In this document: positions 1-64,000 of the stretch, piece by piece
How the letters are laid out: the number at the start of each line of letters is the position of its first letter
Position numbering within the stretch: position 1 is the stretch's first letter
DNA from: Phyllosticta citribraziliensis
Lineage: Eukaryota
Length of the DNA: 64,000 nucleotides
Direction of reading: 5' to 3'
NCBI RefSeq assembly: GCF_038025025.1
Contig: NW_027117345.1
Location: 1,860,001-1,924,000 of the forward strand
Notes under the pieces: generated by a model
Told to the model about the DNA's origin: nothing
What the model saw: only the letters and a program-made list of their open reading frames with translations
Database searches by the model: none
Program-made: the position numbers and the translations under genes

Positions 1-1523
1 CACGAATGGCAATCAGCTATACCACTTTTGCGCCATACGACTGCTGCAGGAGAAACCAAAGGAAATCCGTCTTGGCAAAAAGACGGGCAAGAGTATCATT
101 TGGCATGCAAGGCAGATTTGTGGCATTGCGGCCAGCAACTCTCATCACGGCGCATGGGTGCGTATCACTAGCCCAACAGCATATTCGGCAACTAACTCAA
201 CCACTAGATCAATGGAATCCAGCCACTGTTCGTAGCAGGCAAGTTAATGAGCCATCCAAGCGAGCACCGCGCCATTCTCAAAGTCCTCAAACGCATCGAA
301 GAAGAGTGCGGCTGGGCGACAAAATGGAGAGCGGAGGAACTCCAAGAGCACTGGGGAACGGAGATGTGATCTCGAGGGGTAGGTTTGGTTCCTGCAGACG
401 AGAGTACGCCTATATGAAGTAGACTTTAACTGCGGAGGCCAATACGAGCGCCACGGGGAACCACGAGCGACCAAGAAAACGGGACAGTGGTTGGCATTGC
501 CAAACCAGACTTTCGGTATCACTCTCGAATGGCGCTGTTCGAATTTTCTTCTTCAGCCCTGCGACGCTGATGTCGACCCTGGCGATGCGAAATGCCTGCA
601 AGTCTCAGATGAATTCCGCGTAGGGCTCAGGGGCACTAATGCAAGACATACGCCGAGCAAAAGCCTAAGCAGAACAGAGGCTTGGTAGCAAAAGCCACGG
701 CACACACAACCTCCCAATCATACCACTCATGGACGCTTGAATGCTCCATATCACTACTCTCTTAGACTGTTGAATACTCCTGAGCACATGCTCATTCTAG
801 AGCGGCTTGAATGCATCCTGAGGGCGAGACTGATTCCCTGCTCTTATGTGTGCCACGAATTTTGTCACCAAGCCTCGAACTCTTTCAGCCGCAAGCTCAT
901 GCCCCAAATCTTACCGCTTTAGTGCGGTCGCCTCCAACGGGCTCCCACTCGAAAGATTTCAAGCGGCAAACACGTCGTCTGATCCACTCGCCCCGACATT
1001 TCGGGTCTTGAGCCGAGGTCTGTCTTGAAATTACTGCGACGAGCAAATAGTTTGCCCGCCAAAATTTAGCAACAATTTGAACCTTATACCGACATCCGAC
1101 TCCCACTCTCCCCCGTCGCTGCCGGGCTTCCGTATGCTTAACCTCTCCGCAGTCCCGGTCAAAAATGTACCGGTTTCTTCTTTCGTCGCTACCATGATCC
1201 TCTATGGTGCTCTCCTTCCGACTTAGTTACCAAACCGCTGTTCGCACGCGGACTCGTGCGCCGTTTCCCAGGCATCTCTCCAGAAAGTCGATTCTTCACT
1301 ACCGGATCTCGTCGGATATACCCGCCGCTGAGTCCGTCCCGAGCCGCGTCGACTTCCACCTCTTCCAGAAGGCGCCTTGGCCTTTTGCTGGCACAGGCAA
1401 ACCGCGTTGTTTCGTTTCGTCGACGAGAAAATAGTCCACAGCCGCTTTCCTTCCTTGTCGCTGCAGCTCATTGGCACTACCCGACCAAACTCACCACCCA
1501 CAATCACGCTCCTTACCGTCATT

Positions 1524-3469
1524 ATGCGCTCAAATCCGCTCTTTCACTTGCTCGTCCTCTTCGTCATCGTCACCCTTGCGACTGCACTCAAACCGCCTCA
1601 CCTCCGCGCTTCCAGACAAAAAGTGCGTCGCGCTGTTCCCCCTCAAACACCGCGCGACAATGTAAAGCGCGGCGTTCACCTCAACGAAAAGACTGAGCGA
1701 TTTAGAGTCGACGGGTCTGCTTTTCCAAATGTCACTGTTGGCTTCCCAGAGAGCTATGCCGGGCTGTTGCCCATTGACAAAGAGGATGGCCCAAAGCTTT
1801 TCTTTTGGTATGTGCCAAGTGAAAACACTGCCGCGACGGATGAGATTGTCATTTGGTTAAGTGTGAGTTTTCAAGCTGTCGAGGGCTCAAAGGTCAGCTG
1901 TTTGACAAGACGCTTAGGGTGGTCCGGGATGTTCTTCGCTGGCTGGCTGTAAGTGTTTTGATCTCGTTGCGTAAATCGGAATATGGGTCTTGGCATTGCC
2001 GACTTTTGCGGAAATGGTTTCGAGTTCTGCTGCAAGATGGCGGCGAGATGAGCCTGTACACTCGAAGCATTCGTCCCTTTGTACACTGCTAACGTTTCTC
2101 CAGTCTTCCGTGAAAACGGCCCCGTCACTTGGATGCCAGGAACTTACTTGCCCGTGAAAAACACGTGGGGATGGTCCAACCTAACTAACATGGTCTGGTA
2201 AAGTCGCCTGTACAGTACAATGCTACTACAAATCATCTTACACTTCACAGGATCGATCAGCCGCTGGGCACGGGTTTCTCGGCCGGCAAACCCACGGCCA
2301 AGGACGAGATCGATTTGGCAAAACAGTTCGCCGGATTCTGGAAAAACTTCATCGACACCTTCTCCCTGCATGGCCGCAAGGTCTACATTACTGGAGAGTC
2401 ATATGCCGGCCATTATGTGGCATATATTTCGGATCTCTTTATAAAGAACAACGACACCGAATACTACAACGTGAGCGGCATTGCGCTCTACGACCCGGCG
2501 ATCGGCTACCCTGGAATCGATGAGCAGGCGTCTATTATTCCATTCATCGACTACAACAAGGCATCCATCCCCTTGAACGACACCTACATGCAGCATTTGC
2601 GCGAAAAGTCCGCTAGCTGCGGCTTTGACGAATACATTGAATACGCGCTGCAATTTCCGCCACTGGGGCCTCTCAAGCTTCCCAAAGGGATTCTCGAGAA
2701 CGGCACCGTAGTACCCGAGTGCGACCTCTCCAGCGAAGCCATCAACGCGACGGCGCTACTGCATCCGTCTTTCAACGCCTACATTGTCGGGCAGCCGGGA
2801 CCGCTACAATGGGATGTTATGGGATTTCCGTACATCGACTATTACTTACCTCCGGGCTATGATAACCCCTACTTCAATCAAAGCGAAGTGAAGCGGCTGC
2901 TACACGTACCGGAAGACACGAACTGGGTCATCTGCGCCGAAGACCCCGTCTTCGCAACTGAAGACGGCAACGACGCATCACCACCGCCCGCCCTGCCCGG
3001 CGGGCCCTTCGCACGCGTCGCCGAACGCACGCGCAACGTCATCGTCGCGCACGGCGCGCTCGACATGGTGATCCACCTCAACGGCACGCTGATGACGCTG
3101 AACCAGCTGGAGTGGGGCGGCGCGCGCGGGTTCTCGCACCCCCCGACGCACCCCTTCTACGTCCCGTACCACATCGATGCGAACCAGGCCAGCTGGGCCG
3201 GCGCGGGGATCTTCGGCTCGTGGACCGCGGACCGCGGTATCACGTATGTGGGCGTGGCGCTGGCGGGGCATTTGTTGCCGCAGTATACGCCGTCGGCGGC
3301 GTTTCGCACGCTTGAGTTGCTGCTGAGGCGCGTTGCGAATTTGAGTGATACGGCGCCGTTTACGACGCCCGAGCAGCGCGATGTCAAGCAGCCGGATGTG
3401 CCGCTCGGCAGGGGCACGATTGTGGCGCAGAGTCAGAAGATTATACCTGGCCTCGGATATGGATTTTAG
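1524..3469 (+). CDS. Secreted serine carboxypeptidase (peptidase family S10), 4 exons
   Basis: Signal-peptide-like start [21 protein letters not shown]. Splicing (introns at about 1863-1918, 1950-2103, 2198-2250) joins the S10 motifs [36 protein letters not shown], catalytic GESYAG and C-terminal AGH. Stop at 3467-3469. Confidence 0.92.
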
Positions 3470-5774
3470 CGATGCTGCGGGGGTGGGCGGATGGGCAGAC
3501 AGACAAGAGGAGAGGAGGAAGTGTGTGTACTCTACATGTGCTGTGCTGTATTTGGTGGGAGCAGGAATACACTGTACGATTACCGCGGTGAAAGATCAAC
3601 CAACAAACCACATAATCCACTGAAGCGCCACCAGTGGCGTCGTGTGGCCTGGGTGCCCCGGACGAATGCTGCCTTCCCAAGCCCCCACCCCCTGAATCCA
3701 ATCACCCCCCTCCGCTCTCAATTCCACACGCAGCCTTGCCTGTGAGCATTCCATCCCCACCTCACACCCACAGCATCGCTCGAGTACCCCATCGCAAAAG
3801 AAAAGTGCCAAACAGACGTACCGTACTCAGATCCCCCTGTCGTTGGCCCTGCAGCGGAACGCTTCCTTCCCGCTCCGCCCCGCCCAGCCGGCCGGTCCGC
3901 CCGCCATGCCCGCGCAATCTCACATCCTTTTTGGGGGGGCCATTTAGCCAAGATAGCGAGCGGCGGCGGTGGCGGCTGCGGCGATCGATCTTCCGGGCTA
4001 TCTGTCAGCTGCGGGAGGCTTGGAGGCGCTGTCTTTGTGATAGAAACCAGTAAAGAGGCGCAAAGCCGCAACTTTGCGAGGGAGATTGATGAGTATGCTT
4101 GCCTCAGGTAGCCTGTGGTGCCTTTGATGGAAGGAGAGGAAGATGGGTTTTGACGTTAAGCAGCGAGAGCGAGAGGGGCGCCATGGCGCGTGCCGTAGAA
4201 TTTTCGCGAAGTGTTGTTTTGTTGTTTGCCAGAGAGGTCGTGTTTGGCGCGCGCGCGTGGGCTGGACCGATCAAGATGGTCCGACGATTTGCTTAGTGAT
4301 GCGCGTGGGCGCGCTCGCTTGTGGTGGCGCGAGGGCGAGTTGTCGGTTTGTTTGGGCGCGAGGTTGCGGAAGCGCGGATTGTTGTTGTTTTGGGCAGGAC
4401 ATCATGCATTCATGAGGTGCAGGCGCTGAAGAGATGTCCGTCGAAAGTGTCAGTGGACGTGAATTCAGACGCCAGAAGGCGCACAACCAAAGTTTTTAAG
4501 TATCCTATTATTGGAATAGGAGACGAAGGCATGAGAGCTAGTTGCTGGAGGTTTGCGCTGCGGCGACTCTGCTGTCTGTGCTGGCTGGCTGTCTTTCCGG
4601 GAGGTGGGCCATAGTGATGGCGAAGTTGAAGGAGCTGTAACCCATGTGCATTGTCCTGTCTCGGTGGAGGACGCGCCAGAAGATATGCCCAAGGCTACCT
4701 ACCTATTCCGTCAGCAACTCGAACTACCAAATACTCACCACTGACGCCACCTGACTGCAGGCGGTCGGCTGCACAGGCTTTCAGCACTCCATCAGAAGTT
4801 TCGCACTCCATTTGCGACCTTCCCTTTTCCTCCTCTCCAGCGTCGTCACCATGGACAAACTGTGAGTATCCCCACAACCTGAAGCTTGCGAAGCGAAGTT
4901 CCAAAAGCATTCTCTATTGCACACGCTTGAGCTTATCTGCATATCGCTTCTATATCAACATTGACCTCATCGCTGGTGCCGACGGCCCCGATCACGATGT
5001 CCCATCTGCCTCGCCTCTGCTCCCTGGTCGCAGCAGTGCTAGAGACTTTTCGCCCTGCCCTACCGTAGAGGAAATGCAGCTGCCATCAGAAGAATCTGAA
5101 GACGTCGAAGAAGAAGAGGGAGACGAAGAAGGAGAAGAAGAACAAGAGGAAGAGGAGGTAGACCAAAGTCTGGAGCACGAAGAAGCCCTCCTCAGAGCTC
5201 GGGCCAAGATCGATTGGCTCGCACGTTGGCAGCAAAGGCTGAGAGGCACAGCGAACAAAAGGGTCCAAGTCGTCCAAGTCCGCAAGTTAGTCCTTGACGC
5301 CTTCTTCTGGCAGGAGTAGTATACCCCCTAGAGGATCAACCCCCCAATCACTACACATATAGACACTTGAATGCTCCCAATTATTCATCTGTAACAGCGT
5401 ATGAATGCCCCTCATCAGTCTTCGTCTATTAGATTAGATTGTGTCCCAACATTCAATCAAGCCCTCGTGCAGTTTGGCTAAGCACTGCCACTGCAAACCG
5501 TTTTCACTGAAATGACCCAGGTCACCGCCCTTGGCAAGTTCCACGGCCGTACCTGATGCTTTTTACGCAAAGAAAGCATAGTTGGTAATGGAAAATCTGA
5601 GTGGCACAAAGACGCTATGCAATTCTTTTATGGAGGAACGCCACAACGCCTCGCTATGCAAAAATAGACTAGAAAGAAAGGGAGACAGGAAACAAGAAGA
5701 CGATTCTAGAATACAGTCTGCGCCGCCCCGACTTACTTACCTTTGTTGACACCATAGGATCCGATCCATCCGTC

Positions 5775-7754
5775 CTATTCCACAAACAGCCCGGCGTCCG
5801 ATTCCGAGTCGTCGAAGAAAGGGGGGTACATGGCATTGTTGCTGACGACTGCAGTAGACGGCTGCTGCTGCTGCTGTGGCGGCGGCGGCGGCGTGTAAGA
5901 GTTTGACTGGCCGAAAAAAGCCATCTCGGACGGGTACGCAGGAGCAGAGAAGACATGGTGCTGCTGAGGCTGAGCTGGCACCGACGGCGGAGGAGACGCA
6001 GCGGCAACATCGTTGTAAACGGGCACAGAGCCAGGCAGCGCAGCAGGGGCAGCATAGACAGACGACGTGGTCGAGAGCTTGCGGCGGCGACGGATACGAC
6101 GCCTCTCATACTCGCTGTCGTCGTCGCTGTCAAACTGGCTGTCGTGCTTCTTGCGCTTGCGCTGGACAGGCTGTCGGGCAGGCTTGCGCTCGGCCAGCTT
6201 GGCCTGCGCAAACAGGTCCAGGTCGCCCAGGTTATGCTGGATCTGCGAGAACTTTTGCGCGCGCGCCGCCAGCGCGTGCTTGGACGACGTCGCGCGGTTG
6301 GCCTCCTTGTCGCGGATCATGTGGAAGCTGAGGGTGCCCTGGTACCAGCCGTCGCCGCGGTGCTGCGGGTACGGCTCGTAGTCGTCGAGGAACTTGACCA
6401 GGCGCAGACCGGTTGCAGCGTCGGTTCGTTGGCGCCGGCACGAGTCGATGAAGCGTTCGGCAATGGCGCCAGATCGCTCGCCGGCGAGCGAGGCGTTGAA
6501 TTTGGACTTGGGCTCGCTTTGAAAGTGCCGCTGGTCCGCCATGACCTCGACGTTGTCGAGGCGGCAGATGTCGGGGAGGTCCATGAACTTTTCAAAGCAG
6601 TACAGATGGAAGAAGGCCGTCATCTTGAAGGGATCCACGCGCTGTCCGTACTTGAACGATTTTTCGTCGACGCAGACGCGGTAGTGTCCGGCAATCATGG
6701 TGCCATCGTTTCCAAGCACGTGTCTGACGGGACAATTGGCAAAGCGGCAGCGGTTCAGGGTGCTGGTTGGATAGCGTCTGGCCGAGTCGGCCGCACACTT
6801 TTGTATCCAGAGACGCAGTTTGCAGTCGGCGCTGACTGGATGCTGGTAGATGAATTGTTTGACTTGCTCCACCGAGTATGTTGGCATACTCAATTCGCCA
6901 TGTGGCGAGTACATGAATTGAAACAATTTGCTTTGCCACGGGCCTTGTGGATGCGCAAAGCTTTCGTACATTTGCTCGGGATCGTAGGTATTGATTTTGC
7001 CAGAACGGCGAGTTAACCCCACCGTGGTCTTGTTGATTCTGACCCACGAGTGCTTCAAATCGTGCTCGGGCTTTTCGAGCCCAAATTCGACTGTGTTGAT
7101 TGGAGCAGCGAACTCAGGGCTCTCGATACGAGAACGTGTTTGACGGTATTGGTTCGCCTGGATCTTGGGAGGGTTTGCAGTCGCCAAGGCCAGATTGGAC
7201 GAGCTATTTACAGTTGAGGTAGCAAATGGGGTTGTCTGATGATTTTGATGGTTTAGTTCGTAAAGAGAAGAAGTCAGCGTATCGTCCAAAACGCGGTCGG
7301 GACCGGAAGCTTCTACGGTCCCAGGGGTGGCAGCCAAGTATTGATTCTTGTACGGTACGGCTGCTTGTGTTTGCCAACTTTGTTGTTGAGCATGATTGTC
7401 GGTCGGCAATGCAAAGAGGTCGTTTGAGGGATTGGCAGCAACAAGACTGTCGAGAAAGTCTTGACTATTGCTCAACTCCGTGTAGCCGGGAAGTGCAATA
7501 GAATTATGAGTGTCAAGATTTGTTGCCAAGTCCGAATGATTCTCTGCCGACTGTGGTTGGTACTGTCCATCGAATGCTCCAGAAGGAAGGGAGACCAACT
7601 CATTGGATGAAGCGATGTCTTGTGTGCTGAACTGGGTGTCAAAAGTTGTATCGAAGGTGGAAAAATTAAAATCAGCAGGCCACTCGTTGAGAAAGTCATC
7701 AAAGTTGACATCCAAGGACGCTGAAGACTCGTTTTGCCGAAACTCTTGCGCCAT
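5775..7754 (-). CDS. Hypothetical protein (659 aa): acidic/Gln-rich N-terminus, central Cys/His-containing globular region, basic NLS-like patch
   Basis: Uninterrupted 659-codon ORF starting at ATG. Motifs CRFANCPVR, GHYRVCVDE, FFHLYCFE and QRKRKKH. No family recognised. Confidence 0.8.
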   Translation of the reverse strand: MAQEFRQNESSASLDVNFDDFLNEWPADFNFSTFDTTFDTQFSTQDIASSNELVSLPSGAFDGQYQPQSAENHSDLATNLDTHNSIALPGYTELSNSQDFLDSLVAANPSNDLFALPTDNHAQQQSWQTQAAVPYKNQYLAATPGTVEASGPDRVLDDTLTSSLYELNHQNHQTTPFATSTVNSSSNLALATANPPKIQANQYRQTRSRIESPEFAAPINTVEFGLEKPEHDLKHSWVRINKTTVGLTRRSGKINTYDPEQMYESFAHPQGPWQSKLFQFMYSPHGELSMPTYSVEQVKQFIYQHPVSADCKLRLWIQKCAADSARRYPTSTLNRCRFANCPVRHVLGNDGTMIAGHYRVCVDEKSFKYGQRVDPFKMTAFFHLYCFEKFMDLPDICRLDNVEVMADQRHFQSEPKSKFNASLAGERSGAIAERFIDSCRRQRTDAATGLRLVKFLDDYEPYPQHRGDGWYQGTLSFHMIRDKEANRATSSKHALAARAQKFSQIQHNLGDLDLFAQAKLAERKPARQPVQRKRKKHDSQFDSDDDSEYERRRIRRRRKLSTTSSVYAAPAALPGSVPVYNDVAAASPPPSVPAQPQQHHVFSAPAYPSEMAFFGQSNSYTPPPPPQQQQQPSTAVVSNNAMYPPFFDDSESDAGLFVE

Positions 7755-9118
7755 TTTGCTGTAGTGTGTGGTTCGGACAAGTAATCACCAGGATTGAGGC
7801 GTTGATCAACAACGAAGTAAAGAATGGACGTGTTGATCAACAACCACGGGATAAGCTGAAGTTTGCAAAGGAGAAAAATTTCTTGGTCAAGAGCAGACAT
7901 CAACATCGACATTATACAGGTACTTATAAAACGACAATTGAACTTCGCTGAACAACTCATGGCGTGCTCTTTGAATGAAAGAATCTATTATGGTTGCAGA
8001 GGCTAGAACGCCGCGCTGTGTGAACAAAGCAAGTGGAGAGGGCTTTTGGGATGAGCATGAGCCAAGCACAAAGAGCAGTCCGACTTGGGGTTTTCGGAGC
8101 GCGAACGTGGCCATTGGCGTCCGCCATGCTCCGAAAGAACAAGGCCAGCGAGTGGCATTTTCGAGACGCCTTGGCAAGCCGCAGGGACAGGATTCGAGAA
8201 GAAAGGCCTGGGATACAATTAGCAAGCTGATCAGCTAAGCTGTGTAGGTGTAATTGTCAAGAGGAAAAAACGGGATCAGAAGGTCTCCAAGCAGTGCTTC
8301 CACACGATGTTTCAGAACAGGTCTGTGAATTTGCTGGATCTCATCATGTTGATGTTGGGAGGGGCAGTGGGAGCGAATGAGGCGACTTACAAAGGTGGTG
8401 GACAGTCGCTTTGTCCTGTCGTGTCAAGTGTCAGTAAAGCATGTCGACTGAAGCGAAAGAAAGCCAAAGACATGCAGCCTCGTCATGGGAGGATGCAATG
8501 TCGGCATGTCCAATTCCGCATTCATGGAACGTTTGGTGGGTGGTCGAAGCAGGATTGTTGGCCGACGCGAAGGAAGTTTTATCCGAAGCGAACGCCGGAA
8601 CGGAAAAACTCGGTCGTCCTGGCGCTAACCAGATTGAGTCGTTGACCGCCAGACCACCTACGGAACCCCGTTTGGTACATATCATTTTCAAACCTTGCCT
8701 CGAATGTAAGGTAGGTGGACTGTGGATGAAGCCCCAGGACCATCCAAGATCTGGTGTTTTGAACTTTACCCTCTTCCTAAGCAAACCAGAGCCATCGTGA
8801 AGATATTACCCGAAGAGCATTTTGACCAGTAGCGCCCATGCTCCATGCTGTTTCTCAAATACGCCATTGCGCATCGACGCCCGATAAACTACAGAGCGAA
8901 GTTGACTCGAAAGAGCCTCATCTCCTGGGCAATGACTCGCCACCTTTTTCCCTGTCGACAGACGCGTCACCGTCCTTTGGAAAAGCTTCCAAGAATGACA
9001 TCTAGTCATCCATATCCATGAAGAGGTCAGATTTCAGCATGGCCGATGAGTCTCCGTCGCCGTTGGGCTCTGGAGACGTGCGAGGCGTGTGGAAAACCCT
9101 GCCATGGTCAGTCTAGCT

Positions 9119-10109
9119 TTAGGAAATTGGTTGCTCTGTCCAGTACAGGTGCTGCTCGAAGTACTCAATCAACTGCGTCGAGGTTAGCAAAACCGCCAAT
9201 ATCAACATTGGAGACGCTCACTTTCTGCGGACACTTCTGCTTGAGAAGGGCCATAGAGTGTTTTGTGCGTCGGTTCTTTGAGCCGTCTGTCCATGAGACG
9301 TAGGCATATCTTTCCATGTTGCCTGTCTTTTCATGGGGCTCTTGAACGATGGTGTCAATGGAAGCGATCTGCTTCTCCCAGCTGCCAGGCGGCAAAGCAC
9401 TCGACTCTTTCTCTTTCGATGGCATCGGCGCTTCTTCCTTAGGGGTCGCCGCGTCGGTTTCCTGGCCTCGGCCACTCTTCCTGCGACCCTTCGTCTCCTT
9501 GGCGACTGGAGTGCTCTGCGCACTCTGGTCCAACTTGCGTTTTTTTCCCCCGGGCCCAGACTTGGTGCCCATGTCGGCGTCCTTTCGCTTGCTCTTTGGG
9601 AGGTACTTGGGTTCAACACCGCCGCATTTCTTTTCCCAGTACTCCTTGAGCTGCTCGATCGGAGCGGGGCCGTCCATCAGGTTTTCTTTGGGCTCCCATG
9701 TCCTGTCCTCGAACTTGGGAAAACCCGCCCACATGATCTCGTATTTTATGTCGCGCTTTAGCTTTGTTAGCTTGCGCGCCGAGTGCGAATCGGTGGTGGA
9801 CTTGCATCTGCGTCATCATACAAGTGGTTGAGGACCCGTTCCACAGTGAACCTGAAAGACGCGTTAGCATGCTGGATGAAGTCGACCAGGGTTTTGCGAC
9901 GCGTACTCTTCCGCGTCCTCGTCTTCATCAACGTCTTCATCGTCCTCGTCTTCATCCTTTGCCGGCTTCTTCTTCTTGTTTGTCTTTTCGACCTCCTTGT
10001 AGGGTATATCGGTTTCGGAAGCAGAGGCCTCGTCCTCGGAGAGTGCGGCTGCGGGCGCGATATTAGCTCAAGCAAGTGAACGCGCTCCACGGGTAGACTT
10101 ACGCGGCAT
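9119..10109 (-). CDS. HP1: Heterochromatin protein 1 (HP1/Swi6-type chromodomain + chromoshadow domain), 5 exons
   Basis: Spliced product MPPALSEDE...EEFTVERVLNH...YEIMWAGFPKFEDRTWEPKENL (chromodomain with F/W/F aromatic cage) ...GSWEKQIASIDTI...YVSW...KCPQK|LIEYFEQHLYW (chromoshadow). Includes a GC-AG intron at 9756-9805. Stop TAA at 9121-9119. Confidence 0.9.
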
Positions 10110-10528
10110 GTTGAGCGCGACTGCGGAGGGTAGTGCTCAATTGGAATGATCAATGCTGAGGATGAAGACGGCAAGGTGCCCACGCGCTCAAGGCGTGCGA
10201 GGTGCCGGTGTTGAGGGTTGTGGGTTGCGGATTGCGGAAAGCTTGTCGCGGTGGAGTCGGAGCAGTGGTGTGGGTTGCACGCGCCCGCCTTCACCTCAAT
10301 CGGCAGCCGCGTCCGGCAAAACACCGGCGCCGGGCGATGTCATCGCGGGCGCTGGACCCGACTGCACGTCTCCCGCCAGATTTTCCACTTGTTCCGCAGC
10401 AACCCCCAGTCAACCCCTTACCCTTTCTCTGTCCGAGCGCTTTTACACATTGCGACACCTTCTCGACGCGTCTAAAGCTCCGGACACTGCGATTTTTTTG
10501 TTGACTGTCTCGGGCGACTCACGGCAAG

Positions 10529-13510
10529 ATGGCGATGCGTACGTAAACTTGAGCTTCCCCATGCACACCGCCAACCCCTGCAAGCCAGCTTGCAAACATT
10601 CGTGGAAAAGCTCCAACTGACGATTCGGAAATGCAGAGCTGGACATGTCCAACGGTAAACGCAGCTCAACCCTTCTCGCGAGGCGCTCCTACTCCCGACG
10701 GTAGCTAATACCAGCACACAGCCCAGGTGATGAAGGACGAGTCTGGGAGACCGTTCATCATTGTCAGAGAGTATGTGTCACCAGCCCAGAAGCGGCGCTC
10801 CACTCGAGCAAGCGGTAACAAAAATACAGCCAGGGCAAGAAGAAGAGACAACACGGCACGGACGCGGTCAAGTCGCACATTCTCGCAGCCAGGACGGTTG
10901 CAAACATTGTCAAGACTTCGCTGGTAGGGCAATACAGACGTCGAATCGTGACCGTTTTGCTGATTGGAGAATAGGGCCCACGAGGCTTGGACAAGATTCT
11001 GATTTCCCCTGACGGAGACATTACGGTCACCAACGATGGCGCTACCATTTTGTCGCAGGTACAGAGGACCACAGCTAGGGACGAGCAGCTCTGACGGAAA
11101 ACGCAGATGGAAATCACCAACCACGTCGCAAAACTCTTGGTCGAACTCTCCAAATCTCAGGATGACGAAATAGGAGACGGCACGACCGGCGTCGTTGTCC
11201 TCGCCGGTGCGCTGCTCGAGCAGGCCTTGGATCTGATCGACAAGGGAATTCACCCCATCAGAATAGCAGACGGCTACGATGCTGCCTGTGAGGTCGCCGT
11301 GGCCGAGCTCGACAAGATTAGCGACGAAATCACCTTTTCCCGTGACAACACCGAGAACCTCTTCAAGGTGGCCAAGACGAGCTTGGGCAGCAAGATTGTG
11401 TCCAAGGCCCACGACAAGTTTGCCCAAATGGCCGTCGATGCTGTTCTTTCCGTTGCGGACCTGGAGCGCAAGGACGTCGATTTCGAACTCATCAAGGTCG
11501 ATACCAAGGTCGGCGGCGCGCTCGAAGACTCGGCCCTCGTCAAGGGCGTCGTCATCGACAAGGACTTTTCGCACCCCCAGATGCCCTCAGAGGTCCGCGA
11601 TGCAAAGATTGCGATCCTCACCTGCGCCTTCGAGCCCCCCAAGCCCAAGACCAAGCACAAATTGGACATTACCAACGTCGAGGAGTTTAAGCGCCTGCAA
11701 AAGTACGAGTCGGAAAAGTTCACCGAGATGATTGAGAGCATCAAGGCTACGGGCGCCAACCTTGCCATTTGTCAGTGGGGTTTTGACGACGAGGCCAACC
11801 ACATGCTTCTCACCAACGACCTGCCTGCTGTCAGGTGGGTCGGTGGTCCCGAGATTGAGCTGATTGCCATTGCCACCAACGGCCGGATAGTCCCGCGATT
11901 CGAAGACTTGAGCGCCGCCAAGCTTGGTACTGCTGGCGTCGTCAGGGAGATGACCTTTGGCACAACAAGAGACAAGATGCTTGTGATTGAGGAATGCGCC
12001 AACACGAGGGCAGTCACGGCTTTCTTGAGAGGAAGCAACAAGATGGTAGGATGAAAAGCTCAGTTGGACTATTAATGCTGACACGGCCTAGATTATTGAT
12101 GAGGCCAAGCGGTCCCTCCACGACGCTCTGTGCGTCGTCCGCAACCTTGTCACGGACAACCGCGTCGTCTACGGCGGTGGTGCAGCTGAGATCGCTTGCT
12201 CTCTGGCTGTCGAAGATGCCGCTGTCAAGGTAGGATTTCATCCAATCCGCATCAATTGTCGGAGCTGACCTCGAGACAGAGCCCTGGCCTTGAGCAATAT
12301 GCCATGCGCGCCTTTGCCGACGCGCTTGACTCTGTCCCCATGGCCCTCGCAGAGAACTCGGGCCTGAGCCCCATCGAAACCCTTGCGTCCATCAAGTCTA
12401 GACAGGTCAAGGAGTCCAACTCCCGGTTAGGTGTTGACTGCATGCAGTCTGGCAGCAATGGTAAGCAATCCTGCGCTTCCGCCTTGCGCCACTCAGATAT
12501 ACCCATGTCCACCTTTGGTTCCTTGCTTGTACTCGCCTGCGCTCCCTGCTCCTGCATTCTCTGCAGCCACTGCTGCCAGCTCTTTTGCGGCTGCATGGGG
12601 CTTGCAGCGTGGCGCCCCGACATTACACACCGAGGGCACACAGAGTCCAGGCCCGCGTTGTACATGCAGCGGCTCGCACCTTCTTTCGACACCACAACCT
12701 TTTTGCAAATTGGTCACTTTTACACAGACTCGAATTTGCAAGGCTGACGATTTGAGTGTAGATATGCGCGAGCACTTTGTCATCGACCCCCTGATTTCCA
12801 AGAGACAGCAGCTCCTGCTCGCTACGCAGCTGTGCCGCATGGTCCTCAAGGTACGTCAGCTTTTTTTCAGTCACATGCGATCCTTACCAAATCCCCTGCC
12901 TATCGTTGCGCGATGCTCTGCACCATCATCATCATCACCATCATCAGCCTGCAGGCGTCCAGCCACGGCGGAAGATCCGACGTCCAACGTCCCGTTCCGT
13001 CACCCACGCGACGGTCACACAGGATGCATACCCCCCTCACAACGAATCGAATCGCCAATCACCACCCCCTCCCCTGCAGCCACGCCGGAGCCCCGAATCT
13101 TCCATCACGCGGAAACATTCGCTCGCTGCAAAACCCTGCTTTTCTCCTTGCCTTGCTCCGCATAACCTTCCCTCGCCTCGAGCTCCCTCCCTGCCACTTT
13201 TCTATTCCCACACCCCTTGGTCAGGGCAATTGCCGAATGCCGTTGAATCCCCGCAAACGGCCATTCAGGTCGCGCCCGGAAAGCAGCATCCCCGCGTCCC
13301 CGCTGGTCCGCTGGTGGCGCCAGGGGTCTGGGGTAGATTTCCTATTCGCAGATGAGATTTGGGGATGCGCAGCCTCACCGCTCTTTTTTTTTCTCATTTG
13401 TTTTATGAATTTTCATCTGCAACGGGGGAAAAGGCTAACATTGTGGCGCTCTTTGCTTGCTCTAGGTCAACAACGTCATCATCGCCGGTTCGGACGAGAA
13501 CGAATTTTGA
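10529..13510 (+). CDS. CCT5: T-complex protein 1 subunit epsilon (chaperonin CCT5), multi-exon
   Basis: [25 protein letters not shown] start; motifs [58 protein letters not shown]-terminus [31 protein letters not shown]. The last two introns are 12461-12761 and 12851-13465. Confidence 0.97.
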
Positions 13511-15747
13511 GCTGAGCCGAGCCCCTTGTAGGCGCAGCCGGCGTGCACGCATTGCATGCAGCAAGCAGGGGAAGGAGGAGGAGGTGGTGGTGGTGGACGA
13601 ATAGCAGCAGCAGGGGAATATCAACGTGTTCTGGCTCTTCTTTGTCGTGGCCTCTATTTTGGCATCACACATGAAAGCAGATAAGCAGCGAGTCTGCTTG
13701 CATTGGTTGGCGTCGTTTTGTGTCATAGTGGTAGCCCGTCAATCAGCAAAAAGACAATAATCTAGCACGAGCAACAAAAAAGGAGCATGGATGAATCTCT
13801 GTGGTTGGACATGGCTGATGGCGCCGGTGGCTGCTTTTGCTGCTACTATGGGGAGTGATTATGAAGGTGGTGGGTGAGCTGCTGGCTGGCTGGCTGGAGC
13901 TGGGATTGCGTATACAAGGTAAGATGTTGTGCATGCATGCATGTTTACATCGATGCTTGGGCGATTGGGTAGGTGGTGTGGAGGCAATAAGGCAGGTATG
14001 TAGGTAGACGGGTACATGGGAAAAAAAAAAAAAAAAAAAGAACAGCGATTGAAAACAACATTTGCGGGTTTGTAGAGCGATTGACCGAGTGTGTATAAAG
14101 ACATGGCGAACAATGCAAGACGCTTGGATGCTGCGTTCATTTGGGGAGGAGTATAAACTAGAAGCACCATGCTGGTGGCTTGCTTGTTTTGGCACCGCTG
14201 TATGATGTAGATGGAGAAAGAGAGAGAGGCGGTTTCTGCGTCCCATCTCCAGTGGTTCTTGACCGGTGCAGGTGTTGCGTCACGGCAGGTTGGCTGCATA
14301 GCGTGTATGTACGTGCATGTGCGTGGGTGGGGGGGGGGGGGTCGGGCGGTCAGTCAGTCAAGTCAGTCAGCTGGCGTTTGTGGTGTTGAGGAGGGGGTAA
14401 GGCAAGTGAGTGAATGAACGATGGCAGGAGGCATTGGCCAATCTACCCGCCTGTCTGCTGCCGTGCATCCACCGCAAGTGTGGAGGGCCGCGGCGGCCAA
14501 GCCCTGCATCTGTGTCGGTGTGGGGTGCTGTGTTGTGCTGTGTTGTCCAGACCAAGAAGTGCGTGAAGGAAACACACACGCTGGCTGCACACACACGGAC
14601 AGCCCGTCGGGTGGTCGGTCGATCAGTCAGCCAGCCACACAGTGCGGGGAGCGTTCGTTCGTCGGTGTCCTCGTTGCTGTGTTGCACACGCACAGCATGA
14701 CCTCCTTAGTCATCCGATCGATCAGTCAGTCAGTAAACTAACTGGTGGGTCAGACTCTCTCCGCGGATGTGTGTCTTGTGCTGTGCCGAAGTCGCCAATG
14801 CACTTCAGACAGCGCGGAAAAGACGCGTAAGGGTTGGTGAACGAGGTGGAAAGGGAGGGGGCGCAGGCGGTCGGTTGTGGTTTAGTATTGCTGTCTATCA
14901 AATTGCATTTATACAGACTACAGTACCAAATTCTGAAAGGAAAGGAAGGTAAAGGAGATAGACGGCGCCAAACGACGCTGCGCTCTCAGTTTCTTCTTTC
15001 ATTCCCACTCAGCTGTTGACGCAGAACTGTTGACTGTTTTAGCAGATTACTGCATTTTGCACATGCTGATCAAGCCCAGACCAAAATCTAGGAATGGAAG
15101 AAGGCACTCTTGAAATTCTTGACGAAATACACACATGTGGTAGATGCAGGCAGACCACCACACCAGAGCCCCAGTCGCTTACCCACCCACTTGCTTACCG
15201 GCCTGTGTGACGCGAGGTTGGTCTCCTTGTCTGTCTGCCCGTGGCCGCAGCCGCAGCGTCTTTCTACATGGCTGGCCATCACCGATGCGTGCGGGCGGTC
15301 AGGAGAGAAGACGTCATCCATGACATTAACGTAGTCAACAACCATCTTCACTACGACTGATGGCAGAGGCCGAAAAAGGCAGGAGCGAGAGGTAGAATAG
15401 CTACCTACCTAGTCGAACACCGTTTCGCCGTGAGGGAAACCGTTGTCAGCTACAGTGGTGAAGACACGTTGCTCTCTTGCTGTGAGCAGAGGAGAAGCGA
15501 GGGAGGAGGTCGAAAGAAAGCTAGGTAGCAGACTACCTCAGTCACGCCGGCAAGCGCAGGGGCCGTCAAGAAAAGAAGATGAGGGCATAGTATGTTCTCA
15601 ATCAAACAACGCCCTACGTACAGTACCGTACCGGAAATGCTTTTCTTTTGTCCGCCGGTGCCTCTTCCCTTTTCCCCTGACCACCTCAACTCCGACCGAT
15701 GCCATCGCCATCGCCGTCCGTCGCACCTCAAGCCTCAGACCTGTCTC

Positions 15748-18700
15748 TCACTTCTTCTCCTTCTCCTTTTCCTTCTCTTTACCCTTACCTTTCCCCGCCG
15801 CACCACCACTACCGCCCAAACTGCGCTTAAACGCCTTGGAGAACTTGCGCGGATCTAAGAGGCATTCGGTTAGCGGGAGCGCGCGGCCAAAGTGAAAGGA
15901 AAGGAAGAGTAGTGGTGAGAGCATATGAGTATGAAAGAGAGAGCGCATGAGAGAGAAAAAGCGCACGCCAAACGATGAAAGACGAAAACGGAAACGAGCA
16001 CGAGCACGAGCACGAGAGCGCCGCGAAGAAAGGAAGGAAGCGAGATGATACAACGCAATGCAGCGCGCCGCGGCAAGCACATGTTCTCGCTTCGTTCCAC
16101 TCCATCGCGTCCCACATCGCTTCGTCTCAGCGCGTCTCGAATCGAGTCGAGTCGCGTCGTGTCGACAGACATGCTCGCCGTCGCCGCCTGTCTGCAGACA
16201 GACAGACAGGCAGATAGGCAGGTAGGCAAGCACAAGAGCCAGCACGCTCGACACGTGAAAGCCTCAGCCGCAGAACGAACGAACGGTGCGAAACGACGAC
16301 GACGACGACGAGACGAGACGACCACTCGCGACAACGCCCAATGAGCAGCGTGCAGGGAGCAGGGTGCGAGACGCGGGACGGGAGTGCGTGTAGGGTTGAC
16401 TAAGCGGGAGGCTGGTGCGCGCGTAGCCTCCGCAGCAGCAGCCACAGAAAGAAGTGCGGTGAAGCAAAACGAGAAAACATGCGTGCCCGCGCCCACGAAA
16501 GCGCCCACGACTAGACCTCCGCGCATTGGCGACCAGCTGGACGTGGTGCCAAAGGCGCGAGAGAAGGGCGGAAAAATAAGACGTGTTTGAAGAAGCGGAG
16601 TGAGGCGTGGGCGCCTGGTTTGTGGCATGTGCAAAGGGAGAGCGGCAGAGGGGGTTAGGAGACTAGAACAAAGCAAAGCAACAGACAGACGACAGACGAG
16701 CAGCTGATGCGCAAGCTAGCGCGACGGATGGCGGTGGCGCATGATTCCCTTTGGCGGCCGGCCGGGGAAGCACAATGGTGCAGCCGGCCGGCATGAGAAA
16801 CAAGACGGGGGGGGTAAAAGAAAGGGAAAGAAAGGGCGAAAAGGAAAAAAAGGGGTAGACAAACGGAGATGACAAAACGAACGAACGAGCATGAAACCAA
16901 CGAGGGCGGGCAACGAAAGAGAGGAAGAGAATGAGACTTGCCTTTTCTGCTCATCTTGATCGGATCTCTGGTACCTTCAGACCACAAAACATCCAAGTGT
17001 CAGCCATCATCGCGGGAGGGAGGGCGAAAGCAAAAAAAAACCCCCCCAAGAACAACAAATATAAAGCAAAAAAAGAAACGACAAATTTCCCCCCGTGGGC
17101 GGACGCGGTGGCAAAGGCAATTCCAGTAATCACTGCCGACGGCGTGAATCAGGCGAGGTGGTGCAGATGATGATATTTGTTGATGTCGGCGAGGAAAAAG
17201 CAGCGTTGCCGAAAACCGCGACGGCGGCAGCAGCCTGCTGCCTTCATCACCACCCACGCGGCATGGTGTTTGGACACCACGGGCGGACGGACGGACACCA
17301 CGGTACCGCACACGCACATGGCTGGCTCTCTGCCGAGAACTGGGGCAGACAGGCAGAAGCAAGCTCGTCACGAGCGCAAGGAAGCGAGCAGGCGCGACAA
17401 GAATGCTCCGAAGACGACCTGAAGAAGAAGCGCAAACCATCCGAACCCAACCCCACCCGCCAACCGGCGGCCAGACATCAAAGGCCGACGACGACGACGA
17501 CGGGTTGAGTGACCGAGAGCGAGAGTGAAACAGATGACTGACGAGCCACGGCGCGCGCACGCACCCACATGACCGCTTCTGCGGCAGCGCCAAGAGGCAA
17601 AGCAAACGAAAGCCAGCCGGCCAGCCAGATGCAGGGCGCGCGTGCTTGCGTGGTGTGGTGATGAACGGCGATGGAGGAGGTGAAGGTGGCCGCCCGCCCG
17701 CCTGCCCGTCCGTCCGCTACAGTAGGTACCAGCAGGCAGACGAGAAAGAGCCAGAATGCTGCTGTGCTGCAACCTGTGGGCACACCTGGTCTGCACAGTA
17801 CCAGCCATCCGGAAAGGTAGGTACCTAGGTACCGTCGTGAAGCAACAACCGGCGCAGCAGCGCCTCCGCAGCCAAAGCGGTAAGCGGGGGAGGGCGGGCC
17901 CGGGGGCGCGGGAAAAAGAAAAGAAGGACGACAGCCACACCAGCGAAACGAGCGGGCGGCATCCCGGAAGCAGAGACCTGACCTGAGCATGGACGAGGGA
18001 GAGCAAAGGAATAGCCAAAAGTGGCAGGCGACAGGCGGGCGGAACGCGGCGAACGACTGACCCCAGAGACCGGGGGGCGGGAAGCCACGATTCCCCAGAC
18101 GCGTCCGTCGTCTCTTTGGGTTTGGGTTTTTGGCTGGATTTGGTTGCGGGCAGCGAACCAACCAACCAACCCACCGCACAGCTGCGCTCTGCTCGACGCA
18201 GAGTCTTTGCTCTCCGAGACTTGGGTTAGACCTTCGACACCCAGCGCGGGGCAGCGCACGTGGCCCGCGAGCCTGTTCAGCACCCGGCGAGGAATAAAAG
18301 CTTGCTTGCTTTCCCATGCCCTGCCCTGACCTGGTCTGGCACCTGGCTTCGGCACGTTGCGCGGATGCTGCCACCTCGGCTCACTGTCGCCCGGGGGCCA
18401 ATCAAACAGGGCCAGAAACAAAGCTCCCGAGGGCCCGCTGTAGGTGGTGGCTGGATGATTCAGAAAAAGAAGAGTGTGTGCGCTGCGTCCGTATGATCGT
18501 CCGTGGGGATTGTTGCTGCAAACAGGCTGCGCCCCGCAAAAGTGTGTCCGGCCGTCTCGAAACAATATGGGGTGGTCATCCGCGTGAAGGCAGGCCTGGA
18601 CAAAGAAGTGCCGAAGCGAAGAAAAAAGGTTGTTCTGGAAGCAGCTGCTCCATTGGCGACGCTTCTGGCAGCAGGCGACCCCGCAAGTGCGACACGAGGC

Positions 18701-21700
18701 ACCAAGACCGTCGTCGGTCTTTGTCTGCGTCGTTATTCGCAAGAGGTCTGCTGGTGCGCAAAACCCTAGATCGGCGCTTGTCCATGTCGACGACACAAGC
18801 AGTCATGCCGGAAGCGGGGAGGGTACGTATCCGGGAAATTCTAGCGCCCTCTGCGTCGTCGTCGTCGTCGTCGATGCGTCCGGTCGCACGGTGATTGGGC
18901 GCGAGAGGGGCAGCAAAAGTCGTCCACGACGACTACATCGACGCTAGCGCCAGATGGTCATGGTGCCGCGCGGCAGCTGGCAGGGATATCCCGCGGTAGG
19001 GCGGGAATAAGGCGATGGCGGTCAAAGGAGAGAGAAGCCACATTTGCCGTCCAGAAGGGGAAGCCGAGCGCGCCACGGGGTTCAAGTTTAGAAGCGAAGA
19101 AATGAGAAATACGTACCTTTACCACCCTCCCAGAAGCCACCGCCCTTCTTGCCGACGAGCATGGCGTGGCAGATACCGCAATCTTCCGGTCGAAAGTTTT
19201 GCTCGCGCGAGCCTTTTGGAGGAAATTGATTAGACGTGGGGGCGGCTAGGAGATGATTCTCAACTTACAATGTCCACTGCGAGAAAGCAAGCAAAGTCAG
19301 CAAAACGCAAAAGCAATGATCGACAAGACTTGGAATAGGGCTGCAGATGAGTGACGCTTGGCAACGGAACAGGCGAAAAAAGGAAAGACGTGGGCGGCAA
19401 TAATGCGGGGGATGGGGGGGTCGGGGTAGCTAAACTGGGGAAACTCGGCCAGCCGTATGACGTCTTCTCGGCCACTGTGGGGGCATCCAGCTTCCAACCC
19501 GCCGCCTCGGGCCTCAGGACTCTACAACAAACAGCCAGCACTTACCATATCATGCGATTCGCGTGTTCATTGGGATGGCCTGCTTCTGCGTCGTGGCATC
19601 TGCCCAAGACAGGTCAGTCAGCCACAGCACTTGACCACCGCACCATCAAACGGCTGCCCGTCGAGGGCGCAAGCGCGTTTTGGGTCAGGGGGCGGAATGC
19701 AATACCTGTCGCATGGGTAGACCCGATTGCAGCACGAGAACCTAGACCACCAATGAGCACTCCGTCGCCAGCCAACTCGCAAACAACAGCAACACCAAGA
19801 CGTACCGGAACCACCTAAGGCTCTTTGAATAGTGCGAGCACCGCCCGCGCCTCGGCAGCTCTTGTCCAACGACGATTCCGAGATTCTCTTTGGCCTGGAC
19901 ACGCGCGAAATAGTCAACATGTGAGCCAATCGAGCGCGCGCGCGCACCCCTCTGTCCAGGGAGGGGCCTGCGACAAACCTTTTTGCGAGGGAGAGGTCGG
20001 GCAGCGCGACCTGTGTGATCACATTGTCAACATCAGTAAGGGTGCACCTCGCAGCAAATAGGCTCGCCGGGCGCCCTTCCGCCCAGGCGGCCCCGGCTCG
20101 TTTCCGACGTACCTGTCGATGCGCTAACCAGCAAGAACTTTACTTCTGGAATCCGAAATCCTGTCGACGCGGTTAGGTTTCCGTTCCTTGCAAGAAGATA
20201 TTGACGACAGCGACGGTCGTGGTTTCCCCTTTTTCCGTGCAACGTGATCCGATGATGTAGGTGGACGTCGGGTGGTGGCACATACCCATTTTCTTGTGGC
20301 ACGCCCTGCATATTGCCATTGCATTTTCGCCCCGGACTGACGCGACCCCCGGACTGGGGTACTGCGTCGAGCAGCCCGAGCACGTCGGGACGAAGTTGCT
20401 GTTTGGGCGCCACCAACATCAGCTGGCAGCCGCCATCGGCTATTCCGTACGTCGGCTTACCTGGTGAGCAGGTCGACTGGCGTGCAGCCGTCGAGATCAA
20501 GGTGCCCGGCGCGGACTGAATTGGCGTGCATCATGTCCATGCGGTAGCCTTGCTTCTGTCAGTCGCATGACCACATGTAAAATTGAGCTCGGCCCTGAGC
20601 AATACCTATACTGAGAACATTGGCGCATTTCTCGCAAGACTCTGTCCGTACGTCCGTATTGTTAGGCTTGAGGTTGACAAAGTCGCGCATGTCCTTGCAT
20701 CGTGTACACTTGACTGTAAGGCACAAATTGACCAGCTCCAGCAGCTCGATGCCAGAGAGTTCTAGATGCGGAAAGGACAAAGCAATGCCCCTCTCGGGAC
20801 CGGCTGCAGGCGAACTCTCGGCTCGCGGCCCCTCTACTGCATCCTCGTCTTGGCTGCTTTCTTCTTCAGAGTCATCTGCATACGAATCGTCAGAGTCTTC
20901 GTCGTCGTCGTCCTCGGCGTTGCTCGGGTGCCACTCTGGAGGCCTCGGGATGGTGACAATGTGACCCTTTTGGTCGTCGCTGTTAGCACTGCCAGCGATC
21001 GGCTGCGCCGTAGCAGAGCCAGCGGCGGGCTTGGTCGCAGCCGAGCTTGCTTGCGCTGTTCCTAGTAGTCCTACCATCTGATCAGCGACTGCAGCGACGG
21101 TAGCCTCTTCGGGCTTGCGAGGGGCCTCGCGCGCCATCGTGTGCATGTTTGCCGACAGGTAGTTGATGTGATTCATCAAGGTCCACTCGGGCACTTGGCT
21201 GACCCTCTCCTCAAAGGCACGCTCCAGGGGCGAAGCGTCCCTTTCCTCGATACCCTGCAGTTGCACGCGACAAGGCTGCAGCGGATAGGCTTCAGGAACC
21301 GTTAGCTCCACCGTCTTGACTGCCTGCAGCGGCAAAGGCAAGTCGGCCCTTTTGCGTGGCTCGACGGGCAGCATGAAGAGTCCATCGGCCAGCTTGGTGA
21401 ATTGGGGCAGCCTTTGCAGACGGGCCTCTAGCTGGCGTAGCTCTTGCTCGCGCCTGGCCCTGGCCGCGGCTCTCTGCTCGGCGCTGTATGCGGGCTCAGC
21501 TGGCTTCGCTGGCAACGCCGAATGTGCTAGCATTTCTGGTGGTGGAGCATCCCTTATGACCACCTCAGGCGGCGAGGGAGCCGCCGTGGGGGCATGAGGA
21601 TTCTCCTTGGCTGCAGCATTGGGGACGATCTTGATAGAAAACATCTCTGCGGGCTGGGCTGTCAGGAGCGTCTCGAGCCTCTTGTCTAATGCATTCATGG

Positions 21701-22771
21701 CTGCCAGGAGCGTGAGGTTCGCTTTGCCGGCGGCCAGCACGGCATCGAAGCCTCGCTCGACGTTGATCTGGAAACCACGGTCCATCTCACTGTTGGTGAC
21801 CCTCAGCCGGGGCGGCGCAGCCCCACCACCGCTTGGATAAGACGCGGGGACGACGAGCGCGCATTGGAGAGCATCAATATCAAATGGAAAATCTGGATCC
21901 GAAGGTTTCATGCCAAAGTCCATGACAGTCGAGCCATTCGCTTCCTGACGTTCCTTGGGAGCGAATCTGCGGCGGATTTGCGAAAGCTGAAACTCGCGAG
22001 GTTGCTCAGCTTGCGCCCTGGGCGTGGGTCGCTGCACCACGCGCGAGCTATCCACCGTCACGGCGGGAGGAGCGTATTGTTGCTTTGGCGCTCGCGGTCC
22101 CGAGGGCGGATTGTTGCCGCGCTCCGACTCGGTCGCCACAGAAGAACCTGAAGGCTGGTGGCTTGCATGCTGATGCTGCTGCCGGGATCTGGGTGCGGCA
22201 GCGGCAGCGGCAGCAGCGTCGTGGGCAAAAGGACAATCGTCACCGGCACGGCAGCCTAAAACAATTGGAAAAAAAGAATCTTCATTAGCGAAACTGCTGT
22301 CTTCAAGGATTGGCAGGTCTGGTGACTGCAAAAAAAAAAAAAAAAAAAAGAAGAAGAAGAAGAAAAAGTTTGAATAAAGAAATCAGGGATCGGGGAGGTT
22401 GCCTGGGCATGGCGAGGGGACCCCACGCAGGGCCGCGCAAACCAGGCAATCGACGAGGGGCAGGAGGGTAGCTTGACATGTCGCGAGCTCCCACGTGCTC
22501 ACCGGACGACTGGGGGAGAGACAATCAGGAAAAGGGTTTTGCCTGGGCCCAATGAGTCCCCATCGTTTCCAAGGGGGTTGCTCACGGGATACATGAAAAT
22601 GCAACCGAATGCAACGAGAAGACAAAGATGGAGGCAAGCCATACCAGATTTAGAGGCGTAAAAGCGACATGCCCTTTTCTTGGACGCCCCTCCTCCTCGC
22701 CGTGACGCAGCAGGCGGGTGGTGTCGATGGGTTCCCGTTGGAAGCTCTGCGCTGTCATTGATGTCGGCCAT
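15748..22771 (-). CDS. CCCH zinc finger + RWD-like regions + CHY-type zinc-finger protein, 13 exons
   Basis: Exons (minus strand): 22771-22645, 22255-20606, 20548-20461, 20398-20286, 20160-20113, 20010-19979, 19894-19806, 19741-19706, 19599-19546, 19276-19269, 19212-19117, 16974-16942, 15854-15748. Splicing restores CRFYASKSGCRAGDDCPFAH (CCCH) and GRCSHYSKSLRWFRFSCCNRVYPCDRCHDAEAGHPNEHANRMICGHCSREQNFRPEDCGICH...GFWEGGKGTRDPIKMSRKDPRKF (CHY plus tail) in one frame. Confidence 0.88.
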
Positions 22772-25012
22772 TTGCGCTGAAGCAGCAGAAAGATGCAGCG
22801 GTTGTGAAGCTCAGATGACCCTCCAAGCCCCGGGGTGCAGGCAGGCAGGCAGCGAGCGGCTAGATTGATGCGTTGGCAGCTACCACCTGGTAGCTTTTGG
22901 TTATCGCCGTTGGTTGTAGGTAGGTAAGCTGGGTGGGCGGGCGGATGCGTGACGGGTGATCCGCGATGGTCGTGATAGGAGAGATTGATTTGCGTGGTGG
23001 TGGTGTTGTGTTGGTGGTTGTCGTCGTCGTCGAGGATGATCGCCGGGCAATCGTCGTCGTTTGCGCCGTCAGCTGGGGCCGCACGACTTGCAAAAATCAA
23101 CCTCTCAATCAAGGAATGCAGGCATGACACGCTCTCGAGGCCGTCATCGTGGTTTTAACTGCGACCTTGATTCACCGTCGCGTAAGGCTGTAGACCGAAC
23201 GGGCCATGACGCTGCACCAGACCCGTCTGAGCAGGCTCATTCATCATGACGCATCGCGCCAATCTACGTGTGTAGTTACACACTACCGATCATGTACAGC
23301 AGCACCTTTGCCAACGAAAAAGCTACCCCCACTTCACCAATGAGTACTGTAGATTGTATATACGTATCATCATGAGCAACAACAATGCCCCCGCCTGCCA
23401 TACCTGCCATAAAGAGGTCTACCTACCCATCCAGTCCTAGCACGCGCACAGATGGGCAGACGCGGCGGCGGGCACGCAAAGTCCATCCATTCGACGTGAT
23501 CGACCACCCCGAGAGAAACACGGACCAAGCCGCGCGCGCATCACCAAAAAGCGACGAAGAAATTTTTCCCCTGCCCCTGCGCCCTCTCATGTATTTCGTA
23601 ATTCAGGAGGAGCAGCAGGAGGGGTACGTACTGTCGTTAATGCACAAGCAGCGGCGGTAGTAGTAGTAGCAACAGCAGCCAGGCAAATAATTAACAAACA
23701 ACGTCCCCTTACCCCGTTCCCGTCCGCGTCCCCGGCTGTCTGTCTGTCCCCACCACCGGAAGAAGCCGCCATAATGCTGAGCCAGACGAACGAACAGACA
23801 GATAGACGGGCCGCGCTCTGCTACATGATGCTATGCTATGCCATGCCGACCAAGTTGTTGACATCATCATCATCGATGATGCAGTTATACAAGTGAGTGG
23901 ACACGGGGGAAAATTGGTGGAGTAGGTATAGGATACTGTTCTCTTGTTATGTGGATGAGGATAAGGCATCAACTCTTCTTCTTCGCCTCAACTACTACTA
24001 CTACTCCTACCACTTTTCCCTCCTTCCCTCTCCTTCGCTCTTTCGTCTCATCACATCCCGATTCCCGTATCCTCCCGCTCTTCTCCGGGACTCCACTCCA
24101 CTCCCAGGAGGTTAAAAAAAAAAAGAGAGAAAAAAGAACAGACATTATAAAAAAAGTCTTCAAGCTTCAAATGCACTCTCAAAAACGTAATGGTTTTCCC
24201 ACTTCCCCTCTCTCTCCATGATACGTACAAGTACAGTAGTAGTGGTAAAAGTAGTAGGTAGTGTAGTAGTAGTCTCCATCATCCACCGCCTCCAGTCCGT
24301 ATAATGTTACAAACGACAGGGCTGCCCGCCTGGCTAGGCTGGGCTGGCTAGCTGGCTGGCTTGGTTCCAAAACGGCCGCCGCCCCCGCCCCGCCAGCCCA
24401 CCTGCCCACCTGCCTCCCGGTATGCTCCGATCTGGCATGTGAAACTACTGGCTGCTCCCGTCCTCTCTCTCTCGTTCTTTCACTTGCTTGACCCCCACTC
24501 CACCCCACTCCATTCCCCTGAGCATCCTCGCTCGCGTCCACATGCCCGCGCATGCATGCGAGCGAGCCATTTTTTTCTTCGTCGTCCGCTCTTTGTCGGC
24601 TGGCTGGCTTGCGCCTTTGTGGCCCCCGACAAAAGGGTACTCACGCCCGCCATCCACAATGAAATAAAATCAAAGAGCGAGAGAGAGGGAAGAAAGTTTG
24701 AAGAGAGAGAGAGAGAAAAAAAAAAAAAGAAAAAAAATTCGTGAGCCTCGTGCTGAAGAACAAGTGCAACATGGTATCCCGGAAATTTTCAGCACAGAGA
24801 AACTTCACCCCCTTTCCCGTTCCAACCCCGCGGAGTGCCCTCTCCCAAACAAAAACACCGCGCGGGAGAGCAAAAAACCCATTAAAACACTTAAAATCAA
24901 TCAAAAAGAGTCGCCAGACACCGCCACGCTATGTTTGTGAGAAATGCAATCAAGTGTCCTCTGCAGACCACAGGGACGCGTCCGTCTGTCCACATGACAA
25001 GTCGTAATGAAG

Positions 25013-25356
25013 CTACCATCCACGTTCGTGATATTCTTGCAGGCCGCTGTCAAAGTAATTCGTCGTCCAGGAGTTGTTGCCCTTTGCAGCGGGGTTTTCC
25101 TTGAGTGTCGGAAGAGGCGCTGGTTGAGGCTCACCCGGGTAATGCTTCAGGTTCTTCACATCGGTCGACGTATGTCTCCGCTTGAGAACGGCATTGTTGG
25201 TGGAATTCTTTTGCTGGCGTTCCCACAACAAGTGTTTCCTCAGCGACTCGGTCAGCTCGGTGGTGAGCATGTTTCGCCTAGTCGTCCGAGGAGACAATGC
25301 TGGTTGTGCAGCATGAGTGTTGGAGGTAGTCATGATGATGGGTTTCGACCGTGGAA

Positions 25357-25388
<32 letters not shown>

Positions 25389-26832
25389 GTTTCGGGAGCG
25401 GGTTCGTATCGGAGAGTGTTGGTGGTGGGAGAGGCAGCAATGGACGGGCCGTTGGGCGAAGTATTTTTGGATCGTCTCAGCGCAGGAGTCGATTGCGAGG
25501 CGGCGTTTTGTAATGCTTGGGCCCGGTCGCCCTCGTGCATCAGGGTAGTGAGAAGGGAGCGACGCGAAGTCAGGTTCGGTTTGGAGTCGACTCGTTGGAA
25601 CGACACCTTTTCTTCGACGCTAGCCGGTCCACTGTCCGTCTCCGAATCCTCCCACTGATCCTCGTCGTCGTCCTCGATGGCACTCTCCGACACCTCTTCG
25701 TCGCTATCACTTTCAAACACGTCTTCGTTTTCGTATGCCTTGGCAAGTGCTCTTGACGAGGTCATTTGTTCAAACGAGGGCTGTTTCCGTGCAATGGGCT
25801 TCCTCAGGCCGTCGGAGAGCGAACTGCGAGCATTGGTTCGTATTTGGGCCATTTGCATGTGAGTCTCAAGGGAGGAGTCCCCTCCCTCGTCCGAGGAGCC
25901 GCCAAGCGTGAACATGGCTCCCTTTTTCTTTTGCACAGGGGCGGGCTGCGTATTTTGAGGGGCGACCTTTAGGGTGGGAATGGGTTGCGGGTGTGGCTGC
26001 AAGTTGGTCTTGGAGCGATAGGAAGACGAAACGCGACCAGGCGAGAAGCCGCGGACGACGCTATGGGAACTGCAGTCTGTCGAAGTGCTAGTGTCAGAAC
26101 CAACAACGGGAGGACTGAGTTTTGAAAGATCGCTGTCGACGGCGGTGGCCACGGTCGAGGTCGACGACTCCGGGACCATCTGCGGCTGGGCGGTGGAACG
26201 CGGCGTTGTGTCCTCGGCGCGAGGCTCTTCCTTTTCACACAAGGATGGCATCTGCTGCACGGGCGGAGGCATGGGAAGTGGCGACAAGGGTTCCAGTTCC
26301 TTCTTCTCTTTGATTGAAATGACTAGGCTTTCAAGGTCAATGGGAGTTATGTGCTTTTCGGTCCCTCGGTTGCGGCTTTCGGTGGAGTCGAGTCTCCGAA
26401 TCTGAGGGCGTGCCGAGGAGGTGGTCTGGAGGGTTGCTATGCTGTTGACACGGTCGTCCGACACGTCGGATTCGAGGCTGGAAGAGAGGGCAGGCACAGA
26501 CATTGAGCCCGAATCGGAGCCCTTGCGGGTGAAGGACCAGGAGGGAGTGTCGAAGAGGGAGGGCGAGGGGGTGGGGTGGTCGGGAGCGCAGCAAAAGGTC
26601 TCGCGGTTCCAAAGACGCCAGCTGAGGTTTTCGAGACGCTTGCCTTCATCCAAGGAGTCGGAGCATTTGGCAAAGACTGCGAAGGTCAGGGTCAGCGGGG
26701 TGGAGACGGATGGAACCGAAGGGGTGGCTCACTCGACCAGAGACCAAACAATTGCTCAGGCGAGCGCGTGTCGACGGTGTGGATGGCAGCCGACTCGACC
26801 TGCAGTATGGGGACCTGCGACTTGAAGGGCAT
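25013..26832 (-). CDS. Mks1-like regulator (DUF1752 N-terminus + DUF3295 C-terminus), 2 exons
   Basis: MPFKSQVPIL...LFGLWS|IFAKCSDSLDEGKRLENLSWRLWNRETFCC (DUF1752-type, resembling the yeast Mks1 N-terminus). C-terminal LSPRTTRRNMLTTELTESLRKHLLWERQQK and YHERGW end. One short intron at about 26678-26732. Confidence 0.85.
25356..25388. repeat. (GTT/AAC)n trinucleotide repeat encoding a poly-Asn tract in the Mks1-like protein
   Basis: About 11 consecutive AAC/AAT-type codons, giving ETNNNNNNNNNNIPR. Confidence 0.9.
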
Positions 26833-28138
26833 GGTGACGGCTCGCGACTTGTCGGCCGTCGCGATGGGGGAGGACGTTGGCGGAGCGATGAGGATTGGCG
26901 ACGTGTATCCGGGGGATTGTCGTTGTGGAAAGTGTGGAGAAGGGTTAGGTGTGGATTGGAATAAGGGATTGCAAAGGGCGAGTTTTGACAAGCAAAGGGC
27001 TGTTTCCGATTGCGTCAAGGCTCTTGTTGATCGGCAGGGCCGAGTTGGGGTCGGATGGGATTGAATGCAGGCGTTCGCGCTGCGCTCATAAGTAATGGTG
27101 CATGCCCTTGAGCGTGGCAGAAGCGGAGGGTGAGACACGGTGTCGCGGTGGTTTGCGGGAAGTGGAGTGGTGGTGGTGGTGGTGGTGGTGGGTAGAGAAG
27201 TAGAGTAGGTGAGGTGGGAGTTGGAGGGTGAGTGTGAGTGGCGGCCTTGCAGCGGGCGGGCGGCGAGGGCGAGGGGGGGGTGGCAGAGCCAGAGCCAGGT
27301 GGGTGCCAATGCCTGCCGGGTAGGTACGAGGAGGGCGAGGGCGAGGGCGAGGTGAGGTGAGGGCGCAGCGCAGCGCAGGGCAGGGCAGCACGGCGGAAGC
27401 GGGCGACGTGGAGTGGACTGGATTGAAGTCGGAGACGGACGTGGACGCGGGCGGCGGGAGGCGGGTGAGAAAGCTGGGGTGTTGGCTGGGTTTTGTCGTT
27501 CATAAGAGGGCGAGGATCAGTGCCTTTTGTCTGTCTGACAAGTCAACGGCACACGCGCATGGACGGCTGTCTTCACTGGCCTGGCCTGCGAGGGCTTGGG
27601 CTCTGGCTTGGGCTTGGGGGGAGGGAGGTGGGCAGGCATGGGCATGGGCATGGGCATGGGCATAGGCACTACCTTAGGCAGGGCAGGGTACGGGGGTGCC
27701 GTCCGTGGCATCGAAATCGGCTCCAGGCGCGGGCAACACAACCAACGGATACGGTGGATGCAAGTCACACGCCCTGCCGCATCCGACCACCCACGACCTG
27801 CCTGACCTGAGCGAGAGAGATGGCAGTGCCACGCGCGACAGCTGGCCACGGCATGAGCGAGGTGTTGATGGAATTATTCACCTGGCAGCCGGAGTCCCGT
27901 CGCCTTCACTTCACGTGTACTGTACCGTACGGTAGCGAGCTTCTGCCGGCGGAGCTCGCCTGCTTCACGGTCTAGCCTCTGCTGCTCTCCACTCTTCTCT
28001 CTGCGGCGCCTTTCCGGCCACGATGATTCAAGACTGCGGCTGACCCCAACTCCAAAGGACTTGTGTCCGTATGCCGCCCCGGTTTTCCTGCTTCACCGGT
28101 GGCCATTGCAACAGTCTCTTCTCTTGACGGCTGGAGGT

Positions 28139-28139
<1 letters not shown>

Positions 28140-28170
<31 letters not shown>
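28140..28170. repeat. (CTGAGC)5 microsatellite, one of many simple repeats in the 13.5-19, 23-25 and 27-32 kb non-coding tracts
   Basis: ctgagc x5, seen directly. Similar tracts: (GGCATG)n near 27635-27661, poly-C near 30082-30104, (CGT)n near 34873-34905, poly-A near 14021 and 22330. Confidence 0.9.
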
Positions 28171-31100
28171 TTCGCTTCGCCACGCCATGCCACGCCACGC
28201 CACGCCACGGGGCTCAGCCACAGCCGAATCACATGCCACGAGGAATTTTCTGATTCTCTCCTCAACCCACACGCCCGCGACGAGTCAAAACAGCTACCCG
28301 CCGTGACGTCGCCGCTGTTTTGCTCTCGTCATCCCGTCAATCAACTCCAACTCTCGCTATGCGCTGCTCAATTGACAGTCATTTGACGAGTCTCACCGGG
28401 TTACGTTAGGCCAGGCCCCGCGTGTGCAACGACCCAGCTGCTTTCAGCGCTGAGGTGCCTGTGCCTCCAAACCCATAGGAACCCAACAGGCAGTAAGCCC
28501 AGATGACTGTTTGCAAACCTGCAGTGCCGGTCAAGATACAACCCTGAATACCTCCTGGACGCCCACCTGATCATGGGCCCTGCTTCATACCTACATGTAC
28601 CTAACTACCTACTGTACCTACCTACCTACCTACCCCACAGAATCCGCCTCTCCGCAACCGACCGACTACTTGCCACGCCGTCGACCCCCCTCCCCATTGC
28701 TCTGCTCTGCTCTGCTCTGCCGTTTCCATCCTCGACTCCCTTCACGTGTCGCACATCTCCCACTAACCAACCCCAGCCGGAGGAGCCCGCTCGTGATCCA
28801 ACAAACGCTCCTCCTTCTCCGCTCTGTCAAACGACCGTCCCTCCATGCGCCCGTTGCATGATTGCACCTGTGCCGCTGCTTGCCTGCCTGCTTGCTTGCT
28901 CAATCGCCTCGCTTCATTGCATATCAATCCACCTTCCCCGGAATATTTGCTCCACGTCACATCAGCCTCCCCACGTCGTCGTCCACACTGTCTCGGAGCC
29001 TACATGCTTCTTGCTCAAACCGTGACGTGCCCCGGCAAGGGGTTTTTGCCCTCTCCCTCCATCTTCGGCTGCCGTGCAACAAAGGCGGTCAAAGTCAGAC
29101 AATTACCCTCTCGCCCTCAGCTGGTGCCTGCCAACCTCGGCGTCGAAACGGCGGCGCCTGGGCACCCAACCAACCAGGCTGACATGAGTGCCGTGAATCG
29201 CAAAAACTACTGCACACACGGCATCGGGATGACAAACACGGTTTCGTCCCATGTCCGGTGGCCGTCTGATGTTTATCAATGACACGCCCAGCAGGGGGCG
29301 AGCCTCGACAGGAGCCCATTCCTTCTCTCGTTGCTTCAGCCGTCCTTTTGGGCCAAGGAAGACCAGTTCCCCGGTGCAACTGGCTAGACAGATACCAGGC
29401 ACCAGGACAGGGCGGTTTTGGGTTGCTCGCTAGACTCGTTTGGGCCATGGCTGGGGTCGCGTGCATGGCTCCGGCTGATGACATTCCGCCGTCCTGGCCA
29501 AGGTGTACCTTTTTTCTTATTTTTTTTTATTTTTCTTTCCTCCAACTGCCGAATCCTCTACACGTTCATATCACGATTCCTGCACTAACCAGCTTCAATC
29601 ATCATCACCACGGGACCGCGCCGTGCCGCTGCCTGCGTCGCTAATGCGCCCTGCGCTCAATCCGGGTCGAGCTCATATCTTTCCAGGGTACATTCGACCA
29701 TGTCGAAGCATGTTCCGCTCCATTTGGTACTCGCAGCGTTGGGAGCACTCTACTCGCACTCACGGGGACCATCTCCGTGGTGAAAACAACCTTCACCGTC
29801 TTGCGCCACAACACCATGACGCAGTCGGCCACCAAAACAAAACACGACTCCCATTTATCCCGGACCTGTAGGCTGCGTCCCGGGGAACACTTTCCCGTCA
29901 ACAGGCTTCTGCAAAAACAGCCCCATCTGCACGAGTCTCACTCTCGGCCAATGCGCAAAGGGTCTGACTATGCAACATCCCACGCCGGGCTGGTCATCTG
30001 CCTCCGAGCCCTCCTTTTTCTCAACTCCTTCCGCACATCCGCTGCTCCTGCGGTCCAACGACTCGGGTGCACAGTTGTGTACCCCCCCCCCCCCCCCCCC
30101 CCCCACCGCGCAGCATACAAGGTCGGAAATTGGAGCGCTTGGAATCTGCGCCGCATTGACGGATGGGGGCCGTGTGTGCTTCCCCTTTGGTCGACGAGTC
30201 GACACCGCCAGTTTGCAGTTGAGGGTGCCGGCGAAACTCGACACCATGGCGACGACATTGGACGAGGGGCTGTGAGATGCAATTTCCTCCTGATCGTCGA
30301 CATGGCTTTCTGCAAAGGGGCCAGAGAAACAAGACATCCAACCGCAGCGCACAGACGGCTTGAGACCCTAGTTTCTTGGGTTCGCGGGGAAATGCACGAG
30401 CAACACACACCACCACGGTCAATGCCCTCGTCTGTGTGAGATTTGAATGCTACTTGAGCTGATCCATCCGCCCGTCTGGCTTGACTCGTGTTACCTGCTC
30501 GACATGGCAGCTCGACTGACGCTTCTCCGACGTCCAGGTTTCTCCGTCCCTTACGATAATGCAATCGTCGCTATCTCTCCCCATCCCACGCCCGCTGAGA
30601 TAGATGTACGCGCCACGGCATCGGACTGGTGAGCTTCGTAGCCGAAGCGCCCACGTGCACCACAGCCCCGGCGTTCCGCGCTGTCGGGACCCCAACGAAC
30701 GGCTCTGGTGTTGGTTCCGCCTCTCCTTGTCGGATCTGGAGCTGGACACTGCGCCAGACGTGTTTGACTTGTCGTAATGATATGCTGACAGTGTGGTGTC
30801 CACCAGGGCGTTGATGATGCCCTAGAATATTCTGGATTCGGGCATGCAGAATCGTCACTTGATTTCATTGAGCCCCCTTTGACCGTCGACCGTGGCTGGG
30901 ATGCCGTTCTCGAATAATGTCCTTCTTGGCAGACTTGACTGCTTAGACAATCAACCGAAACAATAACCCAGACGGACGGCATTTGGCGAGGGCACCAAAG
31001 CATCCCTTGCGGCAGTCTGAACACCACACACCACGACATTTCAGCAGCCGTGAAATCGACATGCGTGCGGTGAGGGCGAGGGCATAGGGCTCCTCACGCC

Positions 31101-32617
31101 GCAGCTGGGTTCATCAGCTGTCAGATCAATGTAGCAATTCCAGCACGGGAGGGGGTGGTCACGGCAGAATCACGACCAATTCCCCGGGTCTCGCACACGA
31201 TGCACTCGCCGAGATACTGCGAGTGCCGACCAAGAATGGCGACGACCTATTGATGCGTGCAACCAGTGTGTTGTTTTCCTGCTGCTTCGAACTGCTCACG
31301 CGCACCACGGCCAGACCGGCATTCCTTGTTCGAGACGGGGAGCTGGCATCGAGTGCAGAGACACGTGCGTGCGACCAACACAGCATCCAGCTGCCGAACG
31401 ACTCCCAATAATAAACACGACGAGCTTGGGGACTGCCTGCCCCTGGAGACGACCTCCATCGACCAGCGCACACCAAAATAGTAACCCGATCATGCGAGCA
31501 AGATGCTTGTCGATTTTTCCCCTCTGAGCCCACGTCGACGCGCATCGTGGACAAACTGCATGTACATGCGGCTTTGCAACGTCAAAAGACAGCCTCGCCG
31601 GCAACATTCCGAGTCCAGACCAGCCGTACCGGTTTCACGCCGTACGAAGCGACTTGCGAGCCCGTCTCAGGCGAGTCAGGTGCAGCCGCCTCGCCTCTCA
31701 GCTGTCCGGGCGTGCAAAGTCTCAACTGCCAACATTCATCAAAGGAATGTCGCGATACGTCACCGGCCCAAGCCCCGAGTCAGCGGCGGGCAGCCGCGGG
31801 GTACTCCAACAACCTGGGGTCAGGCTGGGGTCAACACCAAACAACTCATCATCATCATCATCAGCATCGTCATCTCCGCAATTCAAGCTCCGCATCTCCA
31901 TGTCGCAGCTCGCACCAGCGCGGCCCTCGTCCCGTCGCTTCGCTACCATCAACGTCATTGCTCCGGCCGACGGCGGCGCACGGTGCCTCCCGTCCGTCCG
32001 TCCGGCCAGCACAGCACCTCTTTTCGTCTCGTGATGGCGCAGAAATATTATCCCTCATCAGCGACGTCGAGGCACGTTGTTTGACGGCGAGAATCCGCTT
32101 CGGACAGGACGCCCCACTGCACCGCAGTCGCACATGGCGCAAGCGCCAATGACATGACCACGACCCGGGACACAGTCAGCAGCATGCGCGGCGGGCAGCC
32201 TAATTGAGCCTCTGCCCATCCCATTGCCCCAGCAATTGCCCAAAGCGGCCATCGTCAGCGCTTGTTTTCGGCCTCTCGATTGCGAGTGTTGTGTCGTCCT
32301 TTTCCTTTTTCTTTTCCAAATCGTCATGAGGCGGCTGCTGCTCTCCTGACTAAAGCAGAACGATGTGTGCGTTGCCACGCCGCCGACGGGGCCCCGACGA
32401 CTGCATCTGCTTCTCACATCAGCCCTACCTACTACTACCCTATATTATCGCGTCTATGATATGAGGCTATCCTTCTTTGGGCCCCAATCTTGGTCCCTGG
32501 CTTTGGCGGTCGCGCTCGGTCCACGCTGTCCCTGGCCCAAATCCCCCGCGGCGGTTGTTGCCATTCGCCCCTCTCCACAATTCTCGGAGCCGGGGTGGCA
32601 CTCTCTGACTCTGCTCC

Positions 32618-32810
32618 TTGGGGTAGGTAGTTATGGGCATCGGATCTCGCCCGGCGGTCGGGGTCGGGGGCTCATCACTCTGGTGGCTCATGACTTCTCC
32701 TTTGACGCCCCCGTCCGTCGTCTGTATCTCTGGCCCACCAGCAGGTCAGGCGCACACGGCGAATCGTACGACTCGACCCGTGGCCCGACGCAAAAAGGAC
32801 ACTCGTCGGT
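32618..32810 (+). repeat. Diverged direct repeat, copy 1 (partner at 40359-40535)
   Basis: Shared core caggtcaggcgcacac..ggcgaatcgtacgactcgacYcgtggcYcgacgcaaaa(a)ggacactYgtcggt, with upstream ttggggta..ggatctcg..cggcggtc..ctcatgactt..tttgacgccc..gtctgYatctctg in both copies. Confidence 0.9.
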
Positions 32811-33287
32811 GTACGGACGTACCTTCTACGACACTCATCAGCTGGAGGACGATGCCTCCATGGATTGATTGACGCGCCATCGGAATGCTCGAATCGCACC
32901 GTTTTGCTCTCCCTACAGAATCCTGTCTAATGCAGCAATCTCTTCAAACTGATAGTCTCTTGTCCATCTCACCGTTCAATGTAACTTTCAGCTGATTGCA
33001 TTGTTACGCGCTGCGCAACATTCTGTCATTGTACCTTCTACAACTAACATGTCCAACTCACTGCCTGCAGCGACAAGCTGATTTCATCACGTCAATCGTT
33101 TGGCAAAAATGTCTGGGTGGAAAAAGAAAAACTCTATTCATGCTATCTCTGCTACACCACGAATCTAGATGTTCGTTCGGGGCACCTGCAATCTGTGAAA
33201 AAACCAGTGAGTGCACTACCTGTAGTAGCAATTTGGCAACAACTCTCCGAACCTGTGACCGACCAGTGGCTCAAGACGACCGCCGAC

Positions 33288-33905
33288 TTACATTGGATTG
33301 CAGCCCTCCTGGTCCTTCTCTCCGGTCTTCTGCGGCGCGACACGGTTGGGCAAAATGCGCTCGACGCGCCGCGGCGCACGCGAATCAGCCACGGCCCTCT
33401 GCAGAGCCGGCGGCGGGACGTCCACCTTGCGGGTGCCCATGGGCGACACGGCGCGCTCCATGCCGGCCAGCGGGTTGCGGGTGCGCTTGGGGCGGAACGG
33501 GTCACTCATGGCGAAGTTGGGGTTGTGCCGGACGGTCCTACCCCAGTACGAGTCCCTGAGCGCGAGGGCGACGCCATCCACGTCCTCCTTGTCGTCGCGG
33601 CCCTCGTCCGTCGCGGGCGGGTAGCGCGCCTCGAACAGCGCCAGCTCGCCCGCCTTGATCTTCCAGTTGCTGTACGCGTCGGAGAACTTGTCGTCGGCCG
33701 TCGTCGTCGCCATGGCCTGGATCTCCCAGTACTCGACCTCGTCGCGCAGGTGCGCGCGGTGCGCGGCGATGAAGCGCGATTTGACCGCCGCGCCGCCGCC
33801 CTTTTGGAGAGCTAGGCGGTGCGTCTCGACTTCCAGGCCGTCGAGCCGCACGCCTATCCACTCGTCGTCGAGTGCGAGGTCGGTTTGCTTGTTGTTATTG
33901 GCCAT
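33288..33905 (-). CDS. Hypothetical orphan protein (about 205 aa)
   Basis: ATG in good context (accATGgcc) giving MANNNKQTDLALDDEW..., with strongly G/C-ending codons over most of the ORF. No family recognised. Confidence 0.6.
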   Translation of the reverse strand: MANNNKQTDLALDDEWIGVRLDGLEVETHRLALQKGGGAAVKSRFIAAHRAHLRDEVEYWEIQAMATTTADDKFSDAYSNWKIKAGELALFEARYPPATDEGRDDKEDVDGVALALRDSYWGRTVRHNPNFAMSDPFRPKRTRNPLAGMERAVSPMGTRKVDVPPPALQRAVADSRAPRRVERILPNRVAPQKTGEKDQEGCNPM

Positions 33906-34870
33906 GGTTTTGTTCGCTTCGGTCGAAAGAAAGCGGTGGACTTTTGCTGCTGGAGAAGGACCCAAGGGCTTTTATACTGATTTCGATTGTGGAAACGTTG
34001 CCATTGTTCTGGATATGGTGCTGCTGATAGCTGGCTGTGTGTTGTAGGTGAAGGAATCCACAAGATGGAGATGAGTACCAGGGCGGATGGATCCAGCCAG
34101 CAGTAGTCACCTTGATCGTGCGACTGCCAAAAGTTCGCCCTCTCAAGCCTACCTAAACACTTCGAGATTTCAATGCCTCGCAAACTTTTCGATACGGGCA
34201 GTCCTACAAACGAAAAGGTCGTCGAGATGTTTTTGAAGTGAAGGACTGAAGGTTACGCACGCACTCGCCGGTGGCTGCCAACACGGTGGGTGGCGGACAA
34301 AGACATTGTTTTGAAGGTCACCAACTTTCTCGAGCAGAGAGACTTACCAGATGTCATTCACCCACCCGCTCAAAAACCACTTCCCACAGGGACACGGAAA
34401 ACAATGGCCTCTTCCAGTGCTGGTGGGTACACTCTCCCTCCCTTCACTCGACCCTCTCGGTCAGCTAGCTCCACGACTCACAAACCACTCTCTCACCCCA
34501 GCAGGTTGCTGCAGCTCTGCGCACCAGACCAGACTGCAGTCCGACATGGCAGGTCTCCGCGTCCTGTCGTTTCAATATCCCATAAACAGCCAGCCGCCCG
34601 CTCCGCACACTCTTCTTCTTTGTACGTCTGCCTCAGCCAGCTCCCCGCCCTGCCTGCTCGACACGCCGAGGCCAGGATGAGGCAAGCCGTACTGGATGAA
34701 CGTCGAGCACGACGCGGTCCTCAGGCTTGGGGAGCAATCGCGGTGGAGCCGCTGGATTGGCGAGGAAGGGCTGAGTAGGTGCCGCACGACTTCTGTGGCG
34801 ATAGGGGGGCCGTTGCTTCGCGCCCAAGAAGTCTCCCGTAAACGACGAGCAGCACGCCATGTCGCCGAGC

Positions 34871-34907
<37 letters not shown>

Positions 34908-36475
34908 GAAGGCGCGTGCGTTTTGCCAACGGGCTGTTGCGTGAGTGCCGGACCAACAACAGCAACGACAACGACAACAACAACGTAGAGCTGAGCTCTG
35001 CAATAGTGGCATGCCCAAACCCAAAAGGTTGGTGTGTCGCAGTTGGCATCATGACTGAAGAGACAGAATAAAACAACAGAGACAGCAGGAGCTTCTTTTC
35101 TCCTTTGTCTGACTGGTGCCTCTTGAAAAACACGATTTCCTTATCATCGACCCGGAATTCGTTGGCCGCATACAGAGTTTCGCGGCTTTCCCTTTGCTCT
35201 TACGACTTACTGCAGTGTTTTCCCTGGCATTCATACCAAAACACATATGAAAGCAGTAAGTCTTACAGAAAGCCTGTATTGAATCAATTTTCCTTTCCCA
35301 AAATGAGTCCTTTGCTAATGTGACTCGTGCATAGGTCTTGAAGCTGTCGAGGCGGCGCTAGTGAACCGGCAATTGTTTTCCTATCTGAAAGCGAGGTGAT
35401 GCAAAGAGTTGATTTCCGTTCACCACGCGAGCCTTCCCAGTACGAGGCTTTCCTTCCAAAGAATTGTCACTGTACTGATGCTATTCACGAAGAGATCTTG
35501 AAGCCGTCAGTGTGCGAATCATCCCAAATGCTCCCTTATCCCCCGACGAGGTGTAAGGAGTTGGTGTCTTTTTGCCAAGCGAGCTATCCGTATACGAGGT
35601 ACGAGGTTTGGAAGTAAAAGTTGTGCCACAGTTTTGATAGCAACCGCAGAAGGAAGGGGAAAACCTTCCTCTCAAAGCTGTGCGCCACGACTTGCCCTGG
35701 CTAGCAAGCCTCCCGCCGGTTGGAGCATGTCGGCGCTTCGGCACAATGATGTCAGCATTTCCCAATCCAGTTACTTGACATTCTCCCCACCACTCGTCCT
35801 CGCAGAAACCGCGGAACAGAGAGCATTCATCTGCTTAACTTCTTCTACTTGCTCTGCTCCTTTGCCTTTTACTAATCCTTCGAGAGCATCCCCATGAGCC
35901 TCGGGCGGATTGATTTGCGGAGATTGCCGCGACTTTCCTGAAAAGGGTAAAACAAGCCCAAGTCTCGCTCTCGCATTTGCACCTCACCCGCACCCCGCTT
36001 CTCAGTCGCCAAGTAAACCATGATCGTGCCACGATCTTATCATCTTGTTGCATCATCCGGAGCTTCGTTATGATTAGTATGCCCAGACGCATGCTAATCT
36101 GTACTAGGGTCAACACCATCCCGCTGCATAGGCACGATGCATTTAGTTTCCTCGGGACCGACGAGATTAAGATCTCAATCCTCGGTTATACCGAAAGCCT
36201 ACTGGTCATATTCATGGATGTAACTATAAACAACACCATCCCTAGGGGCTACCTTGCTTTACAGATCTGCCTTTTTGATGTCTTATCCAGATGCTTCTAC
36301 ACCACTAGCTCAGATAGGGAACAAGCGCCACAATCTGCAGTCCCCCCACTGATCGTCATGTCTAACATATGGGCCTTGAACCGAGCTCTCAAGTAGCTGC
36401 CCGCCTGCTTGGCCGCTTTGTTTTCCATCTTCGTTTCTTGGAGCAGTCAAGCACAGCACAATTCGGTCCAGCACA

Positions 36476-39400
36476 ATGGCTACCGATGGGGAAATCAATG
36501 CCGCGCCAGATGGCAGTCCTCAGCAGGAAAAAGAAACCACGACCTCACCAGATACCGATGCGTCTCCTGGACCGAAGCTTCGCGACGAGGAGCACGCCTA
36601 CAACGAGAAGGGCGCCATTGAGGTACAGCATGCTGCCGCTTCAGACACGGACTTGTCCTACGATGTCCGCAAGGAGGACCGCTTCGGCGAGGTCGTTGTC
36701 CTGAGCGATGCAAAGGACCTCGTCACCCACGTTTTGCACGTCGACGAGTTTTTTACCCCCAAAGCACTCTTTTGCAGCCGAGTGGTGCTGAACAAGTCGC
36801 CAGTGACCCAAGCTTGAGCCCATGGACGTTCAGAGCCATATCAATTGGTTTGTCTCCTTTGCGCGATTGATTCATCACTGCTTCTGCTGATCTGGCCTAG
36901 GAACCGGACTGTCCATTTTCTCGTCTGTTCTGCAGACAATCTTCTACTTCAAGCCTGTACGTCGCTTCAGGAACCCATATCATCTGCGCAGTTGTCCGTT
37001 GCTTTTCACCATCGTGCTTGAGCTTTGGACGGTCTAGACCTGTGCTGCCCTGAGACGACGTCCAACATTCTGCCTCTTCTCCACACGCTGTCCACCGAGA
37101 GAATTCGCTGACTTTCGAGCTTGTAGCAAGTCATTTACATCTCTGTCGTATTTTTGGTAAGTTCAAATCCCAGGGGCATCGACGGCCTCTGCTTGGATCC
37201 AACCCCTGGATCCCGAAGGCCCACAACATCTTTGTTGCGCACTGCGTCTCTTATACATCTTTGTCCAGACTGTAATTGCCTACATCATCGGCGAGGGAAT
37301 GGCCCTCATCCCACGAATCGGTCCCGTCGGCCGATTCCTGAACCCTTTCCCCTTCAACTCAAAGGAGCACGCCTTCATCGTCGTCATGGCATCGGCAGGT
37401 GCGACCAGCGCTGTCGCTACCGAGATTCTCGCAGCGCAGAGGCTGTACTACAACGAGAAGCCCAGTGTAGGGGCGGCGGTCTTCTTGGTCATCTCGGCGC
37501 AGTTGTTGGGATACGGAATCGCAGGGCTGATGTACGTTGTCTTGTGTCTCGGGTTCTTTTGCTTTGTTTTACCATTGGATTCGGAGATGACTGACTCTGA
37601 AACCACAGGCGCGAGGTCTTGGGTATGCTACCCAATGTGATTGAAAAATGACGCACCCGATGAACTGACATGACAATCACTTCAGTCCAGCCGACGAGGA
37701 TGTTATGGCCCATCAACATCCCGGTCAACTCCCTGTTCGAGACGCTGCATCGAGACCGCACCGAGACGTGGAAACGACTCCGCGTATTCCTCATCGTCTT
37801 CTTCGTCATGTTCTTCTACGAGATCATCCCGGTGAGAAGTTCCCAACCGGAGATAAATACGCCATGGCATCCGACTGACGTATAGGTGAAAAGGAGTGGA
37901 TGTTTCCCCTTTTGCAGGGCGTCTCGGTATTCTGCCTCGCCAACCAGGACTCCCTTGTATTCACAAACCTCTTTGGCGGGTCTCAAGGCAATGAGGGGCT
38001 GGGCTTCTTGAGTGTCAGCTTCGATTGGCAGTACATTGCCTCGCTTGGCTCCCCTTTGTGGATGCCGCTGTACACGCTGACCAATTCCTGCGTTGGGTAT
38101 TTGCTCTGCATTTGCGTGAGTCCAGACCCTCCCTGTTGACCTCTACCAAGACTGTCGCTTGAGCAGCATCGAATATGAGCTGAACCCAAACATGATAGCT
38201 TTACATGGGACTGTATTACATGAACGTATGGCGAGCGAAGGACGTCCCTTTCATGTCCCAGCTCCTGTTCGATCCTAGCTCCAATTTCACAAGCTACGTC
38301 GAGTACAATCTGACAAAGATTCTCCACTCGGACAACACCATCAACGACACTGCGGTCGTGGAGGCAGGCATCCCGTACTTGACCGCGACATACATCTCCT
38401 ATCTGATCACGACAAACATGGGCATCACGGCCGCTCTGGTGCACATGGCGCTTTGGAATTACGATGTGGGCATCTCCAGACGTTCATGATGCCACAGCTT
38501 GCTTACTGGGGGACAGGATATCAAGTACGGCTGGTCGTTTTTGAGGCCATCCGCGCTCAAGAAAGTCCTCAACCCCTCGTGGTGGAGATTCTGGGAAGGC
38601 GGAGAGACCCAAGAAGAACACAAGCAGCGAATCCTCGCGGATCCGTCGATGGATCCTCACTACAAGTATGTCCGCTTCTGTCTTTGGCCGTTTGAGAAGC
38701 CTAGTACTGACTCATCATCATCACAGGCTGATGATGCAAAACGGCTACAAGGAAGTGCCGCAATGGTGGTATGGCATAGTTCTTGTTGTCACCTTTGTCA
38801 TCGGCATGGCCACGCTCTACGGAATCAAGAGCACCCTGCCCTGGTGGGGATATATCGTCGCCAACGTCTTTGCGGCGATTTTCATCTTGTTTTTCGGGGC
38901 GCAGATGGGCCTGACAGGTCAGATTACTCGAACTTTCGCCGTGGAAACTTTTCTAACTATACGCAGGCTTCCAGTTCAACCAACAGCCAGTCCTCCAGAT
39001 GTTGGCAGGCTACCTGCATCCCGGACGGCCACTCGCCAACATGTACTTCACGACGTTTGGGTACAACGGCGTGTCGCAAGGGCAATGGCTCCTGCGGGAC
39101 CTCAAGCTCGCGCAGCTGGCGCACCTCTCGCCGCGGTCCACCTTCACGGCGCAGATGCTGGGCAGCATCATCGGGGCCGTGTTCGACTACATCATGATGG
39201 AAACCATAGTCGACAACCAGTCAGATATCCTGAAGTCGGTCGAGGGCTCCAACATCTGGTCCGGCCAGAACGTGCAGCAGTACAACACGCTCGCGCTGGC
39301 GTGGTCCATGGCCAAGCACATGTTCAGCGTCGGCGCCCGCTACCAGTGGGTCACCATCTCGTACCTGATCGGCTTCGTCGTGCCGTTTCCGCTCTGGCTG

Positions 39401-39982
39401 CTGTACCGAAAGACCAAGATCCGCTTCTTCCAGTCCGTCAACCTCAGCATCATTCTGTGGTACATGGGATGGCTCTTTGTCGGCGTCAATTCGTCCATTT
39501 TGAGCTACTTTGCCCTCGGCTTTTTTGCGCAGTTGTGAGTTCTTCCCGCTCCTTTCTCGTCCTACTGCCTCTCTGTTTAGCTTATGCGCTGACATGGTAC
39601 GTACGCCTCTACCACCTACCTCCGCAAGTACAAGCCACAGTGGTTCGTCCGGTGGAACTACCTCGTCTCGGCGGCGCTGGACGGCGGCACGCAAGTCATT
39701 GTCTTCATCCTCAGTTTCGCCGTCTTCGGCGGCAGTGGCAAAGGTATGTACATGCGCTCTTGGACACCACCGCTCGATCTTTCAGGACGGGAGGGATCAG
39801 GCGAGAGCTGACTTGGGTGATAGCGCACGACTTTCCCCTGTGGGCTGGCAACAACGGCGGCATAGCGCAGAACAAGAACATCGACTTCTGGTGAGTCTGC
39901 CTGCGACCATAGTAGTGAAGACCAAAGACTTCTAGCTTCTGACAACGCGTATAGCATGTACAATCCCGCCAACGGAGGTTGA
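36476..39982 (+). CDS. OPT-family oligopeptide transporter (isp4/OPT-like), many exons
   Basis: Spliced motifs DDPSLSPWTFRA, FLNPFPFNSKEHA, SAQLLGYGIAGL, LFGGSQGNEGLG, DPHYK..YKEVPQWWY, PGRPLANMYF, DLKLAQLAHLSPR, WNYLVSAALDGGT, FPLWAGN, and MYNPANGG* at 39980-39982. Includes a 14-nt exon (37609-37622) and a 30-nt exon near 37127-37156. Confidence 0.92.
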
Positions 39983-40358
39983 TTCTCCCGCTCGCCGGAG
40001 CAGAAGAGTGTCCAGTTCCTCGACCGCGGATCTACGAGTGCAATCGGGGAAACAGCGAGCTGTTGGGTGGTAGGGGTTCCGTTTCTGCAAGGCCAGCCAG
40101 GCCTTGCTCCGCATGGAATTTGGGACGAGTCCATGCCATGATCTTTTCTTTTCTCCACGACACGCAATTTTGATGCCCTGAAGTAGTAGTATTTTAGAAG
40201 AAAGTTGAAATTTGCAGCTCACTCAGTACCGCACGCGATTTGATGGCCATTTCTCGAGGGGAGAGACGCTTCCGGGCGAGGCGAATTGCGCACTGCGCAT
40301 TGCGCATTGAGCTGCGGAATGGAAGTCAGTTGGTCTTCTTGCTCGTGAGGGAGGCGTT

Positions 40359-40535
40359 TTGGGGTAAGGTTATTGGATCTCGGGCGGCGGTCCGGGACTC
40401 ACTCGGCCTGGCTCACTCATGACTTACTTCTTTTGACGCCCGTTGTCTGCATCTCTGTCCGCCAACAGGTCAGGCGCACACACGGCGAATCGTACGACTC
40501 GACTCGTGGCTCGACGCAAAAGGACACTTGTCGGT
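40359..40535 (+). repeat. Diverged direct repeat, copy 2 (partner at 32618-32810)
   Basis: See copy 1. The ~70-nt core differs only by a few C/T substitutions and small indels. Confidence 0.9.
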
Positions 40536-41866
40536 TTGCCAGCTGTTTTCTTTTCTGGCGCGGCGGCCACGAGAGAAAGAAGAAGATGCCGATGGTGCTG
40601 CCGGCTGGCTGGGCTGGCTCGCTTGCCGCTGCGCCCTGCATCCGTCGCCCCTTTGGGCCAGCGAGCGGGTCACCCTGGCCCTGGCTCTGAGCATCTACCC
40701 CATGTATCTACCAACCTATGCAATGCGATGCCCGTTGGGAGCCTCACCTGGCCGCCATCAGCCGCATTCACACTGCCGGTGTAGTGCCGTCGCCTCAGCC
40801 GACTCCGAAAGACCCTTCCTTGTCAAGGAACCGGCATGTCTGCACGCCCATCTATCGTCTCTCTCTCTCTCTCTGTCTGCCGGTCGTCCGCCAGCTCGAC
40901 CATTGACATGACAGCCCCCAGCCGTCAGCCGCACGGCACGCAATCAAGTACACGCGCACGGGGCCAAGACACCATCACCTCATTGCTCAACACGTGTCGT
41001 GTCCCGCCGGTACGTTGATCCTGAGGGTCGGCAACACGCATTGATTCAGGCGGGCAGGCAGACAGTCCCATCGTTTGGGCCACCTTCATCTGCTGCATGG
41101 GATGAGGTGCCGGATGCAACAAGACGTGAGAAGCGACCTGGCTCGCGTGCCAGCGGTCCGGCCCACCATGTAGGCACGGGGTGACAGCCAGCGGAAGTAT
41201 CACACCAAGGACGAGCGTTCCAGGCACCGATGACCGCTGCTGGCTGCAAGCAGTAGTTGCCGGACCGCAGGTACAGTACAGTCGCTGCAAACAAATTGCA
41301 GGCACGACTCTCTCTGAATGTTCCCATGACTCCTGTCCAGGTATATTGTCCCTTGTGTCCTACTCTAAACACCAAATGTCCAAAGAGAGCCAGACACGCG
41401 TGCAAGCGAGCCAGCCAGCCGTCAGGCAACGGGAAAACAACGGCCTCCACAACTTCCGTAAATGGGGCGGATATGTGTGATGGGTAACGGGCAGCCAATT
41501 CCAGCTGTGTGTATGTCTCTCTCTCCCTCTCACGCACCCACGCATAGCACAGTGGTGCCGTGCACAACACACGCACGCGCCGCTGTCCTCCACCTCCGCC
41601 TCCACCATTACTCCATACGTCTGTGCATCATTTTCTCCACACGAGACCCCCTCCCCGCCGCTCCCCTCCCCGTATTTCAGCCCCTGCGCCGTCTGTCTGT
41701 GTGTCCATCACGCACATCTTCATCACGCGTTCGTCCTTCTTTCTCCGTCCGCCCGTCCGAAAAGACCCGATGCAATGTCTGCGTAAGGGAGCCAAGGAAA
41801 GGCGCGTGGGGATTGCCGCCGCTGTTTACCCGTCCAATGCATGATAGATTGAGCGCTTTGTTCTCT

Positions 41867-42257
41867 TGCGCCACCAACAAGGCGGCGCCGGCGGCGATTG
41901 ATGTGCGTCGGTAGCGGTGGCGTCAAGTGGCGCAGTGGTCACTCGAACAGCTGGACAGGAGGACAGCAGAGACTGCTCTTTACTGGCGGCGGGAGTAGTA
42001 GTGGCCGGATGTGGTCCTTTCTTCGTGTCTACAGATGCAGGAGTGCCGGTGCCAATGCCGATGCTGATGTGTCAGTATCTTAACGGCCGCCGGCACTGCT
42101 GAATCTAGCCGGTGCTTGTCAGCCTGTCTCTCCTGCCTCGCCTATGTCTTGGAAAGGATTTGAAGGCAGAGAGGGGGCAGGAGGATAGACTGAAAGAAAG
42201 GAAATAGTAGAAGAATATAGAAATTTAGGAGTAGTTATATATAGAGTATGTATAACT
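41867..42257 (+). ncRNA. Candidate structured RNA: array of five adjacent stem-loops
   Basis: Hand-found stems at 41867-41934, 41936-42007, 42033-42106, 42119-42193 and 42233-42257. Many G-U pairs work only on the + strand. A CT-rich leader-like tract lies upstream and there is no convincing ORF. Family not identified. Confidence 0.4.
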
Positions 42258-42727
42258 TAAATAATACCAGCTACTACCTCTTCTGCTGCTACTTCTTCCT
42301 TAAGGTGCCGACGCGCGCTGAAGCTTGCTGATGGTGAGCTATGTTGAGTGTCGCAATGTGAGCGTTTTGTGGAAGGGTGAAGGAGATGTTGTCCTCTCTC
42401 CTTGATGAGAAATAGTATGATGGTGGGGTGGTGGTGTGGTGTTGTTGGGTGGGAAAGGGGGTAGGGTGAATGATTTGTCTGGTCTGATATGGTCTGGTTT
42501 ATTGTTGCCTTGACTGCCGTGAACAAGAAGTATGTGTCCATGTGATGGAGAGAGTCTTGTGCTGGCTTCTTGTAGTGTGCTGCAGTGACTTGTGGGGTTT
42601 TACTCTGTTCTTGGTGTAGAGCCCGAGCCCGAGCCCGGGTGCTTACTCTCGATTGTCTGTCTTTGAAGTCTTTCAACACGCCTTTTCCGCTCCCTTTTGT
42701 GTGGTTGCGTGTGCCCCAGAGGTACAG

Positions 42728-44550
42728 CTAATCGCTGAATCCACCCCACTCATCACCCTCCTCTTCCTCTTCAGGATCACCGACGCCTCCTTCAGCAGCC
42801 CCTTCCATCTCCTCGTCGTCCCCTTCGTCTTCTTCTCCGTCCTCCCCATCCCTCACAAACCCCACGACAAAGAACCCCATCGTCCCCTCCTCAGTCCCCT
42901 TCTCACACCTCAAACAAGCCTCAGCCACAACACCCCTATCCGCCCCACACTCAACACCGACCAAACTCTCACACGCCTCTCGTGTGCCCCTGACGGCCCA
43001 CCTCTTCATGCCCTCGACCTGCTCGTCGCGGCGCAGCACGCGCCAGCCGCGCCGCCGCGCCACCTCCGACGCCAGCGCCCGCAGCACCACGTGCTCGTTC
43101 TCTGCCGCGTGCACCGAGCACGTCGAATACGCGATCTTGCGCGCGCGCGCAAACGCCATGGCGTGTGTGACGATTTTCAGCTGGAAGGCCGCGAGCGCCG
43201 CGAGCCGCTTCTGCAGCTCGGCGGCTGAGGCGGCTGGGTCGTCTTGCTCTTCTTCTGTCACGCTGACTGTCGTGGTAGTGGTGTTGGCGGCAGATTTGCT
43301 GCCGTCGTCGGTGGCACCGGGTTTGCTGCGTTTGCGCTTTTTGCCGCGCGTGTGCTCGTTTGCCGCGTTGCTGCTACTGGTGGTGCTGGGCAGGACGAGC
43401 TTGATTGCGTCGTCGCGGCCGACGATGCCGCTGCCGGAGCAGCTGGGGTCGAGGAGGAGGGCGCCCACGGTGGACGCTTCGGCAGCGTGCTGGGGGTCGA
43501 GGCGGGTAAAGTCCTGGTTGGCCTTGACGGTGATGAGCCTGGCCGCATGCGCCGTCTCAATCATCTTCTGCAGAATCTTGGAGCGCTCCTTGTCGCGCTC
43601 GCAGGCAAAGATGTGCTGTTTTGGCTTCTGGCTCCGTGCCTTTGCGGCCTTGGTGACGAGCGCGGCCAGATGCGTGGTTTTGTTTCCCGGCGCGGCGCAC
43701 GCGTCGATGATGTCGCCGTCCTCGGGCTGCACGTTCAGTAGGTACGCCGGGAAGCACGATGCCTTGTCTTGGATGATGAGCTGCCCCTTTTGGTACGCCG
43801 CGTTCTTGGTTAGGTCGGCTCGCGGTGGCAGGGCTATCAAGTCTGGGATGTTTTCGTCTACGTGCAGCACCTTCGCGCTGGCTGGAGCTCTCATGACGTC
43901 GCGGAGGCTCTCTTTCTGCTCGTACGAGGAAAATGTCGACTTCAGCTGCTCATCCAGAGTGGTCTTGACAGAGTTGATGCGAGCCCATCGCGGGTGCTCT
44001 GGTTCTTTTGAGTCGTCACCGTCATTTTGCTCATGTCCATCGTTGATGTGCTGTCTAAATGCGTCGACGGTTGCAAAACCTCTTCTCACTCGGATCTTGG
44101 TGAACTCGGCGTTTAGACGTGCCTTGTGCCTGGTGACGGCGAGTCTCAAAACATGGTCTGCATGTGCTGCAACACCTTTCTTTGAGAGAAGCAGGTCATG
44201 CGTGAGAAGAATGGCAAGAAGGGGAGTCAGCTGTAAAAGTCAGTGGGTGACCTCAACTGAAGCGCATGGTGTCTTGGTTGGACACGGCAGAGAAATGAAC
44301 GTCTTGGCCGAAGAAAGACTGTGATCAGGGGGCTGATGTTGGAACCAACCTTCTTCTCAAGACCCAAGATGCCGCTCTTCTCCACGACATCCTTGAGGAT
44401 TGGCGACCATTTTGTCGACTCGGTGACCAGGGCAAATATGGATGCCTTGTTGCTCTTCAATGACTTGTCGCCAAAAATTCGGGACTTGAGCGAGCCTCCT
44501 TTCTTGTTGGCATTCTCAATCACACTTGCTGCTTCATAGTACAGCGACAT
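42728..44550 (-). CDS. RCM1: 25S rRNA m5C methyltransferase Rcm1/NSUN5 (NOL1/NOP2/Sun family), 2 exons
   Basis: MSLYYEAA start; intron 44231-44349; motifs PRWARIN, IIQDKASCFPA, IDACAAPGNKTTH, LLDPSCSGSG, YSTCSVHAAENEHVV, GTMGFFV. Confidence 0.93.
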
Positions 44551-45168
44551 GTTGAGGCTTTGGGCGAAGCGCGGGATTGGCGAGTTTTTTCAACGGCCGG
44601 AGTGCATGAGAAAGGTTGTGGCTGTGTGGCGCTCGCCGACGACGATAAGACGTGGCCGCTGTGGCTGGGCCACCCTCCTCAGCCAGACATCTGAATCTTA
44701 GATAGTTACCAGTCTCTTGGATGCGCGACCCTTTCTGATGACTGATTGCAAGTATTTCCCGTCATGTCTCCTTTGACCTGGGAGAGGAGGAGCGGGAGGT
44801 TGGCATATCGAGCGGCCCGCCATGCAGATGGCTGCAGCCCGCCTTCCAAAAACTAAATTATATGAAGGTCGCCAGGTGGCTCTCTAGCCATTGCACTCCT
44901 TGACATTGCAGGATAAAGAAATCTACAATCCATAAAACGAAAGGCATTGGTGCTGGTTGTCGTTCGAGACGTCTTCTTGCGGCCCAACTTCGCTCCCACC
45001 CTGTCTGTCATCGACCGTTGCCCGGGTGATCTTGGCGTACACAGACCGCGCGACCATAACCCGTCGCCTCCGCACAAAACTCTCGCGTATACCCAACATC
45101 AGCTGCCAGACACGCCCCCACAACCCACACTGTCTCTACGAGAACCCGCAAGCCTGAGCAAGGCTCCA

Positions 45169-47150
45169 ATGGATCCTAAATCTCTCAAAATGGCTGCTTC
45201 TCCATCGGGCACCCCGCTCTACGCTCTCTCCCCCGAACGACTCAATGGCATCCGCTCGCCCCACAACGGCAGTCCGAATGGCCGCGAAAACTACTCACGG
45301 GGCAGCTTGCCTGCGTCTCCCGCTGAGATCAAGCTCGGCAGTCCCCCGAGAATGTCGCCCACGCGCAACTCGGACGCCCATGTTCAAGGCATGGTTGCCC
45401 GCTTCAACACTCTGGATATCCGCGACCCAAAGCGCGACGAAGCGGTCATAAGGCGCTTGGAAATGGCGAGAGAAATGGCCGAAAATGACGCACGAAAGTC
45501 AAAAGAGCAGAAAGAAGAGATAGAGCGTCAAGCATACAAAGTCCGAGAAGAGGCCCGCAAGATGCGCAAGGAGTTGGAGGATTCGAGAGATCGCGAGAAG
45601 AAGGTCTCGAAAAGGCTAGAAGGCGTCATGGTGGGCTTCCCAGAAGTATGTCCCTGGATTTTACAAACACTAACAATCCTTAGGAGGAGCTGCACCGCGT
45701 CAAGGAGACCCACAGCCATGCCCAAGGCCTCTACGAAAAAGAAATCCGAAAGGCCCGCAAGGAGGCCTTCAAATCCTCGTCCGCACTGGTCAAGCTGCAA
45801 GAAGAACTCAAGGGCACCCGCAACTCCCTCCGCATCACACAGTCTGGCTTCGAATCGGAAAAGACAAAGGCGGAAAAGCGAGAAAGGGAGGCTTTTGATG
45901 CACAGTACAAGCTCGTCGGAGTTCAGGAGGAGCTGCAAAAGATGCGGGAGCAATTCAAGGTGCTTCAAGAAGAGCGCGATGCGCTCAAGACGAACCTACA
46001 GGAGGAAGAGGTTGCCAGGATAGCTGCAGAAGGCATGATCGCACTTCCGCCTGCGCACAACGAGGAAGACGAGTTTGCGTCACCAAAGCGCTCGCCGAGA
46101 AAGGTTCCTCAATCTGAAGCCTCTGGAAACGACATCTTCGTCCTGCCAGCTCGCGATACCGAGCTCGACGCATTGCAAGAGCAGCTCAATGAGGAGCGTC
46201 GGCGGAGAGAGCAGGCAGAGGATACCGTGGACTACATGAAGATGGAATGCCAGTTCCAATGCTGCTCGTGTCGTGTCGCCGAGATGAGCGGAGGAAACTA
46301 CATCCACGACGACACTTTCGAACAAGAGATGGCCAAAATCAGAGCGAGCGCCCCTGCGACTCTCACTCCACCACCGACTGGGGATGATACTCAAATGGCG
46401 GATGCCGCAGACCACCCGACTGTGCCGGTTGAGAAGCCAGCCACTCCTCCAGCTGAAGAAGTGCAATTTTGCCCTGTCACTGGCACATTCCGCACATCAC
46501 CTTCCAAGCCAGACGCAGCGGAGGAGAAGACGGCGACGGAAGACTCGATAACAACGTCAGCGGACGCCTCCGCCGTCACAGCACTCGAGGTATTACCACC
46601 CGTCGCGTCAGCTCCTCCCACCTCGTCCACCAGCTTACCACAGCGCTCCCGCTCAGCTACTCCCTCCTACGAGCCCACAAACAACAACAACCAACGCTAC
46701 CACCGCCAACGACCCGCTCCAGCAGCAAATCCCCCACGAACCCCTTCCGTCGCCCGCCGCAACCCCAGCTCCTCTTCCCACTCCTCCCAGCACAACCACG
46801 GTCACAGCCAACCCCACCCCCAACAACGGCACGACCACCAACCTCAGCAACAGCCCCCAGCTACCCCCGGAAATCACTTCGTCCGCACCATAACGACCAC
46901 GACCACCATCCCCCTCGTCCTCGACTCGCCTCGTCCCGCCTCGGCTATGGCAACAGACATGGCGGATGCGGCCACGCCTTCTCTGAGCCGCACCCCGTCG
47001 CTTAAGGAGCGCCCCTTTGACCGCGAGGCCGCGCTCGAGCAGATCCGTCAGCGTCGCATGCGCTCGCGCAGTGTGGCCGAGGGCCGCACGACGCCGCTCA
47101 AGCAAATGGTCGAGCGGCGCGATTGGAGTGCTCCGGCGGCGACGCAATAG
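45169..47150 (+). CDS. Hypothetical coiled-coil protein with a CQFQCCSCR motif, 2 exons
   Basis: Intron 45631-45683 (gtgggc...ctaac...tag) joins the 44947 and 45942 ORF frames. Long heptad-like E/K/R-rich region, Cys cluster, low-complexity C-terminus, and FDREAALEQIRQRR near the end. Confidence 0.8.
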
Positions 47151-47853
47151 ATTGGGTCGTTGTGTTTTGTGTCTGTGGGTGGCGGCATAGTGGTGGGTGA
47201 CGGGTGCTGATTGATTCCCCCTTTTCTTTCTCCTTTCTCTCTCGCGCTTTGGGAAGCTTGGCTTTTGTTTGTGCTGTCATTTTCCGCTTTTCTCTTTCTT
47301 TCTACGTCCTTCTTACTGGTCAATGGACTGGTGGTACTTGTCACAGCGACACATATATGCGATGCACCGGGACGGGACGGGACGGGCCTTGAGCTCGTGT
47401 TGAAAATGCATGGCAAGCGAACCGCTGGACTGATCACCCAATCAATCATCAATACCGTCGTTGCGAAGGCGGTTGGTTTCTTGGACACAGGCAGACTCGA
47501 GCTAGCAAATAGGTAGACAGGCTGGCAGACAGGTCAGGCAAGGCAGGCAGGCAGGAAGGCGTTCAAAGGCGTCGATACCCCGGGGCTCTTGGACGTTGGC
47601 TGGTAGATATGCATTCTTTCTCTTTTGCCTCTCTCTCTGCTATAAATTGGCTCCAAGTACGAGGCTATGCTTGTACTTGTGCTTCTTCTCACGTTGCCTT
47701 GGGCTCCGCAGAAGGAGGAGATCGCGAATGAAATAGGGAGAGTGGGCGATTGACGTTTTACAGAGGGGCCTGATGCTTCTTGAGGGCATCTTTATGCCAT
47801 AATTGCAATCTGGCAGAGACGTTGGCAAACGCTCGAGATACGTTGATGATAAG

Positions 47854-48837
47854 ATGCATCAGTCATTCTCACACTGTGTGACTGAAGAGCTTGGGCCTGC
47901 CCGCGCACTTGGGCTCAATGTTGCCTGGTCATTACGTCAAAATATCAATCGAGGAGAAAGAGCCCGATGTTCACACTGTGGACTCGCACTAAGAAGATTC
48001 GCCGGATGGAACCCGATTGAGCCAACGCAGATCATTTGTATGAGGTGCAAGGAATGGTTCAAGCCTCACAACGAATTACGTCCCCACAGAAAGATCATAC
48101 GCCAGGAACTCGAGCTCCATTTGCCAGCAGGATGTGCGAATGTCCATTGTCATCGTATCATCAAACTCGGAATGAAGAACGAAGCCATACTCGATCCGGA
48201 CAGACAGATCACATTCCAAGTCGCTGTCTGGCATAAGGAGACTTCTACATTCATATGCAAGAGCTGCTGGGACTACCAGCACAGACAAGCGCGGCTGGCA
48301 AAGTATGCCGGAAAGGGCCTTTTGTGCAAGACCTGCGGAAAAACGCTGTCTGATTCCGACGCTGCATGGCGATCAATCTGTCGGGCTTGTATGGGAACAG
48401 CAAAGCTTAGGGACGGAAGAGGCCTCCCCCATGGGGCATTGTGCAGCAAGTGTAACCGCATCCTCTCAAAGTCTGATCGCGCGTCTCCGATCTATGTCTA
48501 CGCGGATGATGGAACTCATATCGACTATCAATGCTCTGAATGTGTCTCCGTACAAAGAGTGAGTGCTGCCGCCAGGACTCAGCTACTATCGCTGCAGGAA
48601 GATCTTGAACGAATACCAACGAAAGGAGAAACGCAGAGATGCCCGTCAGAGGCAATACTGGATCTATCGTCGACCAAACTGCATTCAGGAAGGCAAAGAA
48701 GAGCTCGCCCGCATGACTCGGAACTGATTCGCCATGATATTCAACTACAGAAAAAGATGAACGCAAGTCATGGAGGAATCAAAATATCTCACGACATCTG
48801 GCAAAACTTGCTAGTGGAGGAATCAAGATACTTATGA
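47854..48837 (+). CDS. Cys-rich protein with four pairs of CxxC-type knuckles; first unit is GATA-like
   Basis: CSHC-x19-CMRCKEWFKPHNELRP; CANVHC...CKSC; CKTC...CRAC; CSKC...CSEC. Start placed at the first ATG of the 344-aa ORF. Confidence 0.6.
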   Translation: MHQSFSHCVTEELGPARALGLNVAWSLRQNINRGERARCSHCGLALRRFAGWNPIEPTQIICMRCKEWFKPHNELRPHRKIIRQELELHLPAGCANVHCHRIIKLGMKNEAILDPDRQITFQVAVWHKETSTFICKSCWDYQHRQARLAKYAGKGLLCKTCGKTLSDSDAAWRSICRACMGTAKLRDGRGLPHGALCSKCNRILSKSDRASPIYVYADDGTHIDYQCSECVSVQRVSAAARTQLLSLQEDLERIPTKGETQRCPSEAILDLSSTKLHSGRQRRARPHDSELIRHDIQLQKKMNASHGGIKISHDIWQNLLVEESRYL

Positions 48838-49179
48838 GAAGAGCCAGGAGGATTTGCTGTTCGCCATACACATAGTGCTGAGGGGATTAACGGGCAGAAC
48901 CTGACAGTACTTAATGGATACGAAGTCATCTTATCTATTGAGGTGCGCATCAAATAATACCACCTATATCATACACTGCCCATGGCCCTAACGGGAAAAG
49001 AGGGTCTACACTGCACCAAGTAGTTTGCTGCATCTGTCATTAACAGTAAGCTCTACCACCATCCTTTCATTACACAAACCTACCTTTCAGGCCTCAAAGC
49101 AAACCACGTCCTTACACCTACATCCTTGCAACTGACACTCCGAACTTCACTCTCTCCAAGCGTTCCACCCAACCATTCC

Positions 49180-51322
49180 ATGTCATCACCCTCGGGCACG
49201 CTCAGTCGCGACAATTAGCCCACTCCGCCCGACCCTCCGTTGCCTCTCGACTCAGATCAAGCCCTTTCACCTCAGTTTCAGGTCCTTCACGAGGAGGACC
49301 ACAATATGGAGCTTCAATACAACAATCCACCCATTCATCCTGCAAGCCTCAGTCCCGCCACTCAATCTACTCCCCTCGTCCCTCCACCGCATGATCCGCA
49401 TGATGAAGGCGACAATGGTGCGGGCCTCAGCTCTCACTTTTTGAATCTCGGTGAACAAGGTCTTGGTATGGAGGACGGGGAAATGGCGAGGGAAGACGAC
49501 GCATTTGGCGCGTCTGAGGAGCGACTGAACATAGTCAGATCATGGACGACTTCTTTTCAGATCACCCAACGACGATCGAGAGCGACTTCCCTCCTCCTCC
49601 GTCTGAAGACGTGTCATTTTCGAGTGAAGTTGAGCTCAGCGAAGGAGAGCCAGGCGGAGACGCAGTGCTCAGCCCCTCAGTCAGGCCCATCCTCAAATTC
49701 TGGTAGCAACAACGCGAACAACAATTTGCCGCCGCCTTCTTCGCCAACCCTTTGCAGCAAGACCGAAGAAGAAGAAGACTGTCCTCTGAACGCCATAGAG
49801 CAGTATTACCGTGCCCTTGCCGTGGAGACAGAACACGTCATGGCCAACGTCGACGTTTTCGCCCTCGATGATCTGGATTCCATTTTCAAATACCTGGAAT
49901 ATCTCAACTCCCGCAAAACTTACGATTGACGCAAGGTTCGCGAGGTGGTGAATCGCCTGGTGGAAATTTCGCCAAGCTTGGCCGACACGGCGGAATCAAA
50001 GGCGCGCGACATGGGTTACCGCCACGAATTCGTCATGAGACATGGGCATTCCGTCCATCACGTCTCCTGGAACCTGACTGAAGAAGACGTTTACAGACGG
50101 GAAAGAGAAGGCAGACCTCATGATTGGATTCCAAAGGAGCAAAGGTGTGGAAAGAAAACGCTCCCAAACCAAAGCCAGAGAGGGCAGAAAAAGATATTGT
50201 GCTTTCACGGCAAAAGCCATCCGAGCAGTCTCCTGCGCAGAAGTCCTCTGTCGAAAGTCCAGACGACCCTGCCGCCGACTTGCACGTGTCACCTGCGCAG
50301 CCTGGCCGGGAGCGAAGTGAAAATTTGCCCCAATCGGAAGAAATCCAAGATGAAAATGACAAGGCACCAGCCGAGCAGGCGGAAGACGTGTCACCCAAAG
50401 CTCCTTCACTCGAACGGGTCAAGGACAATGAAGACGGCGCGTGCCGTTGGACTTTGGCGGCAACAGAGAAGTTCGACTCTCAAAGAAAACATTCGACGCA
50501 CTGAAAACAAGAAACTTGAGTGCTGCTACCCAAGGAAAGCCAGGTGCTATTCCCAAAGGTCTCACAAAGCTCCTCAAGCTTCTTCGCGAGAAGACCAAGA
50601 ACACCGTCGAACAAGAGTCCGGCACTGGTAAAATCCTACGTGGTCAAGATTTCCAGAAGGGCCTCTTACACCAGCCTCATACCGAATTTGTGATCAAGCT
50701 TGGGAATGGAAAGACGTGCGCTGCGTCCAAACACCATTTCACAAAGAGAGGCGACATCGCCGCATCCTCCGAATCGCAACACTGCAGCAACCCAGGGCTC
50801 GGGTCGGATGAAGACCTTTGGGAATATTCGGACAACACCCAAGGCAAGAAATCATGCACCTCACAAGCCAATCCCGACTTCTATGCGACGGAAGGAAAGA
50901 CACAGAGAAGTGGTCCTCGAAAATCCAAGAGGGGGCGTGCCCACGATGGCCGGCATGCTGAGCAAGACGACATTGAAGAAGTCCTGCAGAGCACGAAGGG
51001 CGTCGATGACTTGTCTGACTTGACTGACCACTGTCGAAATCTCGCCATCTACCACAGCTCCGACGAGGGTAAAGCGACAGCAAAAGACTTCGGTGTGCCC
51101 CGCATGAGCAAAGGCGTTGCAGGAGTGGATAAAGCCGCTGGTGACACTGCTGAGGGAGACGCCTCATGGCAGCGGGTTGCGTCTAGGGAGCATTCGTTCG
51201 CTGCGGCGGATACAGCTAGGGAGCGTTCATTAGTCGGTGGGGATAGAGCTAGGGAGCATTCATTCGCTGCTGCGGATAGTTCTTGGTACATTATCCTTTG
51301 TCCAGACAGCGAGAGGGCGTAG
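49180..51322 (+). pseudogene. Probable decayed orphan gene (in-frame stops and frameshifts)
   Basis: ATG 49180 is in frame with ORFs 49240-49929 and 49945-, interrupted by TAG 49216-49218 and TGA 49927-49929. Protein-like reading then shifts into the 50124 and 50441 frames with no obvious splice sites. Confidence 0.5.
51183..51279 (+). repeat. 33-bp minisatellite, three copies (encodes REHSFAAAD-like 11-aa units)
   Basis: ctagggagcattcgttcgctgcggcggatacag / ctagggagcgttcattagtcggtggggatagag / ctagggagcattcattcgctgctgcggatag. Confidence 0.85.
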
Positions 51323-52250
51323 GTGTGCAATAGTACCCCGCCTTGCAAGAACCTGACAACGAAGGCCTTTCTCTGGAGCTCGGCGGAGACGGAGGACACG
51401 GTCACAAGTGTGCCAACGAAGGGCGAACTTGCCGGTGCCTCCCTCGTAGCTGAAGCCGGTTGCCTCTTCTGCGGAAGACAGAGTCCGAAGCACGTCGACA
51501 TGAATGCCCGCATCAGAGGTGGATGTGGGGTTGATGAGCGTCAAGTCTTCAAACTCCCATGATGGTGATCCTAGGATGATTTGGACGTCGACTGGAACAT
51601 GCTCAAGGACGCTTTGTGCAACATCGTAGAGTGCGTCTCGCTTGACACGGAATCGGAAAAGGTCTGCCAGATGAGTGCACAGCCCGAGTGACAGACAGCG
51701 GCTGGAGGATTCAGCTGCGAGGTACTTCGAATATTTCTCGGAAATGTTGTCAAATGCTTTAGAAAAGCGGTTTCCGAATCGTTGTTGCCCACTGGGAGAT
51801 TCTGCCCGAGACATCTCTGGAAATCTTTCCTGCAATGTTCTCGTGGTTCCAAAATCGACATGGGTCGCTTTTTTCGGCTTGCTTGAGCGGCTGGATAAAA
51901 GCTTGAGAGTGAATCCTGGCTCAAGAGCCGCATGTTCGACTTCAATGAGATCTTGAGCTTTGCCGTACTCATACAACGCCAACAGATTGATCGAGTCTTC
52001 TTTGTTGAGGTGTTGATGACGAGGGGTGTCCAGAGTGTGACATAGTAGCAACTGGAGGTCACAGGGAGCATTCGTCCGCTTCGAGAAGTAAAGGACCATC
52101 TAAGATCATTTTCAGCCTCCCCCAACAGAGCGGGGGCACTTGCGAGGAGCATTCACGAGCTCTAACCTGCACAAGCCAGTCGTAAGGTATTTTTGTAAGC
52201 AGCATCATTTGCGGGTGCCTTATATTTTCGGCGATGGAGTAGAGGTACAT
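51260..52250 (-). CDS. Hypothetical protein, possibly a divergent BTB/POZ-like domain, 2 exons
   Basis: Putative intron 52100-52166 (gttaga...gctgaa...ttag) joins MYLYSIAENIRH...IPYDWLVQ in frame to MVLYFSKR...LLALYEYGKAQDLIEVEHAALE. The pattern loosely resembles fungal BTB helices. Confidence 0.4.
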
Positions 52251-52927
52251 GGGATTCTTGCTTTGGCTTCTAGCGCATGGTTCATGGTTGGGAGGGTGCG
52301 TTGGTTGGGGACGCGGTTGGGCTGGCGTCAGCGTTTGCGACCTTACTCAGCTGCTATGCATTACTTGGCCAGACAATCGCAGGGTGGTTGTGGCTGATTG
52401 CTCGGTTGTGTGGAGGCTAGTTGGCCCAGGGTCTGAAGCCAAAGCGAAATCGGAGGTTGAAACATGCCATGTCAGTCTGCGCGGCGACAAGCATACGATC
52501 GACTTTCAAGAGAGAAAGGGTCCTTATTTTTCATATTCATTTGCACCTCATGATTTTGCGGGGGGGGTCGAGAGAGAAAGAAAAAAAAGGAAACCCAGGT
52601 TCACAACGAAACCCCCGTTTGTTGTTTACCCCAAAACTAATAAGGGGCAGTAGTAGAGGTAGTAAAGTGGCTGCTACTGCACACCACTGCTACGACCACG
52701 ACCGTTGCCGCAGTAGACAACAGACATCCATGTCCACGACCGTCTTTTCGTCCCATTCATACCTCTCCTTCCCCTGCTCGCAGCAGCTGCGCCGCCCCAG
52801 CCCAGCCCAAGTCCATCATGACAACGACGACGACTACGACCACGGTGATGCGTGCGAGAAGGAACGGGCGGTACGCGACCACGAGAAGACGAACACGCGC
52901 CACGACACCAAGCAAAGCGCCCACGCT

Positions 52928-53838
52928 TTACCGGTTGGACTTGGCGACACGCTCCAGCTCGTCCTTCTTCTTGATGGCGTACGAGTTGCTGCTGCCCTTG
53001 GCGGCGTTGATGAGCTCCTCGGCAAGGCACTCGGCGATCGACTTGATGTTGCGGAAGGCGGCCTCGCGGGCGCCGATGGTCAGGAGCGCGATGGCCTGGT
53101 TGACGCGGCGGAGGGGCGACACATCGACGGCCTGGCGACGGACGGTACCGGCGGAACCGATGCGGGTCGAGTCTTCGCGGGGACCGCAGTTGACAATGGC
53201 GTCGACGGCGACCTGGATGGGGTTCTGGTCGGTCATGATGTGGATCTGTGGGGTTGTGGTGTTAGATTCCAAGCATTTTTATTTTCGGCGCGGCGAGTGA
53301 AGCTGGTGCCGCGGCCTCTTGCGCGTTCATCTCGCTGCTTGATTTGGGTACGTACGATCTCGAAAGCGTGGGCAACGATGCGAACAGCCATGAGCTTCTT
53401 GCCGTTGTTGCGGCCGTTCATCATCAGAGAGTTGGTCAGACGCTCAATGATGGGGCACTGGGCCTTCCTGAAGCGCTTGACGGCATAGCGGCCGGCCGAG
53501 TGGGGGAGGTAGACGGGAGTGCGGATCTGGATGTAGTCGCTGCAGTCCGTCAGCATTTCTGGCCTCGGGCTCGATGGAGCTTCATCGCGTTCGCATGTCC
53601 TTCAGTCCCATCGCCGCGCTCAATTCACGCCAATTTTTCCAAGACTTTTTATTCCGTTTGTGCGTGCGACTCAGCAGAGAAGAGGGGAGAAACCGTACGT
53701 CAAGGAGATGTCCCTGATCTCGACATCCTCGAAGCTCCACTTGTTGAACAGCTTGATGCTGCCAATCTCCTCGGTGACCTCCTTGGGAAGGACGGGGTAG
53801 CCGGTGGGGCTCTCGACCTCGATTTCGCCCTCAGACAT
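52928..53838 (-). CDS. RPS5: 40S ribosomal protein S5 (uS7), 3 exons
   Basis: [25 protein letters not shown]...[27 protein letters not shown]...[10 protein letters not shown]...[25 protein letters not shown]. Introns 53540-53698 and 53246-53355. Confidence 0.98.
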
Positions 53839-53994
53839 GTTGACCAGGTGTGCGACGACTTGGGGGGTGGGTTGATTGAGCGAGGAGACTGGACGGTCGT
53901 CGGTGGGGGGATTGGTTGTTGTCGCCGGTACTGTCGAGGATAATTTCAGAAGAGGCCCGGATCAACTGAGTGCCGCACGAGCCTCGCTTAGCGC

Positions 53995-54003
53995 TCACGT
54001 GAC
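53995..54003 (-). promoter_or_regulatory. RTCACGTG (bHLH/Cbf1-type E-box) about 160 bp upstream of the RPS5 start
   Basis: GTCACGTGA on the minus strand in the RPS5 promoter. Function inferred only. Confidence 0.4.
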
Positions 54004-54299
54004 GACGACCTCAACACCACCACATCGACTATACCTACTTGAGTCCACATCCATTTCTCGCTCATTTTTGCTACGGTAGTAATGAGAGTTTATGACCACG
54101 GTAGCTTCGTACTCTTAGCCAATGCCAAATGTAGCAAGCCCTCGCGCCCACCATGCTTCAAATCACCACCACCAACTCGCACAGACCATGTGAGGGGAGA
54201 AGATATGGTCTAGATATATTTACAGATCTAGAAAGTCAATGGGACTTAAATTGAAAGTCCCGTCGAAGAGTGGTATCATGTACAAGCCAGGCCCAACAG

Positions 54300-55361
54300 C
54301 TATCTCGCTGAGCCCAAAACAACCTCCTCCAACGCCTCGCCCAAGTCGGTGTAGGTAATCTTAACCGTACCCTTCTCAGCAGCCCTCTTCCAAGCCGCCT
54401 CGATATCAGCATGTCCAACCTTAACAACCCATCCAGAAGCCGTGACGAATCTGAAAAAGCCATCACCACTCCTACCCCTCCCAACCACACCCTCAGCCCT
54501 CAGCAACCGCTCCAACCACTCTCTCCCCTCAACACCACCGCTCTTCCCGACCCTCCCCGCAACATCCTCAACCCTGACAACTCCCCGTCTCTCCAGCCCA
54601 TCCCTCACAAGCCGCACCGCCTCGCGCTGCGCTCGCGTCTCGTCCTCCCGCGCCCTCCTCTCCCTCTCCCGCCGCTCTTCTCGCTCCCGCCGCGCCTTCT
54701 CCTCCAGCGCCGCCTCCGCCACCGCCCGCCGTCTCTTCTCCTCGTACACTTCGGCCTCGCGCTCCTCGGCGCCCTCGGCGTCGCGCGCCCGCTGCGCCTC
54801 GCCCTGCGCCCGCATGAACTCGTGGTACGCCCGCCGCTGGTCGCGCCGCGCAATTGAGCGCGCCTTCTTCGCGCCGACCTGGCGAGACGCGCGCGCAGCG
54901 GCGGCGGCGGGGTTGTTGTCATTGTCGTTATCGTTGTGATTGCCGTTGTGGTTGATGTTGGCGGGGCCCGCGGCGTGCTCGTCGTCTAGCTCGTCGTCCA
55001 CGCGCGCTTGATTGCCATTTGCGGCACCAGCCCAGCCGCCGTGGACAGCGGCCTCGGCAGCGGCGTCTTCAGCGTCGACATCGGCAGCGTCTTCAGCGGC
55101 GAGGAAGTCGTCCTGCAGCGCGTCAGGGTCGGCGACAGCGTTGTCGTGGTCGTCTAGCCCGCCGCCACCCGTCGTCGCTTGCTGCGCGCCGCTGCCATAC
55201 TGTCGTGAATTCCCACGGTCGCTTTCGAAAATCTGCGGCGCATAGTAGAGAAAGGCGACGAGGCAGGCCGTGTGGATGAGGTCTTGGAGCAGTGGCGTGC
55301 CGGGTCGCGTGAAGGGCAGCAGCCGGTTGAGGAGGGCTTGGATGGCGCGGAGAGGGTTCAT
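54300..55361 (-). CDS. Membrane-anchored coiled-coil protein, divergent DDRGK1/UFBP1-like
   Basis: 353-aa ORF: N-terminal hydrophobic segment (LIHTACLVAFLYYAPQIF), acidic linker, VGAKKARSIARRDQRRA, E/R-rich coil, and C-terminal GVVRVEDVAGRVG...LLRAEG...FVTASGWVVKV...AAEKGTVKITYTDL. Confidence 0.75.
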   Translation of the reverse strand: MNPLRAIQALLNRLLPFTRPGTPLLQDLIHTACLVAFLYYAPQIFESDRGNSRQYGSGAQQATTGGGGLDDHDNAVADPDALQDDFLAAEDAADVDAEDAAAEAAVHGGWAGAANGNQARVDDELDDEHAAGPANINHNGNHNDNDNDNNPAAAAARASRQVGAKKARSIARRDQRRAYHEFMRAQGEAQRARDAEGAEEREAEVYEEKRRRAVAEAALEEKARREREERRERERRAREDETRAQREAVRLVRDGLERRGVVRVEDVAGRVGKSGGVEGREWLERLLRAEGVVGRGRSGDGFFRFVTASGWVVKVGHADIEAAWKRAAEKGTVKITYTDLGEALEEVVLGSAR

Positions 55362-55779
55362 GGTGTGTGGCGTTCGATCGGGGTGTCTGTCATATCTCGA
55401 GGAGAGGTGCAATGGAGCCCGGGGAAGAAGTTGGGGGCATGTTGCGATTTGATGCGCTGTCAGTGGTCTAGAAATGAAGGGTGCCGGGCATGCTGGAAAA
55501 TGTCCGGTCTGTGACGTCTGAATGGCGGCCATGACTTTCCTACACGCACCCAAGCACCCAAGCACCCAAGCACCCAAAGTGCTCTCAATGTATGCTCAAG
55601 GTTCGCATTCGCCTGGACCATGGAAGAGATGGAGTTTTGTGCTATTGACAAGGCTAGAGATGAATGTTCTAAGGGCGCTCAAAGGCCATGGTATTCAACA
55701 TGCCCTCTACGCTATAAGCTATTCAAGGTCTTGAACGAGAATCGCCTCTCTCCATCTAACCGACCCTTTTTGTCGAGGT

Positions 55780-58700
55780 TCACACCTTTTCAACGCCCTG
55801 TTGCGCCTTTTTACCATTCCCCTTCCCATTCCCCTTCTGCTTCTGCTTCTGCTGCTTGCCGCCCGCAGCATTAGCGTTCTTGCCATTGCCATTACCCTTC
55901 CCCTTGCCATTGGGCTGCGCCTTAGACTTCGACGCCTCCTCCTCCGCCTGGATACCATCTTCAGCCTCGACCTCCTCCTTGGCCTCTTCGGCAAACAGCT
56001 TCTCCATGGCCGGGACAAAGTACTCGAGCTCAGCAAACTCGCCCATCTTGATCCTCATGAGATCGCTGGCAAAGCCGACGCGCATGTCGCTTTTGACGAC
56101 GATCTTGGCGGGCGCCGCAGCGGGCTCGTCGGCCGCCGGGGCAACCGCTGCAACTTCCTGGGGCAGCGTGGTGCCTTCGGCGCTGTCGACCATGTCGAAG
56201 AAGCTGGCAGCCTCTTCTGGCGGGCCGTCGACGTCCATGGCGCTGTCGTCCTGCTGTCCCTTTTGCTCCTCCGAAGCGGCAGCGGGTGCCGACTCGTTTT
56301 CGCCGTCGGGTTTGTCGTCTTCTTTGCATTCCGGCTCGCGCACCATGACGGGCAGCTTCTGGTACCGCTGGCTGAAGTGGGTTAGAAGGACGCACTTGGC
56401 GCGCATGCGGGCGCCGACCTCCAGTGCCTCGCTGGTCGTCGAATGCCTTTTAGCCTTGGCGTCGCCCAAGAGCCCGTCTTCAAAGGTGGCTTCGTGGATC
56501 AGCAGAGTCGAATGGCGGCCTATTTCGGTAAATTGCTTATAGTTCGGGCGACAGTCGCCGCTGTAGGAAACTTTGAATGGCTTGCTGTCCTCAGCTGACT
56601 GATCCGCGCGAGTCGCATCCGGCCATGTCAGGCTGACTGCTTGGGCGTTGTGGCAATGCTGGACGAAGCACGTCCGTAGATCCTGAAGACCAAATAGAGG
56701 CTCCCAGAGGGACTTAGGAATTGCTTGGCCTTCTCCATGACGGACCAATTCAATCTGGCCATCCCAAGCACCCACCGGCCAGATTTGTGAGTATCCAAAG
56801 TCCTCAACACCAGAGTACTCTGCCAACCAGCCGTGCAAGGGTTGGGAAGCAACAATAGCCAGGCGTTTGGTAGCTCCAGCTGACTCTGGGTTTCTACGGA
56901 TGGAATCCAATGCTTGCCGAGCATTCTGCCTTGACGGACGACCCTTGTGAACGATATGGTACCACGCTTTGATAATAGGAATTATGCCAAGAATGTGGTC
57001 AGCGTGAGGGTGGCTGAGGTAGATCATGCGGAGATCTTTAAAAATCTCGATGAGTTTGGCAGGTTCAAAGGCACGCTGCAGCTGACCAAAGGTGCCCTCT
57101 CCGCAGTCCAACAGGTAGGAGCCGTATCCAGGAACGCGAACCAAGGTGGCAGACACGTTGCGATATAACGAAGGCATTGCTGATCCGGTTCCCAATGGAA
57201 TCACTTCGGCTTCGGGACAGGGAATCTTCGCCCGCCACTGTGCAAGCTCTGATTCAGACTCTTCGATGTTTGCCCTGGCCTTGCTCGCGGCTTCAACGAC
57301 GTCGCTTTGGAGCTTGGCGAGGGCTGCTTTGGGATCATATCCAGGCGACCTCAGATCCGAGTCGACGGGCTTGAATGTCGGCTTCAGCATGTACTCGGCA
57401 CAGAGCTCTATTGGCTCAGCGTTCTGCGCCAAGGTGATAGAAGGTTCCGGCTGAAAGCTTTCGTAGGTCGTATGTGACAATATGGGGTTGCCATTGTAGG
57501 ACTCCTTGAACCTCTTCTCGTCTGCATGGGTCATTCGCAGTATTGAACCGGCACTCTTCTTGAAGATGATTTGGTTTGAGCCCAGATCCAGTGAAGAAAC
57601 AAGATGCTTCACCTGAGGCAAGGACTCCATAAAGGACTTGAGGACGGGATCGGAGGCCACACCTGGCCCGAGAGTCCAGATGATGAGCTGCAGGTTGTCC
57701 TTAATATCTGGAAACTCCCATTCGCTGCGGCTGATGAGTGGCTTGACGTAGTCGACAGAGGGCAGATCGATGACTGCGAGAGCCATGCCCACGCGCGACG
57801 GGCCCATCACCATGTCGGGCGTGATGGTATCGCCGTTCTTCAGTTGGATGGTCTGCCCTTGCGCAAGCTTTCCGCGTTCCGCTCCTCTCGCCACATTTAA
57901 CGCGTCTGCTCTGCCGGCGTCAAACTTGCCTCGTATATCGCAAGTCTTGATCAGGTACGAAACCGCCTCCGGTGCGGGTTCGACAGGAGGGAGACTCGCA
58001 ACCTTGGTCGCCGGCCAGGGCTCTCGCGCCAAGACTATCGGATCATGCTTTGCAGCAGACCAGTCGAAAGGCTCAATCTTGTTGCTGTCTGGAGCACGCC
58101 AGAAGAGCTTCGCGGGGAGCTTAACCTCGGAGAATCTCGTCTCAAACAGAGCGTCCAGACTCCAAGTGGAATTGAACATGTTCGATACCACCTCCTTGGC
58201 GACTTGGGCTGGGTTCTGAGAAACTGTTGACGGGGGCTTTTCGTTCCCATTCGATTTTGACGTGGAAACGACATCACTCATCTCATCGTGGCTCCTCTTT
58301 TTACCACTCGAGGTTGAGGATGCTGGGGATGGCTGATCGCGAAGAGGCGAAACGGCCATGGGGTATAATTTGATGTTTTCGTCGACATACGAGGGCAGGA
58401 GCTCTTGGTTGTCCCCTCTTGGAGGATCGTCCGTAACCTCAAAAGTATTCAACGGCATCCCTCTTTTGAAAATGACCCTTCGGGTCGTCGCGATTGTGTA
58501 GTTGAGATTCGGCGGCCCAATCACATTCAGCGAGACCGGCTCCCCCGAGCCCTTGGTGCTCTTGTCCTGATTGCTCGCAATCAGTTGGTCGGCCTTTGTG
58601 AGAGTCATGCCCAGCAGCCCTCCCAGGCTCCTCCATTCCGAGCGGCCGGTCAGGAAGAAATCGTGCGTCTTGACCAGGCGCACACCCAGCTCCGTCATTG

Positions 58701-59349
58701 TCCGCTGCATGGCCTCGCCCATATTGCCAATCATGTATTGCTTGCTGTCGGAGTTGAGAACCACCATGGTGCTCGGTGTGTCCGCCGTGGGCGTCGACAC
58801 TACCCTCAAGCTTGCCTTCATTGTGTCGCGCGATTTCGGGGAAATTGCGGTTTCGCAAATGATGGGGAAGCCACTGGAGTTCGTCTCGACAGCCGTGTTC
58901 AAATCGTTTGGGTCAGGACGTTGTTCGACGGATTCAGGCGCGGATGACTGATTTATGAGCTTCAATTTGCGGGACAGACGTCTCACAATGGAGTCGCATA
59001 CCTGTCGCCCTCCTTTGCTTGATTGAGGGTCGCCAAAAAAGCTAGACCACAGAGAGCCGAAAGATTCTCGTTTCGTCGGCGTCGAGGTAAAAGTTCGACG
59101 TCGGACCACCCAGTGCGGACGTAGAGGCGCAGAGGCTCTCACATTCGCGAGAGAGCGTGCGGCTTTGTAATTCAGAGCCACCGCTGAAACGCGACGTTCA
59201 GTTGAACTTGCTATCGTGGCGACCGGGAAGAACGAGCATGAGCAGAATCTGAGTGCTGTGCAGTAGTTTGGGGAGAAACGCAAGACGCGAATGACGCTCC
59301 AGAATTTCTGAGTCGCCGCAATGCATCCCGGTAGTGTAGCACGGGGCAA
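55780..59349 (-). CDS. TRZ1: tRNase Z long form (Trz1/ELAC2); conserved start Met at 58821, N-terminal extension uncertain
   Basis: VVSTPTADT, GKFDAGRA..GAERGKL (flexible arm), LGTGSAMPSLYRNVS, LLDCGEGT, SHPHADH, YSGDCRP, IHEATF, KRHSTT, LTHFSQRY. Confidence 0.95.
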   Translation of the reverse strand: MPRATLPGCIAATQKFWSVIRVLRFSPNYCTALRFCSCSFFPVATIASSTERRVSAVALNYKAARSLANVRASAPLRPHWVVRRRTFTSTPTKRESFGSLWSSFFGDPQSSKGGRQVCDSIVRRLSRKLKLINQSSAPESVEQRPDPNDLNTAVETNSSGFPIICETAISPKSRDTMKASLRVVSTPTADTPSTMVVLNSDSKQYMIGNMGEAMQRTMTELGVRLVKTHDFFLTGRSEWRSLGGLLGMTLTKADQLIASNQDKSTKGSGEPVSLNVIGPPNLNYTIATTRRVIFKRGMPLNTFEVTDDPPRGDNQELLPSYVDENIKLYPMAVSPLRDQPSPASSTSSGKKRSHDEMSDVVSTSKSNGNEKPPSTVSQNPAQVAKEVVSNMFNSTWSLDALFETRFSEVKLPAKLFWRAPDSNKIEPFDWSAAKHDPIVLAREPWPATKVASLPPVEPAPEAVSYLIKTCDIRGKFDAGRADALNVARGAERGKLAQGQTIQLKNGDTITPDMVMGPSRVGMALAVIDLPSVDYVKPLISRSEWEFPDIKDNLQLIIWTLGPGVASDPVLKSFMESLPQVKHLVSSLDLGSNQIIFKKSAGSILRMTHADEKRFKESYNGNPILSHTTYESFQPEPSITLAQNAEPIELCAEYMLKPTFKPVDSDLRSPGYDPKAALAKLQSDVVEAASKARANIEESESELAQWRAKIPCPEAEVIPLGTGSAMPSLYRNVSATLVRVPGYGSYLLDCGEGTFGQLQRAFEPAKLIEIFKDLRMIYLSHPHADHILGIIPIIKAWYHIVHKGRPSRQNARQALDSIRRNPESAGATKRLAIVASQPLHGWLAEYSGVEDFGYSQIWPVGAWDGQIELVRHGEGQAIPKSLWEPLFGLQDLRTCFVQHCHNAQAVSLTWPDATRADQSAEDSKPFKVSYSGDCRPNYKQFTEIGRHSTLLIHEATFEDGLLGDAKAKRHSTTSEALEVGARMRAKCVLLTHFSQRYQKLPVMVREPECKEDDKPDGENESAPAAASEEQKGQQDDSAMDVDGPPEEAASFFDMVDSAEGTTLPQEVAAVAPAADEPAAAPAKIVVKSDMRVGFASDLMRIKMGEFAELEYFVPAMEKLFAEEAKEEVEAEDGIQAEEEASKSKAQPNGKGKGNGNGKNANAAGGKQQKQKQKGNGKGNGKKAQQGVEKV

Positions 59350-59968
59350 CTTCGGCTCTGGTACCTCACGCCCGTCATAGGTAAATCCGCGAATCTATCC
59401 ATCAGACCTAGCAATATTGCCTTACTGCAGGAAGGAAGAAGTCGATGACTCTTCACGCTTAGACTTACGTGGCCGGGAAGCGATCAATCGTACAGAGATC
59501 CTCGGCCCAGGAAATAATACCAAAGCCTCGTTCACCCTAGATGCTCTCACTCGCAGTTTTCCCACTTGTACAGTGACACCACCAACCGAGTACATGCACA
59601 CGATCATTTATTGCTTGCAATATATTTCAAAATTGCCTATCCAGTTGAAGCTGTTATCGCAGCTCAGATGTGACCCTATAATCCGTTTCCCCGACCCCGA
59701 GTCCAGAAAGAAGCTTGTCGAGGCGCCTTTGTTCGCCGATTCCCTGCTCTATGGCAGATGTTGAGCTCTGTCGGCTCCATCCTAAAAGTGAAAAAACAAA
59801 AGACAAAGAAAAAAATGACGGATGCCGCTTTGATATCAAACGAGAGTCGTGCCCACCAAGTCCAGTCTCAAAATATCCACAAGGTTAAGGAAGGAAATAA
59901 ACACAACGAAAGAAACGGTTGCCTACTCCTTGCAACCCTACTCCACTTTTGAATACGAAAGATCATGT

Positions 59969-61746
59969 TTACAAGCACATGGCAAGAACACGCTCACAAA
60001 CGGCATCGAGCTTGGCGGTGGCGCGCTCGAAGCGATGTTGCTGCTGCTCGGGGGTCTCGTTGTTCAGGGTGACCTCAACACGAGCAAAGGCCTTCTCAGG
60101 AGCAATGTGACCAAAGAGAGATCCCGTGTTAGAGACAGACGAGGGAGCGGGAGAGTTGTAGTAGAGGGCAAAGTCCGGGTTGCCGTCATCGACCTCCTCA
60201 ACTTCGGCAGGCTTGTTGGCGACCGGCTTCTCCGAGACAATCTCGGGGCGCTCGATGACCGGGTAGTCGGCCTTGACAGTGTCCTCGACGGGAGAAAAGA
60301 TGGAGGAGCTGCCCTTGCCAGAGAGACCCTCCAAATCAAAGGGGTTGGTAGGACCCTCGGGGAGCTCAAGGACGGCATAGATTTGAGGCTGGTTGAAGTT
60401 GAACCCGCTGCCAGGGAAGTAGTTGACGTTGTTGTTGTTCATGTCATAGGACATGGCTGACTGCTCGGGAATCATCGACATGCCCATCTGAGAGGAGCTC
60501 TCGTGCGAAGACTCCTTGATCATGGGTGGGGCCGTGTTGAAGTTTTGCTGGACCGGTGCCTGAGTGGCAGGAGCGGCCGGCATCTTCGTGGGCGCGTTCA
60601 AGGCAGGGTCGCGGCTAAGCTCCTCAAGGAACGGCACAAAAGCCTGGTGGCGGAGCAGGCGCTCAATAAAGGCCTGCGAGCGGGCGTTCTCTTCCTGGAG
60701 TGCGCGGTTCTCAATGCGCAGTTCATTAGCCTCGTTGCTCTTGGCCGCAACTTCGCCCTCGAGCTGCGAAATGTACTCTACACCATGTTAGCGAATGAAG
60801 ACGTCATGGGGCAAACGAACTACATACCCTTTCTCCTGGAACGGAAAGCACGCGCAGACACCTTGTTGCGAAGCTGGCGGCGCTCCTTGCTGCTGAGTTT
60901 CTTTCCTTCTTCGCTGGCGAGGAGTCTCTCATCCTCATCCATCTCTTCCTCGTCCTTCTTCATCTTGACAATGTGCGGAAGAACGCTGTTGCCGTTCGCA
61001 TCCGTCTGCTGAGATTGCAGGATGCTGTTTTGGCGGATCTGGTTGACGACGCGCGCAATGGTTTCTTCGGTGCGCGCATCGGTAAATTGAGCGGATTTTC
61101 TTTGCGCATGTTGGCGACCGTGCTGTTGTTGCTGCTGTTGCTGATGTTGGTGCTGCTGCTGGAGCAGCTGCTGTTGTCTCTGTTGCTGGGCCTGCGCCTG
61201 CGCCTTGGCCGCGAGAGCAGCTTGTTGCTGATGCATACCCGGGAAGAATCGGACGTTCTGCTGCGACTGCTGCTGGATGTTGTGAGGGTCGACAAAGTCG
61301 TCTTTTTGCGCGCTCTCTCCGCCGTAGAAGAATGCAGGCATGGGGCCGGAGTTGCCCATGTTGGTGTCCATGTCCAGGTCGCCCCATCCATCGTCAAAGC
61401 CCAGGCCGGAGTTGCTAAAGTTGAAGGATTCGCGCGAGGGCTGGTTCATGGAGGGCATTTGGATGCCCGGAAGAGAGCCAGTGGGCAATCCGGTCTGTTG
61501 CTTGAAAAGCTCATACTCGTGACTCGGCTTGGCGGGAGTTTGGTGGTCGTCGGCCTGGTCGAGAGGAAGGATGCTGTTGGTGGGGCTGGCCATGGTCGAG
61601 GCGACTGTTGAGGGGGCCATTTGCGAAGAGCTCGCAGGAGCCGGGGACTGGATAGCATTGAAGTCGACCAGACTGTCCATGTCCGGGTCGAAGCATTGGT
61701 TGGTGAAGGACTGGTAGCCCATGGGCTGGGCCGCGATGGTAGACAT
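59969..61746 (-). CDS. bZIP transcription factor (Pezizomycotina LziP/Zif1/ADA-1-like type), 2 exons
   Basis: Intron 60778-60827 joins LSSKERRQLRNKVSARAFRSRRK to EYISQLEGEVAAKSNEANELRIENRALQEENAR (basic region + zipper). Gln-rich region upstream. Subfamily assignment is from memory and unverified. Confidence 0.9.
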
Positions 61747-64000
61747 GACGGCGGATGTGAGGGGGGGCGTGGAGAGAGGAGTGGAGGGCGAAAAGATCGC
61801 AAAGGCCGGGGGAGGAAGTTGGTGTTTTGATGGAGGAGAGGTAGGTCGTTCGGGTCCCCGGGGTCGCGGGCAGGCAGGCAGTGAGAAAGCGTCGTCAGCG
61901 TTCTATTTTGGGAACGAGCTGGCGGCTTGGCCTGGGAGCGAGGGCGAGCAGAGCGATGCGATGCGATGCGATGCGATGGGGATTAACGAGCGGAGTGATT
62001 CGGAGTTGGTGGGCGACGGCGTAGGTGTCGTCGCTAGCGGGTTCAGGAGGGTTGCAGTCGAAGTAGTATGTATGGAGTGGGTTGGGTGAAGATGAGGGAG
62101 CAGGCGGTAATGGCTGGGGGCGGGGCCCAAAGGGTTTTGTCGCTGCTGAGTTTCAGGGCTGCGCCTCGCTCGCTCAATCATCTCGGCTCCTCGCCCGCCT
62201 TGGCTCCTCTCACCCCGAATTGGTCTCTCCTCCGCTGGCGCTCTACCGATCCGCCGTCCTCTCCACTGCACCGGCACCTCTCTCGCACTTGTGCAAATGC
62301 CGAACCACTGCTTGACGCCTCCAGACCCAGGGACGACACGCTGTCTCTCTCTCTCTGACTGTCCGCTAGCCATCGCTACGACTAGCCTTTTTCTCTGTGC
62401 CTTCACGCTGCACACGCAATCACTGCTTATCCAACCGCCAAACTTTAACCCGCCCGTCTTACACTAAGCATCCCACGACAGCATCGCCCAAGTCGTGCTG
62501 AACTTTGTCCCTTTGAGCCACGCCACAATCACGCCCATGCTGTGTCTGGAGCCTCCACATTCGGATCTGCTCGCCGAAATCCAGGTGGAGAAGGAAAGAG
62601 ACGGACCTCCTTGACCCATCGTCCACTGCCTCCTCCACCAGCTGCTTGCAACACTAGACGTCGACCATCCAAAGGCCAAAAGCATGAAACGGCCAGTCGA
62701 TTCAAGACCGTATCGGCGCTGAGTTCAGCGGCTTTGCTGACTTCGCCATCATACTTCGGCCGACCTGGCGTCGGCTCGGAGATAGGCTTCAAGCCAGTCA
62801 ACTCTTACAGCACGCCGACCTTGCTTTGGGCCGTCAGCGGCTCACGTTGCTGGGAACCTTGGCCGACGCAAAAAAGACACGAGCAAAAAGGAGAGCCCTG
62901 CAGGCCTTACGGAGGCCATCGTCAACTAACCGCTCCGTCATCTGTCACGCCACAGCGACTGGCAGACGCTGACTTTTTTTTTTTTTTTGCCTCTTCCACT
63001 TGACAAGCACTTGGCAGGTTGGCCCTCACATACTTTCTCCCGCCATTTTCTGAAAAATGAACGCTGTCGGTGTCTACCCGGAATGTAGACTTGTCCAAAG
63101 TTTGTGCCCAATGTGAGGAGGCAGACTTGGAAAGTTGCTCAGCCACATCCAAAACACTCAAATTACTTGAGCACCGGGCATGCTGGACAAAGACTGTGGT
63201 TGCACACGTACGCGTCCATTGTTGCACTGCTGCGGCATCGCCTTCTCCTACGCTTTGAGGCTTCTCCGACCATGACCTGAATCTCTTCTATCCAGTTGCC
63301 CTGCAGCACAGCCGCTTTCGTAGGCGGCTCGGCTCGATTTCTGCTTCGGGTAGCCGGCATCCGCCACTAGGCCTCCTACAAACGGCCGTACTTTGCGGCT
63401 TCGTGCTCAAGGGAGGCATGTACAAATGGTGTTGAAAGCCGGTTACAATTGCAGCTTGACGCTTCAGCCCAGGCGATTGTCGATATTTGACAGCAGTAGA
63501 CGTCAACGTGGCACTCGTCTCAAAAACAGTTTTCTGGCTGTGCTCCGCCTGGCTGCGGGGTGAGCTGGCCCATATTATACGTACAAGGGAATTCGCTTAC
63601 GACGCCTCTGTTGTCGGGAGGGCAACAGGAACAACAGTCAGCCATCATCCGTGTCCCTCACCACCCGATCCTCGTCTTGCCGTCACTTTTCGTCCAGCAA
63701 CAAATCTCAGTCGGACCTGCGGCAATGCCGAACCAGCCTCGGAGTTTCCTTCCCCCCAAAAGCCACCATTGAAAAAAAAACTTTCTTTCCAACACAAGCT
63801 TCGGCGTTTTGTCAAAATTGAAAAGCCTTAAACAAGAGGGAACGTGCTCTTGGACTATAGGCAGGCTAACACCCTACTGGCAGGTGGATGCAGGTCCATC
63901 CTTCTAGAACCACAAGAGCAGTTCTGGTCCTCTCCCGGCTTTGCATTCCGGAGGGAAGAAACTCCTTGATGTCCTCCTTGTCGCTCCGACGACCCTTGCA

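Follow-up and report, generated by a model that had tools for sequence, protein, structure and literature searches.

Kilobase introns spliced at the facing 3′ ends of convergent CCT5 and CHY zinc-finger genes in Phyllosticta citribraziliensis

The DNA described here, referred to as the window, is a stretch of 64,000 nt from the dothideomycete Phyllosticta citribraziliensis (contig NW_027117345.1, positions 1,860,001 to 1,924,000) in which two genes are transcribed toward each other. The first, on the forward strand, is CCT5 (TCP-1 epsilon), with a coding region (10529..13510) of 10 exons, including one of 18 nt, that specifies 548 amino acids; the model was built from the sequence and its joints are found in RNA-derived contigs. 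The protein matches four CCT5 homologues, including P0124, P0169, and P0131, from end to end with 88–92% identity over residues 1–548, and the CCT5 assignment follows from this full-length similarity to proteins for which PF00118 is precomputed. Its introns measure, from 5′ to 3′, 98, 67, 59, 51, 48, 46, 50, 301, and 615 nt. The penultimate intron (12461..12761, GT-AG, GTAAGC..TAG) corresponds to a joint at 12459>12761 (cut +1) in X1, a set of RNA-derived contigs from the same species of which 20 of the 31 aligned are at least 99% alike to the window. The last intron (12851..13465, GT-AG, GTACGT..TAG) is removed in X1, in X4, which comprises RNA-derived contigs of a related species (organism B), and in X8, a plant metagenome labelled as RNA-Seq that represents a related species. 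An earlier note on this DNA had contrasted last introns of 301 and 615 bp with others of about 45–100 bp, and the model agrees, the other seven being 46–98 nt.

The second gene, on the reverse strand (15748..22771, exon 1 mapped), encodes a CCCH/CHY zinc-finger protein of 826 amino acids in 13 exons. The protein has 471 relatives at E ≤ 0.001 (8000 candidates scored) and aligns with P0004, P0009, P0032, and P0054 to within 8 or fewer residues of the C-terminus; its assignment to PF05495, a C-terminal domain in this family, is by way of the relatives’ annotation, precomputed in full-length proteins, and its membership in the CCCH and CHY family reflects collinear, full-length similarity of the 826-aa model to them. 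The introns are 389, 57, 62, 125, 102, 84, 64, 106, 269, 56, 2142, and 1087 nt long, from 5′ to 3′. Between the 269-nt intron (19277–19545) and the 56-nt intron (19213–19268) lies a micro-exon of 8 nt (19269..19276), seen as 8 letters within the joint 19212>19546 in X1, X4, and X8, which restores the reading frame (..ICGHCSREQ..). Exon 11 (19117..19212) ends in GFWEGGKG and was also located by tblastn (19210–19112, 85% identity to P0004). It is followed by intron 11 (16975..19116, 2142 nt, GT-AG, GTACGT...CTGAC...AAG; joint in X1 and X4), an exon of 33 nt (16942..16974) encoding the TRDPIKMSRK part of a conserved tail, intron 12 (15855..16941, 1087 nt, GC-AG, GCAAGT...CTAAC...TAG; joint 15854>16942, with ends CT..GC on the forward strand, in X1 and X4), and the last coding exon (15748..15854), which carries DPRKF..., the remaining basic tail, and the stop codon (15750–15748). 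P0004 agrees with the 33-nt exon at 11 of 12 residues (16978–16943) and its tail is matched by tblastn at 15876–15751, with the RNA joint at 15854. Both introns and the exon between them lie, to the base, where the earlier note had placed them (19116–16975 and 16941–15855). Its description of long introns as a feature of the 3′ ends holds for the facing ends of the two genes, but two further long introns of the CHY gene, the first (389 nt) and that of 269 nt, lie outside this zone. All 15 others in the CCT5 and CHY genes are 46–125 nt long, and where continuity of Pfam profiles was used to map three further genes of the window, some 9–10 gaps between exons span ~46–250 nt.

Joints in X1 skip 301, 615, 1087, and 2142 nt, those in X4 skip 615, 1087, and 2142 nt, and X8 shows the joint of the 615-nt intron along with several from the CHY gene, those of the two giant introns not among them. 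In X1, a single contig (record 3, 1268 nt) contains both giant-intron joints, which flank the 33-nt exon, together with 3′ UTR to ~14725. Contig depth at the 1087-nt joint is 390 in X1 and 904 in X4. Unspliced contigs over both giant introns have depths of 34 and 37 in X1 and of 94 and 190 in X4, compared with the same 390 and 904 for the spliced contigs; contig depth does not tell pre-mRNA, retained-intron RNA, and DNA carry-over apart, and the contigs carry neither strand nor start nor end. Instead of pre-mRNA or carried-over DNA, the unspliced contigs could represent transcripts that retain the introns or RNA made independently. The 2142-nt intron also exists in organism B, where X4 record 11 spans 17013–18984; X4 is without cover at 14440–15247 and 16460–16863. 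The thin cover of X8 inside introns carries no meaning, because 0.98 of its aligned contigs continue into unlike sequence. Among the 15 joints listed, of 67, none is internal to a long intron. Contig depth along the CHY gene is ~10-fold greater at the 3′ end in both X1 and X4, which is read as 3′ bias rather than an internal start, depth being unfit to rank parts of one gene. Transcripts ending near 19.0 kb, which by the earlier note would have spoken against its view, are not the rule: in two species the predominant assembled transcript has both giant introns spliced out, and the joints bear out the note’s proposal that the distal exons are used and add a basic C-terminal tail.

The facing stop codons are separated by 2237 nt (13511..15747, assigned to neither strand), which, judging from X1 contig extents and depth, consist mostly of 3′ UTRs. 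The CCT5 3′ UTR fits an X1 depth of 182–305 across 13228–14035, and that of the CHY gene is at least ~1.0 kb, because X1 record 3 extends from its last exon to ~14725. Summed from both gene models, 6382 of the 6656 nt in 12461–19116 are non-coding, close to the ~6.5 kb inside and between two convergent genes that had been estimated before (~6.4 kb as counted).

This exon–intron structure is in use in the RNA of two species, and the tail that it encodes is conserved. The two distal CHY exons specify the basic C-terminal sequence GTRDxxxMSRKDPRK…, which is shared across Pezizomycotina and is intact in 12 of 23 homologues containing FWEGG; in 10 of 23 homologues that reach the CHY 3′ region the tail is aberrant. 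If the 2142-nt intron stays unspliced, the frame stops 11 codons on. Two of four public Phyllosticta models of the gene (P0001 and P0002) read into this intron, while P0003 and P0004 carry the tail, and public models are often wrong at the CHY 3′ end. Fungal gene finders will have difficulty with a locus that combines introns of kilobase length, a GC-AG donor, and exons as small as 33, 18, and 8 nt, and the structure established here, backed by RNA, can serve as a reference for a conserved, unstudied CCCH/CHY zinc-finger protein.

The donors of the long introns are GTACGT (2142 nt), GCAAGT (1087 nt), GTAAGC (301 nt), and GTACGT (615 nt), which fit GTRNGT or GCAAGT. A CTGAC or CTAAC branch site lies 16–27 nt upstream of the acceptor in all four; CTGAC precedes the acceptor of the 2142-nt intron by ~25 nt, and CTAAC lies upstream of that of the 1087-nt intron. 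These introns therefore have the donor, the CTRAC branch site, and the exact removal in RNA that define the U2 type. Introns of the U12 (minor) type have the donor consensus [AG]TATCCTT and the branch site TCCTTAAC; a U12-type reading was rejected, the donors being GTACGT and GCAAGT and the intron starts containing no U12-type motif. A motif scan found no strict donor, GTA[AC]GT, internal to the four long introns, and CTRAC sites in them number 2, compared with a mean of 6.6 after shuffling (23 of 500 shuffles had two or fewer). This depletion of decoy sites is due mostly to base composition.

On the sense strand, pyrimidines make up 66% and 57% of the 1087- and 2142-nt introns, and A makes up 11% and 14%. 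The 269-nt intron and all four long introns, each on its own sense strand, contain 11–19% A and 57–66% pyrimidine. The earlier note had likened them to microsatellite- and CT-rich promoter DNA. They are indeed pyrimidine-rich, but the CT-richness is intron-like rather than promoter-like, because the bias changes strand along with the opposite orientations of the CCT5 and CHY genes. Tandem-repeat arrays occupy just 193 nt of the 1087-nt intron and 145 nt of the 2142-nt intron. Divergence from organism B amounts to 3.0–5.6% substitutions plus indels in the long introns, and to at least 21 differences in 177 nt in three short CCT5 introns. Divergence of the long introns thus does not exceed that of the short ones, so their interiors are not clearly faster-evolving and some constraint is possible.

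The gene pair was compared with 67 metagenome loci, 57 of them with FWEGG, for which taxonomy by best named match is uninformative, biased as it is to full-length references. Other fungi also have introns at both giant-intron positions. At that of the 1087-nt intron (MSRK|DPRK), the 57 FWEGG loci include 13 with an intron of 58–115 nt and seven with one of 289–322 nt; at that of the 2142-nt intron (GGKG|TRD), four loci have an intron, which measures 93 nt in one and 1310 nt in another and is truncated by the contig end in the other two. In three Lecanoromycete-like loci that share the convergent pair, the latter position is intronless and the former has 92–93 nt, their CCT5 introns are ~52 nt and absent, and ~1.1 kb separates the stop codons. 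One metagenome contig, L053, which is a distant Dothideomycete by its best CCT5 matches and forms a long branch of its own in the CHY tree, also carries the convergent pair. The three introns that are longest among those mapped in it (505, 582, and 1310 nt) occupy positions homologous to those of the window, and its stop codons lie 1895 nt apart, compared with 2237 nt. The other CHY-gene introns of L053 are ~65–290 nt long. Its introns have no similarity to those of the window, the best local alignment scores equalling those of shuffled sequence and blastn aligning exons only. Long introns at three shared positions without sequence similarity are odd for pure filler. Blastn of the window’s non-coding zone against all 67 loci returned nothing at E ≤ 1e-3.

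Taken together, the long introns are probably ordinary U2-type spliceosomal introns that occupy old, shared positions and have grown unusually long in the Phyllosticta lineage. Their interiors would be mostly unconstrained filler, and their length would have come about through gradual gain of low-complexity DNA. Both giant CHY introns have to be spliced out for the 33-nt exon and the last exon to be joined and to encode the conserved basic tail. The splice sites are probably recognized through their near-consensus donors (GTACGT and GCAAGT) and the branch sites CTGAC and CTAAC, and the interiors, A-poor and pyrimidine-rich on the sense strand, present few decoy sites. That the gene instead ends near 19.1 kb, with the distal exons being chance matches or the product of misassembly, is almost certainly wrong. 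The P0001 and P0002 models do continue into the intron, but this gene end is contradicted by spliced RNA contigs of two species that join 19117 to 16974 and 16942 to 15854; the tail is conserved across classes and present in P0003 and P0004, and unspliced contigs cover 15846–16948 and 17009–19069 with 0 differences from the window.

It is unlikely that intron length itself is functional, such that slow or regulated removal of the 3′ introns, or a spacer between colliding transcription units, sets the proportions of tail-bearing and tail-less protein, and that selection therefore keeps length while sequence drifts. The distant L053, with the same pair, long introns at homologous positions, a similar gap, and alignment scores equal to those of shuffles, is consistent with such a role, as are unspliced contigs at ~1/10 of spliced depth in two species and the 11 extra codons after which a retained 2142-nt intron would end the protein. 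However, L053 is the sole independent lineage for comparison and its introns are longer in general, the three Lecanoromycete-like loci have short or no introns and a ~1.1 kb gap, and depth does not tell pre-mRNA from retained-intron RNA or DNA carry-over. About as doubtful is the claim that the non-coding zone at the facing ends (the long terminal introns and the ~2 kb between the stops) has conserved its length, though not its sequence, from the last common ancestor of Phyllosticta and L053 onward. If true, selection would act on the length of the introns or the spacer, possibly for timing or limiting the splicing that adds the basic tail or for buffering head-on transcription of an essential chaperonin gene; should the length conservation seen in this one distant relative be borne out, the locus would join the few examples in fungi of intron length under selection. 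More improbable still is that the giant introns house an independent unit, such as a transcript of their own (nested or antisense), a non-coding RNA, or an enhancer-like element. Every one of the 30 bins of the aligned stretch, both introns included, has X1 contigs, and X6, a DNA-like run of another relative without joints among those listed, covers ~18.1–18.9 kb (the 5′ half of the 2142-nt intron) well and 16.5–18.1 kb poorly. Perfect 17-nt complementarity between (ACG)n at 17486–17502 and (CGT)n at 18854–18873, 1351 nt apart inside the 2142-nt intron, suggests arms that could pair; being microsatellites, they may match by chance. Against such a unit, none of five intronic ORFs matched Pfam, Rfam gave no match at E ≤ 1 in 12000–20000 (fungal snoRNAs are poorly represented in it), and no tRNA was found within 12–20 kb. 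Searched with phmmer against 1.84 billion proteins, the longest intronic ORF (325 aa) drew two matches at E ≤ 0.001, which were rejected as spurious because they are tandem-repeat ORFs aligned over 32–43 residues only; the long minus-strand ORFs are accounted for by A-poor composition. The interiors lack similarity to L053, and the contigs have no strand, start, or end. The regulatory domain, nested transcript, or recursive or regulated splicing envisaged in the earlier note thus gained no support from Pfam, Rfam, tRNA, or internal strict-donor searches.

In animals and plants, micro-exons are flanked by long introns, much as the 33-nt CHY exon lies between introns of 2.1 and 1.1 kb, with further small exons of 8 nt (CHY) and 18 nt (CCT5); the difference is that no alternative inclusion of the 33-nt exon was seen in the RNA contigs. 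Splicing in fungi is generally regarded as proceeding by intron definition. Some long introns of yeast are described as having stems by which the splice sites are drawn together (PMC12350175), and the 17-nt complementarity in the 2142-nt intron is alike, although its arms are microsatellites and may match by chance. The 1087-nt intron resembles the GC-AG class of U2-type introns in its donor (GCAAGT, consensus save for the C), its TAG end, and its splicing in X1 and X4, and differs in its kilobase length and the 33-nt exon upstream. Augustus is described as not recognizing GC-AG introns (PMC5677156), which may be why some public CHY models are faulty. A literature search found no intron-length statistics for Phyllosticta. 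With U2-type introns of filamentous ascomycetes, the long introns share consensus donors, CTRAC 16–27 nt before YAG or AAG, removal in RNA, and shared positions. For 226 core genes of four Fusarium species, PMC5677156 gives introns with a mean of 75.4 nt, a median of 57, and a range of 42–529, so that the giant introns of the window, at 1087 and 2142 nt, are far longer, and whereas first introns are the longer ones there, these two stand at the 3′ end.

The gene models of CCT5 and of the CCCH/CHY zinc-finger gene facing it (the CHY gene) were rebuilt from the window sequence, tblastn alignments of homologues, and RNA joints. CCT5 lies on the plus strand from its ATG at 10529 to the end of its stop codon at 13510 (10 exons, 548 amino acids), and residues 1–548 of the model align with four homologues at 88–92% identity. 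Its introns measure, in order, 98, 67, 59, 51, 48, 46, 50, 301 (12461–12761), and 615 nt (12851–13465). The CHY gene occupies the minus strand, with its ATG at 22771 and its stop at 15750–15748 (13 exons, 826 amino acids), and alignment of the model with P0004, a public Phyllosticta protein model, and with the full-length homologues P0009, P0032, and P0054 extends to within 8 residues of the C-terminus. From 5' to 3' its introns are 389, 57, 62, 125, 102, 84, 64, 106, 269, 56, 2142, and 1087 nt in length. The 2142-nt intron (19116–16975; GTACGT..AAG) and the 1087-nt intron (16941–15855; GCAAGT..TAG) enclose a 33-nt exon at 16974–16942, and a CTGAC or CTAAC branch motif is located upstream of the acceptor in all four long introns (301, 615, 2142, and 1087 nt). 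Every intron coordinate that the earlier note had assigned to this giant-intron zone proved to be right, and the RNA of two species agrees.

Several smaller features accompany these models. The first coding exon of CCT5 is only 10 nt long, and exon 2 is 18 nt (10637–10654, plus strand; flanking introns 98 and 67 nt), seen in sequencing runs X1 and X8 as 17 letters that separate the two sides of joint 10538>10721. An 8-nt micro-exon of the CHY gene (19269–19276, minus strand) encodes part of ..CGHC.. and is flanked by introns of 269 and 56 nt; in X1, X4, and X8, its 8 letters separate the two sides of joint 19212>19546, one letter being different in X8. Other ORFs of the window include an HP1-like ORF with Chromo and Chromo-shadow domains just upstream of CCT5 (9168–9812, minus strand), a DUF3295/AreA-GATA-like ORF at 25016–26728, and a tRNase Z-like ORF of 1204 amino acids at 55783–59394.

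Contigs of four runs (X1, X4, X6, and X8), from 15 listed, were aligned to window positions 10400–22500 at 80% likeness. X1 comes from the same species (organism A), with 20 of its 31 aligned contigs showing at least 99% likeness to the window; it contains cDNA, because spliced contigs are present, a point on which its record is silent. X4 represents a related species (organism B; 49 differences over 1502 nt of CCT5). The junctions 19117>16974 and 16942>15854 that the earlier note had proposed are found in spliced contigs of both runs. X1 joints skip 301, 615, 1087, and 2142 nt, the 1087-nt joint ending CT..GC on the plus strand, i.e., GC-AG on the minus strand, and a single X1 contig of 1268 nt (record 3) joins exon 19212–19117 through the 33-nt exon to the last exon and continues into the 3' UTR as far as ~14725. 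X4 joints skip 615, 1087, and 2142 nt, and an unspliced X4 contig spanning 17013–18984 indicates a giant intron of about equal length in organism B. X8, labelled RNA-Seq of a plant metagenome and derived from another relative, has joints for the 615-nt intron and for several CHY introns, with none for the two giant ones; X6 appeared DNA-like, with zero joints among those displayed. Unspliced X1 contigs at 15846–16948 and 17009–19069 have depths of 34 and 37 vs. 390 for the spliced contig, and in X4 the unspliced depths over the 1087- and 2142-nt introns are 190 and 94 vs. 904, from which roughly one-tenth of molecules would be unspliced, contig depth being a poor measure by which pre-mRNA, retained-intron RNA, and DNA carry-over are indistinguishable. 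In X1 and X4, the 3' exons of the CHY gene (19600–20900) also have ~10 times the contig depth of its 5' main exon (20900–22260), and depth is even in X8; the difference is probably due to 3' bias of the X1 and X4 libraries. The CHY 3' UTR spans at least ~1.0 kb (14725–15747, minus strand), and that of CCT5 extends on the plus strand from 13511 to ~14040, with an apparent end at a genomic A19 tract (14021–14039); the ends of the convergent transcripts are at most ~700 nt apart, with thin X1 cover in between.

The protein sequence encoded by the distal exons is conserved. Of 8000 candidates scored against the CHY main exon (20607–22262), 471 were relatives at E ≤ 0.001. Phyllosticta proteins rank highest, namely, P0001 (the P. 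citrichinensis model; 92% identity), those of P. citricarpa and P. citriasiana (82–83%), and that of P. capitalensis (74%), followed by other Botryosphaeriales and Dothideomycetes; a quick tree placed the window and P0001 together inside a starred Phyllosticta clade. Full-length CHY homologues of several classes, e.g., from Aplosporella, Patellaria, Lophiostoma, and Pseudogymnoascus, end in GFWEGGKGTRDxxxMSRKDPRKYKRR, and the P. citriasiana and P. capitalensis models read ...GTRDPIKMSRKDPRKFSKAFKR... at this end. The window encodes the conserved tail exactly, split over the two giant introns: in tblastn, 11 of 12 residues of the P0004 tail matched at 16978–16943, and the match continues at 15876–15751. 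The CHY distal exons are real. Among 23 retrieved homologues with FWEGG, the tail is intact in 12, one ends at MSRK, and 10, including P0001 and P0002 (the P. citricarpa model), run into non-homologous sequence. Failures of automatic gene models at the CHY 3' end are frequent.

A profile built from 15 homologues yielded 67 metagenome loci, several of them near-duplicates whose counts are not independent, and intron positions were scored in the 57 that contain FWEGG. Position a (between GGKG and TRD; 2142 nt in the window) lacks an intron in 53 loci and has one in four, measuring 93 nt in L058, 1310 nt in L053, and, with the contig end reached, at least 1257 nt in L052 and at least 300 nt in L067. 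Position b (between MSRK and DPRK; 1087 nt in the window) has no intron in 32 loci, an intron of 58–115 nt in 13, one of 289–322 nt, also CT-rich, in seven, and is undetermined in five. In one group of metagenome fungi (loci L013–L019, L034, and L051), the position-b intron of 289–322 nt lies ~50 nt after FWEGG and is strongly C/T-rich and of low complexity, like the Phyllosticta intron there. Both positions are thus old and shared with other fungi, and only the lengths are special. The remaining 15 introns of the two genes, i.e., besides the four long ones and those of 389 and 269 nt, are 46–125 nt, and gaps between Pfam-matched exon pieces in the OPT transporter, serine carboxypeptidase, and NSUN5-like genes of the window are ~46–250 nt, with no kb-scale gap. 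Five introns of at least 269 nt cluster within 7 kb. Introns of several hundred nucleotides are not confined to the 3' zone, given the 389-nt first CHY intron (22256–22644, minus strand), which has a long T-rich tract at its end. A literature search found no intron statistics for Phyllosticta; in PMC5677156, which treats 226 core genes from four species of Fusarium, intron length has a mean of 75.4 nt, a median of 57 nt, and a range of 42–529 nt.

Between organisms A and B, the CCT5 differences cited fall within 10543–12044 and are accompanied by 4 gap letters, and the CHY main exon has 40 differences and 21 gap letters over 1652 nt. The corresponding values are 18 and 11 over 603 nt for the 615-nt CCT5 intron, 103 and 116 over 1972 nt for the 2142-nt CHY intron, 22 and 30 over 396 nt at the start of the 1087-nt intron, and 20 and 10 over 357 nt for the CHY 3' UTR and last exon. 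Three short CCT5 introns show at least 21 differences in 177 nt among the best-supported rows displayed. Indels are many in the giant introns, and their substitution rate (3–5.6%) does not exceed that of the short introns; from one species pair, best-supported rows, and no synonymous-site calibration, they can be called neither neutral nor constrained.

These observations probably describe plain U2-type introns at ancestral positions, which would have lengthened through low-complexity, indel-rich DNA, and whose removal is needed to join the conserved basic tail to the CHY protein. The earlier note had envisaged instead a regulatory domain, a nested transcript, or recursive or regulated splicing, ideas that are possible but found no support in Pfam, Rfam, tRNA, phmmer, and donor scans of the intron content. 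None of five intronic ORFs (198–325 amino acids) matched Pfam at E ≤ 0.01, and there were no Rfam matches at E ≤ 1 in 12000–20000 and no tRNAs. A full phmmer search of the 325-amino acid ORF against 1.84 billion representatives gave two matches at E ≤ 0.001, which were rejected as true relatives, both being tandem-repeat ORFs aligned over only 32–43 residues. The four long introns contain nothing recognisable. Long minus-strand ORFs occur in all three frames over the giant introns because their A-poor sense strand (11% A in the 1087-nt intron, 14% in the 2142-nt intron) has few stop codons. Arrays of tandem repeats make up 193 nt of the 1087-nt intron and 145 nt of the 2142-nt intron, and 15801–18300 is the window's longest stretch with |AT skew| > 0.3. 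The promoter-like character once attributed to this CT-rich DNA did not hold: pyrimidines make up 57–66% of each gene's own sense strand in the four long introns and in that of 269 nt, and since the bias switches strand with the gene, it is tied to the transcript rather than to regional composition. No GTA[AC]GT donor occurs inside the four long introns, and CTRAC sites number 2 vs. 6.6 expected from shuffles (23 of the 500 had no more than 2), a depletion of donor- and branch-like sites that mostly reflects base composition. (ACG)n/(CGT)n microsatellites at 17486–17502, 18854–18873, and 16293–16312 show perfect complementarity of 17–18 nt, which links runs of the 2142-nt intron with one another and with a run in the 1087-nt intron; such runs could pair in pre-mRNA and shorten the effective intron, or could be complementary by chance.

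One point keeps the case open, namely, that long introns occupy matching positions in the distant relative L053, with no similarity in sequence to those of the window. Among named relatives, the CCT5 on this contig is closest to those of Dothideomycetes (92–93%: Tothia, Trypethelium, Bogoriella, and Trichodelitschia); its CHY protein is only ~38–42% identical to every named homologue and forms a long separate branch outside Botryosphaeriales. The last two CCT5 introns of L053 measure 505 and 582 nt, at exactly the positions seen in the window, and its CHY gene has intron a (1310 nt) and lacks intron b; its remaining mapped introns are ~65–290 nt, and the stop-to-stop distance is 1895 nt vs. 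2237 nt in the window. L053 and the window align in exons only, and the best local scores of four homologous non-coding segments equal shuffle scores.

CCT5 was found at E ≤ 1e-20 in six of the 67 metagenome loci; it and the CHY gene share a strand in L054 and L022 and are convergent in L053, L006, L009, and L065. The last three group with Lecanoromycetes in the tree; they lack intron a, have 92–93 nt at position b, a penultimate CCT5 intron of ~52 nt (GC-AG), and no last CCT5 intron, and ~1.1 kb separates their CCT5 and CHY stops. The convergent pair is thus kept in L053 (13339–17886) and in these Lecanoromycete-like loci, a conservation of gene order that is unusually deep for filamentous fungi.

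What the first reader, a model, noticed from the sequence alone, without database searches (positions are those of the whole stretch)
54300..55361. Cryptic DDRGK1/UFBP1-like protein in a lineage thought to lack UFMylation
Seen: N-terminal membrane segment, acidic linker, VGAKKARSIARRDQRRA, E/R coil, then RGVVRVEDVAGRVG...RLLRAEG...FVTASGWVVKVGHADIEAAWKRAAEKGTVKITYTDL. From my recollection of human DDRGK1, the same order holds: TM, IGAKKLRKLEEKQARKA, coil, SKVVLLEDLASQVG...DLLAEG...[34 protein letters not shown]. The namesake DDRGK is replaced by TASGW, and the segment between coil and winged helix looks shortened. Established: DDRGK1 anchors the UFM1 E3 ligase at the ER for 60S/translocon quality control, and UFM1 is regarded as absent from yeasts and most higher fungi. 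Inference: a retained orphan subunit serving a UFM1-independent ER-ribosome or ER-phagy role.
Basis: partly seen in the sequence, partly recalled or inferred. Interest (0 to 1): 0.78.

Follow-up and report, generated by a model that had tools for sequence, protein, structure and literature searches.

The report
Divergent DDRGK1-like protein in ascomycete fungi
This fungal gene encodes a distant relative of DDRGK1/UFBP1, the ER anchor of the UFM1 ligase in animals and plants, that has lost the parts that touch UFM1, so it may show what this protein does without UFM1.

Summary
It belongs to a conserved ascomycete family (269 hits; 222 representatives).

Homology to DDRGK1/UFBP1 is supported:
- A profile of 28 diverse members puts human DDRGK1 at ranks 1-3 in the PDB (E 6.8e-4, 2.8e-3, 8.8e-3).
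- A confident model of residues 236-353 has DDRGK1 as its best fold match among 48,161 chains (Z 8.4, the only Z of 8 or more).

It is not a canonical member. It gets no Pfam DDRGK hit. The DDRGK loop reads TASGW. The UFM1-binding linker appears missing. The C-terminal half-domain that docks UFL1 in humans is kept.

The gene tree follows ascomycete taxonomy, which points to old inheritance with losses.

UFM1, UFL1 and the rest of the pathway could not be searched, because no genome is held. "Orphan" and "UFM1-independent" therefore stay inferences. Retention of DDRGK1 and UFL1 in some UFM1-less fungi is already in print (PMC10183829).

The scan had not noted this protein on other DNA.

The parts
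54300..55361 (-). Complete intronless CDS, 353 aa plus stop (P0001)
   Evidence: Homologues align end to end. Contigs of four runs cover it without joints.
54227..55457 (-). Transcript-like cover: contigs of runs X1 and X2 at 100% identity
   Evidence: no cover at 53900-54219 or 55500-55627, and the upstream in-frame ATG at 55532 lies outside the cover. X1 and X2 are only guessed to be RNA. X8 and X9 are declared RNA-seq and cover 54255-55432 at 90-95% identity.
55191..55361 (-). N-terminal anchor region (res 1-57) with the Dothideomycete motif LLPF..PGTP..QD..H..LY.AP
   Evidence: 9 of the 23 invariant columns of A1 lie in residues 14-42. Hydropathy is weak, 1.23. The model has helices at 3-14 and 24-56. 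Membrane anchoring is inferred from relatives that have a clear TM segment.
54912..55190 (-). Acidic disordered linker (res 58-150)
   Evidence: 25% D/E, net charge -22; pLDDT 40-58; length varies among relatives.
54810..54884 (-). Basic motif RQVGAKKARSIARRDQRRAYHEFMR (res 160-184), the most conserved block of the family
   Evidence: 10 of the 23 invariant columns of A1 (G163 K165 K166 Q175 R177 A178 Y179 E181 F182 R184). HMMER aligns it with the human IGAKKLRKL segment, where the ordered ribosome-bound helix starts (chain 8ohd_C from residue 117).
54588..54911 (-). Long charged helix (res 151-258), counterpart of the UFBP1 helical arm
   Evidence: Modelled as one helix with pLDDT above 90 from residue 170. 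VIA aligns model 152-352 with DDRGK1 117-304, Z 7.2.
54414..54656 (-). Winged-helix domain (res 236-316), counterpart of UFBP1 WH1'
   Evidence: Domain model pLDDT 94.1. Best match 8c0d_E, Z 8.4, rmsd 3.8, 94 of 94 residues aligned. Foldseek's top 7 are DDRGK1 chains.
54429..54443 (-). Wing loop TASGW (res 307-311), in the place of the human DDRGK motif
   Evidence: HMMER alignment. Over 71 family sequences: T in 70, G in 69, W in 58, K in none of the top six residues listed (58 W, 3 Y, 2 F, 2 M, 2 V, 1 R); the position matching R265 is variable, R in 7.
54303..54413 (-). C-terminal two-helix partial winged helix (res 317-353), counterpart of UFBP1 pWH'
   Evidence: Helices 317-329 and 337-352. 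Included in the 94-residue match to DDRGK1 213-306. The Pfam DDRGK model matches this part (profile 143-184) in 7 of 24 Orbiliomycete, yeast and unnamed relatives, best E 1.6e-4.

Best explanation
The gene encodes a divergent homologue of DDRGK1/UFBP1. It was inherited vertically from the ascomycete ancestor and is kept in only some lineages: Dothideomycetes, Orbiliomycetes, Pezizomycetes, a few others, Saitoella, and Trichomonascaceae yeasts.

What it keeps of the architecture:
- an N-terminal membrane anchor;
- an acidic disordered spacer;
- a basic motif that starts a long charged helix;
- one winged helix;
- a C-terminal half winged helix.

What it has lost are the elements that serve UFM1 chemistry in humans:
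- the UFM1-binding linker (UFIM);
- the DDRGK-loop arginine that contacts UFC1 and CDK5RAP3;
- the UFMylated lysine.

Inferred mechanism. The protein sits on the ER membrane facing the cytosol. It docks 60S subunits near the exit tunnel through the conserved basic helix, as the human UFBP1 arm does. Its half winged helix recruits a partner, most likely a UFL1-like winged-helix scaffold. No UFM1 is conjugated.

Shown here: the architecture, the homology, the lost and kept motifs, the phyletic spread, and signs of transcription. Inferred: ER location, ribosome docking, the partner, and UFM1 independence.
For: Sequence:
- The profile of 28 diverse members (A2) against 177,635 PDB sequences gave 7 hits at E <= 10. 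Four are DDRGK1, at ranks 1-3 (8ohd_C 6.8e-4; 8c0d_B 2.8e-3 with bias 0.0 on the winged-helix part alone; 8b9x_A 8.8e-3) and rank 6 (8qfc_D 0.49).
- Pfam DDRGK is the family matched by most members. It matched 9 of 40 at E <= 1 and 12 of 24. The matches are collinear, at profile 2-99 on the basic/coil start or 143-184 on the C-terminus.

Structure:
- Domain model: Foldseek's top 7 are DDRGK1 chains. VIA wide puts DDRGK1 at ranks 1-3, Z 8.4, 6.8 and 6.7, covering 94-100 residues. The first unrelated chain has Z 6.5 over 67 residues.
- Whole model: Foldseek's top 6 and VIA's top 4 are DDRGK1.
- ESM Atlas: the nearest named clusters carry PF09756, and the top structural row is a DDRGK1 cluster.

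Lost and kept features:
- TASGW stands in place of DDRGK.
- There is no break between the long helix and the winged helix, where humans have the UFIM linker at 196-205.
- pWH' is kept.
- Roles of the human elements come from PMC10937380 (passages) and PMC7916544 (passage).

Descent and expression:
- The gene tree of 39 sequences needs 6 label changes for 7 taxon groups, the minimum possible.
- Contigs from RNA libraries cover the gene.

Literature: fungi lack UFM1 and C53, and UFL1 and DDRGK1 are often co-retained after UFM1 loss (PMC10183829, passages and its review file).
Against: - The window's protein has no Pfam hit even at E <= 10 and no DDRGK1 hit by phmmer against the PDB.
- The Dothideomycete-only profile A1 found no DDRGK1 in the PDB. 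The Orbiliomycete profile A3 found it only at E 0.4.
- No family member reaches the Pfam cutoff: best 21.8 bits against 27.8. PF09756 matched only 1 of 36 distant representatives at E <= 0.01.
- No Foldseek hit reaches E <= 0.001.
- For the whole model, Z 7.2 is only 0.5 above unrelated long helices.
- The full-length PDB hit carries heavy compositional bias (domain score 13.9, bias 47.7).
- The N-terminal segment of this protein is weakly hydrophobic.
- Nothing here shows ER location, ribosome binding or a partner.
- The absence of UFM1, UFC1 and UFL1 from this genome was not tested.
Confidence: 0.55

Rival explanations
1. True orphan. The fungus has lost UFL1 as well as UFM1, and the DDRGK1-like protein works alone, for example as an ER-ribosome tether or a receptor for some other partner.
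For: Reviews and phylogenomic papers state that the UFM1 pathway genes are lost throughout fungi (PMC8057497 and PMC7916544, passages). The UFC1/CDK5RAP3-contacting arginine and the UFIM are gone. The most conserved blocks are the anchor and the basic motif, not the winged helix: 19 of the 23 invariant columns of A1.
Against: The partial winged helix exists in humans only to be completed by the UFL1 N-terminus (PMC10937380). It is conserved here and is the best-scoring piece against Pfam DDRGK in 7 of 24 relatives. PMC10183829's review file reports frequent co-retention of UFL1 and DDRGK1 after UFM1 loss, fungi included.
Confidence: 0.25
2. Working UFBP1 in an overlooked, complete UFM1 pathway. 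These ascomycetes still UFMylate ribosomes and this is simply a fast-evolving E3 subunit.
For: The overall architecture is fully retained. Pathway absence in this genome was not tested. Divergent components escape Pfam thresholds, as this protein does.
Against: UFM1 and UFC1 are small, highly conserved proteins, and several surveys report them absent from fungi (PMC10183829, PMC8057497, PMC7916544, passages; PMC4092871, abstract in the search listing). The UFIM linker, R265 and K267 equivalents are missing family-wide.
Confidence: 0.1
3. Not a DDRGK1 relative. An unrelated membrane protein has a charged helix and a generic PCI-type winged helix, and resembles DDRGK1 by convergence and composition.
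For: Scores are modest: best sequence E about 1e-3, no Foldseek E <= 1e-3, and generic winged helices reach Z 5-6.5. The coil region is low-complexity and inflates the full-length score.
Against: The winged-helix-only PDB chain scores 20.4 bits with bias 0.0. DDRGK1 is rank 1 by four different methods. Only DDRGK1 matches the winged helix and the two extra C-terminal helices together: 94-102 aligned residues against 57-71 for most generic WH/PCI chains, with three other tandem-winged-helix chains matching a similar length at lower Z (UFL1 94, SelB 95-98). The order anchor, acidic spacer, GxKK motif, helix, WH, pWH' is collinear.
Confidence: 0.07

Closest known systems
Human DDRGK1/UFBP1 (PDB 8ohd chain C, 8c0d chains B/E, 8b9x, 8qfc chain D)
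   Same: The order of parts is the same: N-terminal anchor, acidic spacer, GAKK-type basic motif at the start of a long charged helix, winged helix WH1', and a C-terminal partial winged helix pWH'. Model residues 152-352 align with human 117-304. The domain model aligns with human 213-306 at Z 8.4.
   Different: - 13-22% identity.
- No Pfam DDRGK hit.
- The DDRGK loop is TASGW, with no R265 or K267 equivalent.
- The UFIM linker is not seen; the helix is continuous.
- The family has its own RRAYHEF extension of the basic motif.
- In Dothideomycetes the classical TM segment is replaced by a weakly hydrophobic conserved motif.
UFL1-DDRGK1 pairs retained in eukaryotes that lost UFM1 (Picchianti et al. 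2023, PMC10183829)
   Same: It is a DDRGK1-type protein in a lineage reported to lack UFM1 and C53. The paper itself suggests UFM1-independent functions (passages).
   Different: I could not see which fungi that paper scored as retaining DDRGK1 or UFL1. Figures are not held and three supplementary PDFs were too large. Whether this ascomycete family is among them is unknown. UFL1 was not tested here.
Generic PCI/winged-helix domains (COP9 signalosome, proteasome lid, ESCRT-II)
   Same: The same winged-helix fold over about 60-75 residues, Z 5-6.5.
   Different: They do not cover the two C-terminal helices or the preceding long helix, and they rank below DDRGK1 in every search.
Asgard archaeal UFL1/DDRGK1-like winged-helix scaffolds
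   Same: They are relatives of the UFL1-DDRGK1 core that exist without UFM1. [quoted passage not shown]
   Different: Not compared here. The fungal family is a eukaryotic descendant with the full DDRGK1 layout.

Membership tests
DDRGK1/UFBP1 (Pfam PF09756, DDRGK domain) | Score above the Pfam gathering cutoff (27.8 bits) | tested here: not met
   P0001 has no hit at E <= 10. The best family member, P0270, scores 21.8 bits. Sub-threshold hits occur in 9 of 40, 12 of 24 and 1 of 36.
DDRGK1/UFBP1 | The namesake DDRGK loop in the wing of WH1' (R265 contacts UFC1 and CDK5RAP3; K267 is UFMylated) | tested here: not met
   The aligned residues are T-A-S-G-W. Over 71 members W is in 58 and K is not among the residues listed; R at the R265 position is in 7. 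Human roles come from PMC10937380 and PMC7916544 passages.
DDRGK1/UFBP1 | Winged-helix domain WH1' with the DDRGK1-type fold | tested here: met
   Domain model pLDDT 94.1. 8c0d_E has Z 8.4, rmsd 3.8, 94 of 94 aligned, the only Z >= 8 among 48,161 chains. Foldseek's top 7 are DDRGK1.
DDRGK1/UFBP1 | C-terminal partial winged helix (pWH') that pairs with the UFL1 N-terminus | tested here: met
   Two helices, 317-329 and 337-352, follow the wing. They are included in the match to human 213-306. Pfam profile 143-184 matches this part in 7 of 24 relatives. Actual pairing with UFL1 was not tested.
DDRGK1/UFBP1 | Long charged helical arm that begins with a G-A-K-K basic motif | tested here: met
   Helix 151-258. 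HMMER pairs VGAKKA with human IGAKKL. VIA aligns 152-352 with 117-304.
DDRGK1/UFBP1 | UFM1-interacting motif (UFIM, human 196-205) between the arm and WH1' | tested here: not met
   Human residues about 195-198 are an insertion relative to the fungal profile. Both models run as one unbroken helix into the winged helix. This rests on an alignment in a weakly similar stretch, so confidence is moderate.
DDRGK1/UFBP1 | N-terminal transmembrane anchor | tested here: inconclusive
   The best 19-residue hydropathy in P0001 is 1.23. Orbiliomycete, Pezizomycete and Saitoella members score 2.0-2.6. No dedicated TM predictor was available.
UFM1 E3 ligase complex (UFL1-UFBP1-CDK5RAP3 with UFM1, UBA5, UFC1) | Partner genes present in the same genome | not testable with these tools
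   No genome is held for the window. No pathway family was found among the 31 longest ORFs of the window at E <= 1e-5. No permitted seed sequences for UFM1, UFL1, UFC1 or UBA5 were available.

The most novel reading that the evidence does not exclude
These ascomycetes carry a natural separation-of-function form of DDRGK1. The UFM1-related parts are stripped away. The ancestral, UFM1-independent job survives: an ER-anchored helix that docks at the 60S exit-tunnel site and competes with Sec61, with or without a UFL1-like scaffold. On this reading ribosome docking and release, not UFM1 conjugation, is the original function of the UFL1-DDRGK1 module. Dothideomycetes would then have re-invented the membrane anchor with a new conserved motif.
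Probability: 0.3. Interest if true: 0.7.

Novelty: new variant of a known kind. Interest (0 to 1): 0.5.

Why it matters
The UFM1 field has no clean way to separate what UFL1-DDRGK1 does as a ribosome-binding scaffold from what UFM1 conjugation adds. A conserved fungal DDRGK1 relative that keeps the anchor, the ribosome-arm motif and the UFL1-docking half-domain, but lacks the UFM1, UFC1 and CDK5RAP3 contact elements, would make that question testable in fungi that are easy to manipulate.

It also corrects the textbook shorthand 'fungi have no UFMylation machinery'. The family is present in all three ascomycete subphyla. No member from a class outside Dothideomycetes, Candelariomycetes, Geoglossomycetes, Orbiliomycetes, Pezizomycetes, Saitoellomycetes and Dipodascomycetes appeared among the named rows of my searches, so the usual model fungi may lack it. 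Those lists are truncated and limited by word sharing, so this absence is an impression, not a result.

Tried and rejected
- The genome search on the window's own genome with PF09756: no genome is held.
- The listing of cluster members for taxon names of 10 distant members: the database was switched off. I did not repeat it.
- phmmer of P0001 and the Dothideomycete-only profile A1 against the PDB gave no DDRGK1. The weak calmodulin and CIB rows (E 0.48-1.6) sit on the helix-loop-helix of pWH'. I judged them chance, because the window's protein has no acidic calcium loop there.
- Iterated word-based searches with A2 and A4 returned only fungal family members and no Pfam-positive DDRGK1. No profile-profile (hhalign) test against a canonical DDRGK1 alignment was therefore possible.
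- Homodimer prediction of residues 236-353: 'no answer' (score 0.02, mark 0.32). This is no evidence either way.
- Supplements of PMC10183829 for a species table of fungal DDRGK1/UFL1: the readable files were proteomics and the review file. Three PDFs were too large.
- Literature searches found no paper on an ascomycete DDRGK1-like protein. One search was badly framed and uninformative.
- Earlier notes of this scan: none on this genome and none for this sequence. A word search gave five notes, all on Asgard archaea, which did not change my reading.
- The parts of the stretch without contig cover are only a weak hint of transcript ends.
Full report
**Observation.** The minus-strand frame 54300-55361 translates to 353 residues plus a stop.
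- The CDS is 66% G+C, with 75% at third codon positions. This explains the long spurious ORFs on the other strand and in other frames.
- An in-frame ATG further upstream (55532) is not used by relatives, which start at the MNPLRAIQ-type N-terminus. It also lies outside the contig cover of four sequencing runs.
- Those contigs cover 54227-55457 at 100% identity in two runs whose RNA nature is only guessed. In two declared RNA-seq libraries of a plant metagenome they cover 54255-55432 at 90-95% identity. There are no joints, so no intron is seen.
- 30 of the 40 listed differences of the related organism fall on third codon positions of this frame.
- The closest database proteins are hypothetical proteins of Phyllosticta citriasiana (82% identity) and P. 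capitalensis (73%). The window is therefore from a Phyllosticta-like member of the Botryosphaeriales, Dothideomycetes.

**Anatomy.** The AlphaFold model made with 40 relatives (mean pLDDT 77.7) shows these parts:
- short N-terminal helices (3-14, 24-56);
- a disordered acidic stretch (58-150; 25% D/E, net charge -22);
- one unbroken helix from 151 to 258;
- strand, helix, helix and a two-stranded wing (261-315), followed by two further helices (317-329, 337-352).

The 23 invariant columns of the Dothideomycete-centred alignment A1 are distributed as follows:
- 9 in the N-terminal motif (L14 to P42);
- 10 in the basic motif G163-R184 (VGAKKA...RRAYHEF);
- 3 arginines in the helix;
- T307 in the wing.

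The N-terminal segment of this protein is only weakly hydrophobic (best 19-mer 1.23). Members from Orbiliomycetes, Pezizomycetes and Saitoella have a classical hydrophobic segment (2.0-2.6) at the same place.

**Is it a DDRGK1 relative? Negative or weak results first.**
- P0001 has no Pfam family even at E <= 10 and no DDRGK1 hit by phmmer against PDB sequences.
- The profile of 40 mostly Dothideomycete sequences also missed DDRGK1 (12 hits at E <= 10, best 0.23, none DDRGK1).
- No family member reaches the Pfam DDRGK cutoff of 27.8 bits.
- No Foldseek match reaches E <= 0.001.

**Positive results.**
- Pfam. PF09756 is the family hit by most members below threshold. It hit 9 of 40 in A1 (best E 0.012; the next family hit 4 of 40), 12 of 24 Orbiliomycete, yeast and unnamed members (best 1.6e-4, 21.8 bits), and 1 of 36 distant representatives at E <= 0.01. 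The matches are collinear. Five of the 12 lie on profile positions 2-99 over the basic/coil start. Seven lie on positions 143-184 over the last 35 or so residues.
- Profile against the PDB. A profile of 28 taxonomically diverse members (A2) gave 7 hits at E <= 10. Human DDRGK1 takes ranks 1-3: 8ohd_C E 6.8e-4, 8c0d_B E 2.8e-3, 8b9x_A E 8.8e-3. A fourth DDRGK1 sequence scores 0.49. The full-length hit is inflated by the charged coil (bias 47.7). The 110-residue winged-helix construct 8c0d_B scores 20.4 bits with bias 0.0. The Orbiliomycete-only profile gave only 8c0d_B at E 0.4.
- Structure, whole model. Foldseek's six best PDB chains are all DDRGK1 (E 8.6e-3 to 8.1e-2). VIA-align on Foldseek's list ranks four DDRGK1 chains first (Z 7.2, 7.1, 6.4, 6.3). 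In the exhaustive search 8ohd_C is rank 1 (Z 7.2), but unrelated long helices follow at 6.7-6.2.
- Structure, domain alone. I modelled residues 236-353 with 71 sequences (pLDDT 94.1, pTM 0.83). Foldseek's seven best chains are DDRGK1 (E 1.0e-2 to 4.3e-2, probability 0.96-0.99), and the next is ESCRT-II at 0.098. The exhaustive VIA search of 48,161 chains puts DDRGK1 8c0d_E first with Z 8.4, rmsd 3.8 and 94 of 94 residues aligned. It is the only chain with Z >= 8. Two more DDRGK1 entries follow (6.8, 6.7). The first unrelated chain has Z 6.5 over 67 residues.
- ESM Atlas. It lists PF09756 clusters as the nearest named neighbours (scores 0.76-0.83, leads only) and a DDRGK1 cluster as the top structural row.
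- Existing labels. UniRef already names some members 'DDRGK domain-containing protein'.

Taken together I put homology at about 0.9.

**What is kept and what is lost.** The HMMER alignment to human DDRGK1 gives three pairings:
- VGAKKA pairs with human IGAKKL, at the residue where the ordered ribosome-bound chain begins (117).
- T307-A-S-G-W311 pairs with D263-D-R265-G-K267.
- The last two helices pair with the human C-terminus up to residue 297.

According to passages of Makhlouf et al. 2024 (PMC10937380):
- the human N-terminal helical arm is a ribosome docking site at 28S helices 24 and 47 near eL31, and it clashes with SEC61;
- residues 196-205 form the UFM1-binding UFIM;
- R265 of the DDRGK loop contacts UFC1 D50 or CDK5RAP3;
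- the C-terminal pWH' is completed by the UFL1 N-terminal pWH through hydrophobic contacts.

A review passage (PMC7916544) gives lysine 267 as the UFMylated residue.

In 71 family sequences the wing reads T (70 of 71), two variable positions, G (69 of 71), W (58 of 71). The position matching R265 is R in only 7. The listed residues at the K267 position are W, Y, F, M, V and R. Human residues around 195-198 and 211-222 are insertions relative to the fungal profile, and both models show no break between arm and winged helix.

So the UFM1, UFC1 and CDK5RAP3 contact elements are missing. The arm's basic start is the most conserved block. The UFL1-docking half-domain is retained.

**Distribution and descent.**
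- The exhaustive profile search of 1.84 billion representatives found 222 proteins at E <= 0.001 (181 at <= 1e-10).
- Named members are mostly Dothideomycetes. There is also one Candelariomycete (Pycnora) and one Geoglossomycete.
- Further members are Orbiliomycetes and the yeasts Sugiyamaella and Trichomonascus, and Pezizomycetes and Saitoella.
- I saw no named row from a class outside these. Those lists are truncated (120 of 269 shown) and limited by word sharing, so absence elsewhere is not shown.
- I hand-picked 39 named sequences from these lists for a quick maximum-likelihood tree and left all other family members out. Rooted arbitrarily on Saitoella, it recovers Saccharomycotina, Pezizomycetes (SH-aLRT 87), Orbiliomycetes (100) and a clade of Dothideomycetes plus Candelariomycetes plus Geoglossomycetes (99). 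It needs 6 label changes for 7 groups, the minimum. This fits vertical descent from the ascomycete ancestor with later losses better than transfer.

**Surroundings.** The neighbours are housekeeping genes: a uS7/RPS5 gene with introns (53233-53838, minus) and tRNase Z (55780-58821, minus). None of the 31 longest ORFs of the window matched a UFM1-pathway family at E <= 1e-5.

**What could not be done.**
- No genome is held for this window, and I had no permitted seed sequences for UFM1, UBA5, UFC1, UFL1 or CDK5RAP3. The key claim that the pathway is absent here rests on the literature:
[quoted passage not shown] - 'lost throughout the Fungi clades' (PMC8057497, passage).
- I could not see the figure or tables that say which fungi were meant.
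- Five literature searches found no paper describing this ascomycete family.

**Verdict.** The protein is best described as a divergent DDRGK1/UFBP1-like protein, not a canonical member. It fails the Pfam threshold, lacks the namesake loop and apparently lacks the UFIM.

The most likely mechanism is an ER-anchored ribosome-docking adaptor that still recruits a UFL1-like partner through its half winged helix and does not use UFM1. This is inference from what is conserved.

The general idea is already in print, and automated annotation has labelled some members. The new content is the definition of the ascomycete family, its pattern of lost and kept elements, and its vertical history. I score interest at 0.5.

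Noticed in passing
window 55191-55361 (-), residues 1-57: Dothideomycete members replace the classical hydrophobic N-terminal segment of Orbiliomycete, Pezizomycete and Saitoella members with a strongly conserved but weakly hydrophobic motif (LLPF..PGTP..QD..H..LY.AP). Nine invariant columns lie here. What kind of membrane anchor it makes is unknown.
   Followed up: partly
window 54303-54413 (-), and relatives P0036, P0021, P0079: In many relatives the loop between the two pWH' helices reads like an EF-hand loop (D/G-rich, then G-x-V/I-x-F/Y-x-x-L). One member is named 'EF-hand domain-containing protein' by UniRef, and the A1 profile gave chance-level calmodulin hits (E 0.48). The window's own protein has no acidic loop there.
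   Followed up: partly
window 54912-54959 (-), residues about 135-150: The low-complexity N/H/D run (NINHNGNHNDNDNDNN) differs in length among the three Phyllosticta-type sequences in alignment A1. A short GPA(N) motif just before it is nearly invariant across the family.
   Followed up: no
window 53233-53838 (-) and 55780-58821 (-): The flanking genes are a ribosomal protein uS7/S5e gene split by introns and a 1013-aa tRNase Z (ELAC2-type) gene.
   Followed up: partly
window 25013-26728 (-): An ORF with a full-length DUF3295 match (E 1.3e-172) preceded by an AreA-type GATA-like N-terminal domain.
   Followed up: no
window 42728-44239 (-); 11095-12054 (+); 1332-3469 (+); 38545-39894 (+): Other recognisable genes: an NSUN5-like rRNA methyltransferase, a TCP-1/CCT chaperonin subunit, a serine carboxypeptidase S10 in two ORF pieces, and an OPT oligopeptide transporter fragment.
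   Followed up: no
window 54236-54939, both strands: Several ORFs of 75-148 aa overlap the CDS on the plus strand and in other minus-strand frames. They are probably by-products of the 66% G+C and the codon bias (GC3 75%).
   Followed up: partly
runs X8 and X9 on window 54255-55432: Two RNA-seq libraries labelled plant metagenome hold contigs 90-95% identical to this gene. A related fungus therefore appears to express its orthologue in plant material.
   Followed up: no
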